Source of the DNA: Spirochaetota bacterium
Lineage (GTDB): Bacteria; Spirochaetota; UBA4802; UBA5550
Reading direction: 5' to 3'
NCBI GenBank assembly: GCA_017999915.1
Contig: JAGNKX010000001.1
Span: 691,440 to 755,439 of the forward strand
DNA: 64,000 nt
Positions within the stretch are counted from its first letter, which is position 1; every line of letters starts with the position of its first letter. The notes below the pieces were generated by a model. The model was not told the DNA's origin, searched no databases, and worked only from the letters and a program-made list of their open reading frames with translations. Both the position numbers and the translations under genes were made by a program. Shown piece by piece: positions 1 through 64,000 of the stretch.

Positions 1-1
1 A

Positions 2-3000
2 TACGCTGATAATAACGGCATAGCGGTGCTGCGGCTCCATGCCGGCAACTATCCCTATGACAGGGAGATCACCTGCGAGGCCACGGTGGTGGACCGCTCC
101 AATGTCAGCATCAGCTCCAGCAACAAGGTGCGGGTGGGTCGCGGGGAATACTACATCAAGATCGAGCCTTCCCAGCATTTCTTCTCCAGCGGCGAGAAGA
201 AGCCGGTCATTATCAGGACCCTCACCCATACCGGCAGGCCCCACGGCGCCAAGGTCAAGGTGGAGCTCTTCCGCTACATCTGGAAGCCGTGGGAGAGGGT
301 TTATGTCCATGATGCGAAACCACTTTTCTCTGAACAGGTTTCAACTGACAGCCAGGGCATTGCCACGGTGAACCTCCCGAAGGAGTTCAGCTTCTACGGC
401 GAATTCGACCTTGTGGTCAACGGTGTTGACCGGAAGGATAATGTCATAACCGCGTCCCGGGTCATATGGATCTACAGCCTTGAAGGGGCCAGGGTGGCGT
501 CGCGGTTCAAAAACCTGGAGCTGTCCGTCAACGCCACGGAGCTGGCCAAACCGGGAGAGATCACCTGCCTCATAAAGAGCTGCTTCACCGATGCCTATGT
601 GTGCGTCACCCTTGAGGGAAGGGATGTATATGAGTCGAAGGTGATCAAGATGACCGGCAACATCATGCCGGTGCAGTTCACCATAAAAACGGAATACGCG
701 CCGAACCTTTTTGTCACGGCTACGATGCAGAGAAAGAGGGCCCTGTACACCTCCTCGGCGGGGATTTCACTGCCGGTCCATGATACGGCCCTCGCTATCT
801 CCATCGAGCCTGACAAGCAGAAATACTTGCCTGGAGAGAAGGCTTCTGTGCTACTAAAGGCTGTGGATGGCAATGGCAAGCCGGCAAGGGCCGACCTCTC
901 CCTGGCTGCGGTGGACGAGGCGATATTCCAGGTCAGGTATGACCACACGCCCCTCATGAGGGACTACTTCTATACCAAAATATCCAACTGGGTCCTCACC
1001 AGCTATTCCTATCCCATAACCATGCTGGCCGGCGCAGCAAAGGACGGCAAGGTAAAGGTGCGGGAAAAGTTCGAGGACACGGCATTCTGGTCAGCGAAGA
1101 TCAGGACCGGGGAGGATGGCACTGCCCGGGTGAATTTTACCTTACCGGACAACCTGACGACCTGGCGCCTCACGGTCCGTGGCCACGACCAAGCCGGCAG
1201 GATGGGCGAGAAGAAGACCACCTTCCTGGTCACCCAGGATCTGATAGCGCGCATTGGAAAGCCGCGATTTATGGTGGAGGGGGACACCCTGAGCCTCATC
1301 GGCATCGTCAATAGCAATACTGAGCGGGGCCTAAAAAAGGTCGATACTATATTCAAGGCCGATGACAGGGTCCTTGAGGCGGACGAAGCAGTTACTATCA
1401 GTCTCCCGGCCTTCGGGTCCGCCAGAACCTATTATCCATACAAGGTGCCGAAAGACAGGAAAGAGGTAACGCTCCAGTACTCCGCCCGGTCGATCGGGGA
1501 CGCCAGGGACGCGCTGAAATTGACCGTCCCGGTGGAGCGGCGCGGCACGCCCTTCAAGCTCTACGGCATCGGCGACATGGCCGTTAATAGAACGGTCACG
1601 GTAACGCCTCTTGCCGAGACCGATGACTTCAGCTTCGTGCCTGAATCGGTGACCGTGTCCCTCAGCCCGTCCCCCATCATACAGATGCTCAGGGCGACGA
1701 AATACCTGAGCGAGTATCCCTACGGGTGCATCGAGCAGACCCTGAACAGCTTCATCCCGAACCTGGCGCTGAACCGGATGCTCAAGCAGAAGGGATACGG
1801 CCGGTTCATTAACGAAAAGGCGAAGAAAAAGCTCGATGACAAGGTGAGCGCCGGCATCGACCGGATCCAGCGGTACCAGAATGATGACGGCACCTGGGGA
1901 TGGTGGTCCGGGAGCCGCGGCAACGCCTTTGTTACCGGCTATGTGCTCTACTCCCTGCGGCTTGCCCAGGAGGCGGGATTCACCGTCGATAAACCGGTCG
2001 TCACCAGGGGGCTCACGGCGGTGCAGCGCTATTTTTCCAATCCGAAGCTGGAGGAGTGGGACGCCGTTGCGTACCTGATGTATATCAACGCCCTCTGGGG
2101 CAGATGGGACCATGAAATTTTCAAGAAGATCATCAAGGTCAAGGACCCGGGCACATACCGGACCGCATGCCTGGTGAAGGCCCTGGCACTGGCGCGGGCC
2201 CATCCAAAATTGACCGATGACATGAGGAGCGAAATAAACGCCATGGCGCCGCGCCTGGTTGATCTCCTCCTGCAATCGGCCAGGAAGGACGGCTGCGGCA
2301 TCTACTGGGAGAGCCGGGGCAATGACCGCTGGAGCTGGCCCGGAGGCGACACCGAGATCACCGCCCATGTCCTCTCAGCCCTGATCGGCGCCGGGGACCG
2401 TTCGACGGTGCCGGCGCAGATCGTCCGCTCCCTGTGCAGCCGCTCACGGGGGGATGCGTGGAATTCCACCAAGGAAACAGCAACGGTCATGATTGCCCTG
2501 TGCGGATACCTTGAGGCCATGGGAGGCCCTGCCGTGACCAGGGGCGCCGTGAGGTTTTCCCTGGACGGCAAAAAAATAGCTGACATTTCCTACGATCTTG
2601 AGGATCCGAAGGTGATGGAAAATCTGACCCGCAAGATCCAGTTGGAAGGAGGAAATGCCCGAAACTCCTTCACTGTGACCGCCGAAGGGGAAGCGGGATC
2701 GGATGTGAGCTTTGACGTAGTCATAGGCGGCACCCTGTATTTCAAGGACAAGGGTGCCCTGTCCCTGATACGGTCCGAGGAGCGGGGCATCAGGTCCCTT
2801 TCAAACGGCATCTCCATCACCAGGACCTTCGCGTCCATTACGAGGGTGCGCGATTCGCGCAACAATGAATACATGGTGCCCCAGAGCCTGGCGGGCAAGA
2901 AGGTCATCCAGATCGGGGACGAACTCCTGGTGAAGGTGAAATTCCAGGCCCAGGACGACTTTCAATACCTGGTGCTGGAGGACTATCTTCCCTCGGGTTT

Positions 3001-3244
3001 CGAGGTGACGAAGAACAACGCCTATGATGAGTACACGCCCTTTGTCCATATCGAACGGTGGGACAACAGGATGGTTTATTTCTTTACGGATTTGAAAAAG
3101 AATGAGATCTACGAAGTGGCGTATATCGTCAGGGCCGAGCTGCCAGGAAATTTCATGGTGAAGCCGTCCCGGATGGAATGCATGTACGAGCCGTCCATCC
3201 AGGGATGGTCGGCACCGGTTGTGGTTGATGTGGAGAAGAAATAG
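2..3244 (+). CDS. Alpha-2-macroglobulin family protein, C-terminal about 1072 aa. The reading frame is open to the window edge and the N-terminus lies upstream of the window.
   Basis: Long ORF open from position 2. Canonical thioester motif GCIEQ (YPYGCIEQTLNSF). Size and domain order are consistent with bacterial A2M (YfhM-like). Confidence 0.85.
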   Translation, partial: YADNNGIAVLRLHAGNYPYDREITCEATVVDRSNVSISSSNKVRVGRGEYYIKIEPSQHFFSSGEKKPVIIRTLTHTGRPHGAKVKVELFRYIWKPWERVYVHDAKPLFSEQVSTDSQGIATVNLPKEFSFYGEFDLVVNGVDRKDNVITASRVIWIYSLEGARVASRFKNLELSVNATELAKPGEITCLIKSCFTDAYVCVTLEGRDVYESKVIKMTGNIMPVQFTIKTEYAPNLFVTATMQRKRALYTSSAGISLPVHDTALAISIEPDKQKYLPGEKASVLLKAVDGNGKPARADLSLAAVDEAIFQVRYDHTPLMRDYFYTKISNWVLTSYSYPITMLAGAAKDGKVKVREKFEDTAFWSAKIRTGEDGTARVNFTLPDNLTTWRLTVRGHDQAGRMGEKKTTFLVTQDLIARIGKPRFMVEGDTLSLIGIVNSNTERGLKKVDTIFKADDRVLEADEAVTISLPAFGSARTYYPYKVPKDRKEVTLQYSARSIGDARDALKLTVPVERRGTPFKLYGIGDMAVNRTVTVTPLAETDDFSFVPESVTVSLSPSPIIQMLRATKYLSEYPYGCIEQTLNSFIPNLALNRMLKQKGYGRFINEKAKKKLDDKVSAGIDRIQRYQNDDGTWGWWSGSRGNAFVTGYVLYSLRLAQEAGFTVDKPVVTRGLTAVQRYFSNPKLEEWDAVAYLMYINALWGRWDHEIFKKIIKVKDPGTYRTACLVKALALARAHPKLTDDMRSEINAMAPRLVDLLLQSARKDGCGIYWESRGNDRWSWPGGDTEITAHVLSALIGAGDRSTVPAQIVRSLCSRSRGDAWNSTKETATVMIALCGYLEAMGGPAVTRGAVRFSLDGKKIADISYDLEDPKVMENLTRKIQLEGGNARNSFTVTAEGEAGSDVSFDVVIGGTLYFKDKGALSLIRSEERGIRSLSNGISITRTFASITRVRDSRNNEYMVPQSLAGKKVIQIGDELLVKVKFQAQDDFQYLVLEDYLPSGFEVTKNNAYDEYTPFVHIERWDNRMVYFFTDLKKNEIYEVAYIVRAELPGNFMVKPSRMECMYEPSIQGWSAPVVVDVEKK

Positions 3245-3255
3245 GGAGACACCAT

Positions 3256-3278
3256 GTCCCCGCCACTGAGGCGGGGAC
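3256..3278. other. Stable 9-bp stem-loop (GTCCCCGCC-actga-GGCGGGGAC) immediately after the A2M stop codon, with no U-tract.
   Basis: Perfect inverted repeat read directly from the sequence. It is followed by an A-rich stretch, not a T-rich one. Confidence 0.4.
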
Positions 3279-3300
3279 ATGAAAAAAATATGGAGTACCG

Positions 3301-3516
3301 ATGAAACCAAAAACTATCGCCATTATTGTTGGGACCATTTTGCTGACTATTCTGATATTCCAGAATACCCATTCAGTCGTGCTGAATATCTTCTTCTGGG
3401 AGCCGGATTTTCCCCTGATCGTTTTGATCGTCATCGTCCTGGGAATAGGTTTCGGACTCGGCTTTTTCGCGAAAAATATCAGCGCCGTGGCGCAGAAGAA
3501 AGGCGAAGATTATTAA
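3301..3516 (+). CDS. Small inner-membrane protein, LapA/YciS-like (DUF1049).
   Basis: 71 aa with two predicted TM helices. The N-terminal pattern KxIAIIVGxILLxILIFQN resembles the LapA family. Confidence 0.5.
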   Translation: MKPKTIAIIVGTILLTILIFQNTHSVVLNIFFWEPDFPLIVLIVIVLGIGFGLGFFAKNISAVAQKKGEDY

Positions 3517-3565
3517 TTAATGTCCGATCCGGTGAGCCCCGGTTAAGCCGAGAACAGATATCCCA

Positions 3566-5632
3566 ATGAACAAGTGCCCGGCCATATTCCTTTTGCTGTT
3601 TATCATGTTCCCGGTCTATCCGGCAGGAGCGGAAACTGATAATGATAAGCCTGTGACCATACAGATACTATCCAAGCAGGTCAGGCTGTTGAAAAGCGGC
3701 GCCATTAAAAGAATCTCCATTTCGGTAACGCATGGCGCCACGGTAAGGGATGAAAACCATAGGGTGATAGATGGGAAAACCATAAGTTGTTCCGTCACTG
3801 CCGGAATGGTTGGCTTGTTCATAGATGACAGGCCCCTGGCGGGATCCGGAAAACTGGATATCGCACCCGCTCCTGAAAAAGACGACATCGTGATCCATAT
3901 CGACGGAGAGGCGAGAAGGTATCCTCTCCCCCTGTCGGTCCGTTTTGGCGATAACAGCCTGATATTCACTGTACAGGAGAATCTAAACCGGTACGTCGTT
4001 GATTCGTCCCTGGCAGAATACAGCGGCGATTATTGGAAAGAAAGGGAAGGTATCCTCGCCCTGGCCCAGGTGATACGGGCCCGATATCATTTCTCCAAAA
4101 AAAATCCCCGCCACGGCAACGCGGATTTCTGCGACCTCACCCACTGCCAGGTGTACAGGGGCAGGATGAACAGCGCCATTTCTTTCCATGACGACTGGGT
4201 CATCGATCATCAGAAGCTGCGGCACAACCTCTTCTTTCACTCCCGGTGCGGAGGGAGGACCTTCGACCCCGGCGTTTTCAGGGGGAAAGCGATTTCCGCC
4301 GGCAATAACAGCCCTGGCGTAAGGGACTGGCTCTACCGCAAGGGAACCCGGCTTTGTTCCGCCAAGGATTCCCGCTGGGAGCGCACCATAGGCAATGATG
4401 AATTGGCCGGGATACTTTTTCCCGGGAAAGTGAATGATGGCAACGCATCACTGTCGCTTCGATACGACAGGGACATCATGGTGGTTGAGGTCATCACGCC
4501 ATCGGGAAAGACATCTTTCCCGGTTGAGACGTTCAGGCTTAAAATAAACAGGGTCAAGGGATGGAACTTTATCCGCAGTAACAGCTTTACCGTATCAGAG
4601 AAAACGACTGATAACGAGAGGCTTTTCCTTTTCAGGGGAGAGGGACTCGGTCATGGAACTGGCTTATGCCAGCATGGGGCCATGGCCCTTTCCCGGCTCG
4701 GATATAACAGGTACGAAATACTGGAACACTATTTTCCCGATCTTCAGTTTCAAAGCCCGGAAACAGAGGGGGAGTTGTCACCTTATTGCTCGTACTGTCT
4801 TTTTGATGTTTCCACGGGAAAGGTTTTAAAGTCAACTCAGGGCGAGGCCTTTTTGTCGAGAACCGTTCCGCCGGGATCGCTATTTAAGGTCATCGTCGCG
4901 CTGTATCTTGCCGCCGAGCGGCCCGATATATTTTCTGATTACGCCTATCCGTGCACAGGAAGGAATGTGAATGATCCGAACCTTCCCGACCGCTGCTGGA
5001 GGCCCAAAGGCCACGGGACGGTACGGCTCAAGGAGGCCCTGCCCAACTCATGTAACCTCTATTTCAGCTCACTCTATAAAAACATATCTCAAAAAAAATT
5101 CAGGGCATTTTATCAGAATTTCTGCGGGTCCCTGGGTATCAGGCAGCCCCTGCCGGAGACCGCAAACGACAGGCAATGGGCGGAGCTCCTGGCAGGTCTT
5201 GATTTCAGGATGTCATTTACCATTGGCGATTTGATCAAGCTGGCGCGCTACTGTTATTGCGGCAACGGTGAAGTGAGAGATCAATCAGTTCCAGGAATTC
5301 CTGTCCCCTATCAGGAAAGATTGAAGCTATTCCAGGGATTGCGGGATACCTTTGCCCATGGCACGGCTTCCGAACAGAAAAAACGCTCGGGCCCTTCCTG
5401 TAATTATATTTCTCTTGAAAACCCAAGTGAAAAAAAATCCAACATGCCTTTAACTGGTCTCTGGGGAAAAACAGCCACTGTCCTGGATGGCACCAATACG
5501 CCGTTGAGCTATGGCCTATTCATGGGCGGGAACGGCGCCACCGGCGTTATTGTTGTGTTGAGAAAAGGCACGGGCAACATGGCTTCCCGATGGGCGCGGA
5601 AAATCCTCGGCCAGGAAAAAAGAAACGACTGA
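3566..5632 (+). CDS. Secreted fusion protein: SpoIID/LytB (lytic transglycosylase-like) domain plus a C-terminal PBP/beta-lactamase-like transpeptidase domain.
   Basis: Signal peptide present. SpoIID signature residues RHGNADFCDLTHCQVYRG and GEGLGHGTGLCQHGAMALSRLGY. Downstream are SxxK (SLFK), SxN (SCN) and KTG-like (KGTG) motifs. Confidence 0.7.
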   Translation: MNKCPAIFLLLFIMFPVYPAGAETDNDKPVTIQILSKQVRLLKSGAIKRISISVTHGATVRDENHRVIDGKTISCSVTAGMVGLFIDDRPLAGSGKLDIAPAPEKDDIVIHIDGEARRYPLPLSVRFGDNSLIFTVQENLNRYVVDSSLAEYSGDYWKEREGILALAQVIRARYHFSKKNPRHGNADFCDLTHCQVYRGRMNSAISFHDDWVIDHQKLRHNLFFHSRCGGRTFDPGVFRGKAISAGNNSPGVRDWLYRKGTRLCSAKDSRWERTIGNDELAGILFPGKVNDGNASLSLRYDRDIMVVEVITPSGKTSFPVETFRLKINRVKGWNFIRSNSFTVSEKTTDNERLFLFRGEGLGHGTGLCQHGAMALSRLGYNRYEILEHYFPDLQFQSPETEGELSPYCSYCLFDVSTGKVLKSTQGEAFLSRTVPPGSLFKVIVALYLAAERPDIFSDYAYPCTGRNVNDPNLPDRCWRPKGHGTVRLKEALPNSCNLYFSSLYKNISQKKFRAFYQNFCGSLGIRQPLPETANDRQWAELLAGLDFRMSFTIGDLIKLARYCYCGNGEVRDQSVPGIPVPYQERLKLFQGLRDTFAHGTASEQKKRSGPSCNYISLENPSEKKSNMPLTGLWGKTATVLDGTNTPLSYGLFMGGNGATGVIVVLRKGTGNMASRWARKILGQEKRND

Positions 5633-5655
5633 TGCAGTGCAATTCTCCGCTTTCC

Positions 5656-6240
5656 TCAGGCGGATAACAATTTCAGCGCGTCCTTGATTATGGATTCAAC
5701 TGGACTGTCGGGCTTGTTTTTTAGCAGCTCTTCAACGATCTTGGATGATTTGGCGTCGTCAAAACCGAGTGTGACCAGGGCTTCGATGGCGTCATTTTTA
5801 TGAGTTTGCGGGGCATCAATCTGCCCTGAAAGGGTTGTCAGCTTCTTTAATTTCCGCTTCAGCTCAAAAATGAGCTTTTCGGCTTTGGCGTTTCCTATGC
5901 CGGGAATCTTCGTCAGAAGGGCCGTGTTTTCCGATTGGACTGCGTCAACGAGGCGGTTTATGGTTATTCCTGACAGGATGGATATGGCCATGGCAGGCCC
6001 TATGCCGGTTATGTTCAGCAGAATTGAAAAACACTCCTTCTCGTTTTCCGTAAAAAAGCCAAATAGCTTGAGTTGGTCTTCCTTGTGATGTGTGTGGACG
6101 TATAGAACAACATCGGTATGGGACTGAATTTTTTCATAGGTTGATAGGGGAATGGTTAATCCATAGCCCACGCCCTGGACGTCCAGGATAACTTCTGTCG
6201 GCTTAAGCTCGTCTATGGTTCCGCGTATTTTTGATATCAT
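5656..6240 (-). CDS. ruvA: Holliday junction ATP-dependent DNA helicase subunit RuvA.
   Basis: N-terminus MISKIRGTIDELKPTEVILDVQGVGYGLTIP and overall 194-aa architecture are typical of RuvA. Confidence 0.9.
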   Translation of the reverse strand: MISKIRGTIDELKPTEVILDVQGVGYGLTIPLSTYEKIQSHTDVVLYVHTHHKEDQLKLFGFFTENEKECFSILLNITGIGPAMAISILSGITINRLVDAVQSENTALLTKIPGIGNAKAEKLIFELKRKLKKLTTLSGQIDAPQTHKNDAIEALVTLGFDDAKSSKIVEELLKNKPDSPVESIIKDALKLLSA

Positions 6241-6386
6241 ATATGAATGTAAACCGTTTATGATAGATTTTCAGTTTTTTAAGAATTAACTAATATAGTT
6301 CTCTTATACAATAAAAAAAGAAATTTTTAGATTTTTTTTGATTTTTTCACAATTTCAGTGGCCAAATAAGTTAATATTTATTATAT

Positions 6387-6421
6387 TTAACTAAACAGTT
6401 AGTTAAACTAAATAGTTAGTT
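6387..6421. promoter_or_regulatory. Two adjacent inverted repeats AACTAA-N4-TTAGTT (centres 17 bp apart) 10-45 nt upstream of the tetR start: candidate TetR operators. A third partial copy lies near 6286-6300.
   Basis: Palindromes read directly: TTAACTAAacagTTAGTTAA and AACTAAatagTTAGTT, in the AT-rich divergent promoter region between ruvA and tetR. Confidence 0.4.
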
Positions 6422-6433
6422 AACAAGGTATAA

Positions 6434-7042
6434 ATGGAAGATACGACTGAAAAAAAGATAAAAAATGCCGCCCTGCGCGAGTTTGCCCAACATGGTCTGG
6501 AAGGAGCCAGGGTGGACCGCATTGCCCAGAAAGCGAAAATAAACAAGGCCATGATCTATTATCATTTTAAAAGCAAGGAAGATCTGTATGAATCGATCTT
6601 GATAGAATTTTACAGTAAAATCTTTCCGCGGGTAGCAGGCAATATTTCAAAAGACAAGGGTGTTGAAGAACAGCTGGAATCCATCGTTACGTTTTTCATT
6701 GATTTCATCAAGGAAATGGATCAGGATTATATCAGGGTTATGCTCAGGGAGCTCTCCAGCGGCGGCAAGTATTTCAAAAAACTTATGCTCCCCAATGTCA
6801 TCATCCCCATGATGGGGCTAGTTCAGGAGCTTTTTACCGCAGGCATCAAGCAGGGAACATTCAAAAATATCGTCCCCCATTTAACTTTTATCCAGATGCT
6901 CGGATCAATCGTTTTTACCAACGCCATCCGCATAACCCTCTCTGATACTGATTTCGGGAAAATGATATTCAATGATGATTTCTTTGAAGAGTATAAGAAG
7001 AACATGCTGACAGTGGTAAAGACCGGGATCATGGCATCGTAA
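6434..7042 (+). CDS. TetR/AcrR family transcriptional regulator (YbiH-like).
   Basis: N-terminal HTH with the MIYYHFKSKEDLY motif. Position is immediately upstream of the efflux genes. Confidence 0.85.
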   Translation: MEDTTEKKIKNAALREFAQHGLEGARVDRIAQKAKINKAMIYYHFKSKEDLYESILIEFYSKIFPRVAGNISKDKGVEEQLESIVTFFIDFIKEMDQDYIRVMLRELSSGGKYFKKLMLPNVIIPMMGLVQELFTAGIKQGTFKNIVPHLTFIQMLGSIVFTNAIRITLSDTDFGKMIFNDDFFEEYKKNMLTVVKTGIMAS

Positions 7043-7057
7043 GGAGGAATCAGGAAT

Positions 7058-8479
7058 ATGAAATATAAAGCCTTATCAATAATCGCATTGTTCGTTGGAT
7101 TGGCACTATCAGATCCTATTCCCATCCGGGGTGAAGGGGCTCTTAAAAAGATCACCCTCGACGATGCCGTGTCCATCGCGAAAAAGAACAACCATGATTA
7201 TAAAATCGCCCTTCAGCGGCACAAGGCTGAATCCGAGAAGGTCAACCAGGCGTGGGGCATGCTCCTGCCGGTCATTGAATCGGAAGCCTCATTGACAAGG
7301 CAGGGGGCCCAGTCCGGATTCATGAGCATGGCCGAAGGCCAGTATGATATCAAGATAGTGCAGGTCAAGTTCGGCATCAATCCTGGCATGTTTTATCATT
7401 CCCTGCAGATGTCACGAAAGGCCTACGCCGTTTCCACGGAGGAAATGAGGAAGGTGAAAAGCGATATAGAATTCAACGTGATCGAAAGTTATTTCAATCT
7501 CATCCTTGCCGAAGAGATGATATCGATACGAAAAGACACGATCAAGCTTCTTCAAGAGAATCTTAAAGATGTGACCAGCCTCTTCAAGACCGGCAGCGTG
7601 CCCCGGTACGAGCTCCTCCAGGCACAGGTACAGCTGAAAAGCCAGGAGCCTTTGCTTCTGGAAGCCGAGAACCGGTACCGCCTGGCCCTGGAGATGTTCA
7701 ATTACCAGCTGGGTCTCGATGAACGGGTATATGCCGCTGACCGGAGCATCATTGAAAAAGACAACTACCGCGTGGCGGAGAAGGATATCGATTCATTCAT
7801 CCAGCGCGTTGGCGCCATTGCCCTGAAAAACAGGCCGGAGATCATCCAGCTCAAGATGAAGAAGGAGATAGCCGGTCATGCCAAGAACATCACCGATTCC
7901 TATTACCTCTGGCCGACCTTCATGGCCGGGGGATACTACGGGTATAACATGCCGCTTACCACGGTCGGCGAAAAGCTTCTCCCCACTTCCAATGGAGGCG
8001 CTACGTACATGGACCTGTCGCAGATCGCGGGGGAGCGGAAATGGCAGCCCAACTGGATGATACGCGTCGCGGCCACGTACCGGTGGAGCGCCCTGCTTCC
8101 CGTTGATTCCACCCGCGCCCAGGGCCGGGAAGCCAGGGCGCGGGGCCTCGAAGCCGAAGAGGAGATCGCCAAGGTGAAGCGCCTGGTGACCATTTCCATA
8201 AAATCATCCTATTCCAATATACTGACTGCAAACCAGACCATATCGTCCCACCGGGAGAATGTCGACAAGGCCAAAGAGGGGCTTCGCATAGCCCGCGAAA
8301 GCTACCGTGCCGGCGTCATTAAAAACTCCGAACTCTTCGGAGCGCAGGTTGCCCTTACGCAGGCTCAGGCCGGGTATATAAACGCCGTCAACAGCTACTA
8401 CCAGTCCCTGGCAAAACTGCGAAAGGATATCGGCACTGACGATGACAGCATAATTTTCGGAGGAGAAGAACATGAATAA
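7058..8479 (+). CDS. TolC-family outer membrane efflux protein.
   Basis: Signal peptide, 473 aa, coiled-coil/beta-barrel repeat organisation, and operon context with HlyD and ABC genes. Confidence 0.8.
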   Translation: MKYKALSIIALFVGLALSDPIPIRGEGALKKITLDDAVSIAKKNNHDYKIALQRHKAESEKVNQAWGMLLPVIESEASLTRQGAQSGFMSMAEGQYDIKIVQVKFGINPGMFYHSLQMSRKAYAVSTEEMRKVKSDIEFNVIESYFNLILAEEMISIRKDTIKLLQENLKDVTSLFKTGSVPRYELLQAQVQLKSQEPLLLEAENRYRLALEMFNYQLGLDERVYAADRSIIEKDNYRVAEKDIDSFIQRVGAIALKNRPEIIQLKMKKEIAGHAKNITDSYYLWPTFMAGGYYGYNMPLTTVGEKLLPTSNGGATYMDLSQIAGERKWQPNWMIRVAATYRWSALLPVDSTRAQGREARARGLEAEEEIAKVKRLVTISIKSSYSNILTANQTISSHRENVDKAKEGLRIARESYRAGVIKNSELFGAQVALTQAQAGYINAVNSYYQSLAKLRKDIGTDDDSIIFGGEEHE

Positions 8480-9275
8480 AAAGAAGATCATTCCCATAGC
8501 CGTTGTGGCGGCGGTAGTAACGCTATCCATCCTGTATTTCGAGGTGTTCCGCCATATTGGGGAGGACGGAAAACGCATTGAAGGGTCCGGAACCATCGAG
8601 GTCACGGAGGTTGACATCAGCTCGAAGCTTGCCGGGAGGATCATCAGCATAGCCCGCGACGAGGGAGAGAGCGTCAAACACGGCGAGGTCCTGGTGAGGA
8701 TCGCCTACGACGAGCTGGACGCCCAGCGCCTTTCAGTGATAGCGAACCTGAACAACGCCAAAAAAAACATGGACCGCGTCAGGGACCTTTACAGGAGCGG
8801 GTCTGTATCGAAAAAGGATTTTGACAACATGGAGACCATGTACCGCATGGCGAAGGCCGCCAATGAGCAGATCAACGCGGCCATAAGCAACGCGGTCATC
8901 GCATCGCCCGTCGACGGCGTGGTGCTGGAAAAAAACCTGGAGATAGGAGAGATCGCCTTCCCGGGAACGCCGGTGCTCACCGTGGCGGACATAAAGGATA
9001 CCTGGATCAAGATATATGTCAATGAAAAGCAGCTGGGCCGCGTCAAGCTGGGTCAGAAGGCCGAGATCACCGTGGATTCATTCCCTGATAAGAAATTCAT
9101 CGGCAAGGTCATATCCATATCGAACAAGGCCGAATTTACGCCCAAGACGATCCAGACCAAGGATGAGCGGGTCAAACTCATGTTTGCGGTGAAGATCGCC
9201 GTTCCCAATCCGGACCAGAAGCTGAAGCCGGGAATGCCCGCCGACGCCATAATACTTGCGGGGGACGTTAAGTGA
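8472..9275 (+). CDS. HlyD-family periplasmic adaptor / membrane fusion protein (YbhG-like).
   Basis: N-terminal TM helix, coiled-coil and lipoyl/beta-barrel segments. The ORF overlaps both neighbouring genes. Confidence 0.85.
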   Translation: MNKKKIIPIAVVAAVVTLSILYFEVFRHIGEDGKRIEGSGTIEVTEVDISSKLAGRIISIARDEGESVKHGEVLVRIAYDELDAQRLSVIANLNNAKKNMDRVRDLYRSGSVSKKDFDNMETMYRMAKAANEQINAAISNAVIASPVDGVVLEKNLEIGEIAFPGTPVLTVADIKDTWIKIYVNEKQLGRVKLGQKAEITVDSFPDKKFIGKVISISNKAEFTPKTIQTKDERVKLMFAVKIAVPNPDQKLKPGMPADAIILAGDVK

Positions 9276-10189
9276 TAACGGTTGAGGGCCTGACCAAGAA
9301 TTTCGGCGATATACGGGCGGTTGACTCCCTGTCCTTTACCGTCAACAAGGGGGAGATCTTCTGCATCGTGGGCCCCGACGGCTCGGGCAAGAGCACCCTC
9401 CTCAGGATGATATCGTCGATCCTGATACCCAACGGGGGGAGCATCACTATCAACGGCATCGATGTGAAGGAAAATCCAATTAAAATCAAGGAGAACCTGG
9501 CGTACATGCCCCAGCGTTTCGGCCTCTACGAGGACCTGACCGTTGAGGAAAACATCTTCTTCTTCGGCAGGCTCTATCTCCTGTCGCACCGCGAGATCAG
9601 GAAGAAGCTCGACGCCCTGTACGGCTTCAGCAGGCTGGGGCCTTTTAAGGACCGCCTGGCGGGGAAGCTGTCAGGGGGGATGAAGCAGAAGCTGGGCCTC
9701 GTCTGCAGCCTGGTGCATACGCCGGAGGTGATTCTCCTGGACGAGCCGACCAACGGCGTGGACCCGGTGTCTCGCCGTGAGTTCTGGGACATCCTGTACG
9801 AGCTCCTTGGCCAGGGAGTCACCATCGTCGTTACCACCGCTTATCTGGATGAGGCGGAACGAAGCAACAGGGTGGCCCTGATGTACCGAGGAAAATTCAT
9901 ACGCCTGGGTAAGCCGAAGTCGATACGGGACGAATTGCAGCAGAGGATGCTGCATATTATCGTCGATGACCCGCACGGGGCGGAGACCCTGCTGAAAGTT
10001 GATGGCGCCATGAAGATCGTCCGCACCGGAAATTCCATCAGGATTTTTACCGGGACAATGCAGAAGACAAGAAAGCAGGCGGAGCGGCTGTTGAAAGGGA
10101 AGGGCATCGGCATCCTCAAAAGTGAAGAGGTGATGCCGCGCCTTGAAGACAGCTTCATCGAGATTATAACAAGGGAGGAAGACCGGTGA
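9272..10189 (+). CDS. ABC transporter ATP-binding protein.
   Basis: Walker A GPDGSGKST, ABC signature LSGGMKQKL, Walker B ILLDEPT. GTG start overlapping the upstream stop (GTGA). Confidence 0.9.
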   Translation: MITVEGLTKNFGDIRAVDSLSFTVNKGEIFCIVGPDGSGKSTLLRMISSILIPNGGSITINGIDVKENPIKIKENLAYMPQRFGLYEDLTVEENIFFFGRLYLLSHREIRKKLDALYGFSRLGPFKDRLAGKLSGGMKQKLGLVCSLVHTPEVILLDEPTNGVDPVSRREFWDILYELLGQGVTIVVTTAYLDEAERSNRVALMYRGKFIRLGKPKSIRDELQQRMLHIIVDDPHGAETLLKVDGAMKIVRTGNSIRIFTGTMQKTRKQAERLLKGKGIGILKSEEVMPRLEDSFIEIITREEDR

Positions 10190-11337
10190 AAGCCTTTGGT
10201 TCCCTCATACGAATGATCGCGATTGCGGACAAGGAATGGATCCAGATACGGCGTGACGGCCGGAGCTTTTTCCTGGCGCTGTTCATTCCGACCCTGCTGG
10301 TGCTGCTGTTCGGCTATGCCCTGGTATTTGACGTGAAGCATGTGAAGGTCGCCGTGTATGACCAGGACCGCAGTTATGCTTCCCGACAGTACCTTGAGCG
10401 GTTCAAGCATACAGAATATATCTCGATTGAGCGGTATGTCGATAATTACAAGGATATCGACGGGCTCATAAATTCAGGCGCAATCGCGATGGCCCTGGTG
10501 ATCCCGCCCTCTTTTGAGCGAAAATTCAATTCCGGGAAGTACGCCGATATACAGGTACTGGTGGACGGGTCGGATTCCATGTCAGCCCTGATCGCCACCG
10601 GCTACGTGAAGGCCATAAGCTATGAATTTAACAGGGACTACCTGGAGAAGGCTTTGACCAAGAAAGGGCTGACATCGTTGCGGCAGCCTGTAGAGATTAA
10701 AAACAGGATATGGTATAATTCGGAGCTGAAGAGCCGCAATTTCATCATACCCGGCAACCTGGGCCTTATCCTGGCCATCATATCGGCCCTGATCACCTCC
10801 CTCACCATTTCCCGGGAATGGGAGCGGGGGACCATGGAGACACTCATAACAACGCCGGTGCGCGGACACGAAGTGGTGCTGGGGAAGCTCATCCCCTATA
10901 TTTTCATAGGCCTTTTCGATGTGGTCTTCGCCCTGGTCGTCGGCTATTTCGTTTTCAACGTGCCCTTCAGGGGAAGCTTCCTTGAGCTGATGCTCATATC
11001 CATACTGTTCCTGGTGGGGACCAGCGGCCTGGGCATACTCATTTCCTCGATAACGCGGGTGCAGGTGCTCTCGGTGCAGGTTGCCATTGTCCTTACCTAT
11101 CTGCCGTCCTTCATGCTCTCTGATTTTATATTTCCGATCAAGAACATGCCGTTGATCATCCAGGCCATCACGTACATCATTCCGGCAAAATACATGATCG
11201 TCGTGCTGAAGGGGATCATCCTGCGCGGCGTCGGGTATCCCGTGCTGATAATGCAGATAGTGTTTCTTTCAATATTCTGCATCCTGGTGCTTGCCCTGTG
11301 CATTAAAAAGTTCAGGGTCAGCCTCCCGGACAAGTGA
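10186..11337 (+). CDS. ABC-2 type transporter permease (YbhS/YbhR-like).
   Basis: 383 aa. Large periplasmic loop after TM1 and C-terminal 5-TM ABC-2 domain. GTG start overlaps the upstream stop. Confidence 0.85.
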   Translation: MKAFGSLIRMIAIADKEWIQIRRDGRSFFLALFIPTLLVLLFGYALVFDVKHVKVAVYDQDRSYASRQYLERFKHTEYISIERYVDNYKDIDGLINSGAIAMALVIPPSFERKFNSGKYADIQVLVDGSDSMSALIATGYVKAISYEFNRDYLEKALTKKGLTSLRQPVEIKNRIWYNSELKSRNFIIPGNLGLILAIISALITSLTISREWERGTMETLITTPVRGHEVVLGKLIPYIFIGLFDVVFALVVGYFVFNVPFRGSFLELMLISILFLVGTSGLGILISSITRVQVLSVQVAIVLTYLPSFMLSDFIFPIKNMPLIIQAITYIIPAKYMIVVLKGIILRGVGYPVLIMQIVFLSIFCILVLALCIKKFRVSLPDK

Positions 11338-11355
11338 CAAAGAGGCATAGGCGAC

Positions 11356-12546
11356 ATGAAAGCATTCATCAGGCCAAAAGTACTTGTAAGCATGATAAAA
11401 AAGGAATTCGCCCAGGTGCTGCGCGATATCCGGATGCGGGGCGTTGTATTCGGGCCGCCGATAATCATGATCATCGTTTTCGGTTATGCCATCAACCTTG
11501 ACGTTAATACCGTGAACCTGGCTGTCGTCGATGAGGATAAAACATCGATGAGCCGGGGATTGATTGAAAAGTTCACCGGCTCTGGGTATTTTAAGCTGCA
11601 TTCATATCTGTACTCGGACGATGAATTGATGCCCCTGATGGACCGGGGAACGGTGGAAGCGTTTATCCATTTGAGGCGTGACCTGTCAAAAAACCTTAAA
11701 ACCGGGAAGGTCTCGGAAATTCAGGTGATCATCGACGGGACTGATTCCAATAGGGGCGCGATCATCACCGCCTATGTCAACGAGATAATGCAGGGTTTTT
11801 TCATGGATGAGTACCTCGGAAGGGTCAAGGCGCAGATACTGTACCGCCTGTCGGGCCTTCCGGGCACGCAAACTGGCGAGTCTGCCGGAATGGTAATGCC
11901 CCGGGGGGTCCGCATCCTTGACAGGGCCTATTTCAATCCTACCCTCCTCAGCAAGAATTATTTTCTGCCCGGGGTCATAGGTTTCATCGTTTCCCTGATA
12001 ACGGTCATGCTGACGTCGATGTCGATCGTCAAGGAGCGGGAGTCGGGGACCATGGAGCAGATCGTCGTGTCCCCCATCAAGCCGATGGAATTCATCATGG
12101 GGAAGACGATACCTTTCGCCATCATCGGCTTTATCGACATGCTGATCGTAACGATAATAACGATTTTCTGGTTCGGCGTTCCCTTCAACGGCAGTATCGC
12201 CTTCCTGTATTTTGCGGCATTTTTCTATATCCTCTGCTCCCTCGCGGTGGGTATATTCATTTCCACGATATCAAAGACACAGCAGCAGGCGATGATGTCA
12301 TTCTTTCTGTATTTCATACCGGCGATTCTCTTTTCCGGCTTTGCCTTTCCCATCTACGCGATGCCGGAAACGATACAGTTCATCACCTACCTCAATCCGC
12401 TGATGTATTTCATGGTCATTATCCGGGGGGTGTTCCTGAAGGGTGTGGGCATAACGGTCCTGTGGAAGGAAGTGCTGATCCTCATGGTCATCGGAATTGT
12501 ACTGCTGAACCTGAGCGCCCGCAGGCTGAGCAGGAGGATGGAATAA
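11356..12546 (+). CDS. ABC-2 type transporter permease, paralog of the preceding gene.
   Basis: 396 aa with the same topology as the preceding permease. Confidence 0.85.
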   Translation: MKAFIRPKVLVSMIKKEFAQVLRDIRMRGVVFGPPIIMIIVFGYAINLDVNTVNLAVVDEDKTSMSRGLIEKFTGSGYFKLHSYLYSDDELMPLMDRGTVEAFIHLRRDLSKNLKTGKVSEIQVIIDGTDSNRGAIITAYVNEIMQGFFMDEYLGRVKAQILYRLSGLPGTQTGESAGMVMPRGVRILDRAYFNPTLLSKNYFLPGVIGFIVSLITVMLTSMSIVKERESGTMEQIVVSPIKPMEFIMGKTIPFAIIGFIDMLIVTIITIFWFGVPFNGSIAFLYFAAFFYILCSLAVGIFISTISKTQQQAMMSFFLYFIPAILFSGFAFPIYAMPETIQFITYLNPLMYFMVIIRGVFLKGVGITVLWKEVLILMVIGIVLLNLSARRLSRRME

Positions 12547-13472
12547 TGGAAAAAGTCGTTGAGATCAGGAACCTTACCAAGACATTCGGCGATTTTACCG
12601 CGGTCAATAATATCAGCCTCTCGGTGGAGAAGGGGGAAATATTCGGTTTCCTGGGCCCCAACGGCGCGGGGAAGACGACCACCATCAAGATGCTCTGCGG
12701 CATCCTGATGCCGACCTCCGGTGAGGGCCGGGTATCGGGGTTCGATATCATCGCCGAGCAGGAGAAGATCAAGACCATCATCGGGTACATGTCCCAGCGA
12801 TTCAGCCTGTATGAAGATCTCACGGTCGTGGAGAACCTGGAATTTTACGGCAGCATATACGGCCTCGAGGGGAGGAAACTGAAAGAGTCCATCGGCCGGG
12901 TGGTCGACATGGCGGGCATCGGCGACCGGAAAAATGACCTGGTGAAAAACCTGCCGGGCGGCATGAAGCAGCGCCTGGCCCTGGGCGGCGCCATACTCCA
13001 TGATCCGCCGATCCTCTTCCTCGACGAGCCCACGTCAGGAGTGGATCCCCTCATGCGGCGGAACTTCTGGGACATCATATACCGGTTTTCCGAGGAGGGG
13101 CGCACCATCTTTGTCACCACCCACTACATGGACGAGGCGGAGCACTGCAACAGGATTGCCCTGGTCATCGCGGGACAGATCATCGCCCTTGATTCGCCGG
13201 AAGCCCTGAAAAAGAATTTTGACAATGCCGTATATTCCATCGTAACGGATAACTTTCTCGAGGTATTCGAGAAAATCAGGTACCTTGACTTTATCATTGA
13301 AGCGGCCATATTCGGCACCGACATCCATATCCTGTGCGGCAAGGATGTGCCGGCGAAGAAAAAAATAGCGGCTTTTTTCAAAGAGCAGGACATCTCCTCC
13401 TATGCGATCCATCGGATAACACCAAGCCTTGAGGACGTGTTCGTGAGCAATGCCAGGAAATACGCCCTCTGA
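12546..13472 (+). CDS. ABC transporter ATP-binding protein, second ATPase of the system.
   Basis: Walker A GPNGAGKTT, signature LPGGMKQRL, Walker B LFLDEPT. I place the start at ATG 12546 (MEKVVEIRNLTK), overlapping the upstream TAA (TAATGG). The ORF-track start at 12462 would overlap the permease by 85 nt. Confidence 0.85.
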   Translation: MEKVVEIRNLTKTFGDFTAVNNISLSVEKGEIFGFLGPNGAGKTTTIKMLCGILMPTSGEGRVSGFDIIAEQEKIKTIIGYMSQRFSLYEDLTVVENLEFYGSIYGLEGRKLKESIGRVVDMAGIGDRKNDLVKNLPGGMKQRLALGGAILHDPPILFLDEPTSGVDPLMRRNFWDIIYRFSEEGRTIFVTTHYMDEAEHCNRIALVIAGQIIALDSPEALKKNFDNAVYSIVTDNFLEVFEKIRYLDFIIEAAIFGTDIHILCGKDVPAKKKIAAFFKEQDISSYAIHRITPSLEDVFVSNARKYAL

Positions 13473-13636
13473 GGCTTTGGGAAAGACTTTTCATTTTTTC
13501 CTTGAATTATGATTTAAATCATATGCTGATGGTTTCATGATCGGAAGGATGAAGCATTGGTTCGGTCGCGGAAATCTTCACCGCTGGGTTGAGCCGTTTC
13601 CGTTCCGATACGGCAATGAGAATTGATCGGAGTACT

Positions 13637-14440
13637 ATGTCCCTGGCATTTTCAAAAGATGATTTCATGTTTTTCAAGGATCTCCTGATCGAGGCCGGCA
13701 CAGCCGCGCGGAAATTACAGAAAGATACCATCACCGTCACGAGAAAATCAGACCGGTCCATTGTCACTCAGGCTGACCTCATGGTGCAGGATTTGCTGAT
13801 GAAAAGGATATCAGCGCGCCATGGCGATTACATGTTTATCATGGAAGAAAACAATTCCGGCGCCTCACCCGATATTAGCGATGATACCGTCACGGTCGTA
13901 ATCGATCCCATTGACGGCACGGCCATGTTCAGCATGCACCTTCCGGAATGGTGCGTTTCTGTGGGCATATTCAGGGGGAGAATGCCGGTTTACGGATTCG
14001 TGTATTCCCCGGGGTGCGACATGTTTTTTTACAATGACGACAACGGCGCCTACTTGAATGACCGGCCCGTGCGCGCGGACCGGACCATCTCGATCGACAA
14101 TGAAACAAATATCTTCGTTGCATCCGAGGCCGGCAGCAGGTTCGACATTCTTTTTCCCGGTAAGATCAGGAACCTTGGGTCTACGGCGCTGCACGCCTGC
14201 CTTGCCGTAGATAATGTCCGCAACAGGACCCTTGCCTTTATCGGCAAGTCCCGCCTCTGGGACTGGGCCGGCGCAATGCCCATCATCCGTAAAGCCGGCT
14301 GCATGATGAAGTATATCAGCGGAGAGGATGTCGATGTTCAAGAAGTGATCCGCAATGATTACCGGCTTCTCGATTATGTCATTGTGTACAACTCGGATGA
14401 TTTTGAATCCGTGCGGAGTATTTTCAGAAAACGACAATGA
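13637..14440 (+). CDS. Inositol monophosphatase family protein (IMPase, or 3'(2'),5'-bisphosphate nucleotidase-like).
   Basis: Motifs VVIDPIDGT and WDWAGA. The start is ambiguous between 13589 and 13637. Confidence 0.75.
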   Translation: MSLAFSKDDFMFFKDLLIEAGTAARKLQKDTITVTRKSDRSIVTQADLMVQDLLMKRISARHGDYMFIMEENNSGASPDISDDTVTVVIDPIDGTAMFSMHLPEWCVSVGIFRGRMPVYGFVYSPGCDMFFYNDDNGAYLNDRPVRADRTISIDNETNIFVASEAGSRFDILFPGKIRNLGSTALHACLAVDNVRNRTLAFIGKSRLWDWAGAMPIIRKAGCMMKYISGEDVDVQEVIRNDYRLLDYVIVYNSDDFESVRSIFRKRQ

Positions 14441-14495
14441 CATACGACCAGGATTAATGCCTGCTGATCGTAGCGCACACAAAACATTATGCGAC

Positions 14496-14528
14496 AAAAT
14501 ACCCTGCAGGATGCCGCGGGGTATTTTG
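14496..14528. terminator. Rho-independent terminator-like hairpin flanked by A- and T-tracts (AAAATACCCTGCAG-gatgcc-GCGGGGTATTTTGTT).
   Basis: 7-bp stem including one G·U pair, then TTTTGTT. Lies 56 nt after the IMPase stop. Confidence 0.55.
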
Positions 14529-14712
14529 TTATTGGCGATCGGCTTCTTATTCAAAAAAAACCAAATGAATTTTTCCTATTTATAAATTCCTGTTTCGTCC
14601 CTGAGAAAATAACTGGAAAAAGTGAAAAGTGTATATGGTCGATTAATATGTTGACATTAATATACAGCGGATTGATCCTGACCCAAGTTGAGTTTCTGTT
14701 TAGGATGAGAGT

Positions 14713-15192
14713 ATGCCACGGCCCAGAATTTTCGGTTATTTAGCTGTATTGTTCGCACTGATACTTACGGGATTTTTCATATATTCCTTGATGGCTGTGA
14801 TGAATGACAATATCAATTACAGCCATGTTGATTTGAACGCATTGAGTTCATTCACATTCTACGCCATCGCAGCCCCAATCGGATTAGTGTCTATGGTCGT
14901 CATCGGAACCGGATTCTGGATCGGCTGGACAATTCTCGCAATAAAGGTGGTGCCACCAATGCCTGAGATAGTTGAAAAAAAAGATTTTTCCAAGATCAAA
15001 GCCTTTTTCATGTGTATCATTACACTCGCTCTGGGAGTCCTTCTCATTTACGGCCTGTATATCAGGAACTTCTGGGCGCTGGCGATACCCGCAGCGGTCA
15101 TTTGCATCGTGATACTTGGCGCAGTGTTATGGGTCGGGATCGCCATCATAACAACTCGTTCAACGCTGCCTGAAGAGAAGCAACAGTCTTAA
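14713..15192 (+). CDS. Hypothetical polytopic membrane protein (about 4 TM helices).
   Basis: ORF with strongly hydrophobic segments and coding-like composition. Confidence 0.5.
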   Translation: MPRPRIFGYLAVLFALILTGFFIYSLMAVMNDNINYSHVDLNALSSFTFYAIAAPIGLVSMVVIGTGFWIGWTILAIKVVPPMPEIVEKKDFSKIKAFFMCIITLALGVLLIYGLYIRNFWALAIPAAVICIVILGAVLWVGIAIITTRSTLPEEKQQS

Positions 15193-15198
15193 TTATTC

Positions 15199-16437
15199 AT
15201 GAAGGTTTTGCTGTTATGCTACCGTGGCAGTCCCTTTTGCGGAGGCCTCGGTATTTATCTTTATTATCTGAGCCGCGAGCTGGCACGAATGGGTGTTGAA
15301 ATCGATGTTGTCGTCGGGCCGCCCTATCCGGACCCTATGGAAGAATGGGCCGCGGTTCATAAAATCGAGAACCTAAATATCTGGATGGTGAAGACGAAGA
15401 AATTCGGGTACGATCGGCTGAAGCGCGTCTACTCACTTTGGAATTTCGTCGATTATATCCTGACCCGTTTTCATATTTTTCCTGAAATGGAAACATTCAG
15501 CATCAGGGCTTTTTTCAAGATTCGCCGGCTTTTAAAGAAGCGGACCTATGACATCATCCATGATGTCAACGGCCTTGGATGGGGCCTTCTGTTCATGAAG
15601 GGTTTCGGCATACCGGTCATATCCACCATACACCACCCCCTGACACGCGACCGCGATGCCGATTTGATGATGGACAAGGATTTCTGGGGACTGGTCACGA
15701 CGGTGTTGTTCTATCCCCTGATGATGCAGCGCTTTGTCATCAATCGCCTCGACAGGATCATCACATCATCCAATGAGGGGATCGATGAACTGAAGCGGGC
15801 CTTCGGTTTGAGCAGAAAAAAGGTATCCGTCGTATATAACGGCATGGACGTGGAAAGCTTCAGGAACACCGGCGAAAAACGGGACACCAGCACCATACTC
15901 TTCGTGGGTAACACCGAGGATCATAAGAAAGGGATCCTCTTTCTGCTGGAGGCCCTTGCTGAGCTCCCCGAGGGCATAGGGCTGACCATCGTTGACGAGG
16001 GGCCGCCGCTGAAAAAGAACGCCGCTGAGCTGATACGGAAGGTCGGCGTGGAGAAGCGCGTGACCTTCACCGGCAAGGTGGACCAGAAGACGCTGGTGAG
16101 CCTTTATAGCAGGGCCGCGGTCCTGGTCATGTCGTCCCTGTACGAGGGTTTCGGTCTGCCGGCGGCCGAGGCCATGGCCTGTGAAACGCCGGTAGTCGTC
16201 ACCAGGGCCGGCGCCCTTCCGGAAGTGGTGGACACGTCATGCGGGGTCCTGGTGGAGCCCGGCAACGCGAAGGCCCTCAGGGACGCCATCATGGGCGTTC
16301 TCAAGGACGCCGATGCACGAAGGCGGATGGGCAAGAACGGAAGGAAAAGAGCCGAGGATAATTTTTCCTGGCCCGTGGCGGCGAGGAACACTCTTGAAGT
16401 ATACCGTGATGTTATCAACAAGTACAGGAGAGCATAA
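15199..16437 (+). CDS. Glycosyltransferase, family 4 (GT-B fold).
   Basis: C-terminal EGFGLPAAEAMACETPVV (the E-x7-E GT4 motif) and an N-terminal Gly-rich loop CGGLGIY. Confidence 0.85.
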   Translation: MKVLLLCYRGSPFCGGLGIYLYYLSRELARMGVEIDVVVGPPYPDPMEEWAAVHKIENLNIWMVKTKKFGYDRLKRVYSLWNFVDYILTRFHIFPEMETFSIRAFFKIRRLLKKRTYDIIHDVNGLGWGLLFMKGFGIPVISTIHHPLTRDRDADLMMDKDFWGLVTTVLFYPLMMQRFVINRLDRIITSSNEGIDELKRAFGLSRKKVSVVYNGMDVESFRNTGEKRDTSTILFVGNTEDHKKGILFLLEALAELPEGIGLTIVDEGPPLKKNAAELIRKVGVEKRVTFTGKVDQKTLVSLYSRAAVLVMSSLYEGFGLPAAEAMACETPVVVTRAGALPEVVDTSCGVLVEPGNAKALRDAIMGVLKDADARRRMGKNGRKRAEDNFSWPVAARNTLEVYRDVINKYRRA

Positions 16438-17681
16438 TGAAAATATGTCTGTTAAGCTATCGTGGTAATCCGTATTGCGGCGGACAGGGAATCTATGTCA
16501 TGTACATAGCGCGCGAGCTGGTGAAACTGGGACACGAAGTGCACGTCATTGCCGGTCCTCCCTATCCCTTTGACGAGGAAGGCGTTATCATTCACCGGGT
16601 GAGCAACCATAACTATTTCAATAAGAAAAAGGATTTCATAAAGCCCCATAAGCCCTTCGCGACCCTCCAGCCCCTGAATTTTTATGAATTCGTCGCCGCC
16701 AAGATGGGTATCTTTCCTGAAATTGAAACATTTTCCGTGCGCGCATTTTTTAAATTGAAAGAGCTTCTTAAAGAGCACAAGTATGATATCATTCACGACA
16801 ACCAGTGTCTTGGATACGGGTTCCTCCTGATCCAGAGGCTGGGAGTTCCCTTTATATCAACGATACATCATCCCCTCTCCATTGACCGCTCCACCTGGTT
16901 CGAGTATCCCTCGGATTTCAATATCAAGATGAGGCGGATCCTGTACTATCCGTTGCTGATGCAGAAATTTGTCGCGAACCGGATGAATCGGATAATAACC
17001 GTCTCTCATAACGCGGCCCTGGAAATAAACAAGGCCTTCGGGGTCAACCAGAAGAAGATCAACGTCATTTACAACGGGATGGATTCGAGCCTTTTCTATC
17101 CCGTCAAGGGCGTGCAGAAGAAGAAAAACAGCATTATTTTCGTCGGCAATGTCGAGGACAGGAAGAAAGGCGTTATTTATCTCCTGAAAGCCATGACCCT
17201 GACCAAGCACAAGGTAAGCCTTACTATCGTCGACGGCGGGGCCCCCAACCGGAGCACGGTCCCGAACCTGATCGACAAGTTCGGCCTCAACGGCCGGGTG
17301 ACCTTCACCGGAAAGATCCCCATTGACAAGCTGATACGTCTCTATTCCAGGAATGAGATAGCCGTCCTCCCGTCCCTCTACGAGGGGTTCGGTTTCCCGG
17401 CGGCCGAGGCCATGGCCTGCGAGCTTCCCGTTCTGACCACGACAGCGGGAGCCCTCCCTGAAGTGGTGGGGGAGCACATGAAGACCGGATACCTGGTGCC
17501 GCCCCGCGACGCCGAAGCCATAGCCGAGGGCATAGATTTTCTCCTGGATAACCCCGATCTCCGCAGGGAGATGGGCAAGGCTGCGCGGAAACGGGTCCTT
17601 GAAGTCTTTACCTGGGAGAACGCGGCCCATGAGCTGGTCGCCATGTACGAAGAGGTGATCAATGCTCACCGTGGACTTTGA
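16437..17681 (+). CDS. Glycosyltransferase, family 4; paralog of the preceding gene.
   Basis: Parallel motifs CGGQGIY and EGFGFPAAEAMACELPVL. Adjacent to the previous gene with no gap. Confidence 0.85.
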   Translation: MKICLLSYRGNPYCGGQGIYVMYIARELVKLGHEVHVIAGPPYPFDEEGVIIHRVSNHNYFNKKKDFIKPHKPFATLQPLNFYEFVAAKMGIFPEIETFSVRAFFKLKELLKEHKYDIIHDNQCLGYGFLLIQRLGVPFISTIHHPLSIDRSTWFEYPSDFNIKMRRILYYPLLMQKFVANRMNRIITVSHNAALEINKAFGVNQKKINVIYNGMDSSLFYPVKGVQKKKNSIIFVGNVEDRKKGVIYLLKAMTLTKHKVSLTIVDGGAPNRSTVPNLIDKFGLNGRVTFTGKIPIDKLIRLYSRNEIAVLPSLYEGFGFPAAEAMACELPVLTTTAGALPEVVGEHMKTGYLVPPRDAEAIAEGIDFLLDNPDLRREMGKAARKRVLEVFTWENAAHELVAMYEEVINAHRGL

Positions 17682-18363
17682 CAGGCTCACTGTCAGAAAG
17701 GGCGACATCGTTCTTGACGCGGGATGCGGATTCGGCCGGCATTCCCTGGAGTTTGTGTCCCGCGGCGCCACCGTGTACAGCATGGACATGGACATGGAGA
17801 GCCTCCGGAAGACCCGCTTTTCCCTGACCCAGATGAAAAAGCATGTCAAGGGCGGCGAGGTGCGCTACCTTGTCCATTCCGGTGACGCCCTGAAACTCCC
17901 CTTCAAGGACGAATCCTTCGACAGGATCATCTGTTCCGAGGTCATGGAGCATGTCAGGGATGACGACCTGGCCTGCCGGGAGCTGTCGCGCGTACTCAAG
18001 AAAAACGGCAGGATCGCCATAACCGTGCCGACTGTTTTCAGCGAGCACATGTATAATCTTCTCACCTATGAATACTATACCTCGCCGGGGGGCCATATTC
18101 GTAATTATTTTCCCGGCGACCTCGCGGCCATGATGAGGCGAAACGGCATGGAAGTGTATGCCATAGGGTTCAAGCACTCCTTCCATACCATCTGGTGGAT
18201 GATCCGGTCCGTGGTGGGGCTTCACCTGAGCGACCATCCCCTGACAAGGGCCTACCACAAGTTTCTTCACCTGGGGCTTTATTCAAACATGGTCAGGAAA
18301 GCGGAGTCCTTCTTTGATTATTTTTTCCCTAAGAGCGTGGTCATCTACGCCTGGAAAAAATAG
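17662..18363 (+). CDS. Class I SAM-dependent methyltransferase.
   Basis: SAM-binding motif VLDAGCGFGRHS and acidic loop. Overlaps the upstream GT4 by 20 nt. Confidence 0.8.
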   Translation: MLTVDFDRLTVRKGDIVLDAGCGFGRHSLEFVSRGATVYSMDMDMESLRKTRFSLTQMKKHVKGGEVRYLVHSGDALKLPFKDESFDRIICSEVMEHVRDDDLACRELSRVLKKNGRIAITVPTVFSEHMYNLLTYEYYTSPGGHIRNYFPGDLAAMMRRNGMEVYAIGFKHSFHTIWWMIRSVVGLHLSDHPLTRAYHKFLHLGLYSNMVRKAESFFDYFFPKSVVIYAWKK

Positions 18364-18479
18364 CGGCTCATCGCAGGCGCCGGACAACCAGTCAAAGGGT
18401 CTCTGTAAATAACAAAAAATAACTTGCTATGTGAATACGCTTCATCTATCTCTGTCTTAAAATTGAATTCCTCCAGACC

Positions 18480-21122
18480 ATGGTATCAATGAAACGTATC
18501 GTTGTTGCAATTATTGTCTTGATGTGCTGGACCGCGTCGGAAGGGGCCAAGCCGTACCGGGGTAGAAAGATCAACCTTTTCGGCAATTCGGCTGAGTCCC
18601 TCGCCCGGGCCGGGACGGGTGTGACATCGTCAGGGACCGAGCAGTTTTATCTGAATCCCGCCTCCATCGCCGATTCCGAGCGGATCGGGGCAAGCTTCCA
18701 GTACGGGTCCCTTCCATTGCCCACGAAATACTACGATGGCGGATTTTCCCTGGCCGTACCGACCTCATACGGCGTATTCGGGGGTTTCTTCCGATACATG
18801 AAGTTCCCCGGCAGCGCCATTGATATCAAGGAAGGCTACAGCGTGAGCGTGGGAAGCGCCCGTGACCTGACGAGGCAGCTGATGCTGGGCTTTTCCCTGA
18901 ATTTTGTATACGGGAAGAACGGCGGAAAATCGTTTTACACCGGCGGGAATCTCGGGTTCATTTATAAATTCCCCGGCACGGCAGCGCGCTACGGCTTCTG
19001 TATCCATGACCCGCGGATAGGTTTTTCTGTCAATTTCGGGTATCCCTTTGGCAGCCATCGCAGCTATGCGGATATGAATGCCATCACCCTCGGTTACAGC
19101 TTCAAGTTTTTCCATATCAAGCAGTTCTCGCTTGGATTATATAATGATTTCACGGTGCTCAATTATCGGGACTTCCCTCTTAAATTCGGCATTGAATCGG
19201 AGATCTTCAATATTCTTATCATCAGGGGGGGCTATGTGATCCCCCATGCCTATAACAGCGGAAACTTCACCACAGGATTCGGTCTGAAAATCGATACGGA
19301 GAGTTTCAAGGGCTCCCTGAATTATGCCCTCAACTTTTATCCAAACATGAAGTACACCCATTATATCGGCGTCAATTTTGAATATGGCAAACTGGACCGG
19401 GAACCTCCCGAAACGGAGATCGGGGCGGATAAAAACGATATCTCTCCCAATCATGACGGGTCGAAAGACTACGTCCTGTTCAATCTCAGCGTCTTTGACA
19501 GGAGCAGGATAAAGGGATGGAAGCTCCAGATCATGGATGCCGGATCCCAGATCATCAAGGATTATTCCATATCGGAACGGGACATCAGCGACCGGCTCTC
19601 CGCACAGGAATTTTTTAAAAGGCTTTTTAAAAAGCGTGAATCGATGGTCGTTCCCGAAAGGATTATCTGGGATGGCACCGATGTGAAAGGGAAAACCGTG
19701 CCCGACGGCAGATATGGCTATTCCTTTACGGCATGGGATGAAAAGGACAATATTGCGGCCACGAAATCAGGTTATGTCTATGTTGACAATACTCCACCCG
19801 AGGTTGTCCTGGAAAAAAGCGACGATCTGTTTTCGCCCAATAAGGATGGCAGGAAGGATATCTATACGATTGTGCAGAAAATAAAATCATCGCCCGAGGA
19901 TGAATGGTCTGCCTGTTTTAAAGATTCACAGGGGAATGTGGTCAAGAAATACAGCTGGGCAGGCAATGCCGTGCCGGCCCGTGTCGTATGGGACGGGAAG
20001 ACCGATTCAGGCGATGACGCTCCCGAGGGCCTGTACAGCTATTCCATCTCCTGCGCTGATAATGCCGGCAACAGGGCCCATGCGGACATCAACTCCATCA
20101 CGCTTACCCGTAAATATGAGATCGCCGACATCACCCTGACACCGGAGTATTTTTCTTTCGCCAAAGAGACGCCCTTGAAAATATTCCCGGCCCTGTCAAG
20201 CACGCACGGCCTCGTGGAGTGGAAAATCCTCATACAGAATGCGGGAATGAAGATTATAAAAGAAATCAGCGGGACGAATTCGATCGACAAGATGCTGACC
20301 TATGATTGCACCGACAAGGACGGGGCGCGTCTCAATGACGGCGTGTATTATGTCAGGTTCATCGCCGTGTTCAAGAGCGGCAACACGCCTGAGTCCTTTA
20401 ACAAGATGTTTACCGTGGACAGCACCCCGCCGAAGCTTTCGGTATCTCATTCGCCCTCCCTGTTTTCGCCTGACGGGGACCGTGAAAACGACCTGTTGAA
20501 GATTGAGCCATGGGCGAAAGACAGCACGGGGATTAAAAGCTGGAGGATCATCGTCTATGATTCATCCGGTGAATCCTTCAAGACATTCTCCGGCAACGGC
20601 GCCGTTCCCGGGGAGATTCTCTGGGACGGTCTCGGGGACACCCTGGACATCGTCGAATCAGCCGCTGATTACACCATCGTTCTCGAAGCCACGGACATGG
20701 CCGGGAACAGGGGGGTATCCTCTCCGGACCGTCTGGAAGTGGACGTGCTGGTCCTGGTAACCGAGCGGGGGCTGAAAATAAGAATCAGCAATATCGAATT
20801 TCCCTTCGGCAGCAATGAAATCAAGTACAAGGGAAAGGTGATCCTTGACCGGGTCTTTCAGATACTGCAGAAGTATGAGAGCTATGACGTCCTCATCGAG
20901 GGACATACCGACGACATCGGCAAGGAAGAGTACAACCTCGAGCTCTCGGAGCGAAGGGCAAAAGCGGTGAACGACTATCTTCTGGGAAGGGGTATACCTC
21001 CTGACCGGCTGAAATATGTGGGAATGGGGGAGACGGTGCCGCTCTATCCCAATGACAGCGATGAGCATCGGCGGCGCAACCGCCGTGTTGAATTCATGCT
21101 GATCAAAAGGGTCGCCGAATAA
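18480..21122 (+). CDS. OmpA-family outer membrane protein: N-terminal beta-barrel (PorP/SprF-like FYLNPA motif), tandem FlgD-Ig-like repeats, and a C-terminal OmpA/MotB peptidoglycan-binding domain.
   Basis: Signal peptide. Repeated motifs SPNHDGSKDY, FSPNKDGRKD and FSPDGDREND. C-terminal GHTDDIG...NRRVEF, typical of OmpA_C. Confidence 0.8.
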   Translation: MVSMKRIVVAIIVLMCWTASEGAKPYRGRKINLFGNSAESLARAGTGVTSSGTEQFYLNPASIADSERIGASFQYGSLPLPTKYYDGGFSLAVPTSYGVFGGFFRYMKFPGSAIDIKEGYSVSVGSARDLTRQLMLGFSLNFVYGKNGGKSFYTGGNLGFIYKFPGTAARYGFCIHDPRIGFSVNFGYPFGSHRSYADMNAITLGYSFKFFHIKQFSLGLYNDFTVLNYRDFPLKFGIESEIFNILIIRGGYVIPHAYNSGNFTTGFGLKIDTESFKGSLNYALNFYPNMKYTHYIGVNFEYGKLDREPPETEIGADKNDISPNHDGSKDYVLFNLSVFDRSRIKGWKLQIMDAGSQIIKDYSISERDISDRLSAQEFFKRLFKKRESMVVPERIIWDGTDVKGKTVPDGRYGYSFTAWDEKDNIAATKSGYVYVDNTPPEVVLEKSDDLFSPNKDGRKDIYTIVQKIKSSPEDEWSACFKDSQGNVVKKYSWAGNAVPARVVWDGKTDSGDDAPEGLYSYSISCADNAGNRAHADINSITLTRKYEIADITLTPEYFSFAKETPLKIFPALSSTHGLVEWKILIQNAGMKIIKEISGTNSIDKMLTYDCTDKDGARLNDGVYYVRFIAVFKSGNTPESFNKMFTVDSTPPKLSVSHSPSLFSPDGDRENDLLKIEPWAKDSTGIKSWRIIVYDSSGESFKTFSGNGAVPGEILWDGLGDTLDIVESAADYTIVLEATDMAGNRGVSSPDRLEVDVLVLVTERGLKIRISNIEFPFGSNEIKYKGKVILDRVFQILQKYESYDVLIEGHTDDIGKEEYNLELSERRAKAVNDYLLGRGIPPDRLKYVGMGETVPLYPNDSDEHRRRNRRVEFMLIKRVAE

Positions 21123-21904
21123 TGTACCTGGTCTTTTCCGACCTGGACGGCACGCTTCTTGATCATGACACCTATGAGTATCATGGAGCCCGGGAAGGAC
21201 TGGCCCTTTTGAAACGGCGCGCCGTTCCTCTCATCCTGGTTTCCAGTAAGACGCTGGTGGAGATGGAAACCCTGCACCATGAGTTGAATCTGGAGGGGCC
21301 CTTTATATTTGAAAACGGCGGCGGTATTGTGTGGCCCGAAGCAAGGAAAGACCCCGAATATATCGGGACGGCCGCTTCTGAGCTGAAGGAAAAGAGAACG
21401 GTCCTTGAAGCGCTCCTGGGAGAGACGGTCCTGTTCATCACGGACATGGACGTTGAAGAGATAATGAAATGTACCGGACTTTCCAGAGAAAGGGCGCTCC
21501 TGTCAAGGAAGCGATTGACATCCCTTCCCTTCCTTGTACCATCAGGAAGAAACATTTCCGGGGAAGATCTGGAGAGGATCAATGGCGATTTGATCAGGAT
21601 GGGTTTGTCGATAACAAAGGGCGGCCGGTTCTACCATTTCCTCTCGGCAAGGTCGGACAAAGGATCGGCTATAATGCGGGTTATTGATTATTACAGGGAT
21701 AGACATGTAGCCGGGATCGTGACAATCGGCATCGGGGACAACGAAAATGACGTTCCCATGTTCAGGGTCGTGGATATTCCCGTTGCGGTAAGACGAAAGG
21801 ACGGAACAATAATCGGGACTGCCATGGACAATATCAGAAAAATGAAGGGAACGGGACCGGAAGGCTTCAGTAAGGCGATCCTGTCTATCATCGGCGATAA
21901 TTGA
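21122..21904 (+). CDS. HAD-IIB hydrolase, mannosyl-/glucosyl-3-phosphoglycerate phosphatase-like (YedP/MpgP family).
   Basis: N-terminal LVFSDLDGTLLDHDTYEY and SSKT motif, closely resembling the MPGP family. The ATG overlaps the upstream TAA. Confidence 0.8.
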   Translation: MYLVFSDLDGTLLDHDTYEYHGAREGLALLKRRAVPLILVSSKTLVEMETLHHELNLEGPFIFENGGGIVWPEARKDPEYIGTAASELKEKRTVLEALLGETVLFITDMDVEEIMKCTGLSRERALLSRKRLTSLPFLVPSGRNISGEDLERINGDLIRMGLSITKGGRFYHFLSARSDKGSAIMRVIDYYRDRHVAGIVTIGIGDNENDVPMFRVVDIPVAVRRKDGTIIGTAMDNIRKMKGTGPEGFSKAILSIIGDN

Positions 21905-21990
21905 TGGTACGCGCATTTGTGACCGCATACCTGTCATGACGATGCAAAGGTAATAGTTACCCAATAATATTACGGAATAAAGGAAGATCC

Positions 21991-22449
21991 ATGAAATCTC
22001 TCATAAACGCTCTCATTGGCGTAATCACATGGGTGTTCAATGTGTTAAGGCAACTGTGCCGCAAGCTGCTTGAACATTTCATGGAGATTAACATATGCGA
22101 AAAAGCGATAGTGATCAGCACCATCATCGCCTTTGCGGCCGTGGTCGCTCCCATGGCGCGGTACCGCATATTTGATGTTTATTTTTACATCAATAACCCG
22201 ATTGCCCATTATATGGTGGGGATCGTTCTGGTCATGATCGTTACCGTATACATCCCGGGCCTTATTGCCATGGCAATTCGTGTCATCCTGAATATTCTGT
22301 ACCTGGTTGATGTTATCTACCTTCAGGCAGCTCATGAAATCAGCAAGGCGCCCTACGAAGTGACAGTGGGGTATTATTTGAATATTATCATTGCCCTGGT
22401 CTATATCGTGCTTTCGCTGGGAAGCTTTTTTCTTTTTCGTGAATCTTAG
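21991..22449 (+). CDS. Hypothetical membrane protein.
   Basis: 152 aa with 3-4 hydrophobic helices. No recognisable motifs. Confidence 0.45.
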   Translation: MKSLINALIGVITWVFNVLRQLCRKLLEHFMEINICEKAIVISTIIAFAAVVAPMARYRIFDVYFYINNPIAHYMVGIVLVMIVTVYIPGLIAMAIRVILNILYLVDVIYLQAAHEISKAPYEVTVGYYLNIIIALVYIVLSLGSFFLFRES

Positions 22450-22715
22450 TTATGAAGATATTCAATGTCTACAAGGGGCAGAACGCCGGTACCTTCTTCT
22501 TTTTACAGTTCCGTAAAATTTTTGTAACATGAAAAAAATCGACATTATCTGATAAATTAAATGGTAGATTTGATACAGTCGATCGGCATGTAGTATGGTA
22601 ACCTGGTCATTTGGTTTATTTGAAATTTTGATGTGCATCATATTCCTGAGGTTTTATGTGTCATTTTCAGGAAATCGAACACTATAAAATATTCTTATAT
22701 ATTAAGGAGAATTCC

Positions 22716-24590
22716 ATGACAAAACACAAATTTCAGACAGAGGTCAACCAGCTTCTGCATCTTATAATTCACTCTCTCTATTCGCACAAGGAGATATTCC
22801 TGCGCGAGCTCATTTCAAACGCTTCTGATGCCCTTGACCGGCTCAAATACCTGACCCTCACGGATGAGGCCTACAAGGGCATGGATTTTGAGCCCCGGAT
22901 CGACATTTATTTCGAAGATAAAAAAGAAAAGACACTGACCATAGCCGATTCCGGCATCGGGATGAGCGACCATGACCTGGAGGAGAACCTGGGCACCATC
23001 GCCCGGTCCGGGACCAGGGGGTTCGTCGAGCAGCTCACCGGGGACGCCCGCAAGGATTCCAACCTGATAGGCCAATTTGGCGTCGGATTTTATTCCTCCT
23101 TCATGGTGGCCGATAAGGTGGAGGTCATCAGCAGAAAGGCGGGTGAGGACAAGGCGTACAAGTGGACCAGCGACGGGAAAGGCGAATATGATATCCAGGA
23201 CGCGGAACGGGAAACCCAGGGAACGTCCGTCACCCTCTACCTGAACAAGGAAGGGGAGGAATACGCCAGCCGGTATCAGATAGACACGGTCATTAAGAAA
23301 TATTCAAACCACATACCCTTCCCGATATTTCTGCACTATGAAAGCACGCGGTACGAAGGGGAAGACGACAAGAAAAAGGAAATAAAGGAGCCGAAGACCG
23401 ACCAGATCAACGCGGCGTCGGCCCTATGGAAAAGGCCCAAGTCGGAGCTCAAGGACGACGATTACAACGAGTTTTACAAATCCATTTCCCACGACATGGA
23501 CGAGCCGCTGCTTCGGATCCATACCCACGCAGAGGGAAAACTCGATTACACGACCCTGTTCTTCATACCGAAACACGCCCCCTTCGATCTCTTCAGGGCC
23601 GACTACCAGGCGGGAATTAAACTGTATGTGAAACGGGTATTCATCACCGACGATGACAAGGAGCTGATGCCGGTGTACCTCCGCTTCGTCCGGGGGGTGA
23701 TCGATTCGGAGGACCTGCCGCTGAACGTCAGCAGGGAGATCCTCCAGCAGAACCGCGTGCTGGCGAAGATAAAGACCTCGTCGGTGAAGCGGATCCTGGA
23801 TGAGCTGTCGAAGCTCCAGAAAAGCGATCGGGAAAAATACAATGAGTTCTACAGGGAATTCGGCATACCCGTCAAGGAAGGCCTCTACCAGGACATGGAA
23901 AACCGTGAAAAAATCCTGGAGCTGGTGATGTACAAGTCCACCTCGGTAGATGGGTACACGACCCTCGATGAGTACAAGGACCGGATGAAGCCGGACCAGG
24001 ACGCCATCTACTATATTACCGGCGCCAAGGAGGGGAACCTGAGAAATTCACCGCTCCTGGAAATGTATAAGAACAAGGACATAGAAGTGCTCGTCATGGA
24101 TGACGAGGTCGATGATATCATCATTGCCTCTGTGCCGAAATTCAAGGACATAAACCTCAAATCGGTGAACCGGAGCGACGCGGCCGAAAGCCTGAAGAGC
24201 GAGGAGGACAAGCAAAAAGAGAAGGAGATAGAGCCGCTCATCAAGAAGATCAAGGACGTCTTGGGAGAGGAGGTCAAGGACGTGAAGGCGAGCACGCGCC
24301 TCAGCGATTCCCCGTCCTGCATCGTGGCTGATGAAAGCGACCCGACCGTGCAGATGCAGCACCTGCTCAAGGCCATGGGGCAGAAGAACATGCCAGATTT
24401 CAAGCCGATACTGGAGATCAACCCGGAGCATGAGATAATAAAGAAGCTGGAAACCGCTGATGATAAGGCCGTCGTCGAGGACATCAGCCATCTCCTCCTC
24501 GAACAGGCCCTTCTCATCGAGGGGGTTGAATTGAAAAGCCCCAGCGAGTTCGTGAAGCGGCTGAACCGCGTCATGGGCAAGGCGCTATAA
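22716..24590 (+). CDS. htpG: Molecular chaperone HtpG (Hsp90).
   Basis: HKEIFLRELISNASDALDK-type N-terminal ATPase motif and about 625 aa. I place the start at ATG 22716, preceded by AAGGAGAA. The ORF-track start at 22656 lacks an RBS. Confidence 0.92.
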   Translation: MTKHKFQTEVNQLLHLIIHSLYSHKEIFLRELISNASDALDRLKYLTLTDEAYKGMDFEPRIDIYFEDKKEKTLTIADSGIGMSDHDLEENLGTIARSGTRGFVEQLTGDARKDSNLIGQFGVGFYSSFMVADKVEVISRKAGEDKAYKWTSDGKGEYDIQDAERETQGTSVTLYLNKEGEEYASRYQIDTVIKKYSNHIPFPIFLHYESTRYEGEDDKKKEIKEPKTDQINAASALWKRPKSELKDDDYNEFYKSISHDMDEPLLRIHTHAEGKLDYTTLFFIPKHAPFDLFRADYQAGIKLYVKRVFITDDDKELMPVYLRFVRGVIDSEDLPLNVSREILQQNRVLAKIKTSSVKRILDELSKLQKSDREKYNEFYREFGIPVKEGLYQDMENREKILELVMYKSTSVDGYTTLDEYKDRMKPDQDAIYYITGAKEGNLRNSPLLEMYKNKDIEVLVMDDEVDDIIIASVPKFKDINLKSVNRSDAAESLKSEEDKQKEKEIEPLIKKIKDVLGEEVKDVKASTRLSDSPSCIVADESDPTVQMQHLLKAMGQKNMPDFKPILEINPEHEIIKKLETADDKAVVEDISHLLLEQALLIEGVELKSPSEFVKRLNRVMGKAL

Positions 24591-24680
24591 CAAGTAACCG
24601 GTATTGAATTCAATGGTAAGTCTTTACGGATAGGGCTCAATAGCGTATATAACGAAAATAATAAAAAGATCAAGAGATAA

Positions 24681-24711
24681 AAAAAGACGGCCCAACGGGC
24701 CGTCTTTTTTT
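24681..24711. terminator. Bidirectional rho-independent terminator (AAAAAGACGGCCC-aac-GGGCCGTCTTTTTTT) between the convergent htpG and the outer-membrane protein gene.
   Basis: Perfect GC-rich hairpin flanked by A5 and T7 tracts. Confidence 0.75.
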
Positions 24712-24730
24712 ATCAATTTGTTTTTGATAG

Positions 24731-26236
24731 TTAGAAGGTGAAGGCAGCGGAAGTATGGTACCGGTGATCGATGGCGCTGCCAAGATCGCCTTTCCATTTG
24801 GTCTGGTGGCGGGCATATTCAAATCCGACCCAGACATAGTCATTGAGGAACCACTGTGCCGATCCATTGATTGTTTCGTTCCAGAGGATATTGCCGAAGG
24901 CGATATTCCTGGTGTTGCTTTTCATGCTTCCGCCGTAACCGGCTACCAGCAGGATCGGAATCGGGCCGATCTTTCTCAGGTCGAACTGAACCTGGGCATA
25001 GCCGCCCTGCATCTTTACGCCGAGAATTTTTGTGCTCGAGAGATTCTCAACAGTGCCCTGGCCAAGGCCGCAGGTGAAGGAGTCCATGTTGACGCCGCGC
25101 CAGTACGCGCCGACGAAGGTGACAAGGGATATTTGGATTTTTCCGAAAGCATGAGCCGCATAGGACCTTGTCAGCCGTGCCCATCTCTGGTTTAACAGCG
25201 CGGCTTGAACGGCAGTAATGGGAGCGCCGGTTCCCCAGAGATTCCTGTTTGCTATGTTGTTAAAAGTCAAGGGGTGTCTTTCCCACTGATAATGGCCGCT
25301 GCCTCCCAGTGTCATGCTGAATATATCGTTCGGCTTTATTGTGAAGTAGAGGCGGGCGCGACCGCCGGGGAGCTTGCTTGCCTCGCCGGGTCCGCGGTTG
25401 TCAGCCTGGCCGCCATTAACGCCGGGATACAGGTCGGTGGCTGTGCCGGTATCGGCGCCGCTCAAGACCCGCGCCGCGGCCAGGTCCAGCACTAAATTGT
25501 AATTGTCATTGCCGAATTTCTGGCCGAACCATATCATCGGCTCCCGGATAAAGATGTTGCCGTTCTCGCCGTAAGGAACGTAGGTCAGGGTTGCCGGCGC
25601 TGCCGGTATCGACATGGTCACACCCCAGGTCTGGCCGAAAACAAGGTACGCGGAATACATGTCGGTCTTCCAGTCGAGTTGTAAATAACCGTGGCGGATC
25701 ATCGGTATCCCCTGGCGGGCGCCGGAACCGGAAACGGCTGTGCCGCCCCAGAAGTCTATTTCGACGTTTGCCTTTGTGTCAGCTCCGATCGCTTTGGGTC
25801 CGGTGAGGTTGAGGCCCAGGCGGGAGGTGCGCATGTCGATTACAAATGAACCGTCCCTTTGGGCTGCCGTCTTTTTCAATGAAATAAGAGGCGTTCCTAC
25901 GGTACCGGTTGTTAATATGGCGGTAGGCGCAGTAGGATTCAGATAGAGCACCTGGTTCTCAACACGGAACGGTCCTGATTCATTGAAAACATCGTTTGAA
26001 TTGTAAACCATGTCCATCTTGACAAAGCCATAGAGCTGAACTTTAAAATATTCGCCATTGAAGAGCATTATCTTCTCTTTGCCTTTCGGTTTTTCGGCTT
26101 TGACGGGTTCAATCAGTTCTACGCCTTTCTTGTCCTGGGCCTTCTTATCCTGCGGTTTTGCCTGCGCGAACAGGGCGGTTGTTGAAAAAATGAATGCCGC
26201 AAGGAGGAAAAGCCCGAAAATTCGGTTTTTAAGCAT
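24731..26236 (-). CDS. Outer membrane beta-barrel protein (porin-like), hypothetical.
   Basis: Signal peptide, alternating amphipathic beta-strand pattern, and C-terminal aromatic residue (…AFTF). Confidence 0.7.
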   Translation of the reverse strand: MLKNRIFGLFLLAAFIFSTTALFAQAKPQDKKAQDKKGVELIEPVKAEKPKGKEKIMLFNGEYFKVQLYGFVKMDMVYNSNDVFNESGPFRVENQVLYLNPTAPTAILTTGTVGTPLISLKKTAAQRDGSFVIDMRTSRLGLNLTGPKAIGADTKANVEIDFWGGTAVSGSGARQGIPMIRHGYLQLDWKTDMYSAYLVFGQTWGVTMSIPAAPATLTYVPYGENGNIFIREPMIWFGQKFGNDNYNLVLDLAAARVLSGADTGTATDLYPGVNGGQADNRGPGEASKLPGGRARLYFTIKPNDIFSMTLGGSGHYQWERHPLTFNNIANRNLWGTGAPITAVQAALLNQRWARLTRSYAAHAFGKIQISLVTFVGAYWRGVNMDSFTCGLGQGTVENLSSTKILGVKMQGGYAQVQFDLRKIGPIPILLVAGYGGSMKSNTRNIAFGNILWNETINGSAQWFLNDYVWVGFEYARHQTKWKGDLGSAIDHRYHTSAAFTF

Positions 26237-26424
26237 AAATAATCCTCCAAAAAATTTTTATATTTGATGTTCCAAATCAGCTAAAATAAATCAAACATTT
26301 TTTTGTAACAAACATTTTTATTTAAGCGGGATTATACATATCAATGCAAATAAGTAGACTTTGACAAAACCGTGCCAAAAGTGATATTTTGTGATAATAC
26401 TACCGGGGAATCAATCTATGAAAA

Positions 26425-26451
26425 ATAGCCCCTGCAGGGGCTATTTTTTTT
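26425..26451. terminator. Rho-independent terminator (ATAGCCCCTGCAGGGGCTAT followed by T8), overlapping the lipoprotein gene stop.
   Basis: Perfect hairpin flanked by an A-tract and a T-tract. Confidence 0.7.
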
Positions 26452-27088
26452 CCGTTACCTCAAGGCATTTGTCAATTATGGGCATCCATTCTGAATCCCT
26501 GAAATATTTTTTTGTATTCAGGAGAAAATCATTTTCCTGATCCTTTGTGCGTTCAAAGGTGGAATACGTGCCGCAGTAAAAGGTCCCATACATGAAGGAT
26601 TTCAGCAAATTGTAGTAGTGCAGCTGCGCCTTGTCGCCGTTCTGCTCGATGTTCTGGTAAAGATTCTTCATCCTGTTTTCAATGGAAAGCTTGCCGGCAA
26701 AGACGACCTGGTTGGAACCCACGTCTATGACGGTGCTCCTGATGATAGCGGCGTCATAGAAGCTGTTGTAGCTATTGTCGGTCTGGGTGAAAAATGACGC
26801 CACCGCCGCGTATTTTCCCGGCCGGGCGTTGATGAGATAGACATAGTCGCCCCGGGCGTAATTGGATGGTATGATCTTGTTTCCCAGGTTATTCTCGTCC
26901 TTTTCATCAAGCTTGACGAAATATACCGTTTCAGGCTTGTTGTTGAAAATCTTGAGCGTCAAAGTGCGGATTGAAATGCCGATGACCGAGCTGTCCTTCT
27001 CGTCGACGGACCTGAGGTTCTTGGGGAGGCCGCATCCGATCAGTGATAACGAAACGAGTATGAATACGATTTTTTTCATAGGTGCCAT
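26441..27088 (-). CDS. Hypothetical lipoprotein.
   Basis: Lipobox LSLIGC after the signal peptide. 215 aa. Confidence 0.65.
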   Translation of the reverse strand: MAPMKKIVFILVSLSLIGCGLPKNLRSVDEKDSSVIGISIRTLTLKIFNNKPETVYFVKLDEKDENNLGNKIIPSNYARGDYVYLINARPGKYAAVASFFTQTDNSYNSFYDAAIIRSTVIDVGSNQVVFAGKLSIENRMKNLYQNIEQNGDKAQLHYYNLLKSFMYGTFYCGTYSTFERTKDQENDFLLNTKKYFRDSEWMPIIDKCLEVTEKK

Positions 27089-27095
27089 CCTTTCT

Positions 27096-28148
27096 TTATG
27101 AACGCAATATCACCCGATCGCCGGCCAGATCGATTGCCGATCCGATAATACGGGGGGATTCTCCCGATTGTTTCAGCTGCTCCACTGCCCTGTCCGCCTG
27201 TGACCTGTCAACGAAGATCATCATGCCGATCCCCATGTTGAAGGTAGTATACATCTCCCTGTCGCTGACACCGCCCTCTTTCCGGATCAATCTGAAAATG
27301 GGCGGCAATTCAAAGGACGAAAGGTCAATAGTGACGGCGACATTATCCGGCAGGATGCGGGGAATGTTTTCGTAGAAGCCGCCGCCGGTGATGTGGACCA
27401 GGCCCTTGAGCTCAACGCCGGAGGAGATACAGTCGATGATGCTGCGCGTATATATCCTCGTGGGAGTGAGAAGGGCAGAGCCGAGGTCGCTCCCCAGCTC
27501 GTCGATCCTGTCGGCGACACCGCATTTTTTCATGTCGAAGAAGAGCTTTCTCACCATGGAATATCCGTTGGAGTGTATTCCCGACGAGGGGAGGCCGATG
27601 ATAACGTCGCCCGGCGCTATGGTCTTCCCGTTGATGATCTTCTTGCGGTCGACCACGCCCACCGCGAAGCCGGCGATGTCATAATCGTCCGGGGCCATGA
27701 CATTGGGATGCTCGGCGGTCTCGCCTCCCACGAGGCTGCAGTCCGCCTGGCGGCATCCTTCGGCAAGGCCCTTCACGATGTCTACCATGACGTCTTCGAT
27801 GAGGCTGCCGCAGGCGATATAGTCGAGGAAGAACAGGGGCTTCGCCCCGGATACGACGATGTCGTTGACGCACATGGCCACGGCATCGATGCCGATGGTG
27901 TCGTGCTTGCCCATCTGCTGGGCTATTTTCAGCTTCGTGCCCACGCCGTCGGTGCCGGAAACCAGGACCGGATCGGCGTATTCGGGAAAGGAGCCGGAAA
28001 AAAGGGCCCCGAAGCCGCCGATGTCGGTTATCACTCGCTTGGAAAAGGTGGACCGAACGATGGGGGCGATGCGCTTGACGAAATTGTTCCCCCCCTCGAC
28101 ATCAACGCCGGAATCCTTGTATGTTAGACCCATGGTGACCTCGCACAA
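27096..28148 (-). CDS. purM: Phosphoribosylformylglycinamidine cyclo-ligase (AIR synthetase).
   Basis: GLTYKDSGVDVEGGNNFVKRI and the overall PurM N- and C-domain pattern. 350 aa. Confidence 0.9.
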   Translation of the reverse strand: MCEVTMGLTYKDSGVDVEGGNNFVKRIAPIVRSTFSKRVITDIGGFGALFSGSFPEYADPVLVSGTDGVGTKLKIAQQMGKHDTIGIDAVAMCVNDIVVSGAKPLFFLDYIACGSLIEDVMVDIVKGLAEGCRQADCSLVGGETAEHPNVMAPDDYDIAGFAVGVVDRKKIINGKTIAPGDVIIGLPSSGIHSNGYSMVRKLFFDMKKCGVADRIDELGSDLGSALLTPTRIYTRSIIDCISSGVELKGLVHITGGGFYENIPRILPDNVAVTIDLSSFELPPIFRLIRKEGGVSDREMYTTFNMGIGMMIFVDRSQADRAVEQLKQSGESPRIIGSAIDLAGDRVILRS

Positions 28149-28189
28149 TAGTGTGGATTAATAATTGGAACGGGGAATTAAGGCAAGAA

Positions 28190-28993
28190 TTATTTGAGTA
28201 TTTTCTTCAGCGTTTTCTCGAGCCAGTCTATATGCTCGATGACGGAGGCCTTGGCGCCTTCGGCGTCTCCCCGCTCAATGGCCGTTATCATCTTCAGGTG
28301 CTGGGCATAGAAGTGCTCCGAGGCGCCGGCGACGCCGATCAGCTTCTGCCTGCTGTAGGGAAGGGCTCCCTTCAGCAGTGATGAGATGGATTTCATGAGG
28401 TGAGCGAAGATCGTGTTGTTGGTGGCGTCGGCAAGGTCGTCGTAGAAACGGGCGTAGAGCTTGCCTCCTTCCTTGGAAAGAAGAAGGGCGGCCATACCCA
28501 TTTTATCAGCCTCGCTCTTGAAGCGCTTCAGGAGGGCGACCTGGCTCTTGGTCGCGTTCAGGGCCGCCATGCGCGCCGCCTCGGAGTCGATGAGACGCCG
28601 CACTGCGAGGAGCTCCCATATCTTGTTGTGGTCAACGGAAATGAGCTCGCCGATGGTCGTTTCCAGCGGCAGGCCGCCGGCGACTTTGACGAACTTTCCC
28701 CTGCGGCCGTGCGACTCGATATATCCCTTCGCCTCGAGGAGCTTCATCGCCTCCCTGAGGGAAATGCGGCTTATGCCGAATTTTTTCGTCATGTCATGTT
28801 CGGAGGGAAGCTTGTCTCCGGGCTTGAGCGCTCCCGAGATGATGTGCTCGATTATCTGTTTTGCCACCAGGCTCGGGAGATCGGGGGATTTTTCGATTCT
28901 ATTCAGGACCATGTCGTTATCTCTGTCATTGGGCGTTATGAATATACACGGTTGAGGCGCGGCATCCAGGGGCAGCGCCCCATCAATCGTCAA
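28190..28993 (-). CDS. GntR-family transcriptional regulator, FadR subfamily (FCD C-terminal domain).
   Basis: HTH region LPSEHDMTKKFGISRISLREAMKLLEAKGYI. An alternative start at 28912 (MVLNRIEKSP) is more likely than 28993. Confidence 0.8.
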   Translation of the reverse strand: MTIDGALPLDAAPQPCIFITPNDRDNDMVLNRIEKSPDLPSLVAKQIIEHIISGALKPGDKLPSEHDMTKKFGISRISLREAMKLLEAKGYIESHGRRGKFVKVAGGLPLETTIGELISVDHNKIWELLAVRRLIDSEAARMAALNATKSQVALLKRFKSEADKMGMAALLLSKEGGKLYARFYDDLADATNNTIFAHLMKSISSLLKGALPYSRQKLIGVAGASEHFYAQHLKMITAIERGDAEGAKASVIEHIDWLEKTLKKILK

Positions 28994-29084
28994 CTCGGTT
29001 ACAATATGTTAATTAGTAGGCTCCAGCATCAACGATAAATTGTCATTAATTTGGTATTTTCTGCTGTTTTTTTATTGACTTATT

Positions 29085-29113
29085 GTATTACAAACATATA
29101 TACTTTGTAATAC
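29085..29113. promoter_or_regulatory. 10-bp inverted repeat GTATTACAAA-N9-TTTGTAATAC, each arm carrying a GT-N3-AC GntR-type core: candidate FadR-like operator overlapping a putative TTGACT-N16-TATATA promoter of the beta-oxidation operon.
   Basis: Palindrome read directly, in the divergent intergenic region between the GntR gene and the thiolase gene. Confidence 0.45.
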
Positions 29114-29177
29114 TGTATGTCAATAATTTTTCCATTTTTTACATTCCGATATTTACCACGTTTGGAGGAGGCATGCC

Positions 29178-30485
29178 ATGGCAGCTAAAGGGTCCCGTAT
29201 CGCCATCATTGAAGGCTGCAGAACACCGTTCCAGAGATCCGGAACAGGATACCATGACATAATGGGATGGGAAATCGGACGATACGCGGTCAAGGGCCTC
29301 GTATCGAAGATCCCCATGGATGTCAATGAGATCGGCCATGTTATCATGGGCACGGTAGTGGCCGATGTAAAAACGACCAACGTGGCGCGGGAGATAATGC
29401 TCGGAGCGGGGCTCCCCTATACCATACCGGCCCATACCAATACCGTCGCCTGCATATCGGCCGGCCTGGCCATAGCCAACGCGGCCAATATGATCATCTG
29501 CGGCGACGCCGACGCGGTCATTGCCGGCGGGGTCGAGACCTTTTCCGATCCCCCGATCAAGGTTTCCGCGGCCTACCGGCGTTTCATACTGGACATGACC
29601 ATGTTCAAGAGGCCGAAGACGCTGGGGGGAAAGCTCAAGCTTATCCGCAAAATGAAGCTCATGGATTTTGTGGTGCCGGAGCGTCCGGCCCTGGGGGAAT
29701 ATTCGACCGGCCTCATCATGGGGCAGAACGCCGACCGCCTTGCCAAAAGGCTCGGCATATCCCGGGAAGACCAGGACGCCTATGCGGCCATGTCCCACCG
29801 GAGGGCGTCGGAGGCGATGAAGAAGGGAAAATTCAAGGATGAAATTGTCCCTGTCGTGGTTCCGGGACAGGTGAAGGCGATCACCGGGGATAACGGTCCC
29901 CGCCCTGATGCGACCGCGGAAAGCCTTGCCAGGCTGAAAGGCGCCTTTGACCGGCGTTACGGCACGGTAACGGCGGCGAACTCGTCCTTTCTCACGGACG
30001 GGGCAGCGGCTGTTCTCCTCATGAGCGAAAAAAAGGCCAGGGCCCTGGGTCTCAAACCGAAAGCATACATGCACTCTCAGGCCATTACCGGCCAGGACCT
30101 GTGGGAGGAGCTTCTCCTGGGACCGGCCTTCGCCATACCGAAGGCGGTGAAGAAGGGAGGGATAAAACTTTCCGATATCGGCGTGTTCGAGATCCACGAG
30201 GCCTTTGCCGCGCAGATGCTGGCGGTCATTCGCAGCCTTGAGTCGGATTCCTTCGGCAGGGAGAAGCTGGGACTGCCGGGGAAAGCGGGCAGGATCAACA
30301 TGGACAAGTTAAACAAGTACGGAGGGTCCCTTTCCATAGGCCATCCCTTCGGCGCCACCGGGGCAAGGCTTTTGACAACCTGCTGCAACAGGCTGATCGA
30401 ATCAGGGGAAAAGTTCGGGGTCATCGCGGGCTGCGCCGCCGGCGCCATCGGGGGCGCCGTTGTTATCGAAAACGCCCGGTACTAA
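29178..30485 (+). CDS. Acetyl-CoA C-acyltransferase (3-ketoacyl-CoA thiolase, FadA/FadI-like).
   Basis: Thiolase motifs NTVACISAGLA, active Cys region and C-terminal GCAAGAIGGAVVIE. RBS GGAGGAGG upstream. Confidence 0.9.
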   Translation: MAAKGSRIAIIEGCRTPFQRSGTGYHDIMGWEIGRYAVKGLVSKIPMDVNEIGHVIMGTVVADVKTTNVAREIMLGAGLPYTIPAHTNTVACISAGLAIANAANMIICGDADAVIAGGVETFSDPPIKVSAAYRRFILDMTMFKRPKTLGGKLKLIRKMKLMDFVVPERPALGEYSTGLIMGQNADRLAKRLGISREDQDAYAAMSHRRASEAMKKGKFKDEIVPVVVPGQVKAITGDNGPRPDATAESLARLKGAFDRRYGTVTAANSSFLTDGAAAVLLMSEKKARALGLKPKAYMHSQAITGQDLWEELLLGPAFAIPKAVKKGGIKLSDIGVFEIHEAFAAQMLAVIRSLESDSFGREKLGLPGKAGRINMDKLNKYGGSLSIGHPFGATGARLLTTCCNRLIESGEKFGVIAGCAAGAIGGAVVIENARY

Positions 30486-30508
30486 TGACCGGACCAAGGA
30501 GAAAAGCC

Positions 30509-32632
30509 ATGAAAAACATACATATGGAAATCACCCGGGAGCAGGTTGCGGTCATAACCATTGACTGCAAAGACTCGAAAGTGAACAAGGTCTCCAGTGC
30601 CCTGCTGGATGAAATAGCCGCCATGGTGGAAAAAATAGACCACGGAAAGGTCAAGGGAGTCGTCATCCTGAGCGGCAAGGAGGACAATTTCGTGGTCGGC
30701 GCCGATATCGATGAAGTTATCGCCATGAAGAAAGACAGCGAAATCAGGACATACATCAGCAGGGCCAATGACATCCTGAATCGCATCGATTCCCTTCCCC
30801 TGCCGGTGGTCTGCTGCATCCATGGCAACTGCCTGGGGGGCGGCCTCGAGGTGGCCCTGGCGTCGGATTACCGCATAGCCGCGGATTCTCCCAAGACCGT
30901 GATGGGACTCCCGGAAGTCATGCTGGGGCTCCTGCCCGCCGGGGGCGGCACCCAGCGCCTGCCGAGGCTCATCGGCCTCAGGGAATCGCTGCCCCTGATG
31001 CTGGCGGGGAAAAATGTCCGGATACGAAAGGCCAGGAAAATCGGCCTCATCGACGAGATCGTCGTTCCCTACGGCCTGAAAGAGATCGGCGTACAAAAGG
31101 CGATGGAGCTGGCGAAGAAGGGATTCAAGCGGAAGAGGAAGCGTTCCCTGGCGGACGCCTTCCTGGAATCCCCCTTCGGCCGCGGCATCGTGTTCAAGCA
31201 GGCCCGGCAGATGGTGATGCGGCAGACCAGGGGGCTCTATCCCGCACCCCTGGAGATCGTGGACTCCGTGGAGTTCGGCTGGCGCAAGGGTGTGCTGAAG
31301 GGCGTTGAGAAGGACATCGACCGCTTCGTGAAGCTGGTCTTGTCGCCGGAGGCAAAATCCCTCATGACGATATTCTTCGGCATAACCGATCTGAAAAAGA
31401 ATCCCCACAAGGACAGGGCAAAGGACGTTAAAAAGCTCGCCATCCTCGGAACCGGATTCATGGGAAGCGGAATCGCCGCGGTATCGACCGGCATCTGCGA
31501 TACCATTCTTATGAAGGACATGAGCGCCGACGCCGCCGCCCGGGGGATGAATGAGATATGGAAGGGCCTGCAAAAGCAGGTCCGGTCTGGAGCTTTACGG
31601 AAGTTTGAGGGCGACGTGCAGTACGGGAAATTGGTTCCCTGCGACGATTATTCGCGCTTCAAGGGGACGGACATAGTCATCGAGGCCGTTTTCGAGGACA
31701 TCAGCCTGAAGCGGAAGATGGTGAAGGCCGTGGAGGAGGCAGCGGACAGGGACACCATCTTCGCGTCCAACACCTCGGCCCTTTCGATCAGATCCATCGC
31801 CCAGGGATGCAGGAGGCCGGAAAACGTGATCGGCATGCACTATTTTTCGCCGGTGCCGCGGATGCCGCTCCTTGAGATCATCAAGACGGAAAAAACCTCT
31901 CCCCGGGCGACCGCCACGGCCCTGGAGCTGGGCATCAGGCAGGGTAAGACCTGCATCATCGTCAGGGACGGCCCGGGGTTCTACACCACGCGCATACTGG
32001 GACCAATGTTGATGGAAAGCGTCCGCGTCGTTACCGAGGGAGGGGAATTTCCGGACATTGACAGGGCCATGCAGCAGTTCGGGTACCCGGTGGGGCCCAT
32101 GACGCTCCTGGACGAGGTGGGCATGGACGTGGGGATCCACGTGGTCACGGAACTGAAGCCGGTACTGGAACCGCGGGGCATCGTCCCTCCCTTTGACTTT
32201 TCCGTGCTCGCCGAAAAAGGTTTTATCGGCCGCAAGGGCGGAAAGGGGCTGTACCGCTATGATATCCCGAAAAAGAAGGGGAAGAAGCCGGTCAATGAGG
32301 AGGCTTACGGCCTGGTCGGGGGCGGACCCAGGAAAAAAATAAACGTTGAGGAAGTTCAGAACCGGGTGAGCCTCATGATGGTTAACGAGGCGGTCACCTG
32401 CCTGGAAGAGGGGATCATCGCGTCGCCCCGCGACGGCGACATGGGGGCGATCCTCGGCCTGGGGTTCCCGCCCTTCCGGGGCGGCCCCTTCAGGTATGTG
32501 GATGCCCTCGGGGCGGGGACCGTGGTGAAGATCATGGAAGGGCTGGAAAAAACCTATGGGAAGCGTTTTACTCCGGCCCGGATGCTCCGGGACATGGCGT
32601 CGAAGGGAAAGAGATTTTATTCAAATAAATAA
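30509..32632 (+). CDS. Fatty acid oxidation complex alpha subunit: enoyl-CoA hydratase / 3-hydroxyacyl-CoA dehydrogenase (FadB/FadJ-like).
   Basis: N-terminal crotonase fold, central NAD-binding GTGFMGSGIA, and 3HCDH C-terminal domains. I place the start at 30509 after AAGGAGAAAA. Confidence 0.9.
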   Translation: MKNIHMEITREQVAVITIDCKDSKVNKVSSALLDEIAAMVEKIDHGKVKGVVILSGKEDNFVVGADIDEVIAMKKDSEIRTYISRANDILNRIDSLPLPVVCCIHGNCLGGGLEVALASDYRIAADSPKTVMGLPEVMLGLLPAGGGTQRLPRLIGLRESLPLMLAGKNVRIRKARKIGLIDEIVVPYGLKEIGVQKAMELAKKGFKRKRKRSLADAFLESPFGRGIVFKQARQMVMRQTRGLYPAPLEIVDSVEFGWRKGVLKGVEKDIDRFVKLVLSPEAKSLMTIFFGITDLKKNPHKDRAKDVKKLAILGTGFMGSGIAAVSTGICDTILMKDMSADAAARGMNEIWKGLQKQVRSGALRKFEGDVQYGKLVPCDDYSRFKGTDIVIEAVFEDISLKRKMVKAVEEAADRDTIFASNTSALSIRSIAQGCRRPENVIGMHYFSPVPRMPLLEIIKTEKTSPRATATALELGIRQGKTCIIVRDGPGFYTTRILGPMLMESVRVVTEGGEFPDIDRAMQQFGYPVGPMTLLDEVGMDVGIHVVTELKPVLEPRGIVPPFDFSVLAEKGFIGRKGGKGLYRYDIPKKKGKKPVNEEAYGLVGGGPRKKINVEEVQNRVSLMMVNEAVTCLEEGIIASPRDGDMGAILGLGFPPFRGGPFRYVDALGAGTVVKIMEGLEKTYGKRFTPARMLRDMASKGKRFYSNK

Positions 32633-32862
32633 TCAGCCCCCCGTCCCCCGGAGGGGGCGTGTATTAAAATGATGCTCTTTGATACATGTCATCGCGACAG
32701 GTTGAATCTTTATATTGTTATTTAAAACGATACGATCTTATTTTCTCAGGTGTTTTTTTCGTATTCGAGATAGAGTTGTAGCTTCAATACTCGCGATGAC
32801 AGACATTAAATATAATATTACATGCCCCCTCAGGGGGTCAGGGGGGTCACCAGGAGAACTCT

Positions 32863-34011
32863 ATGGATCGCACGATTCAATTCACCGAGGGGCACCAGAT
32901 CTTCCGGGACACCTTCCGGAGATTCATCCAAAAGGAGATAGGTGACAACTATTCCCAGTGGGAGCAGGACGGCATCGTGCCGCGGGAAATATGGAAGAAG
33001 TTCGGCCATAACGGCTACCTGGTTCCCTGGGCGCCGGAAAAATACGGCGGGGCCGAGGCTGACTGGCTCTACTCGGTCATCATCACCGAGGAGCTGGCCC
33101 GGTACGGCGCCGGCGGCCTTTTCGTGCCGCTCCATAACGATATCGTCGCTCCCTACATCTATTCCTTCGGCACGGAGGAGCAGCGGGAGCGGTGGCTGCC
33201 GGGATGCGTCAGCGGCGACACGATCCTCGCCGTGGCCATGACGGAGCCGGAGGCGGGATCGGACCTGGCGTCGATCAGGACCACGGCGAAGCGCGACGGG
33301 AACTCCTGGGTGCTGAACGGCCAGAAGACCTTTATATCTAACGGGCACCTCTCCGACCTGGTCGTGGTGGCGGCCCGCACCGGCGACCAGGGCACGGCGC
33401 CGGCCCAGGCCATGAGCCTTTTCGTGGTGGAGCGCGGCGCCCCGGGCTTTTCCCGGGGTGAGCTTATCAAGAAAATCGGCCTGAAGGCGCAGGACACCTC
33501 CGAGCTCTTTTTCGACGACTGCCGTATACCGGCGGAAAATCTTCTCGGCGCGGAAGGACAGGGCTTTATCTATCTCATGCAGAAGCTCCAGCAGGAGCGC
33601 CTCGTCTGCGCCCTGGCGTCCCAGGCCGCGGCCGAGCGGGGACTTGAAATGACCATCGACTACGTGAAGGAGCGAAAGCTCTTCGGAAAGCCCCTGTCGA
33701 AGTTCCAGAACACCCAGTTCCTCCTGGCGGAGTTGGCGTCGGAGATAACCGCCGGGCGGTGCTTTGTGGATACCCTGATCAACAGCCATGTGGCGGGTAA
33801 AAACGTCACCGGGGAAACCTGCATGGCCAAGTACTGGGTCTGCGAGATGGCCATGAAGGTGGCGGACCGGTGCCTGCAGCTCTTCGGCGGGTATGGCTAC
33901 TGCACGGAGTACCTTATATCGCGCTTCTTCGTGGACGCCCGGATCCAGACCATCTATGCGGGCACATCGGAGGTGATGAAACTGATCGTGTCGCGCTCTA
34001 TGGGTCTCTAG
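32863..34011 (+). CDS. Acyl-CoA dehydrogenase.
   Basis: Typical ACAD length of 382 aa, with motifs TEPEAGSDLA and QLFGGYGY. Confidence 0.9.
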   Translation: MDRTIQFTEGHQIFRDTFRRFIQKEIGDNYSQWEQDGIVPREIWKKFGHNGYLVPWAPEKYGGAEADWLYSVIITEELARYGAGGLFVPLHNDIVAPYIYSFGTEEQRERWLPGCVSGDTILAVAMTEPEAGSDLASIRTTAKRDGNSWVLNGQKTFISNGHLSDLVVVAARTGDQGTAPAQAMSLFVVERGAPGFSRGELIKKIGLKAQDTSELFFDDCRIPAENLLGAEGQGFIYLMQKLQQERLVCALASQAAAERGLEMTIDYVKERKLFGKPLSKFQNTQFLLAELASEITAGRCFVDTLINSHVAGKNVTGETCMAKYWVCEMAMKVADRCLQLFGGYGYCTEYLISRFFVDARIQTIYAGTSEVMKLIVSRSMGL

Positions 34012-34077
34012 AAAAGTTATTGACAGATAAATAATAAATCTATACATATGTTTAGTATAACCTGATGGAGGTATAAT

Positions 34078-34623
34078 ATGAAAAAAGTGATCATTATTCT
34101 GGCGGTTCTTATCGTGGCTATACTGGTCTTGATCGGCTATAGCGGGTTCTTTACCACTGTTACCATCACGGAAAAGGAAATAGGTCCCTTCACCATGGTA
34201 TTAAAGAAGCATACCGGGAGCTATTATAAGACCGGCGCTATCTTTGATGAGGTTGAAGCGGTTTTGAAAAAGAAGCTCGATACAAAAAAATTGAAGGGCG
34301 TGGGCCTCTATTATGACGACCCGGCCAAGGTCAAAGAGGACCAGCTTCGCAGCGAATGCGGTTTTATCGTGGAAAAAGCGGACATTGAAAAGCTCGGAGC
34401 AATGCCGGAAGAATTATTAATCAAGGATTTCGATAAGACGCAATGCGCAGTGGCGGAATTCCCGATCAGGACTTTTCTTTCCTACATGATCGGGCCGTCC
34501 AGGGTATATCCGAAACTGGCGGAATACGGGAAGAAGAAAGCCTTTGCCGGGGATTTCGGCATGGAGATCTATGACAATCAGTCAAAGACAATCACCTATT
34601 GCATGCCGGTAAAAAAAGACTGA
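34078..34623 (+). CDS. Membrane-anchored GyrI-like (AraC effector-binding / SOUL-like) domain protein.
   Basis: N-terminal TM helix followed by an approximately 150-aa GyrI-like fold pattern. Weak motif-level call. Confidence 0.5.
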   Translation: MKKVIIILAVLIVAILVLIGYSGFFTTVTITEKEIGPFTMVLKKHTGSYYKTGAIFDEVEAVLKKKLDTKKLKGVGLYYDDPAKVKEDQLRSECGFIVEKADIEKLGAMPEELLIKDFDKTQCAVAEFPIRTFLSYMIGPSRVYPKLAEYGKKKAFAGDFGMEIYDNQSKTITYCMPVKKD

Positions 34624-34650
34624 TACCCTCCATAATTATTCGCCCATACA

Positions 34651-34680
34651 AAAATGCCCTGACTATCAGGGCATTTTTTA
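34651..34680. terminator. Bidirectional rho-independent terminator (ATGCCCTGA-cta-TCAGGGCAT then TTTTTA).
   Basis: Perfect 9-bp stem with A- and T-tracts, between two convergent genes. Confidence 0.65.
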
Positions 34681-34716
34681 TACAGGCTAAAATTAATTCG
34701 AACTGACCATGTCAAA

Positions 34717-36165
34717 TCAGATCCTGTCAAAGGCCCTGTCCAGAAGGGCCTGGTCCGGCCTGGCCGTGACAAGGCTCACCAGTGGCACCACGATAAAGGG
34801 GACGATCATCGCGATGGTTGCGGCGATGGGGGAGTTGGCCGGTCCGAGATAGAAAAATAGAACTATGGACAGGATAAGGCCCGTGGCCATGCCCGCGGCT
34901 GCCCCGTACCTGGTGGTGCGCTTCCAGTACAGGCCGTACAGATAGGGCGCCATGAAGGAGCCGGCCACCGCTCCCCAGGAAAGGGACATGAGGGTGACGA
35001 TGATTGCGAACTCATACCGGGCTATGAAGTAGGAAAGGGCGATGAATATGCCGCTCAGGAACCGCATCATGACCAGGGACCGCTCTTTTGAAATATCCGG
35101 GTTGACATGGCCCTTGTACAGGTCTATGGCGACCGATGACGACGATATGAGCACCAGGGAAGAAAGGGTCGACATCGACGCCGACAGGACCAGGAGTAGT
35201 ATCAGGGCCATCAGGTACTCCGGAAGGTGCGTGGTCAGGAGGCCCGGAATGAGGCGGTCAAAGGCGGGCTTGCCGCCAACCAGGGGAACGCTGTCATAGA
35301 AGAAGTGGGACATGGCGCCGGTAAAATAGGCGGTCACGGTTATGATAAGGGAGAACACAAAGGTAACGATGGCCGCTTTTGTAATGACCGTTTCGCTTTT
35401 CACGGCGTAGAACTTCTGGACCATCTGGGGCAGGCCCCAGGTGCCCAGGGAGGTCATGAACACCAGCGACGCCAGCATGAGATAATTAGTCGGGGCGGTG
35501 ATGTGCTCGCCGTATTTCTGTCCTATGGCCGCGATGCTTTCCGTTACGCCGCCGGCCTTTCCCACGAAGACGAAGAGCATGGCCAGGGCCCCGAAGATCA
35601 TGACCGTGCCCTGGATGAAATCGGTCAGGGTGATGGCGAAGTAGCCCCCCAGGATCAGGTACACGCCGGTGATGAGGATCATGATGAGGAGGGCTATGTC
35701 ATAGGATATGTGGAAATTGACCTCGAAAAGATGGCCGAGGCCCTTGAACACCGAGGCCGAGTAGGGCAGAAGAAAAATAAAGATGATCATGGCGGAAATG
35801 AACTTCATGTACCTGCCGCCGTATCGCTCCTGGAGGAATTCCGGCATGGTCATGACATCCAGGTTCTGGGTCATGATCCTGGTGCGGCGCCCCAGCACGA
35901 GCCAGGCCAAGAGGGCCCCGAAAAGGGAATTGCCCGCCGCGATCCAGAGGGCGTTCAGGCCGAACCCCCAGCCGAGTTTGCCGGCGAAGCCGATGAAAAG
36001 GACCGCCGAGAAGTAGGTGGTTCCGTATGCAAAAGCCGAGACCCAGGGGCCGATGGAGCGGCCGCCGAGAAAGAAATCGCCCAGGGTCGAGGTTTTCCTC
36101 ATGCCCCATATCCCTACGGCAACCATGACAACCATGAAGATCGTGATAAGAATTATCGAGAACAC
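34717..36165 (-). CDS. Sodium:solute symporter family transporter (PanF/PutP-like).
   Basis: 482 aa with 12-13 TM helices. N-terminal pattern GDFFLGGRSIGPWVSAFAYGTTYFSA is characteristic of the SSS family. Confidence 0.85.
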   Translation of the reverse strand: MFSIILITIFMVVMVAVGIWGMRKTSTLGDFFLGGRSIGPWVSAFAYGTTYFSAVLFIGFAGKLGWGFGLNALWIAAGNSLFGALLAWLVLGRRTRIMTQNLDVMTMPEFLQERYGGRYMKFISAMIIFIFLLPYSASVFKGLGHLFEVNFHISYDIALLIMILITGVYLILGGYFAITLTDFIQGTVMIFGALAMLFVFVGKAGGVTESIAAIGQKYGEHITAPTNYLMLASLVFMTSLGTWGLPQMVQKFYAVKSETVITKAAIVTFVFSLIITVTAYFTGAMSHFFYDSVPLVGGKPAFDRLIPGLLTTHLPEYLMALILLLVLSASMSTLSSLVLISSSSVAIDLYKGHVNPDISKERSLVMMRFLSGIFIALSYFIARYEFAIIVTLMSLSWGAVAGSFMAPYLYGLYWKRTTRYGAAAGMATGLILSIVLFFYLGPANSPIAATIAMIVPFIVVPLVSLVTARPDQALLDRAFDRI

Positions 36166-36398
36166 GGTGGATTACTCTCCTTTGGTTAACTGTATCAAAT
36201 GACTGACAGGTACAGGGTGATTTTTTAAATTGTTGATGTCAATGAATTAATGGCGCCCGTCAATGGCGACGCCCGGGGGATTCTTAACCGGTAATTTGGC
36301 GCCGCCATAGAACAATTTGGAATTGCAATATTAGGCAGCCTGTGGTTGGATGATGCCATCATGCAATGCGCGGTACGCCTGACGGCAGGGAGTGTCCC

Positions 36399-37571
36399 AT
36401 GACCAAGCCCATCGAGGGGATGAAAATCCTTGATTTTACCTATCTTCTTCCCGGTCCTTTCTGCACCATGATGCTGGCCGACCTCGGCGCGGATATCATC
36501 AAGGTGGAGAACTGCGAAAGTCCCGATATCGTGCGTTTCCTGCCGCCCCACGTAGACGAAGTGAGCGCCCTGTACGCCCACCTGAACCGGGGCAAGAGAT
36601 CTCTGGCCCTTAACCTGAAAAACAGCGAGGCACTTGAAATAGTGCACCGCCTGGTGAATGAGTATGACGTCGTAATCGAGCAGTTCAGGCCCGGGGCCAT
36701 GGACCGTCTCGGGATCGGGTACGGAGAGCTCTCGAAAATAAATCCGTCAATAATATATTGCTCGATAACGGGGTACGGCCAGACCGGGTCCTACGCGGAC
36801 AGGGCCGGCCATGACATCAATTACATGGCCCTTTCCGGCGTGGAGTCCATATCGGGCCGCAGGGACACCGGGCCGGTGCTCACGGGCATCCAGGTGGCTG
36901 ACCTGGCCAGCGGCTCGAAGAACGCGGCCATAGGCCTGATGGCGGCATACATAAGCAGGATGCGCACCGGCAAAGGGGAATTCATCGACGTGTCCATCAC
37001 GGACGGGGTCTTTTCCATGACCGTGTTCGCCGTGGCGGGATTCCTGGCCGGCGGACCCGAACCGGAACGGGGCGACCTTCTCTCCGGCGGCGCCCTCTAC
37101 GATTTCTACGCCACCGCCGACGGCAGGTATCTGTCGGTGGGGCCCATTGAGCAGAAGTTCTTCGCCGCCTTTTGCGACTGCGTCGGGTGCGCCGACATGG
37201 CGGCTACCGGCATCATGAACTGGAACAACAAGGAGCGCCTGGCAAAGATCATAGCCGAAAAGCCCCTGTCCCACTGGACGGAACTGTTCAGGAAGTGCGA
37301 CGCCTGCGTGGAGCCGGTCTATTCCATAGGCGAGGCCATATCGAATCCGCCCCTGTCGGAGCGGGACATGGTGGTGCCGGTAAAGACCGCGGCGGGCACG
37401 GAAGTTCGCCAGATAGGGAACCCGATCAAGTTCAGCTCCGGGCCCTGCTGCGCCCCCTTTGCCGGGGTCACCCTGGGATATCATAACGAGGAGATATTGT
37501 CGGGGCTGGGTTATTCCGCCAATGAAGTTCGGAGATTAAGGGAAATCGGCGTAGTGGGAGGTATACTATGA
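36399..37571 (+). CDS. CoA-transferase family III protein (CaiB/BaiF/alpha-methylacyl-CoA racemase-like).
   Basis: N-terminal GMKILDFTYLLPGPFCTMMLADLGADIIKVE. I place the start at 36399 rather than the ORF-track start at 36366. Confidence 0.85.
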   Translation: MTKPIEGMKILDFTYLLPGPFCTMMLADLGADIIKVENCESPDIVRFLPPHVDEVSALYAHLNRGKRSLALNLKNSEALEIVHRLVNEYDVVIEQFRPGAMDRLGIGYGELSKINPSIIYCSITGYGQTGSYADRAGHDINYMALSGVESISGRRDTGPVLTGIQVADLASGSKNAAIGLMAAYISRMRTGKGEFIDVSITDGVFSMTVFAVAGFLAGGPEPERGDLLSGGALYDFYATADGRYLSVGPIEQKFFAAFCDCVGCADMAATGIMNWNNKERLAKIIAEKPLSHWTELFRKCDACVEPVYSIGEAISNPPLSERDMVVPVKTAAGTEVRQIGNPIKFSSGPCCAPFAGVTLGYHNEEILSGLGYSANEVRRLREIGVVGGIL

Positions 37572-38416
37572 AAAGAACATTCATTGTTATCTTGGTGATT
37601 CTGAATTCATCGGCGTTTGCCGATGAAGCCTTCAAATCACGGGGAAATGTCGCATATCTTTTCGGGGAGATCTGTAAAATAAGGGAAAGCCCGTCCCTTG
37701 ACGGCAGGATCATGGATCAGCTGACGATCGGCACCGCCGTGGAAATCATCAAGGCAACGGACGTAGAAAGCGAAATAGACGGCATGAAGGATTACTGGTT
37801 TGAAATCCGCGCGAAAAATCCGAAGGGTGTGACGGTCACCGGCGCAGTCTGGGGCGGCCTCTTATGCAGCCATTATCTTGAAAAAGACATCGATGGCGAT
37901 GGAAAAAAGGAGATCCTGCTGGTCGGGAATACAGGAAACAGGAATGTAAAAAACAAAAAGAATGTAGAGATACGAATCGTCAAAAACGGCCGGATGGCTT
38001 CAAAGTTCGGCTTCAGCCTTTATACGCTCAATAAAATTGGGGCACTATCACCCATGGATTTTGATGATTACCGCATCGGCGATGCGAAACTCAAGGCACC
38101 GGGGCAGCTCGGTCCCGATGTGTGCCTTCTTGTATTGACCTATTCCTATGATCATGTAGCATATCCCGGCAGCGGCGAAGTTATCATCGCGCTAAAAGGG
38201 AAAGACCTGAAAGACGCCATATACACAGCCAGCTACAGCGGCGAGGCCCTTACCCAGCTGCCGTCGGTGATCTATCCCATTGATGAAGGCGGGAAGAAGG
38301 GTACGGTGATTGTATCCTATGCGTGCTCCACATGGGAAGGCCCCGGCACAGAGGCCCGGGACCGAGAATTGAAAGAAACCTATACCTGGAACGGGACCCG
38401 TTTCGTAAAAAAATAG
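37568..38416 (+). CDS. Secreted SH3b-domain protein, hypothetical.
   Basis: Signal peptide. Bacterial SH3-like segment IRESPSLDGRIMDQLTIGTAVEII...YWFEIR. Overlaps the upstream gene by 4 nt. Confidence 0.6.
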   Translation: MKRTFIVILVILNSSAFADEAFKSRGNVAYLFGEICKIRESPSLDGRIMDQLTIGTAVEIIKATDVESEIDGMKDYWFEIRAKNPKGVTVTGAVWGGLLCSHYLEKDIDGDGKKEILLVGNTGNRNVKNKKNVEIRIVKNGRMASKFGFSLYTLNKIGALSPMDFDDYRIGDAKLKAPGQLGPDVCLLVLTYSYDHVAYPGSGEVIIALKGKDLKDAIYTASYSGEALTQLPSVIYPIDEGGKKGTVIVSYACSTWEGPGTEARDRELKETYTWNGTRFVKK

Positions 38417-38529
38417 CAAAGGAAGTCCGCCGGATAGTGAGATTCAGGGATGGCGGCGTGAAGTAATACTATTTGAAGCTTTGGAAATAATTTTAAAAAG
38501 TTAATTAATAATACAAGGAGCGCATTTCT

Positions 38530-40188
38530 ATGAAAAAAACATTCGTAGTGGCATTGTCCGCTGTTCTGCTTCTGGGGATGGGCAAGTCCAGGGACCTGTC
38601 ATCGGGCAACGAAAAGACCCAGAAGCTCTATTATCCGGACAAGTCCCTCCAGGCCGAAGGGCCGATGAAGGACGGAAAGAAGAACGGCACCTGGGTGTTC
38701 TATTACCAGAAGAAGAAAGAGCAGAAGACCAGCCTGCGCGAGGCCCAGGGTCTTTTCAGGGACGGGAAAAAGGAAGGGGTGTGGACGCGCTATTTTGAAA
38801 GCGGCAAGCCCATGATGGAGGGTTCCTACGAGGCGGACAAGCAGACAGGCCCATGGAAATATTTCTATGAAAGCGGCCGGGTGAAGGCCGAGGGCCCCTT
38901 CCGGGAGGGGCAGCGCGACGGCGAATGGGTGCAGTACGACGAGGAAGGGAACCTCATGGGAAAGATGACCTACGTGATAAAGGAAAAGCTGGTGGCCAAC
39001 CAGAAGGTGATGGTGGGGGACGTGGACGGCGTGAAGACCATGTATTACAAGAACGGAAAGATAAGCTCCCAGGAGCGGTACAACCACGGCACCCTGGAGG
39101 GGGTGACGGAATGGTTCTATGATACGGGAAAGCTCAAAGAGACCTGCCAGTTCCGGAACAGCAAGCGAAGCGGCGCGGCCATTGAATACTGGCCCGAGGG
39201 GGCGAAAAAGGCCGAAGGCGCCTACCTTGACGGTTTCAAAAATGGCTCATGGCGGCATTATTATGCTTCCGGGAACATTTACAAGGCCGGCAATTACGTG
39301 AAGGTGCTGAAAGAAAGGATGGAAAAGGGCCTTGAGGGCCTGAAAAAGAAGAAACAAAAGGACGAGGGAGCCGGGGAAGAAGGAGCGGAAAAAGCGGATA
39401 CAAAAGTGAAAGAAGGAGATCAAAAGAAAGAGGATTACATGGAAATATCGTCCACTGACGGCCACTGGATGTTCTATTCGCCGGAGGGCCAGGTGATGAA
39501 AGAGGGGAACTATGTAAAGGGGGTCCAGACGGGGAAATGGATGTTCTACGCCTATCCGGGCGGAACGAAGGTGCTCCTGATGAAGCTCCCCCTCCGGTCG
39601 GACATGGTGTCCGTGCCGCAAAAGGAGATCCCCCTTACGGGAGAGGAGCTGCAGAAGGCGATGCAGGAGGAGAATGTCCGGGCGGAGCGCGAAAAGAAGA
39701 AGGGGGCGCCCTATAAGAAAAGGACGAAGTTCGTCCGGTACGAGCCTGACATGACCATGGTCTGCGAGATATTCAACGATAAGGCGCAGCTCATCGGCAA
39801 GGGAGTCATGAGCAACAGGCCCAAGGCGATCTTCGAAATAATAAAAAACGGGTCCAAAACAGGACAGGTTTCCTATCCGGAACCGCCCTTTGTCACGGAG
39901 AAGGAGGGCGCGTCGCTGCGCTGGACAGGGAACTGGGAGCCGCCCCAGAGGAACGGCGCCTGGACAGAATATTTTCCCGGAACGAACAGCGTCAGGATCC
40001 AGGCGTCATATATTGCCGATAAGCCCAGTGGGGCATATAAGGAATATTTTCAGAACGGCAAAGTGAAGGCCGAGGGATCCTACATGATAGGCAAAAAGAA
40101 CGGAGAATGGAAGGTCTACAATGCCGATGGGTCCCTCAATGAAAGTGAATCGGGAAAATTCATGAACGACAAAAAATTCGGCAAGTAG
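38530..40188 (+). CDS. MORN-repeat (YwqK-like variant) protein with a central Lys/Glu-rich linker.
   Basis: Repeated G(x)W(x)YYxNGxxxxEGxYxxGKKxGxW units across 552 aa. Signal peptide present. Confidence 0.8.
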   Translation: MKKTFVVALSAVLLLGMGKSRDLSSGNEKTQKLYYPDKSLQAEGPMKDGKKNGTWVFYYQKKKEQKTSLREAQGLFRDGKKEGVWTRYFESGKPMMEGSYEADKQTGPWKYFYESGRVKAEGPFREGQRDGEWVQYDEEGNLMGKMTYVIKEKLVANQKVMVGDVDGVKTMYYKNGKISSQERYNHGTLEGVTEWFYDTGKLKETCQFRNSKRSGAAIEYWPEGAKKAEGAYLDGFKNGSWRHYYASGNIYKAGNYVKVLKERMEKGLEGLKKKKQKDEGAGEEGAEKADTKVKEGDQKKEDYMEISSTDGHWMFYSPEGQVMKEGNYVKGVQTGKWMFYAYPGGTKVLLMKLPLRSDMVSVPQKEIPLTGEELQKAMQEENVRAEREKKKGAPYKKRTKFVRYEPDMTMVCEIFNDKAQLIGKGVMSNRPKAIFEIIKNGSKTGQVSYPEPPFVTEKEGASLRWTGNWEPPQRNGAWTEYFPGTNSVRIQASYIADKPSGAYKEYFQNGKVKAEGSYMIGKKNGEWKVYNADGSLNESESGKFMNDKKFGK

Positions 40189-40259
40189 AGGCAACGGTAG
40201 CCGGGGGCCCGGGGTCCGGGCCCGCCGGTGTCGAACCAATTACAAAGCCCTCCGGAACC

Positions 40260-40874
40260 TTATACATCAAGGCAGCGCTTTCCAGCCTTTATCTCGATCC
40301 AGCCGATGAGCTGCTGGAGCCATACCGGCGGCCTGATCCAGATGCCGAAAAGGCGGTGGCAGATGAACTCGAGGATGAGTCCGGCCTCTTTCTCGGTGTC
40401 CATGTATGCGAACTCGATGCGGAGGGGCCCCACGCCGAGCCTCCCCCTGACATAAATGGGGAATCCTGCGTCTGCCAGCTTTTTTGCCCAGGCATCCACG
40501 TCGTTCACAAAAAACCCCAGGTGCTGGATCACGGGCCTTCCGCTTCTTTCGACGCTCCGGCGGTAGAAGTCGGAGCCGCTCCCGGGCTCCAGGAGCTCGA
40601 TCTCTATGCCGTGGTGATATCCGAAGCCGAGCCTGCTCTTCATGGCCCCGTCGGCGCCCCGCTCTCTCCATGACCGGGCTGATCCGCCCATCAGCAGGAA
40701 CGGCTTGATGCCTTTTGCTTCAAGGTCCGCCGCGGCTGCGACGACATCAGGCACCACCACGCCGAGCTGGCTAACCGGGGCGTCAATGCCCAATTTTTTT
40801 CGCGATTCCAGCGCGATGGACTGGACCCGGCTGGTAAAATCAGCGTCGGCCATGACATCGGATAGAAGCATAGG
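40260..40874 (-). CDS. VOC-family (glyoxalase/bleomycin-resistance/dioxygenase fold) protein.
   Basis: Two beta-alpha-beta-beta-beta-like modules with conserved H/E positions. I place the start at MLLSDVMAD (40874). The ORF track extends to 40916. Confidence 0.55.
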   Translation of the reverse strand, partial: PMLLSDVMADADFTSRVQSIALESRKKLGIDAPVSQLGVVVPDVVAAAADLEAKGIKPFLLMGGSARSWRERGADGAMKSRLGFGYHHGIEIELLEPGSGSDFYRRSVERSGRPVIQHLGFFVNDVDAWAKKLADAGFPIYVRGRLGVGPLRIEFAYMDTEKEAGLILEFICHRLFGIWIRPPVWLQQLIGWIEIKAGKRCLDV

Positions 40875-40999
40875 GGAGCCTCCACGGAAATTGTAAATGA
40901 TGATAATTATTATCAATCACCGCAGGGGAAATATCAATTCTTTTCAGCCTGGGAAAAGAAAAAAAGAAACAAAAATGATTGAAACACCAAGGAGAAAAA

Positions 41000-41030
41000 A
41001 CAGGCGCGGCTTTCAATGCCGTGCCTGTTT
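41000..41030. terminator. Terminator-like hairpin (ACAGGCGCGG-ctttcaat-CCGTGCCTGT, one G·U) flanked by A6 and T3.
   Basis: Read directly from the sequence. Lies downstream of the minus-strand lipoprotein gene. Confidence 0.45.
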
Positions 41031-41147
41031 AATATGAGGCAATATTAATAGGGCCCCCTGGAGGCCGCCGTGATTCTTACTGCCGGATGATGCCGGCTGT
41101 GATGATAGGAAAAGGACCTGCCCCGCTCTTACATCAGCAGGGGTGCA

Positions 41148-41987
41148 TCAATTGGCAAAAACACCCCGGTATGCCTTGAAAAAGCTCCTGTTCTGGAACG
41201 TGATGTAGGAGCCCCGGTGGATCTTTATGAGCTTTTTCTTTTTGTTGCCGGTGGCCACGACCAGGTCCTTGAGAAACTCGATCCTGGTGACCAGGTAATA
41301 GGGGACCCCCTCACGGTCCGCCCTTGTTCTCACCACCCGGACAAGGTTCCTTCTGTCAATGCCTCTCATTGGAAGCGATATAAACATGCCGTAAATTCTC
41401 CCCGTGCCCGGCATTGAATTGTAAACATCCTTGTGCTCGCCGCAGTATATGACCAGCTGCTGTTCATAAACGTCTGAATAATAGGAATCGAATAATTCAA
41501 CGTAGTAGTGGCATGTCGCGGCCGAGTTCGTATAGAGAAGTGGAAAAAAGACCCGGGTGCTGGGCAGGCCCGTCGCCCCGCCGGCATGGCCCGAGAGAAT
41601 GTAACGGGACGCGCCGGAGTAGGTCGCCACATGCTTCTGCCTGAGATAGTAATCCTCCCAGACTATGCGCCCGCCGGTCGGGGCCAGGCTCAGGACTTTA
41701 TAACTGTTAAAGTATTCCAGGGCGTGCTTTTTCCCCATGTTATTGGCAAAAGCGGTAAAATTGAAGGGCTTCAGTTTTGTGGAGCCCCGGTAAACGGAAT
41801 TCACCGAATTGACCGTCCTTCCGACGCAGCCGGCGCAGAGGGCGGCCGCAAGCAATAGGGCGGCGAAGGCGGACATTTTGTTTCCGGGCCGTGGCGCGGG
41901 ATTCGGGGAACCCGTGGAGGGAATGTTTTGTTCGCGGGTTGCTGTTCCCCTGTTTATAAGTTTTGCCTTTGCAGTGGGATTCTTCAT
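41148..41987 (-). CDS. Hypothetical lipoprotein.
   Basis: Lipobox AALCAGC. The start could alternatively be at the internal Met MSAFAALLLAA (around 41876). Confidence 0.55.
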   Translation of the reverse strand: MKNPTAKAKLINRGTATREQNIPSTGSPNPAPRPGNKMSAFAALLLAAALCAGCVGRTVNSVNSVYRGSTKLKPFNFTAFANNMGKKHALEYFNSYKVLSLAPTGGRIVWEDYYLRQKHVATYSGASRYILSGHAGGATGLPSTRVFFPLLYTNSAATCHYYVELFDSYYSDVYEQQLVIYCGEHKDVYNSMPGTGRIYGMFISLPMRGIDRRNLVRVVRTRADREGVPYYLVTRIEFLKDLVVATGNKKKKLIKIHRGSYITFQNRSFFKAYRGVFAN

Positions 41988-42143
41988 CGTAGCCTCTTTA
42001 TGGTCGAGTTTTTTGAAAAATTGTAAGATCTCAGTTGGTCGCTTTTATTTTCCCAATAAATGTGCTACAGTCACGGCGGCCCGTACCCTGCCGCCTTGAA
42101 GAGCGGCAGGGATTGAACGCTCCTGACTGGTTGGCCGGACACA

Positions 42144-44012
42144 TCACCGGATGATGCCGGTTGTGATGACTGAATCAGGACCATCTCCCGCAGTTACAGC
42201 AGTGCCGGCTGTGAGGGCACCGGTAGACTGATTTATTGTAAAAACTGAAATGCTATCACTGCCTTTATTAGCCGCATAGACAAACCGGCCAGAGGGGTCC
42301 ACTGTGACAGAATATGGGGTAACTCCAGCAGCCACGTCAGTGCCTGCGGTCAAAGCCCCGGTGGACTGGTTAATTCTATAGACTGAGATATTGCCAGTGC
42401 CGATATTTGCCGCATAGGCAAATCGACCCGAGGGGTCCACTGTGACAGAATATGGCATATCTCCAGCAGCTATGGGAGAACCAACTGCGGTCAAAGCCCC
42501 GTCGGACTGGTTAATTCTATACACTGAGATATTGTCAGTGCCGTAGTTTGCCGCATAGGCAAATCGACCCGAGGGGTCCACTGTGACAGAATATGGCATA
42601 TCTCCAGTAGCTATGGGAGAACCAACTGCGGTCAAAGCCCCGGTGGACTGGTTAATGGTATAGACTGAGATTGTGAAAGAGGCCATACTTGTCGCATAGG
42701 CAAATCGACCCGAGGGGTCCACAGTGACAGAATATGGGCCCGGTCCAGCAGCCATGGCAGTGCCTGCGGTCAAAGCCCCGGTGGACTGGTTAATGGTATA
42801 GACTGAGATATTGTCATTATTGCCATTTGCCGCATAGGCGAACATCGGAATGTATTCCACGGCGCTGGTCCCTCCCACGATGGCCATGCCTGTCGGGTCC
42901 TTCTGTGTAGACACGGTAGCGGTAAGGGTAAGTGTGCCGTCACCATTTCGTGTGTAGGTGGAGATGGTGTACGATATGTTGTTCACCGTGAAGACGAATT
43001 TCTGCGATGGGTCGGCCTGAACGACACTCGGCCCGTCTCCCGCCGCGGGCTGGGTCTCTATCGACAGCTGGCCCGTGGATCTGTCAATCGCGAGCACCGC
43101 CGTCATGTCGGTACCTTTGTTGGCCACGTAGGCGTAATCTCCCGAGGGGGATACCTGGATCGACATGGGGGTGCTGCCGCTGCCCAGGTCCAGGGGCGAT
43201 CCGGCCAGGGGGGTGAGCTCACCGGTGGTCTTGTTTATCTGGTACATGGAAATGCTATCCGAGCCGGTATTTGCAGCGTACAGGTACATCCCGGAGGGAT
43301 GGATCGCGATATAGCGCACATTTGTTCCTGCAGTCACTGGAGATCCCACGGCGGTGAGGTTCCCCGTCGTGGCATCGATGCTGTAGACCGTGATGTTGTT
43401 CGAGGTGAAATTCGTTGCGTAGGCAAATTTTCCATTGGGCTCGACGACAATGTGCGTTGTCTGGGTGCCGGGGCTGGTGATGCTGTTAACGTAGGTGAGG
43501 CCGCCCGTGGTCACGTCGACACGGTAGTTCCAGATCGTGTGGGGCATCGAGTTGGTCACGTATAGGAACATGCCCGAGGGATGCAACGTCACCATCATGG
43601 GCCCAGTTCCCGTGGCCACGGGGGACCCCACGGCCGTGAGCCTACCGTCACTACCGATGGAATAGACCGATATGGTGCTGTCGGAGTAATTGGGGACGTA
43701 GGCGTAAGTCCCGGCTGGGTTTACTGTGATCGAATAGGGATTAGCCCCAGTAAGCACGTATCCGTTATGTCGCAACTGACCAGTGGTTGCGTTCACCGTG
43801 TACATTGACACGGTGTTGTTGTTCAAGTTGGTCACATAGGCGAAGCGCGGCTTGATGGAGCTGCCGCCGCCAAAGAGCGCCAGAACGGCAAGAAGCGTGC
43901 TGTCATCGCTGCTGGATTTGGAACAGCCGGTACATCCGATCCCCAGGAATGGGCAAAGAATGATGAGGAAGCCGATGAGAATACGATTGAAGAGATTAAG
44001 TGGATGCATCAT
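42144..44012 (-). CDS. Lipoprotein with a lactonase-type 7-bladed beta-propeller (6-phosphogluconolactonase-like repeats), carrying recently expanded tandem repeats.
   Basis: Lipobox LGIGC. Repeated blades of the form YAYVANxGSDxISVYxIxxxTGxLTxVGSP. Confidence 0.8.
   Translation of the reverse strand: MMHPLNLFNRILIGFLIILCPFLGIGCTGCSKSSSDDSTLLAVLALFGGGSSIKPRFAYVTNLNNNTVSMYTVNATTGQLRHNGYVLTGANPYSITVNPAGTYAYVPNYSDSTISVYSIGSDGRLTAVGSPVATGTGPMMVTLHPSGMFLYVTNSMPHTIWNYRVDVTTGGLTYVNSITSPGTQTTHIVVEPNGKFAYATNFTSNNITVYSIDATTGNLTAVGSPVTAGTNVRYIAIHPSGMYLYAANTGSDSISMYQINKTTGELTPLAGSPLDLGSGSTPMSIQVSPSGDYAYVANKGTDMTAVLAIDRSTGQLSIETQPAAGDGPSVVQADPSQKFVFTVNNISYTISTYTRNGDGTLTLTATVSTQKDPTGMAIVGGTSAVEYIPMFAYAANGNNDNISVYTINQSTGALTAGTAMAAGPGPYSVTVDPSGRFAYATSMASFTISVYTINQSTGALTAVGSPIATGDMPYSVTVDPSGRFAYAANYGTDNISVYRINQSDGALTAVGSPIAAGDMPYSVTVDPSGRFAYAANIGTGNISVYRINQSTGALTAGTDVAAGVTPYSVTVDPSGRFVYAANKGSDSISVFTINQSTGALTAGTAVTAGDGPDSVITTGIIR
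42190..42850. repeat. About five tandem copies of a roughly 126-nt (42-codon) unit, inside the 3' portion of the propeller gene.
   Basis: The unit ...GCAAATCGACCCGAGGGGTCCACTGTGACAGAATATGG...GCGGTCAAAGCCCCGGTGGACTGGTTAAT... recurs with about 85-95% identity. The protein repeat is PYSVTVDPSGRFAYAANxGxDNISVYRINQSxGALTAVGSPIAAGD. Confidence 0.75.
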
Positions 44013-44505
44013 GAACCCCTGTTATTGAGGAATTACAAATTTTTTTGTTTATACAGCCATGATAATGAAATAAGGGTATATTTTCAACGATTAATATTAA
44101 TTAACTACAAACCGGGCCGGGGCGCCATCGTGGGAATTACGTAGATGGGCACATTTTATTATTGACTCTTAAATTTTTTTGAATTTTATTGATGCCGACA
44201 GTGAAGTGATGATGCAAGATGAATGAGGTAATCCTCATCATGAGCGGTGCTTTCGCCAGCGGGCTTACGGCCGTGGTGGCCGGTATCTGCTCCGCCTCCT
44301 ATTTTTTATTTCTGAATATATATTGCGTTCACGGCCCGGAAAGACGGGCGTTTCCGGTCCATGGCACAGTCGTTTTTATTTTCGGCTGCCTGATCCTTCA
44401 GTTACATAAAGGAGCACTGTCTTGTAGAACATTAGTTCTGGCGATATGGAGAAATATCAGGTCCAACCGGGTTAATCTGGAATATATAAACGAGGGGGTA
44501 TTCAC

Positions 44506-45042
44506 ATGAAAAAATTTTTGCTGATTTTTATCTGTTGTGCCGTTTTGGGCTGCTACTCTGTGGACGTAAAGAAGGAGAACCCGAAAAAGCTTAATCTGGC
44601 CAAGTATAAAACGATACAGCTGGGATGGATAGATTTTCCCGCCGGCCTGTGGAAGCAGTTTCGGTTCAACAATCAAGGGGAATGGCAGAAGGCGATATAT
44701 CAGCTCAACGCGGGCGATCTTAAAAAATATTTCACAAGGGCCCTTCCGGGAAGCAAAAAAATCCTGGGGCCGACGCGGGGCAATCCTATGCGCGGCGATC
44801 TGCTCATCAAATTCGATTATTTGAGCTATGAGGCTAACTTCGTCACAGGACAAACGGCCCCTGACCGGCTCAATCTCAGGGTGGAGATGTACGATGTTAA
44901 AAGGGGCAGGAAGATCTACAGCGCCCTCCTGGGCCTTGACTCCTACCGGCCGGGGCCCGGCGACTGGAGCGTATACCGCCTTGAGGGCCGGATCGCCATG
45001 GAGATACGGAACCTTGCCGATTTCATCGGCGACAAGTTTTGA
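44506..45042 (+). CDS. Hypothetical lipoprotein.
   Basis: Lipobox AVLGC. 178 aa. Confidence 0.6.
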   Translation: MKKFLLIFICCAVLGCYSVDVKKENPKKLNLAKYKTIQLGWIDFPAGLWKQFRFNNQGEWQKAIYQLNAGDLKKYFTRALPGSKKILGPTRGNPMRGDLLIKFDYLSYEANFVTGQTAPDRLNLRVEMYDVKRGRKIYSALLGLDSYRPGPGDWSVYRLEGRIAMEIRNLADFIGDKF

Positions 45043-45066
45043 TTGAAGTGTAGGAAAACAGCATGC

Positions 45067-45100
45067 AAAAATACCCCGCAGCTCAATGCGGGGTATTTTG
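45067..45100. terminator. Bidirectional rho-independent terminator (AAAAATACCCCGCAG-ctcaat-GCGGGGTATTTTG), abutting the leuB-like stop.
   Basis: 7-bp GC-rich stem with flanking A- and T-tracts. Confidence 0.7.
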
Positions 45101-46183
45101 TCAGGATACGTATTTCGACACCCGGTCGCCGACCTCGGTCGTCGAAATTCCCATCTTGCCCGCTTCCATGGACTTCATGTCCTTTTCGATGACCTGCATC
45201 ACGCCCTTTTCGATGCGGGACGCGGCGCTCCTTTCACCCAGGGTCTCCAGCATCATGGCCCCTGCCAGGATGGCCGCCAGGGGATTGATGGCGTTCTTGC
45301 CCGTCCACATCGGGGCCGTGCCGCCGATAGGCTCGAACATGCTCACGCCCTCCGGGTTGATGTTGCCGCCGGCGGCGACCCCCAGGCCGCCCTGGGTGAT
45401 GGCCCCCAGGTCCGTGATGATGTCGCCGAACATGTTTTCCGTGACGATGACGTCGAACATCTCGGGGCTGCCGATCATGTAGAGGCAGGTGGCGTCAACG
45501 TGGTAGTACTCGCGCTTCACGTCCGGGTACTCGGCGCCGATCTCCGCGAAGACCCGGTTCCACAGCTCGTACATGTAAGTGAGGACGTTGGACTTTCCCA
45601 CCAGGGCGAGCGTGTTCTCGGGGCCGACGCCCCGGGCCTTCTTGCCGTGGGTGCGGGCGTAGTCAAAGGCGTAGCGGAGGCACCGGGCCACCTGCTCGTA
45701 GGTGTAGACCATGTTCTGGATCGCCACTTCGTCCGCCGTGCCGGGACGGGAGAGGCCCCCCATGCCGGTGTACATGCCGCCGCTGTTTTCGCGGATGCAG
45801 CAGTAATCTATCTCCTTCGGGCCCTTCCCCTTGATGGGGCATTCGACGCCGGGATAGAGGCGCACGGGGCGGAGGTTTATGTACTGGTCCAGGGCAAAGC
45901 GGATCTTCAATAAAATGCCCTTTTCGAGGATGCCCGGCTTGACATCCGGATGGCCTATGGCCCCCAGGTAGATGGCGTCGAATTTTTTCAATTCCTCTAT
46001 GGCGCCTTCCGGCAGCACCTCGCCGGTTTTCATGAAGCGTTCCCCGCCGAAATCGAAGGTCGTAAAATCGAGGGATATCTTTTCGACAGACGCCGCCGCC
46101 CTGGCCACCTTGAGGCCCTCGGCTATGACCTCGGGACCGGTGCCGTCGCCGGGAATGACCGCGATGTTGTATGACTGTGCCAT
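45101..46183 (-). CDS. Isocitrate/isopropylmalate dehydrogenase family enzyme (3-isopropylmalate dehydrogenase or tartrate/D-malate dehydrogenase-like).
   Basis: N-terminus IAVIPGDGTGPEV, 360 aa, and family-typical motifs. No leuA, leuC or leuD adjacent. Confidence 0.8.
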   Translation of the reverse strand: MAQSYNIAVIPGDGTGPEVIAEGLKVARAAASVEKISLDFTTFDFGGERFMKTGEVLPEGAIEELKKFDAIYLGAIGHPDVKPGILEKGILLKIRFALDQYINLRPVRLYPGVECPIKGKGPKEIDYCCIRENSGGMYTGMGGLSRPGTADEVAIQNMVYTYEQVARCLRYAFDYARTHGKKARGVGPENTLALVGKSNVLTYMYELWNRVFAEIGAEYPDVKREYYHVDATCLYMIGSPEMFDVIVTENMFGDIITDLGAITQGGLGVAAGGNINPEGVSMFEPIGGTAPMWTGKNAINPLAAILAGAMMLETLGERSAASRIEKGVMQVIEKDMKSMEAGKMGISTTEVGDRVSKYVS

Positions 46184-46493
46184 GGGTGGACCCTCCGGAT
46201 TTTTTCGGTATGGTGCTGTCGTTTAAACCATGAGGTTAAATTGTCAAGAGAAATCGCTGAAAATCAGGATGCATGGAATAGGCAGCGGTCGTAAATTAGG
46301 GGGGGGCATGGAGCCATGCCCGGCGAGCAGGCGACATGGATGTCGCCGATTCCGCCGAGTCAACATGGTGCGCTGGCCAGGAGGGCCGAGTGCAGAGCCG
46401 CGACAGGATGTCGCATTTGGCTCTGCTTATACGAGGCGGACGAGCGGGATGGCCCATGCCCCCCTAAAAATATACTGATGGAATATTTATATG

Positions 46494-47936
46494 TCAGAAG
46501 AATATTTTTTTCACCAGGAAGACGCCGAGAAGGAGAAGCACCAGCAGCGCCAGAAGCCGGATCGTGGCGGTATCATCCATGTCGCTCCCCTTCTCCATCA
46601 TGAGAAAGATACGCGTTGAAAGGGTCGCCGTTATTGATATGAAAGCGGAAAAAAGGAGAATTGATATCGAAGTAAAAAGGACGCCTATGATGATGCCGCC
46701 CACGGCATGGGTCATGAGGAGGTTATCCAGCAGGGATTTATACAGGCCGGAATCGGAACCGATGATGGTCAGGTCCGATAACTGGAGCAGGGTTGACGGA
46801 ATGGATGAAAATGTCTTCAGGCCCTCGTCCCCGAGAACCGTTTTTGACAGAAATATCGAGAGGGCAAAGGAACCGTAATGAAGCAGGTAGATCGCCCCGA
46901 AGGTCACCGCCGTGATTATGGTCATGAGCGGTATAATATAGACGAGGCTGAAGTTGCGCCTGCGGATAAAGCCCATAAGAGCAGTGATGGGCGATTCTCC
47001 CCGCGGGATGGAAACAGCAATGATGGGCGGATAAAACCAGAACCCGATGGCCAACAGGATGACGGCGCAGAGAGAGGTGAAATATATGGGGAAAAAAAGC
47101 AAGGCAAAAATGACCGGGCCTATGACCGGTATCTTACCGAAAAGTATGAAAACAAGATCAATGACGAGAAAAATAATGATGTTGGCCAGGAAAACAGGGA
47201 CCAGCGACTCTGCCAGAAATCGGGAAATACGCGGCGGCGATGCCCCGGTTGCGATATGCATTGTATCCAGGGTCATGCGGGAAATGATGGACGCCCCCAT
47301 GAGGTATAAGAATAAAAGGATGGCAAAGGGAATTATGGTGAGCAGGGATTTGACATATTCGTTGGCGCCAAGGTCCACAGCTCCAAGGGCCACGCCCACA
47401 AGCCAGTTCCCGATCAGCAGAAAGATGAAACCAATTACTATAACAATGGAAGCGGTGGCGAGCTTCGGCGCGGTAAAGGCGGTTCCGCAGATCGACAGAA
47501 GCCCTTCCAGTGTGAAATTCGAGGAGCGATTTTCCCCCGGAACAGGCCTGTCCCACGAAGGGGCGCGATCTTCCTTTTGGGAAAGCGCCGGCTCACCGGA
47601 ATCATTCTTTTTGGAAGAGGATAAAAGCTTTTTGAAAAAGGATGGCTCCGGGGGCTTTTTCTTTTCCCGCTTCGGGGTGTCATCGGCTATGACGCCTTCC
47701 TTGATTACGGGAAATTCTATTTCAAATTCCCTGGAACAACGCTCGCAGGAAAGACGGTATTTCGTCTGCTGTGACGATGAAAATGTTATTGAATAATAGG
47801 ATTTGCAGTGCGGACACGTGGTGATCTTGATATATTTATTACAGGCATTGCAGGGCAGTATGGAACTTGAAAGACCCAGTATCTGGTCCATGGTCAGGTT
47901 GTAGGATGTTTTGCAGCTGGCGCAGGTAATTTGCAT
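46494..47936 (-). CDS. Polytopic membrane protein with an N-terminal MJ0042-type zinc-ribbon domain.
   Basis: Two CxxC pairs repeated twice (CASC...CNAC, CPHC...CERC), followed by more than 8 TM helices. Confidence 0.65.
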   Translation of the reverse strand: MQITCASCKTSYNLTMDQILGLSSSILPCNACNKYIKITTCPHCKSYYSITFSSSQQTKYRLSCERCSREFEIEFPVIKEGVIADDTPKREKKKPPEPSFFKKLLSSSKKNDSGEPALSQKEDRAPSWDRPVPGENRSSNFTLEGLLSICGTAFTAPKLATASIVIVIGFIFLLIGNWLVGVALGAVDLGANEYVKSLLTIIPFAILLFLYLMGASIISRMTLDTMHIATGASPPRISRFLAESLVPVFLANIIIFLVIDLVFILFGKIPVIGPVIFALLFFPIYFTSLCAVILLAIGFWFYPPIIAVSIPRGESPITALMGFIRRRNFSLVYIIPLMTIITAVTFGAIYLLHYGSFALSIFLSKTVLGDEGLKTFSSIPSTLLQLSDLTIIGSDSGLYKSLLDNLLMTHAVGGIIIGVLFTSISILLFSAFISITATLSTRIFLMMEKGSDMDDTATIRLLALLVLLLLGVFLVKKIFF

Positions 47937-48363
47937 TGTAATCCCGGTCGCTTAAATTAGTCGCAGTTCATTGTAATAATTATCATGGAATTAGAATATT
48001 CGATATATCAACATTGAAAAATTCTGTTTTTATACATTGAAAGTGCCCCCAAGGGAACATTCAAATTTGATTTTCAGGATCCATTATAGTATATATAGTT
48101 TATCGGAATAATATTCCATGAGTAAAAGAATTATCATTCATATTATATTTTATGGCAAATGCACCAAATCAGCATTGATTGTGTATTGAGATGAGGTTTA
48201 TTATATTTTTGTGAAAATAATTATTCAATAGTAAAAACACTTGAAAAAATTGACATATTTATATTAATTGTAATAAATACACAAATGTTTACTTTATAAA
48301 TTAAACTGTCATAGATGAAAAGGCATACATCATGGACGGTTCAATAATTCTCGGGGGGGAATT

Positions 48364-49851
48364 ATGATCGTTTCGAAGACATCACAGATGGCCTCTGATT
48401 TCGATAAGGGCGAAACCATTGCGCTTTCTTTAAGCTACCATAATAAAGCGGTCATCCGCTTTATCAGCTCGGTCATCACCAAAATTCTGGCCAGGAACAA
48501 CATGGTCTTCCTCCAGGACGCGGTCATTACCATTCTCAGGGAAATAATTGTCAACGCGGTCAAGGCGAATTCGAAGCGTCTCTATTTCAGATTCCAGAAC
48601 CTTGATATGCTTGACGAAGAGGAATACCTGCAGGGGATGGAGGGCTTCAAGTCATTTATCATCGATAACCAGGGTTTCGTCGAAGACGAGCTGAAAAAGA
48701 GCGATTACAAAGTCGTCATCTACCTGAAAAAATTCGAGTCCGGCTTCAGCATCAATGTGCAGAACAACGCGCCGATCCATCCGGAGGAAATGAACAGGAT
48801 AAAAACGCGCCTGCAGAAAGCAAAGTCCTACAACGATTTTTCCGAAGTGTATTGCGACGTGTCCGACGATACGGAAGGCGAGGGTCTCGGGCTGGTCCTC
48901 ACGATCCTGTTCCTGAAAAATACGGGCATAGGGGTCAATTCGCTGCAAATATCCTCAAATGAGCGCATCACCGACACCTCCCTGGTGGTGCCGTTCCAGC
49001 TCAAGCCCGTGACCGTGATAAACAAGATCCAGCAGCAGATCCTAAACGAGGTGCGGGATCTGCCGACCTTTCCGGAGAATATCCTCGAGCTGGAAAAGCT
49101 GTGCACCAACCCTGAAGTCGATTACCGCATCATAGCCGAGAAAATATCGATCGACCCGTCCCTGTCAGTATCGGTGCTAAAGCTTTCGAATTCAGCGGCC
49201 TTCATCACAAGACGGCGCATCGAGACGATCATCGACGCCATAAGCCTGATCGGCATGAAAAATCTCAGGGCCATAATCATAGCGTCGAGCGCCCGCCGTA
49301 TTCTGGACGAGCGCTATTCCTCCTTCCGCCAGGTCTGGGATCACTGCAACAAGACGGCGTTTTACGGCCGGCAGCTTGCCATGACCCTGGGGTACGGGAA
49401 GATCGCGCAGAACATATACCTCGCCTCGCTCCTCCATGACCTGGGGAAGATCGTTCTCCTTTCAACCAGCTCGGCGCTTTCGGAATGGATGTTCACCCTC
49501 GTGCACAACCGGGGCATGAGGACCTCAACGGTCATCGAGGAAGTATCCATCGGGATCAGCCATTCGAGCATAGGGGAGCAGATCGCGAAAAAATGGAACC
49601 TGCCGGATTACCTGGTTGAGGCGATCCAGTGGCACCACGCGCCCTTGAACTGCAAGAGCGAATTTCAGGATATCGTGTACATCACCTATCTCGCTAACAA
49701 GATGTGCAGCATTGAAGAGAAGAAATACGATTATTATTTTCTCGAGGAAGACGTTCTGCAAAAATACAAGCTCGATGACGAGAAGGCCTTCAATGCCCTC
49801 CATGAGCGAATGAAGGTCATGTATAACGACCAGAACGCGCCGAAACGATGA
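48364..49851 (+). CDS. Signalling protein: N-terminal GHKL/HATPase_c-like domain fused to an HDOD domain.
   Basis: N-box-like ILREIIVNAVKAN and G-box-like DTEGEGLGLVL. C-terminal HDOD pattern (…LLHDLGKIVLL…HH…). Confidence 0.65.
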   Translation: MIVSKTSQMASDFDKGETIALSLSYHNKAVIRFISSVITKILARNNMVFLQDAVITILREIIVNAVKANSKRLYFRFQNLDMLDEEEYLQGMEGFKSFIIDNQGFVEDELKKSDYKVVIYLKKFESGFSINVQNNAPIHPEEMNRIKTRLQKAKSYNDFSEVYCDVSDDTEGEGLGLVLTILFLKNTGIGVNSLQISSNERITDTSLVVPFQLKPVTVINKIQQQILNEVRDLPTFPENILELEKLCTNPEVDYRIIAEKISIDPSLSVSVLKLSNSAAFITRRRIETIIDAISLIGMKNLRAIIIASSARRILDERYSSFRQVWDHCNKTAFYGRQLAMTLGYGKIAQNIYLASLLHDLGKIVLLSTSSALSEWMFTLVHNRGMRTSTVIEEVSIGISHSSIGEQIAKKWNLPDYLVEAIQWHHAPLNCKSEFQDIVYITYLANKMCSIEEKKYDYYFLEEDVLQKYKLDDEKAFNALHERMKVMYNDQNAPKR

Positions 49852-49937
49852 TGCCGCTCGTTATGCCCTCGGCGTCACATTCCCCCGCTGCGCCGTACTA
49901 TGGAGGCTTCGTCCCCGGGCAGTTACGGGCGCGCCGT

Positions 49938-51872
49938 TCAATGAGCGGGTGAAATCCGCCTCTGGGCAATTCTGCGATTTGCCGTTTCGATGACCCGAAG
50001 ATCGCCGGGCGACAGCCTACGGTCCGGGATCTTCCGCCGCTCTACGAAGTTCTCTTTCAAGAAAGACAGTTCCGGACTTATTGTTTCCTCATACATTGAA
50101 TCGATCACGTCATGATAATGATCGTTTATCGCGTTTCTCCGTATCTTTAACGTGGGGGTCAATTCATCGTTATCGATGGTGAACTCCGGCACTATGGTGA
50201 ATTTCTTGATTGTCTCAAAGGAGGCGAGGGATCTGTTCTTTTGCTGAATTTCACCATGGATCAGCATGATGATCCGATCATTCTTTATCAAATCATCCAT
50301 TGATCCATAGGGAATGCCGCTGCCAGCCGCATATTCCTTGATGTTTTCCTGGTCAAGGGTCACCAGGGCGGTGAGATAGTTGCGCCTGTCCCCGATCACG
50401 CAGCACTGGTTGATATATTTTGAGGTGATCATCAGTCCTTCGATGGCTGAGGGAGCGATGTTTTTTCCCCCGGACGTTATTATCAGGTCTTTCTTCCTGC
50501 CGGTTATTCTGAGGACCCCGGTGGAATCGATTTCACCGAGATCTCCGGTACGAAGCCAGCCGTCGGGGGTGATGGTCTCCATGGTCTCGGCCGGCATTTT
50601 GTAATAACCCATCATGACGTTCCTGCCCCTGACGAGGAATTCCCCGTCATCGGCTATGGACTGTTCGATACCTGCGCCGGGAGTGCCCACCCAGCCGAAT
50701 CGGAAATTGTCTACCCGGTTGACATGGGAATAGGACATGTTCTCCGTCATGCCGATACCTTCCAGGATCAGAATCCCCGCTGCATGGAAAAACCTCGCGA
50801 TGGACGGTTCCAGGGGCGCCGCGCCGCTGATGCAGAACCTGACCCGCCCGCCCAGGGCGTTTTTAAGCTTGCTGAATACGACCTTGTCTGCGATGAAATT
50901 TTTAAATGACAGCAGGGGCGGTATCGCATCGCCGGAAATTATTTTATCGCTCACCCTGTATCCTGTGGCAAAGGCCCATTTGAATATCCTGTACGCCAGG
51001 CCTCCTTTTGCCTCCGCGCCGCTGGTTACTTTCGAATACACCTTTTCATAAACCCGGGGGACACTGCAGAAAAAATGGGGCCTGGCGATTTTTATATCAT
51101 CAATGATGGTATCCATGCTGCGGCAGAACGTGGTCGCTATGCCATGATAAATGCAGGTATAGGTTATCAGGCGGGCATAGATATGGGCCAGGGGAAGGAA
51201 AAGAAAGGTTTCCTCTCCTTTCTTCAGGTCGCTGCTCATGATGACCGACTGCACGGTAAAGGTTGCGTTGTCATGGGTCAGCATGGCCCCTTTGGGCACT
51301 CCGGTGGTCCCCGACGTATACACGATGGTGGCTAGGTCGTCGGGCTGCACCGCGTCGGCCATCCTCTGGAACATCCGGTCGGGGACGCTGTCGCCAAGTT
51401 TAAGAAACGAATCATAATTGATAATAAAATCGTCGTTGTCATAGGTCCCGTTCATGAGAATGATTTTCCTTACCCGGGGAATTTCATTTCGTATTTGCAG
51501 GATCTTCTTCAACTGGGTGATGTCTTCCACAAAGACGAGAACGGCGTCGGAATGATTGATAATATAGCCGCAATCCTTTGCCAGGTTCGTATGGTAGATG
51601 CCCACGGTGCAGGCGCCGATGCTCATGATGGCCTGGTCGGTCAGGAGCCATTTGTAGCTGGTGTAGCTGATGATGTTGACCTTGTCATCCTTCTGTACTC
51701 CCAGGGCAATGAGGCTTTTCGCCGCCTGCAGCACCTGGCTGTAAAACTCACGCCAGGTGACCGACTCGGTTTGGCCGGGCGAGGGGATCCACGCAAAAGC
51801 CTTTTCATCAGGGATCGCGGCCGTGGTCTCCCGAAGTAACTCATGGATATTTTGATAGTCTCTGAATTGCAT
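49938..51872 (-). CDS. Long-chain-fatty-acid--CoA ligase (AMP-dependent synthetase).
   Basis: AMP-binding motif YTSGTTGVPKG. I place the start at 51872 (MQFRDY), preceded by GGAGGA. The ORF track extends to 51992. Confidence 0.85.
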   Translation of the reverse strand: MQFRDYQNIHELLRETTAAIPDEKAFAWIPSPGQTESVTWREFYSQVLQAAKSLIALGVQKDDKVNIISYTSYKWLLTDQAIMSIGACTVGIYHTNLAKDCGYIINHSDAVLVFVEDITQLKKILQIRNEIPRVRKIILMNGTYDNDDFIINYDSFLKLGDSVPDRMFQRMADAVQPDDLATIVYTSGTTGVPKGAMLTHDNATFTVQSVIMSSDLKKGEETFLFLPLAHIYARLITYTCIYHGIATTFCRSMDTIIDDIKIARPHFFCSVPRVYEKVYSKVTSGAEAKGGLAYRIFKWAFATGYRVSDKIISGDAIPPLLSFKNFIADKVVFSKLKNALGGRVRFCISGAAPLEPSIARFFHAAGILILEGIGMTENMSYSHVNRVDNFRFGWVGTPGAGIEQSIADDGEFLVRGRNVMMGYYKMPAETMETITPDGWLRTGDLGEIDSTGVLRITGRKKDLIITSGGKNIAPSAIEGLMITSKYINQCCVIGDRRNYLTALVTLDQENIKEYAAGSGIPYGSMDDLIKNDRIIMLIHGEIQQKNRSLASFETIKKFTIVPEFTIDNDELTPTLKIRRNAINDHYHDVIDSMYEETISPELSFLKENFVERRKIPDRRLSPGDLRVIETANRRIAQRRISPAH

Positions 51873-52100
51873 ATGATTCCTCCTTGCATGAATGTTCATA
51901 AAGAAAGAATAAACCGCACCGCGGGGACGGATGTAAAATAACTGTGGGAATGAGAATGATGTGTTTATAGTATATCGCAGGGTGAAGCTCAAATCAAAAA
52001 AAGGAACGGAAATTACCGCAAAAAATATGATGCGTTATTATTGTATAGACATTGATTGGGCAATTGTTTTCTTTTTTAAACGACGGCCCTGAGATGCAAT

Positions 52101-54440
52101 TCACCTGGACTTTTTCACTTCACCATCAAAAATCTTTGATTTTTCTTTGATGAGCAGATCCCCTTTTTTCTTCCGCACCAGGTCGAAGATGCTTGTCATT
52201 TCGTCATGATCGGAATTGCACTTTTCACGCGGCTCGGTTCCGGCGATAAAAAACTCAGATTTAACGGGACAGCCTTCAACGGGGATTTTACCGGTCTTTC
52301 CGCAGATCGCGCGAACGGTGACACCGTCAGGCTGCGCCTTGAATCGTCCCGGCTTCCTGAAGGTATAGACCTGGCGCATGAAATTGCCCCATATCGGCGC
52401 CGATACCACGGCCGCGCTCTGGCCGCTGCCGAGGGAAAATTTCTGGGAATCACAGCCCATCCATACCGCCGCGACAAGGTCCGGCGTGAACCCGACGAAC
52501 CAAGCATCTTTGAATTTTGTGGTGGTGCCTGTTTTCCCCCCGGCGGGGAGATTGAACCCGGCGGTTCCCCTGACGCCGCCGGTGGCCGTGCCGGAATCCA
52601 CGACACTCCGGAGAAGGCTTGTCATGATAAAGGCCGTCTGCTCCGAAATGAGGCGCTTTCCGGCGCCCTCTGCTTTCGAGCCGCCGTACAATTTCTTTCC
52701 CTTTTTATCCGTAATGGACCGGATCGCGCGGGGTGTTACCTCTCGGCCGCCGTTGGCATAGACCGCGAATCCCCTGGCCATTTCCAGGGGCGAAACTTCA
52801 GATGTGCCGAGTGAAATGGTCGGATCAACGGCAAAACGGCTTCGTGGTATTCCCATGAGGCGGGAAGCATAGTCTGCCACCAGCTTCGGCTCGACTTCGT
52901 CGGCAACCAGTACCGAGATGATGTTAAGGGAAGCGGCAAGGGCGTTCCGGACGAGGACCCTGCCTTTGTATGTTTTTTCATAGTTGGAGGGCTTCCAGGT
53001 CGTTCGCGTGCCCTTGAACAGGACCGGCACGTCGTAATAGGCCGTGGCGGCGGTGATGCGCTTTGATTCTATGCCCGCGCCGTAGACAAAGGCCTTGAAG
53101 GCGGACCCGGGCTGGCGGGCCGACTGCACGGCGCGGTTGAGCTGGTTGGCGGCGTTGAAATCGCTTCCTCCGACCATGGCGGTAATATCGCCGGTGGACG
53201 GGTCAAGGGACACCAGGGCCCCCTCGACCCGCGAAGAGCGCTTGAGTTCTTCCTGCTGATTGAGGTATTTCATCAGGCTGCGTTCCAATCCCTCGACGCC
53301 GAAGAGCTGGGAGCAGAGCAGCAGGTCATCAATGGACCCGATACGGAAGGTGTCAAGAAATCGCATCCTTGTTTCCGCCTCTTTCCTTGATATCTTTTTG
53401 TCTTCTATCAGCTTCCGCGTCATGAGGCGGTCCGGTGAATCGTAGCTGGAGGCGTTGCGGGAAAGGGCGACCTGATTCTGCTCTTCGATGCCCTCGACCA
53501 GCGCATCTTCAGCCGCCTTCTGGTGGCGGAGGTCAAGGGTCGTATGTACCTCAAGACCACCCCGGTAAACAAGTTTTTCCCCGAACGTATCAATGAGATA
53601 CTGCCGAATGAACTCGGTGAAGTAGGGAGCACGGTCAAAGCTGCTGCCGCGCACTCCCAGGGTGGGAAATTTTGTTTTTATCGCATCAAGATAGGATTCC
53701 CAGAAAGCGTTGAACTGGCGGGTAGCGTCGCCTTTTTCAATAGTGCCGGCGTCGATCATGGTATAAAGGACCTGCCTGCTCCGCCCAAAGGCGGCGCGGG
53801 GGTTTTTGAGGGGCGAAAAATGATTGGGGGCCGACGGTATCGACGCCAGCAGCGCCGCTTCAGGGACCGTTATGCCTTTCATCTCCTTGTCAAAAAAGAA
53901 GCGGGCAGCGGCCTGGACCCCATATACGCCATGGCCGAAATATATCTGGCTCAGATACATCTCAAGAATCCGGTCCTTGGTAAATTTTTTCTCGAACTCC
54001 CGGGCTATGAATATCTCTATGATCTTTCTATGTAACGTCTTCTCGCCCCTTGTGTAAAGCTGCTTGACCAGCTGCTGGGTTATGGTGGAGCCGCCCTGCC
54101 TGATATCGCCGCTCAGGACGTCGACGATCAGGGCCCGGACGATGCCGGGAATATCAAAACCGGAATGGAGATAAAAATTCCGGTCCTCCGCGGCGCAAAA
54201 GGCCTGTTTTACAACGAGGGGGATTGTGCCACCGGTGACGATGGTGCGGTTTTCCTCGAAGAGCTCCGATATCAGCTCGCCGTTGCAGTCGTAGATTTTC
54301 GTCGAAACGCTGGGATCGTAGGTGAGCTCCCCGGAAAGTATGGAGTAGCTGGAAGTATAGGCTGAGAGTATGTAGGCGAAGGGAAGGATGATTATCCCAA
54401 TGAGCAGTAATTTTGCCGGCAATGCCCTGGTCAGTTTCAT
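52101..54440 (-). CDS. Bifunctional class A penicillin-binding protein (GT51 transglycosylase plus transpeptidase). Its length and C-terminal extension are PBP1C-like.
   Basis: GT51 motifs EDRNFYLHSGFD and GGSTITQQLVKQ. Transpeptidase motifs SAFK, SLN and KTGT. N-terminal membrane anchor. 779 aa. Confidence 0.9.
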   Translation of the reverse strand: MKLTRALPAKLLLIGIIILPFAYILSAYTSSYSILSGELTYDPSVSTKIYDCNGELISELFEENRTIVTGGTIPLVVKQAFCAAEDRNFYLHSGFDIPGIVRALIVDVLSGDIRQGGSTITQQLVKQLYTRGEKTLHRKIIEIFIAREFEKKFTKDRILEMYLSQIYFGHGVYGVQAAARFFFDKEMKGITVPEAALLASIPSAPNHFSPLKNPRAAFGRSRQVLYTMIDAGTIEKGDATRQFNAFWESYLDAIKTKFPTLGVRGSSFDRAPYFTEFIRQYLIDTFGEKLVYRGGLEVHTTLDLRHQKAAEDALVEGIEEQNQVALSRNASSYDSPDRLMTRKLIEDKKISRKEAETRMRFLDTFRIGSIDDLLLCSQLFGVEGLERSLMKYLNQQEELKRSSRVEGALVSLDPSTGDITAMVGGSDFNAANQLNRAVQSARQPGSAFKAFVYGAGIESKRITAATAYYDVPVLFKGTRTTWKPSNYEKTYKGRVLVRNALAASLNIISVLVADEVEPKLVADYASRLMGIPRSRFAVDPTISLGTSEVSPLEMARGFAVYANGGREVTPRAIRSITDKKGKKLYGGSKAEGAGKRLISEQTAFIMTSLLRSVVDSGTATGGVRGTAGFNLPAGGKTGTTTKFKDAWFVGFTPDLVAAVWMGCDSQKFSLGSGQSAAVVSAPIWGNFMRQVYTFRKPGRFKAQPDGVTVRAICGKTGKIPVEGCPVKSEFFIAGTEPREKCNSDHDEMTSIFDLVRKKKGDLLIKEKSKIFDGEVKKSR

Positions 54441-54654
54441 ACAATGGCCGAAATAATTCTTGAAATATGGTCCGGTGAATAATTATATGTGAATGAGGCC
54501 TATTGTTCCAAGTAAAAGTAAAGTATTATTTGTCATTCCTGTCCTTCAGCGGATTGCGCTGGCTCAAGACAGGAACCCAAGATGAAGGCGGGTCCTGGCG
54601 ATCATTGGAACAAATAATACAGCCATAATTATCAAGCATACCAGGGGACCGTTA

Positions 54655-55110
54655 TTGAAAAAAATCGTATTGATAATCCCTCTTCTAGTGATGTGCTGTA
54701 CGGCCCATTCATCGGCTAAAATATCGGAAAAAGCATTGGCGCAGTATAAATCGGCATTCATGGCCTGCGTGATTGAAGATAATCCGGATTATGAAAGCAG
54801 GATACGCAAATTCATGAAGGGGATGGTGCTGGACGGCCGCGTGGGTATAGCCCTCCTGGATAAATTCGGATTGTTCCTCCACAACATGGAAAAAAAGGGC
54901 ATTGATATAACACGGATACGGTGCTACGGCAGGGATGATCTGTTCAGCCTGTTTTTTATCATGAGGGACCGCAATGACGACCAGCTCTATACCCTCTTTC
55001 TCGAGTATGAATACGGTAGAGGGGGGAGGTGCACGCTGAAGGACCTCTATTTTTCGATCGTCTTTGAGGATCGCATGAACGATATCAGGAGCTTTTTTGA
55101 AACCAGATGA
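54655..55110 (+). CDS. Hypothetical secreted protein (TTG start).
   Basis: Signal peptide. 151 aa. Overlaps the downstream gene by 4 nt. Confidence 0.45.
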   Translation: MKKIVLIIPLLVMCCTAHSSAKISEKALAQYKSAFMACVIEDNPDYESRIRKFMKGMVLDGRVGIALLDKFGLFLHNMEKKGIDITRIRCYGRDDLFSLFFIMRDRNDDQLYTLFLEYEYGRGGRCTLKDLYFSIVFEDRMNDIRSFFETR

Positions 55111-56024
55111 TATCCCTCCATGAATCAGTTTACATCATAGCGGACATTGAAGGCAGCTCCGGATGCTGGGATTACCGGTCATCTCAGTTCATGACCCCTG
55201 AATGGGCCGCAGCCTGTGTTGAAATGTCCAGGGACATGAACGCCGTTGTCACCGCCCTCTTCGACGCCGGTGTCAGGAACATATATATCAAGGATTTTCA
55301 CCGCACCGGTTACAATCTCCTGCCTGAATGTATCGATGGTCGCGCGCGCATTATCCATGGATATCGAAGGGGACCGGTGCCCGGTATTGGAGGCACCTAT
55401 GGGACGAAAGCCCTTCTCATGATCGGAATGCACGCCTCGTCGGGCAGCGGCGGGTTCCTGGCCCACACCTTCACGTCGAGGATAGCGCGCCTCGAGGTGA
55501 ACGGCAGGCTCATGTGCGAGGCGGAGTTCTTCGCGTCGTCCGTGGCCGGTCAGGGGCTCCGGCCCCTTTTTCTCTCCGGATGTCCCGTGGCATGCTGGCA
55601 GGCGCGGGAGGCCATCACCGGGATAGAGACCTGCGTCATTGACAAGTCAGGGGCCGGGGAATCCTTTGATTACAGCGGGTGGAGAAACAGACTGTCCGAT
55701 GGGGCCGTGCGGTCCCTTGGGAACGGATCGGCGGAGCCCCTCAGCATAAAGGGCCCCTTTAACGCCCTGGTGACCATGCGGGACGGCGAGGATGAGGCCC
55801 GAAGGATAGCGCGGCGATGGGGCATAGAATGCTCGGGGGACACCCTGCGCATCTCCGCTGGCACCATTGATGACCTGTACCTCTCCCTGATACGGATGTG
55901 TTATTTCACGCCGCTCATAGAAAAAATACTTCCCCTGGGGCTTGTTCTCTACAACGCCATGGGACGGGCCGGTCTGGCCTGGGCAAGGCATGGGGCGCAT
56001 CGGTTGGATCCTTTAAATAATTGA
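55107..56024 (+). CDS. Peptidase M55 / D-aminopeptidase DppA-like protein.
   Basis: N-terminal YIIADIEGSSGCWDY resembles the M55 (ISADIEG) family. Moderate support only. Confidence 0.5.
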   Translation: MISLHESVYIIADIEGSSGCWDYRSSQFMTPEWAAACVEMSRDMNAVVTALFDAGVRNIYIKDFHRTGYNLLPECIDGRARIIHGYRRGPVPGIGGTYGTKALLMIGMHASSGSGGFLAHTFTSRIARLEVNGRLMCEAEFFASSVAGQGLRPLFLSGCPVACWQAREAITGIETCVIDKSGAGESFDYSGWRNRLSDGAVRSLGNGSAEPLSIKGPFNALVTMRDGEDEARRIARRWGIECSGDTLRISAGTIDDLYLSLIRMCYFTPLIEKILPLGLVLYNAMGRAGLAWARHGAHRLDPLNN

Positions 56025-56096
56025 CATTGAGCCGGTTCTTGACATCATAGGTTTATAAATGAATGGAACAGGATACAGGATGGGCGCGTAACCTCT

Positions 56097-56729
56097 ATGA
56101 AAAAACTGGAATCGACCAGAAAAATAATCAACGGAAGCGACATCAGGATATACAAAAAGGGCTTCGGGTATTCGAAGATCACCGTTATCGACTCCACCGA
56201 TTATTACCTCGCGGCCATGGCCGACGATGACCTGTATCGCGCCATACGGGAAGGGGACCGGGTGGATTCCTACCTCTGGGTGGAGGACGTGGCGTCCTAT
56301 GAATTCGAACTGGCCTATATCGGGAAGATCACATCGGGCCCGCCGATTATTTTTTTCGGTCATACCGATGCCATCACCAGGAGCCCTGACCGCAAGTGCC
56401 TCACCGCAACGGTAAAGATACCCTTTAAGTTCTTCATGTTCGATCCCGGCGACACCAAAAAGGGGATAACGTCGGAGCATATAGTGTATCATGAGGGGAC
56501 CGTAGTTCTTCTTTCCGACCGTGAAGCGACCATCCAGACAAAAGAGAAAATCGGCGGCTCCAGGTTCCTCAAGGGACAGGTGGCGATTCAGGGCCAGGTC
56601 ATCGAACTGGTGGGAATGGTGGATGAGTTGAATGAATCGAAGGGGATTTACAATGTCCTCTTTGCCGGAATGCATGAAAAAGAGAGAAAAGCGATTCTTG
56701 AATTCATATTTGCGACCTATCGGGAGTAA
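56097..56729 (+). CDS. Hypothetical protein. Whether it is a PilZ-like fold could not be verified.
   Basis: Coding-like composition. I prefer it over the overlapping minus-strand ORF 56013..56792, which has non-protein-like His/Arg-rich composition. Confidence 0.4.
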   Translation: MKKLESTRKIINGSDIRIYKKGFGYSKITVIDSTDYYLAAMADDDLYRAIREGDRVDSYLWVEDVASYEFELAYIGKITSGPPIIFFGHTDAITRSPDRKCLTATVKIPFKFFMFDPGDTKKGITSEHIVYHEGTVVLLSDREATIQTKEKIGGSRFLKGQVAIQGQVIELVGMVDELNESKGIYNVLFAGMHEKERKAILEFIFATYRE

Positions 56730-56909
56730 ATGGCGATGGTCCCAGGCGTCACAAACCGAAGGGCAATGATTTTTGATGATTTCTAGACTCACCCCCCGAT
56801 GATCCTTCTCTGATTATTTTATCATATTTTAGCCAATTTTAATAACAAAAGTCTCGTTTTATACCGAAATTGTTAAATAGATATATCTGTTTATAGCGCC
56901 TTACAGAGG

Positions 56910-57887
56910 ATGCGTCATTTTCCCATGAAAAAAAGAAAAATAGTTCATGCCCTGATTCTGCCAGCGATGATCATGTTTTTTATCGGCCCGGCGCTTTCCG
57001 CCGTGTATGAACCAGACAAGTTCCGCGTTCACCTCAGGATGGACAAAAAAATATATTATGCCGATGAGGATGTGACGCTTCATATCCATGTGAAAAACAT
57101 ATCAGAGAAGAAGAATTATTTCGAGGTGTATGATTCGCTGGAAAATGAATCGTCCAATTATACGACCTTTCAGCCCCTTGTCTTCGACATGAAGGGCCGG
57201 GAAGCCGAGATAACCGTTCCCTACAGGATTGAGAAGAGAGACCTTGCCGATATCGTCAGGGGCCTTGAAAAGCGCATGGTGGAGCTTGCTCCGGGGGAAT
57301 CCTTCGTCCATACCGTAAACCTCAAAGACCTGTTCACCGTAAATCTCAATACAACCTACCGTGTTCAGAGCCTGTTCTATCCCGCCTTTGAGGAAAACAG
57401 TATCATTAAAAGCGACAATGAACTCTCTTTTAAGATCGTGGAACAAAAAAGGTTGAACAAGCCCAGCGAGGTTGATTCGATCGAGCGGGGCATTTCACCT
57501 AAAGAAGTAATTTTGTTGACACTGAAGGCTGAAAAAGATAGGGATTGGGACAACTGGATCAAGTTCATTAATGTTGAAAAATATATCAACGCCTTCCCGG
57601 AATTTGTACAGAAGTATATCCGGGCCAACTATGAGGAAAAGTCTCAAATAGAAAAAGATTTTATAAAATATGTCACCAGGAACAGGGACGATTACCTGAT
57701 AAATTACAGAATCGTGCGAGAGGCAGTTGAAAAGGAACGGAAAACTGCCTATGTTGATGTCATAGAGGAGCGGTTCGGAATCCGGTGGACCTACCGGTAC
57801 AAATACCGGTTCACGCTGGAGCAATACAAAAACCTGTGGCTGATAACCGATGAAGAGGCCACGGTTATGAAGGGTGCCAGAAAATGA
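56910..57887 (+). CDS. Hypothetical secreted protein, translationally coupled to fliM.
   Basis: Signal peptide. 325 aa. Its stop overlaps the fliM start (ATGA). Confidence 0.55.
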   Translation: MRHFPMKKRKIVHALILPAMIMFFIGPALSAVYEPDKFRVHLRMDKKIYYADEDVTLHIHVKNISEKKNYFEVYDSLENESSNYTTFQPLVFDMKGREAEITVPYRIEKRDLADIVRGLEKRMVELAPGESFVHTVNLKDLFTVNLNTTYRVQSLFYPAFEENSIIKSDNELSFKIVEQKRLNKPSEVDSIERGISPKEVILLTLKAEKDRDWDNWIKFINVEKYINAFPEFVQKYIRANYEEKSQIEKDFIKYVTRNRDDYLINYRIVREAVEKERKTAYVDVIEERFGIRWTYRYKYRFTLEQYKNLWLITDEEATVMKGARK

Positions 57888-58909
57888 CCGAAATCCTATC
57901 ACAAGATGAAATTGATGCCCTATTGACCGCAATTTCAACGGGCGAGGTGGACACCACTGACTATTCTGCAGCCAAGGAGCAGAAGAAGGTCAAGATATAC
58001 GATTTCCGCCGCCCGGACAAGTTCTCGAAAGACCACATCCGCACCCTCCAGATGATGCATGAAACCTTTGCCCGGTTGACCACGACGGCCCTTTCGGCCC
58101 AGCTCCGGGCCCTGGTGGGGGTTCACGTGGCCTCTGTCGACCAGCTTACCTACGAGGAATTCATACGGTCGATCCCAAACCCCACGACCCTGGCCGTCAT
58201 CAACATGGATCCCCTGAAGGGTTCGGCGGTCCTTGAGATCGACCCGTCCATCACCTTTACGATCATAGACAAGCTCTTCGGCGGCATGGGAGAAGCCACG
58301 AAGATCAGCCGGGAGCTCACCGATATCGAGCTTTCGGTCATGGAAGGCATCATTGTCCGCATCCTGGGGAATCTCCGGGAGGCATGGTCGAACGTTATCG
58401 ACCTCCGGCCGCGGCTCGGCAATATCGAGACGAACCCGCAATTCGCCCAGATCGTCCCTCCCAACGACATGGTCGTTCTCATCACCCTGGAAACCAAGGT
58501 CGGCGAGGTGGAAGGGATGACGAACCTCTGTATTCCCTACATCTCCATCGAGCCGGTGATCTCGAAGCTGTCGGCGCAGTACATGTATTCCAGCATCAGG
58601 AAGGGCGCCACGGACGAAAACCTTTCGGTCATCCAGAAACGGCTCGAAACCGTCATCCTTCCCGTGGTGGCCGAGCTCGGCGAGGTTCAGGTCGCCGTGC
58701 AGGAAGTGCTCCGCCTGAGCGTCGGCGACGTCATCAAGCTGCCGGACACCAAGGTCGGGTCCGACATGACCCTGAAGATCGGCGGCCGCAAGAAGTTCAA
58801 GTGCCGGCCCGGCGTGGTGTCAAGCCGCATGGCGATCAAGATCGGCGAGCGCATAGAGGAAGTGCCGGATGAACTGCTGATTTCGAAGAGAAGCGACGAT
58901 GATTTTTAA
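57884..58909 (+). CDS. fliM: Flagellar motor switch protein FliM.
   Basis: N-terminal CheY-P binding motif LSQDEIDALL. 341 aa. Middle domain and C-terminal FliN-like SpoA domain pattern. Confidence 0.8.
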   Translation: MTEILSQDEIDALLTAISTGEVDTTDYSAAKEQKKVKIYDFRRPDKFSKDHIRTLQMMHETFARLTTTALSAQLRALVGVHVASVDQLTYEEFIRSIPNPTTLAVINMDPLKGSAVLEIDPSITFTIIDKLFGGMGEATKISRELTDIELSVMEGIIVRILGNLREAWSNVIDLRPRLGNIETNPQFAQIVPPNDMVVLITLETKVGEVEGMTNLCIPYISIEPVISKLSAQYMYSSIRKGATDENLSVIQKRLETVILPVVAELGEVQVAVQEVLRLSVGDVIKLPDTKVGSDMTLKIGGRKKFKCRPGVVSSRMAIKIGERIEEVPDELLISKRSDDDF

Positions 58910-59040
58910 TTAATTTGAACTGTGCCATGTCACACACAAGGCCCATGGAGCACCATGGGCCTTGTTGCCTATTCAACTTCCCGGCGCAAACACTTTCCTC
59001 TGTCATTGCATTGTTTAAACCGATTGTGCAACCGCTGATC

Positions 59041-59631
59041 CTATGTCAATGCCCGAAGGATACGGTCAGGCAGGTCTTTTTCCGCCCTTGCGATATCGAC
59101 AGCGGGATCACCGTCCAGCCAGCGCCGCGCCGTTTCTGCAGCCGGACCGATGATGATCATTTCGTACATGAATTCAGGGAGCTTTACAAATTGCCCCGTA
59201 TCGGCCAGGGAATGGATTGCGGCTGCGATTGTTATCATGGATAAATTTCTTGCGGCTGCGATTTCGTCGGCATACTGGCGGACATAAGGCTGGAACGTGG
59301 ACGCATGGATAAATCTTGCCTCGTCCGGATTCTTTCTTGTCCATGATAGATACGCCTTCACCAGGGACCGGATGACCAATTCCGGGGTATTTTGCCGTTG
59401 GACCGCCTTGGCGATGGTTTTGAGCAGGCCTGAGAGGGACCGTATATAGAGAGCCGCGGCAACGCCGTTCATGCATCCATAATGATGGTAGATGGATCCG
59501 GCAGTGGCTCCGGAACGTTCGCTCAGGTCCACCACGGGGATGCGGGTCGTGCCTGTTTCGCGGAAGATATCCATGGCGGTATCCAGGATTTTTGCCGCGG
59601 TTTCGTTTCCCCGTTCCTGTTTCCAGCCCAT
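59041..59631 (-). CDS. TetR/AcrR family transcriptional regulator.
   Basis: N-terminal HTH AAKILDTAMDIFRETGTTRIPVVDLSERSGATAGSIYHHY. Confidence 0.8.
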   Translation of the reverse strand: MGWKQERGNETAAKILDTAMDIFRETGTTRIPVVDLSERSGATAGSIYHHYGCMNGVAAALYIRSLSGLLKTIAKAVQRQNTPELVIRSLVKAYLSWTRKNPDEARFIHASTFQPYVRQYADEIAAARNLSMITIAAAIHSLADTGQFVKLPEFMYEMIIIGPAAETARRWLDGDPAVDIARAEKDLPDRILRALT

Positions 59632-59634
59632 CGG

Positions 59635-60462
59635 TTATCTGCCGAATCCAAGTTTCATGGCCTGTTCCCGGAGTCCTTCATTGAAAGCGCCATCGAGGGC
59701 GATGGGCGCAAGATCCTTTTCCCTGAATCGATCAAAATATTTGCCGGTGACCCCGCTGAATTTCGCATTGTCCGCCAGCCTTAACGGCGCCCTGGCGCCT
59801 TCCTCGGGTGTAAGCTGCAGCAGTTTTGCGCAGCGCAAGAACAAGCCCAGGGCCCCGCCGGTGTCTCCCAGGCCGGTCCGTACAACGCCGGGATGGACCG
59901 CGTTAAAGGTTACGCCCTTCCCCTCCCAGAGCCGGGCGAATTGCATCGTGCATATCAGATTAAAGAGTTTTGTCGTGGCATAGGTTCTCAAAATGCTGAA
60001 GTTTGTGCCGGCGGCGGCAGCCTCGTAGTCCTTCATGCCGATCAGATAAAGCCCGGCGGAAACCTGGACCAGCCTGCAGCGGTTCGCGGTGAACAGATCC
60101 TCCAGGAGGATGTTTATGATAAAAGGTCCCAGGTGATTGGTGACAAAGGACTGTTCCAGGCCATCTTCGTTGAATTCCAGTTTCAGGGGCCACATACCGG
60201 CATTGTGGATGAATACCGATAGGTTTGGGCACTCTCTTTTAATCCGTTCCGCGGCATCCCTGGCGCCGGCTATTGAACCCAGATCACCCGCGATCCATTC
60301 GATGGATCCAATTCTCCTGGCAGCGGCTTCCTCGATAAAGGTCCGAGCACGCTCGCCGCTGCGGCACATAATTTTGACATGGTAGCCTCTTTCAGCCATT
60401 GCCAAGGCAATGGCCGCTCCTATCCCCCTGTTCCCGCCGGTCACCACCGCCACTCCTTTCAT
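59635..60462 (-). CDS. SDR-family short-chain dehydrogenase/reductase.
   Basis: TGGNRGIG cofactor motif. I place the start at 60462 (MKGVAVVTGG) after GGAGGGG. The ORF-track start at 60486 falls inside the operator palindrome. Confidence 0.85.
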   Translation of the reverse strand: MKGVAVVTGGNRGIGAAIALAMAERGYHVKIMCRSGERARTFIEEAAARRIGSIEWIAGDLGSIAGARDAAERIKRECPNLSVFIHNAGMWPLKLEFNEDGLEQSFVTNHLGPFIINILLEDLFTANRCRLVQVSAGLYLIGMKDYEAAAAGTNFSILRTYATTKLFNLICTMQFARLWEGKGVTFNAVHPGVVRTGLGDTGGALGLFLRCAKLLQLTPEEGARAPLRLADNAKFSGVTGKYFDRFREKDLAPIALDGAFNEGLREQAMKLGFGR

Positions 60463-60473
60463 GGCCCCTCCGT

Positions 60474-60507
60474 AATTAGAAAACATTATTAGAAATATTT
60501 TCTAATT
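60474..60507. promoter_or_regulatory. Inverted repeat AATTAGAAAA-N14-TTTTCTAATT upstream of the SDR-TetR operon: candidate TetR operator.
   Basis: Perfect 10-bp arms read from the sequence, with a third half-site (TTAGAAA) in the spacer. Confidence 0.4.
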
Positions 60508-60884
60508 TTATAATACTCCAGCGGGGTGTCAACTTTTTTTACAATACCGAACGCGATTGCCTTTCACCTTTTGCGTGCCGATACGAGGCGATGCGATTTG
60601 TGTTGCTTGGCACTGTTCTTCATTGGAATATGACTCATCGCGTGTTCCGCCAGGGCTGTTATGGTGTGGCTTGGATTGACGCCCAGATTCGCCGTAATCA
60701 TGGAGCCGTCGTCTTTTACGGAAAACCCTGATGCTGTCGTCCAGTGCCTGCGTGATGAGAAAAATGATGGTGCGTCTCGCCCATTTGAAGGGAATTGGAC
60801 GGTATTCAAAATCCTTTAGTGAGAGCCCCTTTTCTCCGGAGATATCTCCCGGGGCCGAAAGGAGTTATGGTATTTGAATAACGA

Positions 60885-61928
60885 TTACTGCCGTGATATC
60901 TTGTTCAGGTACGGCATGGGATCGACGAATTCGGTGCCGATGATGATCTCATAGTGGCAGATATAGCGCGCCGTCTTTCCGGTGCGTCCCACGTAGCCGA
61001 TGACCTCTCCCTTGGCGACCTGCTGGTCCGGCTCTACCGATACCCGCTGGCAGTGGGAGTAGGCGGTGGTAAAACCGTATTTATGCTTCACTGAGACAAC
61101 AAGCCCAAGGATCGGGTCCCAGCGGATTTCGCTTATCTTGCCCGGTGCCGTGGCCCGTATCTCTGAACCAGGGAATGCTTCGATATCGATCCCATTATGG
61201 TGCTCACTTTCGGCGGCGTTAACGGAATTGCGCTGTCCGAAACGGGAGATGATATAGCCGTTGACCGGCCATATTGACGGGGTGGTTTCGATTATTTTTT
61301 TTCGGTATTCCAGGAATACTTTTATTTTAGAAAGGACCTTCTTGGTCGTTTTCAGCTCCCGCTCGATTTCCTGGATGTTCAGGATCTCGATGGGCGGGGC
61401 GGTCACGCTGGTGTTTCCATTTTCGCCGCCATCACCGCTTTCAAAGGCCGGCGGGTCCGGATTGGGGACACCGCCCTTGGCCCATAATGAATCAATGTCG
61501 CTGCCGGGAGTAAGCGAATACAGGTGGGTGATTTCCGGCTTGAATTTCTGGAAGATGTCATAGAGTTCGTTGATCTCTTCCTTGTATTTTTTTATCTGGA
61601 TCTTCGAATTGGAGCCGTATTTTTTCAGCTTGGAGACTTCCTTGATGGTCGACGAGTGATTGATGATCAACACGGACGTCACCGTGACCGTCGCCGTCAC
61701 CGCTCCGGCTATAATGGCGATGGCGAATATGGATACGTGGAAGTTAATAATTCTCTTTTCGGAGTGGGGGATGAACATTATGGTGATGCGCTCATTTCCC
61801 TTGGTGACAAAGCGCTTCCACCAGTCTTTTAGCATCGCCTGTTTGGAGCTCAAATGGTCTGAGAGGAACTGCAGAATATTCTTCTGCAAATCATTCAGAT
61901 TTGTTTCTTTAAAAGGATTCAGGTTCAT
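60885..61928 (-). CDS. M23-family metallopeptidase (LytM domain) with an N-terminal TM/coiled-coil region.
   Basis: HNGIDI...(H)xH pattern: HHNGIDIEAFPGSEIRATAPG and ...HCQRV...GRTGKTARYICHYEI. Confidence 0.85.
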   Translation of the reverse strand: MNLNPFKETNLNDLQKNILQFLSDHLSSKQAMLKDWWKRFVTKGNERITIMFIPHSEKRIINFHVSIFAIAIIAGAVTATVTVTSVLIINHSSTIKEVSKLKKYGSNSKIQIKKYKEEINELYDIFQKFKPEITHLYSLTPGSDIDSLWAKGGVPNPDPPAFESGDGGENGNTSVTAPPIEILNIQEIERELKTTKKVLSKIKVFLEYRKKIIETTPSIWPVNGYIISRFGQRNSVNAAESEHHNGIDIEAFPGSEIRATAPGKISEIRWDPILGLVVSVKHKYGFTTAYSHCQRVSVEPDQQVAKGEVIGYVGRTGKTARYICHYEIIIGTEFVDPMPYLNKISRQ

Positions 61929-62686
61929 GACCAGTTTGGTTTCGTCTGCTGTATAACTTGATTAATAAAAAGGCTTATTATTGCTATATTTATCGGTTTA
62001 ATTGGAACTGAAAAATATTCAAAAAAAATTAATGGATAAAACCCTTTTGTATATAATATTTATTCGATATATTTATGTCAAGTTTTTCTTAATTATAATT
62101 AAAGTGAAGGACTTACAAAAATAATGGTTTTTACGGTATATTCATACTTCATAGTCAGTAGAAAATGGCGATGAAAAAGTTACAGGCGCTGGCCATTATG
62201 GTTACAGTTTGCCTGTTATGTCTCCCGCTGCCGTCGGTTTAAGCCCGGCCGGTGGATGCGGAGATGCCAGGTCCGCAATGATTTGGATTGCGGTGCGGAA
62301 TTATTGTTTTATCCTACCCTTGCCGTGTCCGGGTACAGGTCCTTCCTTATCGGTGATACCGGAAAGAGTGATCCGGAACCGTACACTGAATGCTCAAGGA
62401 AAAATCCGGACCAGGTGGCGGGTGTTTGTATTGTATTTGGAACGTCACCGATGAATCCCGAGACAGTCAGCGGATGATAGGGGCTTTCAATGGAGTGCCC
62501 GCAGGGTTGTGGCGTTTATTCAAGGAATGCAGGGATATAAAGCTGATGTCATTCAGGAGAGTGATTTTTTTTACGTGTAATTAATTATTGACAGGTTCAG
62601 GGTATTGGATGGAGATACTTCTTCAGGCAATAGAGAGTTTTCAGTAGGGCATGCCTGTTAAATTCATATATTTTGGAGGGATTCCT

Positions 62687-63088
62687 GTGACTTTCTGGCA
62701 AGAGTGGGGCGGTTATATATTGATCGTTATAGTGCTGGCGGTCGTTGCCGCCGGGGTAGTTGTATATAGGATTCTTAAAAACAAGGTCAAGAAGAAGATG
62801 GATGACCAGCAGGAGCTGGTCAATCAGCACAAGGTCCCGGCGTCAATACTGGTGCTGGAAAAGAGAATGGATAAGATCGCCAATGCGAACATTCCGAAAT
62901 CCGTTATTGAACAGATTCCAAAGGTCTATAAAATAAAAAAAGTTCCCATCGTAAAGGCAAAAATAGGAGCCCAGGTCATGGATCTCCTCTGCGATGAAGG
63001 TGTCTTTGAAAAGCTTCCTGAGAGGAAAACCGTACGGGTGGATCTGGCGGGTATATTCATCGCCGCCGTTAAACCGGGAAAAAAGTAG
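62687..63088 (+). CDS. Hypothetical single-pass membrane protein.
   Basis: I place the start at GTG 62687, preceded by GGAGGG. The ORF-track start at 62651 lacks an RBS. Confidence 0.5.
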   Translation: MTFWQEWGGYILIVIVLAVVAAGVVVYRILKNKVKKKMDDQQELVNQHKVPASILVLEKRMDKIANANIPKSVIEQIPKVYKIKKVPIVKAKIGAQVMDLLCDEGVFEKLPERKTVRVDLAGIFIAAVKPGKK

Positions 63089-63091
63089 GCC

Positions 63092-63415
63092 GTGGAACGT
63101 TGCATCATTGTTTATTGCACTGTTCCATCCCAAGAAGTGGGAATGAAAATAGCCGGGGATCTGGTTTCAGGGGGATACGCCGCCTGCGTCAATATTGTTC
63201 CAGGCCTTACATCGGTTTATCGATGGAAAGGGGATATCTGTAAAGATAATGAATTGCTTTTAGTTATCAAGAGCCGGGGTTCGCTCTTCGATGCGATTTC
63301 TTCACGGATAAAGGCAATGCATCCCTATGAAGTGCCTGAAATAATCTGCTATGATATAACCGGGGGGAGTGAACCCTATATACAGTGGCTTATAGATAGT
63401 ACTGCCTGTTTATAA
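63092..63415 (+). CDS. cutA: Divalent-cation tolerance protein CutA.
   Basis: 107 aa with the CutA1 pattern (…CVNIVPGLTSVYRWKG…ELLLVIKS…). Confidence 0.8.
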   Translation: MERCIIVYCTVPSQEVGMKIAGDLVSGGYAACVNIVPGLTSVYRWKGDICKDNELLLVIKSRGSLFDAISSRIKAMHPYEVPEIICYDITGGSEPYIQWLIDSTACL

Positions 63416-63730
63416 TACAAAATTGCATATAATTGTATTGAATGAACGTATTCCCCAAATGGTGTACAGAAATTTGATTCAGTGTAGAATTGCCAATTGT
63501 TTTACCGAATTATTCATTGAATTCATAAAAATTGAATTTTTTTAAAAAATTTATTGATAATTTGAAAAATTTATTTTTATTAAATATTATAAAACAGCGA
63601 TAAGTAATTTATTCAATTTTGATTCCTTTTTATTTGGAAGGAGGAGAGGTATATTTTATTTCTGATTAAAAAAGTGCAAAATTAATGTTGATTATAGCAA
63701 TTATCATAATTACATTATAAGGCGGGCGAA

Positions 63731-64000
63731 ATGAACAGAATCACTAACAGCATTATTACCAATAAGTTTGTTAGGCTCATAGAGGAGAATCATCAGGAAA
63801 TAATTGAACATTTCATGAACGATGTTCTCCGGAACAAAAAAACAGTCGCCTACCGGAAAATGGATCCCCATGAATTATATGACATAGGGATTCGGGTTTA
63901 TAGGGAATTGTCTAGATGGGTCGAAAGGGGTTTGCCTAAGGAAGAAGTGAAGGAATATTATGCCAAATTAGGCAAAATCAGGCATAATGAAGGGGTTCCG
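63731..64000 (+). CDS. Partial CDS (N-terminal 90 aa; the 3' end lies beyond the window), hypothetical.
   Basis: Open frame from ATG 63731 to the window end, after a long AT-rich intergenic region. Absent from the ORF track because no stop codon is reached. Confidence 0.4.
   Translation, partial: MNRITNSIITNKFVRLIEENHQEIIEHFMNDVLRNKKTVAYRKMDPHELYDIGIRVYRELSRWVERGLPKEEVKEYYAKLGKIRHNEGVP

Follow-up and report, generated by a model that had tools for sequence, protein, structure and literature searches.

A SpoIID-like::transpeptidase fusion beside a thioester alpha-2-macroglobulin in Spirochaetota, a domain-permuted relative of YfaQ

The window, a 64,000-nucleotide stretch of a Spirochaetota contig (JAGNKX010000001.1), opens on the 3' end of a gene cluster. 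Three genes of this cluster lie in it, all on the + strand: a thioester alpha-2-macroglobulin (A2M), a small LapA-like membrane protein and a 688-residue secreted protein that fuses a SpoIID-like domain to a penicillin-binding transpeptidase (TP) domain. In Spirochaetota, the fusion represents a TP and SpoIID pair that accompanies A2M in many phyla, and it is a domain-permuted, motif-intact relative of the poorly understood protein YfaQ, partnered with a thioester A2M. We suggest, with a probability of roughly 0.6, that it serves as a peptidoglycan remodelling or repair arm coupled to protease trapping by the A2M.

The fusion is encoded by a single open reading frame (3566..5632, + strand, stop codon included), as domain searches, AlphaFold2 and Foldseek agree. 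A Sec-type signal peptide, ...VYPAGA/ETD, is read from the sequence at residues 1–22 (3566..3631, +), and a hydrophobic N-terminus is common to the homologues. Downstream are a beta-strand domain defined by DSSP of the AlphaFold2 model, for which a Pfam search gave no match (residues 29–139; 3650..3982, +), a SpoIID/LytB-like lytic-transglycosylase domain (residues 140–396; 3983..4753, +) and a penicillin-binding transpeptidase-fold domain (residues 408–688; 4787..5629, +). The model has a pLDDT of 87.5 and a pTM of 0.89. An earlier note on this DNA had proposed such a fusion and had raised the prospect of a frameshift or assembly artefact. A protein of the same length and identical sequence is present in the NCBI metagenome-assembled genome (MAG) and in three independent Logan assemblies, and 88 of 92 homologues, carried by uncultivated MAGs throughout, are at least 600 residues long and share the architecture. 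Thus, the fusion is real and an artefact is excluded.

Scores for the SpoIID-like domain fall below the family cut-offs (NCBIfam SpoIID_LytB, TIGR02669, residues 167–396: 64.8 bits against 83.3; Pfam SpoIID: 17.9 bits against 23). The fold is nevertheless that of SpoIID: Foldseek matches Clostridioides difficile SpoIID (5i1t) with an E-value of 7.6e-9, and sequence matches in the PDB are 5i1t, 5txu and 4rwr. Like SpoIID of endospore formers, the domain contains a conserved glutamate, a Cys/His zinc-site motif and a C-terminal GxGHGxG...Q.GA motif; it differs in coming from a didermic, non-sporulating lineage and in being joined to a PBP domain. No SpoIIP or SpoIIM partner was seen in the window cluster. 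Residue conservation was counted in the 88 fusions of at least 600 residues. E151 (4016..4018, +), the candidate catalytic glutamate, is found in 88/88 and its equivalent is invariant in SpoIID genes that stand alone; from the alignment, it is the probable counterpart of the catalytic glutamate of C. difficile SpoIID. The counterpart of the zinc-site motif, H183...C189-D-L-T-H193-C194-Q (4112..4150, +), aligns with ...C.D..HCQ of C. difficile SpoIID. Here H183 is conserved in 78 of 88 fusions, C189 in 86, H193 in 79 (with cysteine in 7 more) and C194 in 86.

The C-terminal half has the PBP-type fold that the earlier note had supposed. Pfam Transpeptidase (PF00905) matches residues 412–554 with an E-value of 1.5e-9, and Foldseek retrieves TP structures of class B PBPs (7rd0, 7rcz), the top matches being C. 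difficile PBP3 and SpoVD and Gram-negative PBP2/PBP3. By sequence and structure, the domain is class-B-like and nearest to PBP2/PBP3/SpoVD; zinc-binding class B PBPs (C. difficile PBP3, SpoVD and PBP2) are the top matches by both measures. In the SxxK nucleophile box, S438-L-F-K441 (4877..4888, +), the catalytic serine and lysine are present in 88/88 fusions. The SxN box and a putative set of four zinc ligands are formed by C463, C477, H483 and S495-C496-N497 (4952..5056, +); C463 is conserved in 87/88 fusions and the other five residues each in 88/88. The same pattern, [D/C], [D/C], H and the cysteine inside SxN, defines the ligands of zinc-binding PBPs (PMC9334274). The true KTG box is K635-T-A-T638 (5468..5479, +), which reads G-K-T-A-T at residues 634–638 of the window protein. 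Its lysine and two threonines are conserved in 88/88, and the glycine is replaced in 81 of 88 (third position: Ser 49, Ala 32, Gly 7). Apart from KT[S/A] in place of KTG, the catalytic residues do not vary in the family. The motifs FCDLTHCQVYRG, GLGHGTGLCQHGA, SLFK and SCN, singled out in the earlier note, are all found in the fusion and all conserved, but the KGTG that it had taken for the active-site box (residues 667–670; 5564..5575, +) is not that box and is not conserved (K in 57/88, asparagine at the T position in 59/88).

Besides the replaced glycine, the TP domain differs from zinc-binding class B PBPs in having neither pedestal nor membrane anchor; in the model it stands bare, some 280 residues long. 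Activation of class B PBPs normally runs through the pedestal. The domain may therefore act by hydrolysis and not by cross-linking.

The genes upstream of the fusion fit an envelope context. The window contains the C-terminal 1080 residues of the A2M (2..3244, +; Pfam A2M_BRD, A2M, TED_complement and bMG10); the gene begins before the window edge, and in other assemblies of the same genome the complete protein has 1791 residues and a lipoprotein-type N-terminus (...VSYISC). The thioester motif GCIEQ lies at 1724..1738 (+), and CxEQ is present in 57/57 cluster-linked A2M frames spanning the thioester region. Between A2M and fusion is a 71-residue protein (3301..3516, +) with a Pfam LapA_dom match above the cut-off (E 5.9e-10; 39.3 bits against 28). 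In a tblastn scan of the loci, a LapA gene at this place was found only in L004-L011, L026 and L037; it is an accessory retained only by closer relatives. A gap of 56 nt separates the A2M and LapA-like genes, and one of 49 nt the LapA-like gene and the fusion; no + strand terminator lies between them, and the three genes may be co-transcribed. Just before the window are VanW and AMMECR1, giving the cluster order VanW, secreted AMMECR1, thioester A2M, (LapA-like), SpoIID::TP fusion. All 36 assessable Spirochaete loci have AMMECR1 upstream, joined there by VanW in 24. The VanW protein is secreted and has a GGGLCQ cysteine motif. VanW is an L,D-transpeptidase family (PMC11348318), and the conserved cysteine motif is shared with the VanW-domain enzymes C. 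difficile Ldt4 and Ldt5 treated there. In the cluster, VanW has a gene of its own beyond the window edge, and several cluster arrangements do without it.

Based on these observations, we suggest the following. The fusion would be exported to the periplasm. On a breach of the envelope, entering proteases would be trapped by the membrane-anchored A2M, by way of its bait region and its thioester. At the same time, the SpoIID domain would cleave glycan strands left damaged or denuded, and the TP domain would re-form or trim D-Ala-D-Ala stem-peptide links; VanW would contribute 3-3 cross-links. Such a remodelling or repair arm would need no glycan polymerase. It is possible, though distinctly less probable, that the TP domain is instead a DD-carboxypeptidase/endopeptidase, trimming pentapeptides to tetrapeptide donors for VanW while SpoIID opens the glycan, so that local peptidoglycan shifts to 3-3 cross-links under envelope stress. 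The bare form of the domain and the frequency of VanW in Spirochaete loci and several other arrangements are consistent with this, L,D-transpeptidases require tetrapeptide donors (PMC11348318, PMC13344953), and the altered KT[S/A] box suggests non-standard substrate handling. However, the nearest relatives by sequence and structure are class B PBPs that cross-link rather than low-molecular-weight carboxypeptidases, and the clusters of WOR-3 and Myxococcota-type MAGs have no VanW yet retain TP and SpoIID.

The closest described relative is Escherichia coli YfaQ (b2226, 'tandem DUF2300 domain-containing protein'). It too is secreted, is encoded beside an A2M gene and consists of one PBP-TP-like and one SpoIID-like part. 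The order is TP then SpoIID in YfaQ and SpoIID then TP in the window fusion, on which Pfam DUF2300 gives no match. YfaQ scores above the Pfam SpoIID cut-off and is colinear with TP-then-SpoIID fusions found outside the Spirochaetota version (hhalign 96.1%, E 3.3e-9); comparison with the TP domain of the window family gives 88.8%, and a further one 84%. YfaQ reads SCG in place of SxN and KTW in place of KTG, and the CDLTHCQ zinc motif is gone from it, whereas the window family has lost the KTG glycine alone. On profile and motif comparison, YfaQ (DUF2300) is a degenerate member of the A2M-linked TP and SpoIID family. Its gene is a regular component of the other A2M operon type known so far (Mag/Yfa; yfaA-yfaT-yfaS-yfaQ-yfaP in E. 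coli). The A2M of that type is reported to have no thioester, and yfaS to be a pseudogene in K-12; the window cluster has CxEQ, and VanW and AMMECR1 in place of YfaA, YfaT and YfaP. The bipartite make-up of YfaQ was reported in 2025 (bioRxiv 10.1101/2025.02.11.637708), which leaves the macroglobulin unmentioned for YfaQ; deletion of yfaQ gives wider cells and groups with peptidoglycan and envelope mutants (same source). In our literature search, no paper ties the TP/SpoIID nature of YfaQ/DUF2300 to A2M. The earlier note did not recognise the architecture as described; a family known from A2M operons does exist, but with the domains reversed, the motifs degenerate and only DUF2300 as a name.

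The boxes form a series, from KTG/SCN in relatives with separate genes (KTGT in 22/22) through KT[S/A]/SCN in the fusions to KTW/SCG in YfaQ. Such stepwise decay could mean drift to a binding or scaffolding role, and raises the question whether the pair works for the macroglobulin instead of repairing the wall: a partner with little catalysis, or one acting locally, might position or mature A2M, or hold it or its complexes with proteases at the peptidoglycan. We consider this unlikely. It would accord with the very tight linkage to A2M across phyla and with Pseudomonas aeruginosa, where MagD complexes with MagA, MagB and MagF, deletion of magE alters the MagD band pattern (PMC5764988), and MagE directly follows the A2M gene, the place of YfaQ in E. 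coli. But MagE is only probably the YfaQ equivalent, judged by gene position, and forms no stable binary complex with MagD (PMC5764988). Furthermore, the catalytic residues of both domains are invariant in the window family, which argues for enzymatic constraint.

The fusion recurs next to A2M. Of the 46 Spirochaetota-type loci that could be assessed, 40 have the A2M gene directly upstream on the same strand; the other 6 have unrelated housekeeping neighbours. Where adjacency is lost, the contig still carries an A2M of the same clade at a distance of about 30 kb. Elsewhere the pair is split: WOR-3, Myxococcota-type, Sericytochromatia and other MAGs encode TP and SpoIID in two adjoining genes beside a thioester A2M, often with VanW, secreted AMMECR1, or MagC/YfaT and YfaP. 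YfaT/MagC homologues precede A2M in WOR-3 clusters, and homologues of E. coli YfaT and YfaP flank it in Myxococcota-type clusters. Among distant loci, A2M is inside the 10-kb flank in 16/22 assessable cases. In fused and split forms together, linkage extends over Spirochaetota, WOR-3, Myxococcota-type, Sericytochromatia, Kryptonia and other MAGs, in at least four gene orders. An alternative in which the fusion does housekeeping work in wall remodelling, and its adjacency to A2M has no functional meaning, would suit the six unlinked loci and one TP-then-SpoIID fusion (L088) with no A2M within 7 kb upstream. It is very improbable given this persistence and the match in distribution between the fusion family and the A2M clade.

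The earlier note had framed the fusion as a replacement for PbpC, which we do not retain. No pbpC adjoins the A2M, and the separate class A PBP that it mentioned is present (52101..54440, − strand; Transgly and Transpeptidase, no match to BiPBP_C). The yfhM-pbpC module (ECAM/Sa-A2M, Type I) likewise pairs a thioester A2M with a lipoprotein-type N-terminus and a periplasmic enzyme with a PBP transpeptidase domain, and the rationale of defence and wall repair, itself a hypothesis for A2M-PBP1c, is applicable to both (PMC5764988). However, the window A2M shows no more than remote similarity to YfhM/ECAM (E 2.6e-23 across some 320 residues) and has extra N-terminal CarboxypepD_reg domains. The fusion has a glycan-cleaving SpoIID domain and neither GT51 glycosyltransferase nor BiPBP_C, and its TP is class-B-like where that of PBP1c is class A. 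Since TP and SpoIID stand as separate adjoining genes by A2M in other phyla, and the pair is homologous to YfaQ/DUF2300, the fusion is not a PbpC with an exchanged glycosyltransferase.

The YfaQ family, its bipartite make-up and its A2M operon were already known. What the Spirochaetota locus adds is a permuted, motif-intact form of this family beside a thioester A2M.

The A2M (alpha-2-macroglobulin) gene at the start of the window (2..3244, plus strand) encodes the last 1080 residues of the protein, in which Pfam identifies the A2M_BRD, A2M, TED_complement and bMG10 domains. The sequence of its thioester motif, GCIEQ (CxEQ), lies at nucleotides 1724..1738. In other assemblies of the same genome, the full-length A2M has 1791 residues and a lipoprotein-type N-terminus, and the DNA upstream carries a VanW gene and a gene for a secreted AMMECR1 protein with a signal peptide (positions 950-1582 of L001, one such assembly, just upstream of the window). 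The VanW copy retains the catalytic Cys motif of its family. A2M is followed by a 71-residue membrane protein with a Pfam LapA domain (3301..3516, plus strand) and a 688-residue protein with a signal peptide (3566..5632, plus strand). The three genes, on one strand and head to tail, are separated by 56 and 49 nucleotides, and no plus-strand terminator was found between them; a promoter and terminator scan gave counts no higher than the shuffle level. The window sequence matches a Spirochaetes MAG. Antisense to the A2M gene is a 345-residue open reading frame (1331-2368, minus strand), most likely spurious, as it lies on the opposite strand of a long gene. Beyond the 688-residue protein, a convergent ruvA is followed by a TetR regulator and an OEP/HlyD/ABC-ATPase/ABC-2 permease efflux cluster (5656-13472), none of them related to it.

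The 688-residue protein is a fusion of a SpoIID-like domain and a PBP transpeptidase (TP) domain. Pfam assigns Transpeptidase to residues 412-554. The SpoIID profiles score below their cut-offs, with 64.8 against 83.3 for NCBIfam SpoIID_LytB (TIGR02669, residues 167-396) and 17.9 bits against 23 for Pfam SpoIID (PF08486). AlphaFold2 models the protein with confidence (pLDDT 87.5, pTM 0.89). The top Foldseek matches of this model in the PDB are TP domains of class B PBPs, namely C. difficile PBP3 (7rd0) and SpoVD (7rcz) and Gram-negative PBP2/PBP3, and the N-terminal half matches C. difficile SpoIID (5i1t). These structural matches, together with the Pfam and NCBIfam scans, bear out the domain call of the earlier note, made from the sequence alone. 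A frameshift or misassembly, a possibility raised in that note, is ruled out by the identical protein encoded in the NCBI MAG and three independent Logan assemblies, and by 88 homologues of at least 600 residues with the same architecture. We found 92 homologues of this architecture at 34-77% identity. When 1.84 billion cluster representatives were searched exhaustively, 62 matched at E <= 1e-30, roughly 50 of which were full-length fusions; the search also returned fusions of the TP-then-SpoIID type and SpoIID proteins that stand alone, which number in the hundreds and have approximately 390 residues. All fusion carriers found are MAGs or metagenome assemblies, with no cultured isolate among them.

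The catalytic residues are well conserved across the 88 fusions. E151, the candidate catalytic Glu of the SpoIID part, is invariant, and the Cys/His zinc motif (H183, C189, H193 and C194) is present in 78-86 of the 88 (C189 and C194 in 86, H193 in 79). The fusion has the SpoIID fold along with this Glu and zinc motif. In the TP domain, which has the class B PBP fold, SxxK (S438, K441) and SxN (S495-C-N497) are present in all 88. The KTG box is K635-T-x-T638, with K, T and T invariant; its glycine is exchanged in 81 of 88 fusions (x is Ser in 49, Ala in 32 and Gly in 7), and the window protein itself reads KTA, within GKTAT at residues 634-638. A KGTG at residues 667-670, which had been taken for this box in the earlier note, is neither conserved nor the active-site box. 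Both the pedestal domain and the membrane anchor of class B PBPs are missing from TP; the fusion instead has a cleavable signal peptide, and its SpoIID part lies N-terminal to TP. A beta-lactamase or BlaR-type sensor is not favoured, since the motif is SxN and not SxV and structural comparison ranks class B PBPs highest.

Reports of zinc-binding PBPs come mainly from anaerobic Firmicutes. In the fusions, C463, C477, H483 and C496 (window 4952-5056) form the same ligand set, present in 87-88 of 88 sequences. The class was described for C. difficile PBP2, PBP3 and SpoVD, with a ligand pattern of Asp or Cys, Asp or Cys, His and the Cys of SxN (Sacco et al., 2022, PMC9334274). By sequence, the fusion TP matches this pattern and has a putative metal site.

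A species-level genome scan yielded 76 loci, which were surveyed by tblastn; 49 carry the fused gene, and 46 of these have sufficient upstream DNA for judging. Of the 46, 40 have a same-clade A2M directly upstream on the same strand; the association seen in the window recurs. All 36 assessable Spirochaete loci have AMMECR1 ahead of A2M, and 24 of the 36 also have VanW there. The six fusion loci with no adjoining A2M are flanked by unrelated housekeeping genes (ThiF, MptE-like, HD-GYP-type, aminotransferase), and a search for alternative partners in them found nothing else; in one, the contig does carry A2M and AMMECR1, at a distance of approximately 30 kb. Conversely, the only lineages with this A2M clade (approximately 1790 residues, at least 44% identity) are the Spirochaete-labelled ones that have the fusion. 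The complete VanW-AMMECR1-A2M-fusion cluster, of Spirochaete type, is also found in two Desulfobacterota-labelled genomes (JAHDKI01, 'Syntrophaceae', and OY821638, 'Smithellaceae', a 5.2-Mb chromosome), suggesting that the entire module was transferred horizontally.

In distant MAGs, TP and SpoIID are encoded by separate, adjacent genes, TP first. The split TP proteins (approximately 300-340 residues) have canonical GKTGT and SCN boxes and the Cys2-His-Cys(SxN) zinc set in most cases; the split SpoIID proteins (approximately 390-500 residues) score above the Pfam SpoIID cut-off, at 60-82 bits. Of 22 assessable distant loci, 16 have a thioester A2M no more than 10 kb from the pair, and CxEQ is present in every one of the 57 linked A2Ms whose sequence extends over the thioester region. 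The gene order varies: A2M-TP-SpoIID in WOR-3/Kryptonia; A2M-VanW-membrane protein-TP-SpoIID-AMMECR1 in loci L062 and L065 (AMMECR1, again secreted, at 11871-12683 of L065); membrane protein-TP-SpoIID...AMMECR1-A2M-VanW in Sericytochromatia; and MagC-A2M-YfaP-NIF3-kinase-TP-SpoIID-HExxH protein in the Myxococcota-type loci. Because the linkage to A2M is kept through all these rearrangements, it is not due to chance. Nor is the partner universal: the more distant A2Ms P0281, P0283 and P0320 lie in unrelated contexts, and therefore not every A2M has a TP/SpoIID partner.

Several other proteins accompany the split genes. TP is preceded by a multi-pass membrane protein of approximately 350 residues, with no Pfam match, in L065 (8757-9803), L062 (3358-4410) and L064, L067 and L075 (about 8100-8800). 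In the Myxococcota-type loci L072 and L089, a NIF3/DUF34 protein and a Ser/Thr kinase, which has a PEGA domain in L072, lie between YfaP and TP (7493-9835 and 6686-8972, respectively), and SpoIID is followed by a conserved protein of 223-247 residues with an invariant HExxH...P.W..EGLA motif (12021-12692 and 11221-11964).

How does the window locus relate to the known A2M contexts? Two are described in the literature: Type I, in which a thioester A2M lies beside pbpC, and Type II, in which an A2M with no thioester belongs to a six-gene mag operon (PMC5764988, PMC3735191). Like the A2M of Type I yfhM-pbpC, the window A2M has the CxEQ thioester and the bait, TED and MG10 domains, but its partner has neither the Transgly (GT51) nor the BiPBP_C domain. 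As had been noted, the window does encode a separate class A PBP; it is the only one present and lies 46 kb away. This 779-residue protein (52101-54440, minus strand) consists of Transgly and Transpeptidase and lacks BiPBP_C; it resembles a general bifunctional PBP more than a PbpC. The CxEQ motif likewise distinguishes the window A2M from Type II. Homologues of YfaT/MagC are found in the Myxococcota-type and WOR-3 clusters, and of YfaP in the Myxococcota-type clusters too (tblastn, E 1e-10 to 1e-28); these clusters are therefore Mag/Yfa-type operons. In the window and every Spirochaete locus, MagC/YfaT, YfaP (DUF2135) and YfaA (DUF2138) are absent by tblastn with E. coli and Myxococcota-type queries. 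The Mag/Yfa-type operons with CxEQ A2Ms include L089/L090 (265-11964), L072 (1138-12692), L055 and L066, with MagC/YfaT upstream and, in the Myxococcota-type loci, YfaP downstream. Their thioester A2Ms contradict the simple Type I/Type II scheme.

The Yfa operon of E. coli K-12 includes YfaQ (NC_000913.3, 2328148-2329797), named only 'tandem DUF2300' by NCBI. By profile alignment, the TP-then-SpoIID fusions are colinear with YfaQ residues 55-363 (96.1%, E 3.3e-9), and the window's own fusion family aligns with it over the SxxK-SxN region (hhalign, 88.8%, E 2.5e-6), where YfaQ reads GSLWK...SCG. The SpoIID profile aligns with YfaQ at 84%, and residues 312-374 score above the Pfam SpoIID cut-off. 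In YfaQ, SxxK, SxN and KTG are replaced by GSLWK, SCG and KTW; the SpoIID Glu helix is kept and the CDLTHCQ motif is lost. These profile comparisons show YfaQ/DUF2300 to be remotely homologous to the TP and SpoIID pair. A 2025 preprint independently describes the YfaQ N-terminus as transpeptidase-like and the C-terminus as SpoIID-like; cells that lack yfaQ are reported to be wider, with phenotypes that group with those of peptidoglycan and envelope mutants, and macroglobulin is not mentioned (bioRxiv 10.1101/2025.02.11.637708). YfaQ ends in HEYLH...P.GLDE, resembling the motif of the Myxococcota-type HExxH protein; the similarity is not significant (hhalign, 1.4%, E 0.036). Pfam DUF2300 does not match the window fusion, in which the domain order is reversed relative to YfaQ. 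Based on the profile matches and the bipartite description of YfaQ, we conclude that the window protein is probably a domain-permuted YfaQ-type partner of A2M and is not a PbpC derivative. It differs from E. coli YfaQ and its operon in its domain order, its intact catalytic motifs, its thioester A2M and its VanW and AMMECR1 companions. The pairing with a non-PbpC partner proposed in the earlier note is thus real and deep, but it is not an unprecedented replacement of PbpC, as it belongs with YfaQ and Mag/Yfa.

We infer that every protein of the cluster resides in the periplasm, where it is located at the wall or acts on it. The VanW family was shown in 2024 to consist of L,D-transpeptidases (PMC11348318). 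In the simplest reading, A2M would be a lipid-anchored protease trap, the SpoIID part a glycan cutter, TP a DD-peptidase fold and VanW a predicted L,D-transpeptidase; together they would form a remodelling or repair arm with no glycan polymerase, coupled to protease trapping upon envelope breach. Alternatively, TP may be a carboxypeptidase or endopeptidase that supplies tetrapeptides to VanW, because the pedestal is absent, the KTG glycine is exchanged in most fusions, and the boxes decay from KTG/SCN in the split genes through KT[S/A]/SCN in the fusions to KTW/SCG in YfaQ. In the most derived forms, TP may serve as a module that binds the A2M complex.

Each of the three A2M contexts has a TP-fold partner: PBP1c in yfhM-pbpC, YfaQ in Mag/Yfa, and here the TP and SpoIID pair or their fusion. 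Mag-like operons can, in addition, carry thioester A2Ms. Neither observation is stated in the literature searched, in which we also found no paper tying SpoIID, VanW or AMMECR1 to A2M. A bolder reading, which we consider unlikely, is that a TP-fold protein was the common ancestral companion of bacterial A2Ms, that A2M function is mechanistically tied to cross-link chemistry, and that the Type I/Type II split only reflects the sampling of Proteobacteria, the widespread state being a thioester A2M in a Mag-like operon. If true, A2M would be linked to wall peptide cross-linking beyond mere co-regulation; for example, A2M or the proteases that it has trapped might be attached covalently to peptidoglycan by the TP or VanW enzymes, or these enzymes might confine repair to precisely the place where a protease enters.

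Since 2004, the guard-and-repair idea for bacterial macroglobulins has reportedly been based mainly on one adjacency, that of A2M and pbpC, and to our knowledge what the Mag/Yfa accessory proteins do is still obscure. The present analysis links a second, independent set of wall enzymes, comprising a putative glycan cutter, a DD-peptidase fold and often a predicted L,D-transpeptidase, to thioester A2Ms in many phyla. E. coli YfaQ is a decayed member of this set, and the thioester A2Ms in Mag-like operons blur the Type I/Type II scheme. The motif-intact versions offer biochemists assayable enzymes with canonical active sites, and the E. coli yfa and P. aeruginosa mag operons offer tractable genetics for the coupling between wall remodelling and protease trapping.

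Follow-up and report, generated by a model that had tools for sequence, protein, structure and literature searches.

A spirochaetal gene interval with a module related to the mycobacterial ManT–MeT3 core and an adjoining OmpA–phosphatase unit

The interval described here lies in a 64-kb stretch of DNA (64,000 nucleotides, hereafter the window) and probably consists of two adjacent, separable units: a glycosyltransferase (GT) module, TM159–GT4a–GT4b–MT (14713–18363), homologous to the ManT–MeT3 core of the MMP (3-O-methylmannose polysaccharide) pathway, and a second unit, OmpA880–HAD–TM152 (18480–22449). Among characterised proteins, those closest in sequence to the GT module are ManT and MeT3, mycobacterial enzymes of the methylmannose-polysaccharide pathway, which belong to a cluster of ManT, pMeT3, MmpH and MeT1 (PMC9883506). 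On balance we favour an MMP-like module with a membrane-linked architecture that is new; for it we infer the donor sugar, the linkage, the position of methylation, the product and its cellular location, as well as what GT4a and TM159 do. A module of the ManT/MeT3 type was not found described beyond the Actinobacteria in the literature searched.

Genes of the interval

ORF calling across the window recovered the five ORFs of an earlier sequence-only reading at exactly the same coordinates, all on the + strand, with the gene overlaps that it gave (1 nt for GT4a/GT4b, 20 nt for GT4b/MT and 1 nt for OmpA880/HAD). The gap between MT and OmpA880 is 116 nt in the window. That reading had missed two flanking genes, TM159, which ends 6 nt upstream of GT4a, and TM152, which travels with HAD. 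Databases contain identical proteins from MAGs labelled 'Spirochaetes bacterium', so the window genes are real and not chance ORFs. The host is an uncultured member of the Spirochaetota. The genes are as follows.

TM159, 14713..15192, + strand: 159 aa, membrane protein with four predicted helices; opens the conserved module
GT4a, 15199..16437, + strand: 412 aa, retaining GT-B glycosyltransferase of the ManT-like GT4 subfamily
GT4b, 16437..17681, + strand: 414 aa, ManT-like GT4
MT, 17662..18363, + strand: 233 aa, class I SAM-dependent methyltransferase of the pMeT3 (putative MMP 3-O-methyltransferase) family
OmpA880, 18480..21122, + strand: 880 aa, secreted OmpA-family protein, Lsa66-like
HAD, 21122..21904, + strand: 260 aa, HAD-IIB phosphatase of the mannosyl-3-phosphoglycerate phosphatase (MPGP) family
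TM152, 21991..22449, + strand: 152 aa, hydrophobic membrane protein without family assignment

Relationship of the GT module to ManT and pMeT3

Both GTs matched the Pfam families Glycos_transf_1 and Glyco_transf_4 (E values of 1e-26 to 1e-40) and are paralogues with 47% identity across 413 aa, in agreement with the tandem GT4 pair first proposed. The top solved relative of each was M. hassiacum ManT (7QSG), the α-(1→4)-mannosyltransferase of the MMP pathway (PMC9883506), at 222 bits and 34% identity over the full length for GT4a, and at 255 bits and 36% identity over residues 1–408 for GT4b. The next solved proteins scored ~107–110 bits, MshA 73–90 bits and PimA ~52 bits. A GT4a family profile matched ManT over residues 1–408 with 260 bits, whereas the second-best match (137 bits) covered the C-terminal half alone; all non-ManT matches of at least 85 bits aligned solely to the C-terminal, nucleotide-sugar domain, and the N-terminal acceptor domain aligned with ManT alone. 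GT4a and GT4b thus both belong to the ManT family across the acceptor and donor domains. Sucrose-phosphate synthase (SPS)-type GT4s were the second-best solved matches, over the C-terminal domain only, and the SPS, MshA and BshA family models all scored the window GTs far under their cutoffs.

In a MAFFT alignment, the equivalents of ManT G15, K240, E313 and E321 were kept in both GT4a and GT4b; the last three are essential in ManT by mutagenesis (PMC9883506). ManT D293, the aspartate proposed as a guanine contact, was not conserved in register in either protein, and therefore a different nucleotide sugar could serve as donor. The two paralogues are not equivalent in their relationships. GT4b grouped with ManT and other non-spirochaete family members in an NJ tree, showed consistently higher identity to its orthologues than GT4a to its own, and shares 45–47% identity with the lone ManT-like GT of each of four loci (L168, L169, L170 and L171). 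GT4a formed its own clade on a longer, separate stem and is the more divergent, spirochaete-specific paralogue, tightly coupled to TM159; it is the sole GT retained in L066, L070 and L081.

MT matched Methyltransf_11 (2e-21), upholding its assignment as a class I methyltransferase, and is 41% identical to M. hassiacum pMeT3 over 232 of 233 aa (E 1e-59). The two proteins share an MLTVD[FY]DRL start, and each gene overlaps the 3′ end of the upstream GT gene, which in M. hassiacum is manT; a pMeT3-family methyltransferase therefore adjoins a GT in both. A search of 1.84 billion representatives returned just 46 matches to MT at E≤1e-30, and its best 150 matches included the actinobacterial pMeT3 group, ManT–MT fusions and MT–MmpH fusions. 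The analogy with mycobacterial methylated oligosaccharides drawn in the sequence-only reading fits the GT and MT part of the interval well, since no other characterised GT4 comes nearly as close as ManT, and MT is homologous over its full length to pMeT3, itself a putative 3-O-methyltransferase (PMC9883506).

In 80 related loci, compared over 10 kb on either side of GT4a, the module was nearly invariant. TM159, the most faithful partner of the GTs, lay upstream of GT4a in 72 of 72 loci with enough sequence; GT4b was present in 68 of 71 and MT in 66 of 69. TM159 had no Pfam or NCBIfam family match and no BLAST similarity to TM152. It is an internal duplication of a 2-TM hairpin, its N and C halves aligning with each other, and its AF2 model has four helices (pLDDT 76.6) and gave no Foldseek match in the PDB. 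A cytoplasmic tail, TTR[ST]TLP, is invariant. TM159 has 321 relatives, and among the 120 listed the names that bear a taxon were all Spirochaetes or Spirochaetota MAGs, bar one 'Chrysiogenales' and one unassigned 'bacterium'. Homologues precede a ManT-like GT and an MT in two non-spirochaete metagenomic contigs, one of 167 aa (L171, E 1e-13) and one of half size, 87 aa (L168). A GT4–GT4–MT cluster is also present in an Asgard archaeon (L169). The GT of L170 is 45% identical to GT4b and 44% to ManT and has MT, an MmpH-like gene (42%) and a MeT1-like gene downstream; L170 thereby links the spirochaete-type and MMP-type loci.

In the mechanism that we propose, GT4b would be the chain-elongating enzyme, extending an α-linked oligosaccharide at its non-reducing end by a hexose (mannose, with GDP-mannose as donor, being the most likely), and MT would O-methylate the added residues using SAM; together they would give a methylated manno-oligosaccharide or polysaccharide. 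GT4a, translationally coupled to TM159, may perform the priming or initiating step, or form a second linkage, on the cytoplasmic side of the inner membrane, and TM159 may act in this priming route, a role suggested by gene coupling alone. Priming by GT4a and TM159 would replace the primer recycling and 1-O-capping of the actinobacterial MmpH/MeT1 system; tblastn with the M. hassiacum MmpH endomannosidase (E<1e-3) and with the MeT1 1-O-methyltransferase (Methyltransf_24 type) gave no match in the 64-kb window and 80–85 spirochaete loci.

A wider reading, possible but rather doubtful at present, is that polymethylated MMP-like mannans are not confined to actinobacteria, and that a second, membrane-linked route occurs in Spirochaetota and two other bacterial lineages, with a related form in Asgard archaea. 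The duplicated 2-TM protein and the ManT paralogue GT4a would there give de novo initiation instead of MmpH/MeT1 recycling, and in the boldest version the invariant tail of the TM protein would be the glycosylation primer and the polymer would be protein-anchored. If true, GT4a and the small TM protein would supply de novo initiation, a step still unexplained in mycobacteria.

Separability of the two units and alternative readings

OmpA880 has an N-terminal domain of ~310 aa, Ig-like/FlgD_ig repeats and a C-terminal peptidoglycan-binding OmpA domain (residues 774–868, 4.6e-23, 81.9 bits against a cutoff of 27.2), with CHU_C as a further Pfam match, and so is the multidomain OmpA protein originally described. 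HAD falls within the MPGP family, as the check suggested by the sequence-only reading showed (202 bits with TIGR01486, cutoff 164.75). It scored under the cutoff of every equivalog-level MPGP/YedP or bifunctional MPGS/MPGP model in NCBIfam, the best being NF001216 (179 bits, cutoff 353), followed by TIGR02463 (172, cutoff 282) and TIGR02461 (149, cutoff 244). Its scores with T. thermophilus MpgP (3ZTW) and E. coli YedP (1XVI) were 108 and 98 bits respectively. The HAD motifs (DxD, S/T, K and GDxxND) are represented by D7, D9, S41–T44, K180, D206, N209 and D210, all invariant in 10 orthologues, and the MPGP-family motif GGRF[YF]H is kept. TM152 had a sub-threshold, meaningless match in Pfam and none in NCBIfam.

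Wherever HAD was present it directly followed an OmpA880-like gene, and TM152 followed HAD in all such loci that extend far enough. The unit OmpA880–HAD–TM152, with OmpA880 first, occurs in L088–L092, in L092 without the GT module; conversely, most spirochaete loci and the non-spirochaete versions have the GT module but not the unit, neither HAD nor OmpA880 being found near the modules of L168–L172 or L086. OmpA880 adjoined the GT module in 16 of 53 loci. HAD lay within reach of it in 12 of 53 informative loci, all from two clades, and was not found within 10 kb downstream in the other 41, a range in which a HAD gene farther off in the same genome would be missed. L072 retains OmpA880–TM152 beside the GT module and has lost HAD. 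Thus conservation of the gene order holds strongly for GT4–GT4–MT and fails for HAD. The units being separable both ways, the assignment of all five genes to one pathway is not supported, nor is the view of OmpA880 as inserted into that pathway; OmpA880 heads a unit of its own. The gap between MT and OmpA880 shrinks to 11–19 nt in three loci, and therefore both units may be one transcript in those lineages. We regard OmpA880–HAD–TM152 as a putative separate, envelope-associated operon and not a step of the GT module. HAD is probably an active phosphatase of the glycosyl-phosphoglycerate type, with a substrate that would be made elsewhere, and it would adjoin the GT module through shared ancestry in two clades.

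The same genes can be read as a single pathway, in which one GT4 (e.g. GT4a) glycosylates 3-phosphoglycerate, HAD dephosphorylates the product, the second GT4 extends it and MT methylates it, giving a methylated glycosylglycerate or a glycerate-primed polymer like MGLP (6-O-methylglucose lipopolysaccharide), the OmpA gene being a passenger. HAD is indeed a genuine member of the MPGP family and its catalytic motifs are intact; it is co-oriented with MT and less than 3 kb from it in the window and in the 12 related loci; the shortest MT–OmpA880 gaps and the need for another primer where MmpH and MeT1 are absent point the same way. Mycobacterial MGLP is primed on glucosylglycerate, the synthesis of which includes a phosphatase step. 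To our knowledge, however, no GT4 enzyme uses 3-phosphoglycerate as acceptor, and the distribution of HAD, its constant coupling to OmpA880 and TM152, its loss in L072 between two retained units and its absence from the TM-type modules L168 and L171 and from the archaeal cluster argue against a shared pathway. Furthermore, more distant HAD homologues, at 31–41% identity, adjoin GpgS-like, MGS-like GT2 and glycerate 2-kinase genes, whereas no GpgS, MpgS, MGS-like or glycerate-kinase gene was matched in the 64-kb window or the 80 spirochaete loci. We consider this pathway distinctly improbable. The more distant HAD homologues just named lie in clusters of the GpgS/glycerate-kinase/MscS type. These clusters, together with the SPS-type matches of the GT C-terminal domains, are what speaks for a compatible solute of the sucrose, mannosylglycerate or mannosylglucosylglycerate type, whose phosphorylated disaccharide or glycoside precursor a GT4 would make and from which HAD would free the solute. 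That reading is barely credible given the sub-cutoff SPS, MshA and BshA scores, the acceptor domain shared with ManT alone, the want of conservation of HAD with the GTs and the absence of a GT55-, GT78- or GT81-type synthase nearby; solute pathways also do not feature a methyltransferase of their own together with a membrane protein.

An envelope role for the GT module is unlikely as well, if less so. The module would then build or decorate a surface or cell-wall methyl-mannose polysaccharide or glycolipid, with TM159 as anchor or translocation helper, comparable with methyl-capped polymannan O-antigens or the 4-O-methylmannose polysaccharide reported from the Leptospira cell wall (Yanagihara 1983, as cited in PMC4729496). 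The most constant partner of the GTs is indeed an integral membrane protein, and in the window's clade the module has an ABC-2/TolC/HlyD efflux set on one side and an outer-membrane protein on the other. Yet these efflux genes are clade-specific and, from their domain matches, resemble multidrug-type MFP/ABC-2 pumps and not polysaccharide exporters. The flanks are otherwise housekeeping genes that vary by clade (e.g. pth, STAS and polA), and no flippase, polymerase, Wzm/Wzt-type exporter, polyprenyl-phosphate GT or sugar-nucleotide gene was conserved with the module among the loci compared. The polymer made by the sole characterised relatives, ManT and the MMP cluster, is cytoplasmic (PMC9883506).

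Comparison with known systems

The GT module resembles the MMP cluster in its ManT-like GT4, homologous over its full length with acceptor domain and catalytic residues included, in the pMeT3-family methyltransferase directly downstream and overlapping the GT gene, and in being compact and without conserved export genes. It differs in having two paralogous ManT-like GTs rather than one and a dedicated four-helix protein, TM159, with no counterpart in the MMP-type loci examined; its host belongs to a Spirochaetota lineage and not to the Actinobacteria, and its proteins, known here from sequence, are just 34–41% identical to their mycobacterial relatives. MGLP, the logic behind the glycerate model, is likewise polymethylated and made by GT4-type α-1,4 glycosyltransferases and SAM methyltransferases, whereas the window has no GpgS in its 64 kb and the HAD gene is not conserved with GT modules of its type. 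ManT, as distinct from the window GTs, is 28–33% identical to the MGLP/glycogen GTs Rv3032 and Rv1212c (PMC9883506).

With MPGP/GpgP-type HAD-IIB phosphatases, the window HAD shares the TIGR01486 assignment and all HAD motifs; it fails the equivalog models, and the genes conserved beside it encode an OmpA-family protein and a small membrane protein where its relatives at 31–41% identity have a GpgS/MpgS synthase, MGS-like GT2 or glycerate kinase. The polymannan O-antigens of E. coli O8/O9a are made by the GT4 mannosyltransferases WbdA/B/C, capped by the methyltransferase WbdD and exported by Wzm/Wzt. Here too, GT4 mannosyltransferases work alongside a SAM methyltransferase that acts on mannose on the cytoplasmic side of the membrane. 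However, no WbdD-like kinase/coiled-coil, Wzm/Wzt-type exporter or polyprenyl-phosphate-priming GT is conserved with the window module, whose sequence affinity is with ManT and pMeT3. Finally, residues 314–874 of OmpA880 align with the whole model of the Leptospira Lsa66-type OmpA-like adhesins (NF053608), Ig-like repeats and C-terminal OmpA domain included, although the score of 268 bits is far under the 700-bit cutoff; OmpA880 differs from these adhesins in its extra N-terminal domain of ~310 aa and in its translational coupling to a cytoplasmic phosphatase.

Gene layout and conservation of the two units

The genes fell into two neighbouring units, the module TM159-GT4a-GT4b-MT (unit 1, 14713-18363) and OmpA880-HAD-TM152 (unit 2, 18480-22449), with the following features:

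14713-15192, + strand: TM159, a 159-aa four-helix membrane protein with its stop 6 nt ahead of GT4a, overlooked in the sequence-only reading
15199-16437, + strand: GT4a, a GT4 glycosyltransferase (Pfam and NCBIfam domains)
16437-17681, + strand: GT4b, a GT4 glycosyltransferase (Pfam and NCBIfam domains)
17662-18363, + strand: MT, a methyltransferase (Pfam and NCBIfam domains)
18480-21122, + strand: OmpA880, an 880-aa OmpA-family protein (Pfam and NCBIfam domains)
21122-21904, + strand: HAD, a 260-aa HAD-IIB phosphatase above the TIGR01486 cutoff
21991-22449: TM152, a 152-aa membrane protein 3' of HAD, likewise overlooked

The five ORFs of the sequence-only reading proved exact in their coordinates, all on the + strand and overlapping as it had stated, by 1 nt (GT4a/GT4b), 20 nt (GT4b/MT) and 1 nt (OmpA880/HAD), and its domain assignments were borne out by Pfam and NCBIfam. 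MT and OmpA880 were separated by 116 nt, and a promoter and terminator scan of 14300-22800 revealed nothing useful within this gap. GT4a and GT4b were paralogues with 47% identity. The proposed grouping of HAD with the mannosyl-3-phosphoglycerate phosphatase (MPGP) family held, as it scored 202 bits against TIGR01486 (curated cutoff 164.75); it was below cutoff in all equivalog-level NCBIfam models. Identical proteins were recorded in uncultured 'Spirochaetes bacterium' MAGs.

The GT4a family profile was then scanned against one genome per species, and the best 80 of 218 matches (79 MAGs and one single-cell genome) were examined over 10 kb either side of GT4a, using tblastn and ORF clustering and counting partners only over loci with enough flank. 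The titles of these best 80 loci were mostly Spirochaetota or Leptospirales, with a minority of Syntrophomonadaceae (n=5), Bacillota (n=1), 'uncultured bacterium' (n=1) and 'metagenome' (n=1). Among the same best 80 of 218, TM159 accompanied GT4a in 72/72 loci, GT4b in 68/71 and MT in 66/69; the corresponding values for unit 2 were 16/53 for OmpA880 and 12/53 for HAD. In the GT4a tree, OmpA880/HAD adjacency was confined to two clades and missing from the two large remaining ones; one further adjacency-positive locus (L084) had been left out of the tree by the coverage filter. The earlier interpretation of a single five-gene cluster is partly supported: GT4-GT4-MT is conserved and akin to the mycobacterial polymethylated-polysaccharide genes, but OmpA880 and HAD are separable from it.

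Where present, HAD was always directly 3' of OmpA880, with a spacing of at most 20 nt in most loci, and TM152 came next in every locus reaching that far. One locus (L072) carried OmpA880-TM152 beside the module with HAD missing, and another (L092) a spirochaete-type OmpA880-HAD unit with no GT module within 10 kb. Scanning metagenomes with a HAD profile recovered just five loci of the spirochaete type, at 42-65% identity and L092 among them, each with the order OmpA880-HAD(-TM152). Most of the remaining ~70 relatives (31-41% identity) had as neighbours a GpgS-like synthase, an MGS-like GT2, a glycerate 2-kinase and an MscS-like fragment, which marks these loci as classical clusters for glycosylglycerate solutes; neither the 64-kb window nor the spirochaete loci contained any of these four gene types. 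From this partner distribution we take HAD to be a divergent member of the MPGP family whose conserved association here is with envelope proteins, not with GTs. Over the 10 kb either side of GT4a, OmpA880 and HAD form a neighbouring unit separable from the GT module. Judged by its sequence, HAD is apparently an active MPGP-type phosphatase, yet a glycosylglycerate-pathway annotation is unwarranted, the conserved coupling being with an OmpA-family envelope protein.

In unit 2 itself (window 18480-22449; L088-L092, L045, L073 and L084), the OmpA-family outer-membrane protein shows conserved translational coupling with a cytoplasmic phosphatase of the MPGP type and the 152-aa membrane protein. 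The unit was usually followed by a 333-aa ORF without family match on the opposite strand and then htpG, an arrangement also seen in L072 minus HAD. Separately, a ~740-aa ORF in one related locus (L132:9989-12220) combined an MPGP-family HAD with a glycerate 2-kinase of the DUF4147/MOFRL type, which would join glycosyl-phosphoglycerate dephosphorylation and glycerate phosphorylation in one protein.

Relationship of the GT4s and MT to ManT and pMeT3

Compared with characterised enzymes, as had been suggested from the sequence, both GT4s were closest to ManT among solved GT4s. In a PDB sequence search, 7QSG was matched full length by GT4a (222 bits) and GT4b (255 bits), the next solved GT4s scoring ~107-110 bits, MshA 73-90 and PimA ~52. 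The GT4a family profile matched 7QSG with 260 bits (residues 1-408), and its remaining PDB matches of at least 85 bits aligned over the C-terminal nucleotide-sugar domain alone. This structure is ManT of M. hassiacum, an alpha-(1->4)-mannosyltransferase responsible for elongating 3-O-methylmannose polysaccharide (MMP) (PMC9883506). Residues K240, E313 and E321, shown by mutagenesis to be essential in ManT, and the Gly-loop G15 are kept in both GT4a and GT4b. No in-register equivalent of ManT D293, the proposed guanine reader, was found in either, so the donor sugar is putative. In the NJ tree, GT4b was placed amid ManT and other non-spirochaete family members, and GT4a formed a separate clade on a longer stem. 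A defence-system reading via PF20706 ('GT4 in conflict systems') was rejected, the 47-59 bits being generic GT4 cross-matches.

In M. hassiacum the gene order is manT, pmeT3 (overlapping manT), mmpH and meT1. MT showed 41% identity to pMeT3, a putative enzyme (PMC9883506), across 232/233 residues (E 1e-59), and the two have in common the start MLTVD[FY]DRL and an overlap with the upstream GT gene; identities to the characterised enzymes were 34-41% overall. Neither the window nor 85 spirochaete loci yielded a homologue of MmpH or MeT1. Among 1.84 billion representative proteins, MT had only 46 matches at E<=1e-30. Its best 150 matches included the actinobacterial pMeT3 group, one ManT-MT fusion and two MT-MmpH fusions, which connects MT of the spirochaetes with the MMP system. 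The fusions in this representative library (P0468, P0377 and P0413) are a ManT-like GT with a pMeT3-like MT (530 aa) and a pMeT3-like MT with an MmpH-like hydrolase (590 and 606 aa).

TM159 and the module in other genomes

TM159 consists of a 2-TM hairpin that has been duplicated internally. The loop between helices 2 and 3, KVVPPMPEIVEKKD.SKIKAF, was almost invariant and the tail TTR[ST]TLP (residues 147-153) invariant, and both are predicted by the positive-inside rule to be cytoplasmic. Foldseek comparison of its AF2 model (pLDDT 76.6) with the PDB gave nothing below E = 3.8, and no solved fold was matched. The JGI label 'PQ loop repeat' was discarded, there being no Pfam match behind it.

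Genomic context was examined for five representatives (L168-L172), revealing three architectures. Two loci, L172 (Acidimicrobiaceae) and L170, were of the MMP type, ManT-MeT3-MmpH-MeT1, the L170 GT being 45% identical to GT4b and 44% to ManT. Two were of a TM type. In L171, a 167-aa TM159 homologue (L171:3660-4163; E 1e-13), in which the tail motif recurs as KQTTLP, preceded a GT (47% to GT4b) and an MT; this MT shared a 90% cluster with one partial protein bearing a Deltaproteobacteria MAG name. In L168, a half-size 87-aa TM homologue with a Pro/Ser/Thr-rich end was followed by a b-like GT, MT and an a-like GT. The C-terminal motif of TM159 could be a docking or glycosylation site. The archaeal locus (L169:5511-12009; Candidatus Jordarchaeales, an Asgard archaeon) encoded a GT4, a ManT-like GT4 (46% to GT4b) and a pMeT3-like MT, and went on with a B12-binding radical SAM enzyme and another two methyltransferases of class I; it is an archaeal relative of the module and would methylate heavily. 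TM159 was absent from the MMP-type and archaeal loci.

Three loci titled Syntrophomonadaceae (L066, L070 and L081) contained TM159 and a single GT4a-type GT but lacked GT4b and MT, the genes beyond the GT being convergent and unrelated; in L071 (titled Syntrophomonadaceae) and L083 (titled Bacillota) the sequence ended within or just past the GT4a-type GT that follows TM159. The titles of these five look inconsistent, since their proteins are ~60% identical to spirochaete proteins.

One large spirochaete clade had co-oriented extra genes at both module ends. In its locus L018, a Zn-dependent alcohol-dehydrogenase-like gene lay directly 5' of TM159 (L018:8534-9508; also in 21 other loci) and a 316-aa Methyltransf_2-type O-methyltransferase with a dimerisation domain directly 3' of MT (L018:13260-14210; also in 14 others). 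Both genes could provide accessory steps particular to this clade.

Upstream of the module in the window's clade (6434-13472) were genes for a TolC-like OEP, an HlyD-like adaptor, two ABC ATPases and two ABC-2 permeases. Homologues of a 202-aa ORF, the OEP and the adaptor were downstream of the module in three other loci (L027, L029 and L038), and the proximity is probably regional synteny, not functional linkage. A core role as product exporter was rejected for these efflux genes, which are clade-specific and, judged from their domain matches, multidrug-type, as was a core role as module phosphatase for the upstream IMPase-family gene (13589-14440), found with the module in 15/80 loci (best 80 of 218). 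Further upstream (26-5632), a bacterial alpha-2-macroglobulin gene (1072 aa) preceded a penicillin-binding-protein-like gene, a known pairing that looks ordinary. Assigned by correspondence with annotated genes of a related locus (L001), a GntR/FCD regulator (28190-28993) and thiolase and FadB-type (ECH/3HCDH) beta-oxidation genes (29178-32632) lay ~8 kb downstream of the module. The latter deserve a brief mention in that acyl-CoA binding is ascribed to MMP; no conserved linkage with the module was seen. At 62001-64000 the GC content was 0.40, compared with ~0.52 for the window, with a GC skew of +0.21.

Proposed function and comparison with the mycobacterial system

On the homologies of its enzymes, unit 1 most likely makes an O-methylated oligomer or polymer of an alpha-hexose, probably mannose. 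GT4b would elongate the chain, as ManT does, and MT would methylate the newly added residues, as proposed for MeT3. GT4a and TM159 would supply the start of new chains at the cytoplasmic face of the membrane, replacing what the actinobacterial system gets from MmpH and MeT1. How an MMP chain starts is still a puzzle because ManT is unable to extend mono- or dimannosides (PMC9883506). The module, which has no recycling enzymes but does have an extra GT paralogue and a membrane protein of its own, is a candidate de novo initiation system.

A single pathway of all five genes, HAD included, would account for the recurrence of HAD adjacency in two clades and for MT-OmpA880 gaps of merely 11-19 nt in three loci, and the system does need a primer; however, the presence of HAD in only 12/53 loci, over 10 kb either side of GT4a, weakens this reading, which we regard as improbable. 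It is also rather unlikely that the module makes or decorates an envelope glycan, as genes for export or polymerisation are not among its conserved neighbours, although the GTs have a membrane-protein partner and 4-O-methylmannose was described in a Leptospira cell-wall polysaccharide in an old report, as cited in PMC4729496. A compatible-solute pathway has essentially no support.

Polymethylated polysaccharides, namely MMP and 6-O-methylglucose lipopolysaccharide, are viewed as characteristic of mycobacteria and a small number of related bacteria, in which they are thought to chaperone fatty acyl-CoAs. A literature search of incomplete coverage linking methylmannose polysaccharide or MMP genes with spirochaetes found nothing. 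A ManT/MeT3-type module conserved across a whole uncultured Spirochaetota lineage, with kin in two bacterial contigs and an Asgard archaeon, would considerably broaden the known distribution of this chemistry. We read GT4-GT4-MT with TM159 as a new, membrane-linked form of the polymethylated-polysaccharide system of the ManT/MeT3 kind, lying outside Actinobacteria and differing from the mycobacterial MMP cluster in that it lacks MmpH and MeT1 and has instead an additional GT paralogue and TM159.

Follow-up and report, generated by a model that had tools for sequence, protein, structure and literature searches.

The locus and its gene neighbourhood

The window analysed here, a stretch of 64,000 nucleotides from a Spirochaetota genome assembly, carries on its forward (+) strand an open reading frame of 880 amino acids that ends in a TAA stop codon and occupies positions 18480 to 21122, exactly the coordinates given by an earlier sequence-only reading. 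A possible alternative ATG start (MKR...) lies at 18489 on the same strand, as do all the features described below, and a protein identical to the product of this target gene (P0001) is present on three further public contigs. The protein begins with a Sec-type signal peptide (residues 1–23, MVSMKRIVVAIIVLMCWTASEGA; 18480–18548), recognised by its hydrophobic profile and its sequence, whose cleavage site is a predicted one; in the AlphaFold model this region forms a helix (residues 3–17) of low pLDDT. No lipobox cysteine is conserved across the family of the target.

Two GT4 genes and a methyltransferase gene are located directly upstream, and the glycosyltransferase surroundings that the sequence-only reading had found striking are real in this genome. 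Nevertheless, the linkage is kept in the closer relatives only (P0005, P0016 and L004, with 51–80% identity) and is absent from eight orthologue loci at 44–48% identity, for which reason it was rejected as a functional clue; the glycosyltransferase neighbourhood is lineage-specific. The conserved neighbour lies on the other side, where the stop codon of the target overlaps (TAATG) the ATG of a HAD-IIB phosphatase gene of the mannosyl-3-phosphoglycerate phosphatase family (21122–21904, + strand; TIGR01486, 202 bits versus 164.75). This phosphatase is downstream-adjacent in all close orthologue loci, a conservation that the function proposed below does not account for and that counts against it. 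Scanning for promoters and terminators around the gene gave no clear signals, and the sole strong terminator-like hairpin sits after HtpG. Further, the link to type IX secretion (T9SS) implied by the sequence-only reading received no support from the ten other large ORFs of the window that were scanned, none of which matched a T9SS family.

Barrel, Ig-like modules and OmpA-like domain

The mature protein starts with a hatch or plug segment (residues 24–68; 18549–18683; pLDDT 85–92) that is followed by a 14-stranded β-barrel (residues 69–302; 18684–19385). In the AlphaFold model and the fold search, residues 24–302 constitute a compact plugged barrel of the FadL/PorV type, so that structure prediction upheld the view of the N-terminal domain as a barrel and not as a soluble domain. 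According to DSSP, every inter-strand connection has 9 residues or fewer. Loops as short as those modelled would argue against substrate capture at the surface in the manner of FadL.

The sequence-only reading had assigned this N-terminus to the PorP/SprF type and had taken the motif FYLNPA as its marker. The motif is indeed present inside the hatch (residues 56–61; nt 18645–18662), and in 65 homologues N59 and A61 are invariant and P60 is at least 90% conserved. However, NPA is the hatch motif of FadL-type barrels (PMC8407342), and the FYLNPA of the target is such a FadL-type hatch NPA that does not identify PorP/SprF. The PorP_SprF model (PF11751) did not match the whole protein or its N-domain at E≤10, nor any of 21 family N-domains at E≤1, and the assignment was rejected. 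FadL/PorV-type barrels and PorP/SprF form one superfamily (PMC9143113); the target, which shares with PorP/SprF a 14-stranded outer-membrane barrel of the FadL family, belongs to the same superfamily but to a different family.

The nearest known counterparts of the barrel, in sequence as well as in fold, are PorV/PorQ and FadL. The PorV_fam model (NF033709) matches the target with 37.7 bits versus a cutoff of 90, and 14 of the 21 relatives likewise under the cutoff, while the Pfam PorV model (PF19572) found no match in the target. The predicted fold agrees with that of the solved PorV (PDB 6H3I chain F); in the fold search 255 of 427 FadL residues could be aligned, with PorV and the FadL-like subunit of the Bacteroides BAM complex scoring similarly. 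It was the fold search alone that identified the domain, since the N-domain sequence, when searched against PDB chains, gave matches at chance level only. The target possesses the 14-stranded barrel and NPA-bearing N-terminal hatch of FadL/TodX proteins; Toluene_X (PF03349) matched neither the target nor most of its relatives, the three matches among 21 being weak (best E=0.0016). Some barrel-family relatives, though not the target, match Pfam UPF0164, which we take to be the family covering the FadL-like proteins of Treponema pallidum. The conserved segment PTSYG (residues 94–98) was considered as the strand-3 kink of FadL and discarded, because in the strand map SY (96–97) is a turn of two residues that joins strand 2 to strand 3. 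OmpA_membrane had no match in the target, whose barrel has 14 strands and not the 8 of classical OmpA.

A linker (GKLDREPPETEI, residues 303–314; 19386–19421; family consensus LDREPPxTxI), which overlaps the first model strand of Ig module 1 and coincides with the gene split point in two-gene relatives, leads from the barrel to four β-sandwich Ig-like modules that stand in tandem in the AlphaFold model. Module 1 (residues 311–446; 19410–19817) contains SPNHDGSKD at 322–330 and an inserted helix at 375–383, module 2 (residues 447–553; 19818–20138) contains SPNKDGRKD at 452–460, module 3 (residues 554–655; 20139–20444) is degenerate and lacks SPNxD, and module 4 (residues 656–762; 20445–20765) contains SPDGDREND at 663–671. 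At least four FlgD-Ig repeats with the signature SPNxDGxxD had been anticipated. The number agrees with the model, whereas the signature, in the form SP[ND]xD, occurs in three modules only (at residues 322, 452 and 663). The profile search bore out the FlgD_ig assignment (PF13860; 57.8 bits versus a cutoff of 27, over three stretches), FlgD_ig being a fold family, so that the match is not evidence of a flagellar role. Module 2 contains the best FlgD_ig stretch and the best CHU_C stretch (57.6 versus a cutoff of 27), together with a match to the type-B sorting domain TIGR04131 (42.2 versus a cutoff of 35). This type-B-like match is internal (residues ~449–534 of 880), the C-terminus being formed by the OmpA domain.

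The OmpA-like peptidoglycan-binding domain extends over residues 763–880 (20766–21119). The Pfam OmpA match (PF00691; residues 774–868, E=4.6e-23, 81.9 bits versus 27.2) and the motif NRRVEF (residues 867–872; nt 21078–21095) substantiate the C-terminal anchor that had already been recognised from the letters. Within GHTDDIG...LSERRA (residues 808–827; nt 20901–20960), TDD and RRA align with TDR and RRA of the E. coli OmpA C-terminal domain, for which we assume the reference sequence and the peptidoglycan-contact roles of its Asp and Arg. At least 90% of 65 homologues retain the TD and RRA residues. The alignment shows that the C-terminal domain of the target keeps the Asp and Arg predicted to contact peptidoglycan, as they do in OmpA-family proteins.

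Fused and split genes across Spirochaetota

The architecture had been described as uncommon, yet the search recovered more than 180 homologues at E≤1e-5, and it is not unique to the target but defines a conserved, uncharacterised family across Spirochaetota. All named homologues belong to this phylum with the exception of one record labelled Lachnospiraceae. The members come mostly from environmental and gut metagenome assemblies and not from known pathogens; cultured carriers are Treponema primitia and Breznakiella homolactica, each with about 8 Ig modules, and Alkalispirochaeta alkalica, with about 12.

Across Spirochaetota, the barrel and the Ig–OmpA part are found either fused or in adjacent genes. 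In about 20 Treponema/Spirochaetaceae loci, a separate barrel gene is located directly upstream of an Ig–OmpA gene, each partner has its own signal peptide, which is a plain Sec signal peptide in the Ig–OmpA proteins, and the gene break falls exactly at the domain boundary. The split barrel proteins terminate in ...DTxPPxIxxW. The number of Ig modules in genome loci is about 4, 8 or 12, although it is not strictly quantised, as barrel-family representatives with 0, 1, 2, 5 and 6 modules also exist, and in a few relatives the barrel is fused directly to the OmpA domain. Among eight long relatives whose N-terminal regions were missed by the barrel HMM, six N-terminal regions had no NCBIfam match. 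One relative (L018) carries a LipL45-like N-terminus in place of the barrel, and the N-terminal region of another (L034) gives only a marginal PorV_fam match.

Candidate roles at the cell envelope

We consider that the target is probably, at a rough probability of 0.6, a long-armed tether of the OmpA type that connects the outer membrane with the peptidoglycan wall. The barrel would sit in the outer membrane, mainly as a membrane anchor, and the Ig modules would form a periplasmic arm, because barrels of this kind have an even number of strands and end in the periplasm. An Ig module spans about 4 nm, and at this length the arm of four modules would measure roughly 16 nm and would bring the OmpA-like domain to the wall. 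How many Ig modules are present, in most cases 4, 8 or 12 depending on the lineage, would set the reach, and a variable reach would fit the wide, flagella-containing periplasm of spirochaetes. If the spacer of the tether is optional, direct fusions of barrel and OmpA domain are to be expected. In a survey of outer-membrane tethering, proteins combining a barrel with an OmpA domain were reported as the only known type of outer-membrane tether in Spirochaetes, which are without Lpp and Pal.

Like OmpA, be it of the E. coli type or in the broad sense of any β-barrel joined to PF00691, the target combines an N-terminal barrel and a C-terminal OmpA-like domain in one chain, and like E. coli OmpA it retains the binding Asp and Arg. 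In contrast to classical OmpA, with its 8 strands and short linker, the barrel is plugged, 14-stranded and of the FadL/PorV type, ~450 residues of Ig-like spacer separate it from the OmpA-like domain, and the spacer length varies by lineage in the family, some members of which are encoded by two genes. The family most likely represents a known kind of tether in a form not described before, and not a part of the T9SS; a FadL/PorV-type barrel would then be able to anchor an OmpA-type tether in the membrane. How spirochaetes attach the outer membrane to the wall across a periplasm in which flagella rotate is poorly understood, and the family offers a testable candidate in which spacers of different length occur naturally and the genes exist in fused and split forms. 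More tentatively, the family might be the periplasm ruler of the spirochaetes, in which a semi-rigid arm built from 4, 8 or 12 Ig modules and carried by the outer-membrane barrel would keep the wall at a set distance and leave room for the periplasmic flagella. By analogy, it may be likened to Lpp, whose length sets the width of the periplasm in E. coli.

A different role for the barrel, as a FadL-type channel for the uptake of hydrophobic nutrients, for example long-chain fatty acids, with the arm only fixing the channel to the wall or passing the substrate on in the periplasm, appears unlikely but deserves consideration. The conservation of the hatch NPA throughout the family could mean that the barrel still transports something, which speaks against a pure tether, and an importer role could coexist with tethering. 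Spirochaetal barrels of this type exist in T. pallidum, where TP0548, TP0859 and TP0865 have a 14-stranded FadL-type barrel whose hatch bears NPA or NAA and which continues at the C-terminus into a periplasmic extension (PMC8407342); their extensions are α-helical TPR-like bundles, whereas that of the target consists of Ig modules and the OmpA domain. Against import stand the minimal barrel with its short loops, the partial alignment to FadL, the Toluene_X results and the fact that PorV and the Bacteroides BAM subunit score like FadL. PorV, likewise a plugged barrel, is a secretion shuttle and not a fatty-acid importer (PMC9143113). Moreover, transport leaves the variable spacer and the direct barrel–OmpA forms unexplained, both of which the tether accommodates.

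It is improbable that the protein works as an adhesin at the cell surface, as was reported for Leptospira Lsa66, with Ig modules outside the cell that bind host or environmental matrix. The best NCBIfam model for the target is Lsa66_OmpA (NF053608), with residues 314–874 aligned to positions 21–579 of 581 in a model that begins with the Ig region, and Lsa66 (LIC10258 of Leptospira interrogans) has about four Ig-like modules and an OmpA-like domain, both homologous to those of the target. Binding to laminin, fibronectin and plasminogen was reported for Lsa66, as was its labelling on live cells; Lsa66 is the sole studied relative, and its description as a surface-exposed adhesin counts against the tether. 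However, the score of 267.8 bits is far under the cutoff of 700, Lsa66 has another residue in place of the conserved OmpA-motif Asp, and neither the Lsa66 protein nor its neighbouring genes contain a barrel. The Ig modules of the target connect a wall-binding domain with a barrel predicted to end in the periplasm, an arrangement in which a single chain could not expose them. The plain Sec signal peptides of the split-form Ig–OmpA proteins and the chiefly metagenomic, non-pathogen origin of the members also speak against adhesion. The cellular location of Lsa66, a Leptospira vaccine candidate, merits re-examination; if the ruler proposal were true, Lsa66 would be a periplasmic remnant of a tether and not a surface adhesin.

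An accessory role in the periplasmic flagella, in which FlgD-like Ig modules and a MotB-like wall anchor support the stator or collar, is more improbable still: the matches concern generic folds and lie under equivalog cutoffs, no flagellar genes are found next to the target or its relatives in any locus examined, and known stators include no outer-membrane barrel.

That the protein is a T9SS component or cargo, combining a PorP/SprF-like shuttle with a type-B sorting domain, is hardly credible given the unmatched PorP_SprF, the sub-cutoff PorV_fam score, the internal position of the type-B-like module ahead of a C-terminal OmpA domain, the ten window ORFs without T9SS matches, and the consulted T9SS literature, which describes the system as restricted to Bacteroidota or the FCB group, to which the named, almost exclusively spirochaetal homologues stand in contrast. 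PorV and PorQ, the T9SS shuttle barrels of Bacteroidota, differ from the target in this missing context and in the sub-cutoff score, and PorV lacks a C-terminal extension. There is nonetheless a suggestive link to the module by which type IX secretion is anchored to the wall. PorP of Bacteroidota, a barrel of the FadL family, binds PorE, the OmpA_C domain of PorE binds peptidoglycan, and PorE has been proposed as the bridge from PorP to the wall (PMC9143113). The set PorP–PorE–PG1035 and the Flavobacterium johnsoniae operons for PorE-like, type-B cargo and SprF-like proteins thus contain the same elements as the target, namely a 14-stranded FadL-family barrel, a β-sandwich resembling the type-B CTD and an OmpA_C anchor, which act together. 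The tether and this module may share an ancestor, a possibility and not a demonstrated common ancestry. The elements are distributed over three separate proteins there and over one or two in the target family, and their type-B protein reaches the surface through the T9SS, whereas no T9SS family was matched by the ten window ORFs scanned beside the target, and PorP_SprF matches neither the target nor the 21 relatives. PorE itself, unlike the target, is a lipoprotein and contains TPR and propeller domains.

Domain structure and family

The open reading frame at 18480..21122 (+) encodes 880 aa, with exactly the limits set in an earlier sequence-only reading. Identical copies of the protein are present on three other public contigs and about 80 proteins of 863-932 aa align with it over their full length at 44-82% identity; the gene is conserved, and is not a chance ORF. 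In-frame ATGs occur at 18480 and 18489 (MVSMKR...) and, because the majority of homologues begin with MKR or MKK, the true start may be 18489; a clear ribosome-binding site is not visible upstream of either codon. The named relatives are all Spirochaetota (Leptospirales-like, Brevinematia, Spirochaetales, Treponema and Alkalispirochaeta assemblies, Breznakiella homolactica and Treponema primitia) except for one Lachnospiraceae-labelled record, and several more are labelled just 'uncultured bacterium'. A literature search found no paper on this barrel, Ig-like and OmpA-like architecture. This uncharacterised family extends across the Spirochaetota and is most plausibly regarded as a previously undescribed form of OmpA-type tether.

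The N-terminus, in which the FYLNPA motif is present at residues 56-61, had been read as a PorP/SprF-type barrel. Residues 1-313 gave no Pfam family match even at E<=10, PorP_SprF included, and none of 21 diverse N-domains of the family matched PorP_SprF at E<=1, and this identity was rejected. FadL/Toluene_X was matched weakly by three of the 21. The single meaningful NCBIfam match was the PorV/PorQ family (E=1.8e-9, model positions 10-325 of 326), which scored 37.7 bits where the cutoff is 90, and 14 of the 21 relatives likewise matched this model below the cutoff. In a fold search, the barrel matched PorV (6h3i_F; score 29.0, 259 residues aligned), FadL (27.3, 255), TodX (24.8, 243) and a subunit of the Bacteroides BAM complex (9hj3_F; 24.0, 261). 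Profile and fold matches therefore identify the domain, as modelled, as a FadL/PorV-type barrel with 14 strands and a plug. FYLNPA is the NPA motif of the FadL hatch, which is essential to FadL gating (PMC8407342); across 65 homologues, N59 and A61 never vary and P60 is kept in at least 90%. Because PorP-like proteins have also been described as barrels of the FadL family (PMC9143113), the earlier assignment was correct for the superfamily but not for the family. No connection between strands is longer than nine residues, and the predicted barrel is therefore much more compact than FadL.

The AlphaFold model places four beta-sandwich modules after the barrel (approximately residues 311-446, 447-553, 554-655 and 656-762). 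FlgD_ig (57.8 bits) and CHU_C (57.6 bits) match this region well above their Pfam cutoff of 27, as anticipated for FlgD_ig. The proposal of at least four repeats carrying the signature holds for the modules only, as SP[ND]xD occurs three times (residues 322, 452 and 663) and is missing from the third module. The C-terminal anchor proved to be as described: Pfam assigns residues 774-868 to OmpA (E=4.6e-23), and NRRVEF lies at 867-872. Module 2 exceeds the cutoff of the NCBIfam T9SS type-B sorting domain (42.2 versus 35); its internal position means that it could not serve as a C-terminal secretion signal. Ten other large ORFs of the window, including alpha-2-macroglobulin, penicillin-binding proteins and fatty-acid enzymes, gave no T9SS family match, and the suggested T9SS connection finds no support in this window.

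Fused, split and variable-length forms

HMMs were built for the three parts (barrel, Ig and OmpA) and run on the six-frame ORFs of 86 loci, among which the fused form is widespread. Some 20 loci from Treponema/Spirochaetaceae have a separate barrel gene (355-375 aa) directly upstream of an Ig-OmpA gene of ~1,050 aa, in most cases with start and stop codons overlapping or within ~20 nt, and both proteins carry a predicted Sec signal peptide. The split falls at the exact domain boundary of the fused protein, the barrel ending in ...DTxPPxIxxW and the mature partner starting with ...YISPNNDGVQDE. This pattern of fusion and fission provides strong evidence, at the level of gene structure, that barrel and Ig-OmpA arm work together.

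When 1.84 billion cluster representatives were searched exhaustively with a profile of the barrel domain, only 897 were recovered. Among the best 150 of the 897, 61 are barrel-Ig-OmpA proteins and a few have 1, 2, 5 or 6 modules; in three, the barrel runs straight into OmpA with zero Ig modules, and Pfam confirms the OmpA domains of these three. Spacer length clusters at ~4, 8 and 12 modules, lineage by lineage. Barrel and arm are thus shown to be genetically coupled across a phylum, with a spacer of variable length. In a Spirochaetota MAG (L018, 1587-4064), four Ig modules and OmpA follow 275 N-terminal residues that match LipL45/Lsa33-type models and not the barrel, which suggests that some lineages have swapped the membrane-proximal module. 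A Brevinematia MAG (L016, 12615-13883) carries a 423-aa ORF with an OmpA-like domain directly downstream of the tether gene.

A putative long-armed OmpA

Sequence and model show a secreted protein in which a FadL/PorV-type barrel is followed by four modules of the Ig-like kind and then by an OmpA-like domain that is intact; it is most likely a long-armed OmpA. The barrel would insert in the outer membrane and, since barrels of this kind are built from an even number of strands and finish on the periplasmic side, the Ig modules and OmpA domain would be periplasmic. The arm would span the gap between outer membrane and wall (with the textbook value of 4 nm per Ig module, four modules would reach about 16 nm), and the OmpA domain would hold the cell wall. 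This agrees with the published statement that no tether type is known in Spirochaetes other than proteins with a barrel plus OmpA domain, and with the view, also published, that the tether Lpp sets the width of the E. coli periplasm. A transport role for the barrel could coexist with tethering.

Classical OmpA has 8 strands instead of 14, so the protein falls outside the classical definition while its proposed working is OmpA-like. PorV shares the barrel fold, but the protein scores below the cutoff of the PorV model, as it does for PorP/SprF and FadL. In function, its nearest counterpart is the Bacteroidota complex of PorP, type-B cargo and PorE, where PorE has been proposed to bridge PorP to the wall (PMC9143113); the same three kinds of part are there spread over three proteins and serve secretion, and any common descent is hypothetical. 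Among spirochaetes, FadL barrels that extend into the periplasm have a precedent in the FadL-like proteins of T. pallidum, although these extensions have a different fold (PMC8407342). Brachyspira has been noted to possess a PorV/PorQ-family barrel that stands alone. For residues 314-874, the top NCBIfam match is Leptospira Lsa66 (267.8 bits, cutoff 700), which likewise has four modules and an OmpA-like domain, whereas the barrel is absent from both the protein and its neighbouring genes. The OmpA motif of Lsa66 no longer has the conserved Asp; in the Lsa66-like protein of Leptospira alstonii (L062, 5130-6899), it reads SHSSHQG...GTEERA in place of GHTDDIG...LSERRA. The lost Asp and missing barrel raise doubts about canonical wall binding by Lsa66 and about its reported surface location.

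Genomic neighbourhood

Upstream of the gene lie an ABC-2 transporter and a co-oriented block (13589-18363, +) of an inositol-monophosphatase-like gene, a 159-aa ORF that matches no family, two glycosyltransferases of family GT4, whose best partial matches are with the MshA, BshA and glycogen synthase types, and a SAM methyltransferase. Directly 3′, a HAD-IIB phosphatase of the mannosyl-3-phosphoglycerate phosphatase family (21122-21904, +; 202 bits, curated cutoff 164.75) overlaps the stop codon with its ATG (TAATG). Block and phosphatase could be a small-glycoside or compatible-solute pathway. The upstream genes, transporter included, persist in relatives at 61-80% identity and in one further locus (L004), and are missing from all eight orthologue loci at 44-48% identity, one of which has unrelated upstream genes on the opposite strand. 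The glycosyltransferase setting is therefore lineage-specific and probably incidental; the sequence-only reading, largely right in its observations and wrong on PorP/SprF and T9SS, loses its argument from context. The phosphatase, a cytoplasmic sugar-phosphate enzyme, adjoins the gene for the envelope protein at every close orthologue locus, with glycosyltransferases present or gone. The conserved order continues with a 152-aa hydrophobic membrane ORF (21991-22449, +), which has no convincing family match and keeps its place between phosphatase and HtpG at several of the orthologous loci.

A hairpin at 24676-24714, with an 18-bp stem and T-runs on both strands, separates HtpG from a convergent 501-aa ORF (24731-26236, -) and looks like a bidirectional terminator. 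The 501-aa ORF has no Pfam match; at the matching position of a related locus (L085), a 480-aa ORF shows a faint DcaP porin match. At 26-5632 (+), a bacterial alpha-2-macroglobulin (A2M, TED and MG10 domains) is followed by a transpeptidase-domain protein, an arrangement that we take to resemble the known A2M/PBP1C gene pairing. Composition outliers are 6001-8000 (GC 0.443), the window end at 62001-64000 (GC 0.397, GC skew 0.206) and the region of a MORN-repeat gene at 38530-40188 (bin 38001-40000; GC skew 0.175, AT skew 0.261).

Follow-up and report, generated by a model that had tools for sequence, protein, structure and literature searches.

The stretch of DNA analysed here (64 kb, hereafter the window) contains two overlapping genes, of which the second is fliM and the first encodes a predicted exported protein of an unnamed family, hereafter called h320. 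The features of the locus are as follows.

56843..56870, + strand: sigma-28 (FliA)-type promoter-like element (TAAC at 56843-56846, a 16-nt spacer and ACCGAAAT at 56863-56870), recognised by its conservation and presumed to depend on FliA
56925..57887, + strand: h320 gene, an ORF, first in the operon, coding for a putative exported protein of 320 aa (alternative start at 56910)
56925..57002, + strand: putative signal peptide or signal anchor of h320 (MKKRKIVHALILPAMIMFFIGPALSA), read from the sequence and modelled as helix 2-24
57012..57440, + strand: Ig/FN3/arrestin-like beta-sandwich domain of h320 (residues 30-172), from an AlphaFold2 model
57498..57866, + strand: NTF2-like alpha+beta cone domain of h320 (residues 192-314), from the same model
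57870..57887, + strand: translational-coupling junction (SD-like AAGGGTG at 57870-57876 in the last h320 codons, then ATGA at 57884-57887), from sequence and conservation
57884..58909, + strand: fliM, coding for the C-ring switch protein (341 aa), identified as an ORF and by Pfam and NCBIfam
58936..58965, no strand assigned: GC-rich hairpin of 13 bp in the gap where fliM and the TetR gene converge, from RNA folding

An earlier note on this DNA had described an ORF at 56910..57887 and a second one at 57884..58909, both on the + strand, and both exist. Its picture of a lone fliM that overlaps the stop codon of a gene for a signal-peptide protein, with no flagellar neighbours, is borne out by the ORFs, by the junction and by Pfam scans. 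The start at 56910 is probably wrong, however, and the ATG at 56925 (MKKRK..., 320 aa) is favoured, because the first ATG does not stay in frame in a close relative and because the recorded gene calls are of 320 aa. At the junction, bases 57880-57889 read gaaaATGAcc, so that the ATG of fliM (57884-57886) shares bases with the TGA of h320 (57885-57887). When every ORF of 180 aa or longer, and likewise those lying between the genes, was scanned against Pfam, no further flagellar or chemotaxis gene turned up in the 64-kb window. The sole flagellar look-alike is a generic FlgD_ig Ig domain within an OmpA-family protein (18480-21122). The genes that Pfam recognises in the window serve efflux, lipid oxidation, the cell wall and housekeeping, and a tRNA scan returned neither tRNA nor tmRNA genes. 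The single-sequence structure model of a 210-aa protein encoded upstream was uninformative (pLDDT 34.6).

The identity of FliM is well established. The protein, whose N-terminal sequence is MTEILSQDEIDALL, scores 381.4 bits against the equivalog model TIGR01397 (cut-off 219.6) over residues 3-325 of 341. The CheY-P-binding peptide LSQDEIDALL, already recognised in the earlier note, occupies residues 5-14 (nt 57896-57925) and is the same in relatives. The middle domain matches PF02154 over the full profile (7e-82, residues 39-229), and the C-terminal FliN-like/SpoA domain, whose integrity the note had left to be checked, is intact (PF01052, 6.4e-20, residues 253-324, profile positions 2-72 of 73). 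The GGXG motif, which has a role in FliG binding, is present as GGMG at residues 133-136. In a scan with one genome per species, FliM was found to be 85-99% identical to the FliM proteins of 80 Leptospirales-type genomes, all of them uncultured Spirochaetota labelled Leptospirales, Leptospiraceae or Leptospira; on this sequence comparison, the source of the window is assigned to a Leptospira-like spirochete. Three metagenomic contigs encode a FliM identical to that of the window, in the same local gene order. Within the clade of the window, fliM is under extreme purifying selection (dN/dS 0.005-0.015).

These results bear on the question of why fliM stands alone. The earlier note had offered two alternatives, a scattered flagellar regulon or a repurposed switch protein. 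According to the latter, FliM would have left the flagellum to work with a secreted protein in another system, in an aflagellate organism. All that speaks for it is that no other flagellar gene lies within the 64 kb, and dispersed flagellar genes are the documented norm in Leptospira (PMC5243855; PMC11800159). In L. interrogans, the flagellar genes are distributed over about eight operons with one sigma-28 (PMC5243855; PMC12655853). The three fliG copies (LIC10023, LIC11393 and LIC11900), the two motA copies (LIC12931 and LIC10622) and fliL (LA_3575) are all distant from fliM (PMC11800159; PMC10100824), and the fliM ortholog itself (LIC11836, or LA_2081) is needed for endoflagellar assembly, cell shape, motility and virulence (PMC4820103). 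A lone fliM is ordinary for the Leptospira-like lineage, in which flagellar genes are dispersed, and the scattered regulon is the alternative that stands. Repurposing also sits badly with an equivalog-level match in which all three modules and the GGXG motif are kept, with 78-99% identity to FliM proteins of the Leptospira type, and with the flagellin or fliG genes that adjoin the pair in relatives. With all modules intact and a dN/dS of about 0.01, a repurposed or decayed FliM can be discarded; we regard a switch protein at work outside the flagellum as extremely improbable.

Attention therefore turns to the gene that precedes fliM. The upstream protein had been taken as unrelated to fliM, which is wrong in genomic terms. 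Using tblastn, an h320 homologue (33-100% identity) was found directly upstream of fliM, in the same orientation, in every one of the 79 loci with sequence upstream of fliM, out of the 80 examined at one genome per species. Clustering of ORFs over these 79 loci shows that only two neighbours travel with fliM, namely h320, in 75 loci when the clustering is stricter, and a convergently oriented gene for an M23 peptidase, in 66 loci. The remaining neighbourhood of the pair shuffles among the genomes. Flagellar genes occasionally come to lie beside it: flaB in 15 genome loci as well as in one further contig (L087), fliG in another (L092), and a YcgR-like gene in some relatives. The h320 gene is itself under purifying selection (dN/dS 0.07-0.10).

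The junction between the two genes is conserved in its compactness. Over about 80 loci, the fliM start lies between -8 and +7 nt from the h320 stop, in most cases with the ATGA overlap. The variants observed are -8, -4, -1, +2, +3 and +7 nt, and an ORF is inserted once, but the genes are never separated. In 86 of 90 loci, an SD-like 4-mer precedes the fliM start by 4 to 16 nt. In h320, K316 and G317, whose codons hold the SD-like AAGGGTG of the window, are nearly invariant.

The association was also examined in the reverse direction, starting from h320 homologues. All seven family members with a profile E-value of at most 1e-30 have fliM as the next gene; in six of them, the two genes overlap or lie at most 17 nt apart, and in the seventh a 270-aa ORF stands between. 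Three more distant members, at profile E-values of 1e-17 to 1e-24, have neighbours other than fliM, namely bacA, ftsK or a pterin-binding gene. Since the close members adjoin fliM and the distant ones do not, the fliM-linked proteins form a single branch of orthologues within a family that is somewhat wider. The location of the distant members also indicates that the fold of the family is not intrinsically flagellar.

Upstream of h320, the sigma-28-type motif that the earlier note had suggested looking for is present in putative form and is conserved. The promoter-like block (56843-56870) is invariant in seven close relatives, whereas the remainder of the 180-nt upstream spacer is divergent. 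The pattern TAA[CGT]-N15-17-NNCGATA[AT] occurs 40-130 nt upstream of h320 in 30 of 77 loci, as compared with 3% of random 321-nt windows. With respect to the sigma-28 consensus used (TAAA, about 15 nt, GCCGATAA), the -10 element of the window, ACCGAAAT, deviates. Distant relatives have near-consensus sigma-28 forms at the same position, for instance TAAC-N16-GTCGATAA and TAAG-N16-TCCGATAA. We read the conserved element as a putative FliA-type promoter, which would place the start of transcription near 56878. A consensus scan of 56730-56909 on the + strand revealed no convincing sigma-70 promoter, and the conserved block has no -35 element. The same sigma-28-like motif was not found upstream of the flaB genes that adjoin the pair, and the published sigma-28 site predictions for L. 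interrogans do not include fliM (PMC5243855).

At the other end of the pair, the hairpin at 58936-58965 has a folding energy of -44.1 kcal/mol (z = -3.6), and 0 of 200 shuffled sequences were equally stable. Its U-tract is weak and the consensus scan did not call it. From its sequence and position, this hairpin is the probable terminator of the h320-fliM operon. The TetR gene, convergent with fliM, lies just beyond it.

What kind of protein is h320? Homologues (65-76 of them) were retrieved from Spirochaetota MAGs only, unnamed or annotated as "hypothetical". A profile search against 1.84 billion cluster representatives extended the family to 354 representatives at E<=1e-3; most of the members listed are full-length proteins of about 300-350 aa and some are shorter fragments. 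Neither Pfam (E<=0.01) nor NCBIfam has a match to h320, and three protein searches together with a cluster look-up gave no informative name for the family. The N-terminus comprises a basic n-region, a 15-residue hydrophobic core and the sequence PALSA/VYEP, where cleavage would fall between PALSA and VYEP. Equivalent basic-plus-hydrophobic N-termini are seen in the homologues of about 80 loci. Because the N-terminus follows the positive-inside pattern and signal-peptide-like N-termini are found family-wide, h320 is predicted to be located in the periplasm.

The AlphaFold2 model of h320 has a mean pLDDT of 82.8; its pTM is 0.49 on account of a disordered linker. It consists of an N-terminal helix (2-24), a beta-sandwich (30-172), the linker (176-186) and an alpha+beta cone (192-314). 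The beta-sandwich is similar to the AsaP1 propeptide, to BsuPI, to the FN3-like domain found in GH3 enzymes and to arrestin. In the C-terminal domain, about three helices are predicted to pack on a long, curved antiparallel sheet, as is characteristic of NTF2-like proteins, and MlaC-like and ketosteroid-isomerase-like chains are among its fold matches. Residues E203, K213, Y231, D256, Y257, R283 and W305 of h320 are invariant. Resemblance to the NTF2-like periplasmic secretion scaffolds of the VirB8 type, TraM (4ec6) and TcpC (3ub1), is limited to the fold (8-13% identity), and is no better than that seen with dozens of NTF2-like enzymes and binding proteins of unrelated kinds. No flagellar protein was found among the fold matches, and comparison of the h320 profile with PDB sequences gave chance-level matches only. 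In particular, h320 shows no similarity in sequence or fold to the solved periplasmic flagellar proteins of spirochetes (FlaA, FlaB, FcpA, FcpB, FlaAP and the collar parts). An assignment to a known flagellar sheath or collar protein was accordingly set aside for want of a sequence or fold match in the PDB.

The position of h320 nevertheless recalls a classical arrangement. In other spirochetes, in E. coli and in B. subtilis, the gene directly before fliM is fliL. In the fliL-fliM(-fliN/Y) clusters found in most flagellated bacteria, Borrelia and Treponema among them, the gene right before fliM likewise encodes a protein with a periplasmic body and one N-terminal hydrophobic helix, and it is co-expressed with fliM, as is presumed for h320. 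This raises the possibility that h320 is a single-pass membrane protein that fills the fliL slot and performs a FliL-like job at the stator despite its other fold. Gene position speaks for this idea, as does the predicted topology, in which a single hydrophobic helix follows a short basic N-terminus and leads to a periplasmic body, and h320 does share with FliL both the place immediately before fliM and the single N-terminal helix. However, position and topology alone are insufficient for membership in FliL. PF03748 does not match h320 at E<=0.01, nor any of 35 family members at E<=1, and there is no NCBIfam match; the periplasmic SPFH/stomatin-like fold of FliL was not found in the h320 model. 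Moreover, h320 is twice the length of FliL, and its fliM is not followed by fliN or fliY. In Leptospira, a canonical fliL is present at another place (PMC10100824). The earlier note had named a FliL-like protein as an example of what the upstream ORF might be if it were a known flagellar protein; by sequence and fold it is not one, and a functional stand-in for FliL appears improbable.

Another parallel may be sought in the spirochete-specific collar proteins of Borrelia (FlbB and FlcA-FlcE), which decorate the periplasmic side of the motor and were discovered through flagellar gene context, without informative homology. Like them, h320 is lineage-restricted and fast-evolving, and it is predicted to be exported or membrane-anchored. 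The Borrelia proteins are, however, typically TPR or small transmembrane proteins, whereas h320 combines a beta-sandwich with an NTF2-like domain and has no flagellar match in the PDB. Among the collar proteins of Borrelia there is, to our knowledge, at least one that lacks an ortholog in Leptospiraceae.

Taken together, these data can be accommodated by a simple scheme. We favour, with moderate confidence, the view that fliM here is the normal, only copy in a flagellated Leptospirales-type spirochete, and that it is coupled to h320 as a lineage-specific periplasmic accessory protein of the flagellum. A single mRNA would start from the sigma-28-type promoter at 56843-56870 and end at the hairpin at 58936-58965, with fliM as the second cistron of a two-gene operon. 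Ribosomes that end h320 at the TGA within ATGA would restart on the ATG of fliM, helped by the SD-like AAGGG in the last Lys-Gly codons of h320, and the output of h320 and of FliM would thereby be coupled. The h320 protein, built from an Ig-like beta-sandwich, a flexible linker and an NTF2-like domain, would be exported by the Sec pathway and would end up in the periplasm, soluble or anchored by its N-terminus. There it could act on or near the flagellar basal body, most plausibly as a scaffold of the basal body, the collar or the stator region, or as an assembly factor. FliM and h320 cannot be direct partners if, as predicted, h320 is periplasmic, since FliM is cytoplasmic.

The main rival to a flagellar role is that h320 is a passenger held in place by the architecture of the operon. 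It would then have a non-flagellar job in the periplasm, such as binding of small molecules or lipids or an action on the envelope through its NTF2-like pocket, and would stay paired with fliM for the reason that the ribosome binding site and start of fliM are embedded in its 3' end, so that separation is selected against. This reading accords with the SD-like motif in the end of h320 and the overlap at the fliM start, and with the lack of similarity of h320 to any flagellar protein. NTF2-like domains are typically ligand-binding or enzymatic, as the MlaC-like and ketosteroid-isomerase-like matches illustrate, and the distant family members without fliM, beside bacA, ftsK or the pterin-binding gene, fit it as well. 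On the other hand, the pairing has been kept in all 79 species-level genomes while other synteny was lost. The junction, for its part, has been rebuilt several ways, by changes of spacing and by one inserted ORF, and yet the genes were never moved apart, which argues for selection on co-expression and not for mere entanglement. The promoter-like element upstream is, in addition, of the flagellar sigma-28 type. We therefore consider a purely passive partnership doubtful, although it deserves to be taken seriously.

The tie of h320 to flagella is one of gene context; neither its sequence nor its fold resembles that of a known flagellar protein. Considering that the pair is never separated even though its junction was rebuilt, that the promoter-like element is of a flagellar type, and that flaB, fliG or YcgR-like genes are neighbours in some relatives, a flagellar role for h320 has, in our estimation, an even chance or slightly better. 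A more specific proposal, to which we give a little less than an even chance, is that h320 is a part of the endoflagellar motor, or a factor in its assembly, that is periplasmic and specific to Leptospirales, made in step with FliM by translational coupling, and that it founds a new flagellar family with a beta-sandwich and NTF2-like architecture.

The value of this lead lies in the fact that h320 is tied to fliM, through reading frames that overlap or nearly abut, in each of the Leptospirales-type genomes examined, the Leptospira-like ones included, and that its fold matches no known flagellar part. The protein composition of the periplasmic structures of the Leptospira motor is incompletely known, and motility is a virulence determinant in leptospirosis. 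In this context, h320 may reasonably be proposed as a new protein associated with the motor. No characterisation of the family is apparent in the searchable literature, nor are the genes next to L. interrogans fliM (LIC11835, LIC11837, LA_2080 and LA_2082) mentioned there.

The arrangement is, however, already implicit in the L. interrogans literature, and the window represents a further member from an uncultured relative. The link is provided by a Leptospira-like metagenomic contig (L084), the start of whose fliM matches the published L. interrogans forward primer. This contig is not L. interrogans itself, as the reverse primer (PMC4820103) is absent within 3 mismatches. It carries an h320 homologue paired with fliM, with the same ATGA overlap as in the window. 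The FliM protein is the same as at the L. interrogans locus (LIC11836/LA_2081), that of the window being 78% identical to that of the contig. The upstream proteins are much less alike: that of the contig aligns over its full length with the h320 family profile (hhalign probability 99.8%) at 26% identity. As compared with the L. interrogans fliM locus, the window has a higher GC content (about 52%), and a TetR-SDR gene pair is inserted between fliM and the M23-peptidase gene.

The fliM operon of the window, in which fliM follows the gene for the exported 320-aa protein h320, is flanked by three further features that could be followed across the related loci:
56097-56729, + strand: gene for a 210-aa protein, 180 nt 5' of the fliM operon and on the same strand
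59041-60486, - strand: TetR-family regulator and short-chain dehydrogenase, between fliM and the M23 gene
60885-61928, - strand: gene for an M23/LytM-domain membrane protein, convergent with fliM

Convergence of the M23/LytM gene with fliM is found in 66 of the 79 Leptospirales-type loci that hold sequence upstream of fliM, the gap being mostly 100-200 nt or less. As judged by eye, the HxxxD motif of the protein is intact (HNGID). Despite this, the HxH motif is degenerate and varies between relatives (YICHYE in the window, HICFYQ in locus L080), which suggests a non-catalytic LytM factor. It may be speculated that this protein is tied to flagellar insertion through peptidoglycan. In the window and in contig L003, the TetR and short-chain dehydrogenase genes separate fliM from the M23 gene; tblastn found the pair at that position in none of the other compared loci. 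This pair is a local insertion.

On the 5' side, the place of the 210-aa protein gene before the fliM operon is kept in about 15 relatives. R95 and R99 of the protein form an invariant RxxxR, without a DxSxxG motif. Weak matches to PilZ were obtained for 5 of 14 members of its family (best E 0.024), and weak matches to YcgR-N/PilZNR for three of the 14 (best E 0.0013). The 210-aa protein may be a diverged c-di-GMP brake of the YcgR type, encoded next to the switch gene.

In a subset of relatives, flaB (flagellin), at times in tandem, is located 1.5-3 kb downstream of fliM, and in one locus fliG is found upstream of the h320-fliM pair:
L079:5312-6169, L080:12628-13485, L087:7632-8975 and about 12 further loci: flaB, downstream of fliM
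L092:937-1935: fliG, divergent, upstream of the pair

Some lineages therefore retain remnants of a larger flagellar neighbourhood.

In the following loci, an h320 homologue or a distant family member is not directly adjoined by fliM:
L085:4960-5772: extra 270-aa ORF, overlapping the end of the h320 homologue and lying between it and fliM
L089:4001-4963, L090:732-1694 and the contigs of P0199 and P0215: distant h320-family members

The extra ORF of L085 has no Pfam match, and only in this relative were the h320 and fliM genes seen not to adjoin each other. The distant members (about 22% identity, GC-rich host) are adjoined by bacA, ftsK or a pterin-binding gene, and no fliM follows them; the h320 fold family therefore extends beyond its fliM-linked branch.

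Elsewhere in the window, an HDOD/HD-domain protein (48364-49851, + strand) has an N-terminal region of about 230 aa without family match. Its gene, 6-10 kb upstream of fliM, is conserved in the closest relatives only. HDOD proteins are connected to motility signalling in other bacteria. The 880-aa OmpA-family protein (18480-21122, + strand) carries Ig-like domains matching the 'FlgD_ig' and CHU_C models; its gene could thereby pass for a flagellar one, yet the domain is a generic Ig domain. Finally, a gene for a bacterial alpha-2-macroglobulin with A2M, TED and MG10 domains (26-3244, + strand) precedes one for a penicillin-binding protein (3566-5632, + strand), an arrangement that resembles the A2M-PBP1c pairing of other Gram-negative bacteria.
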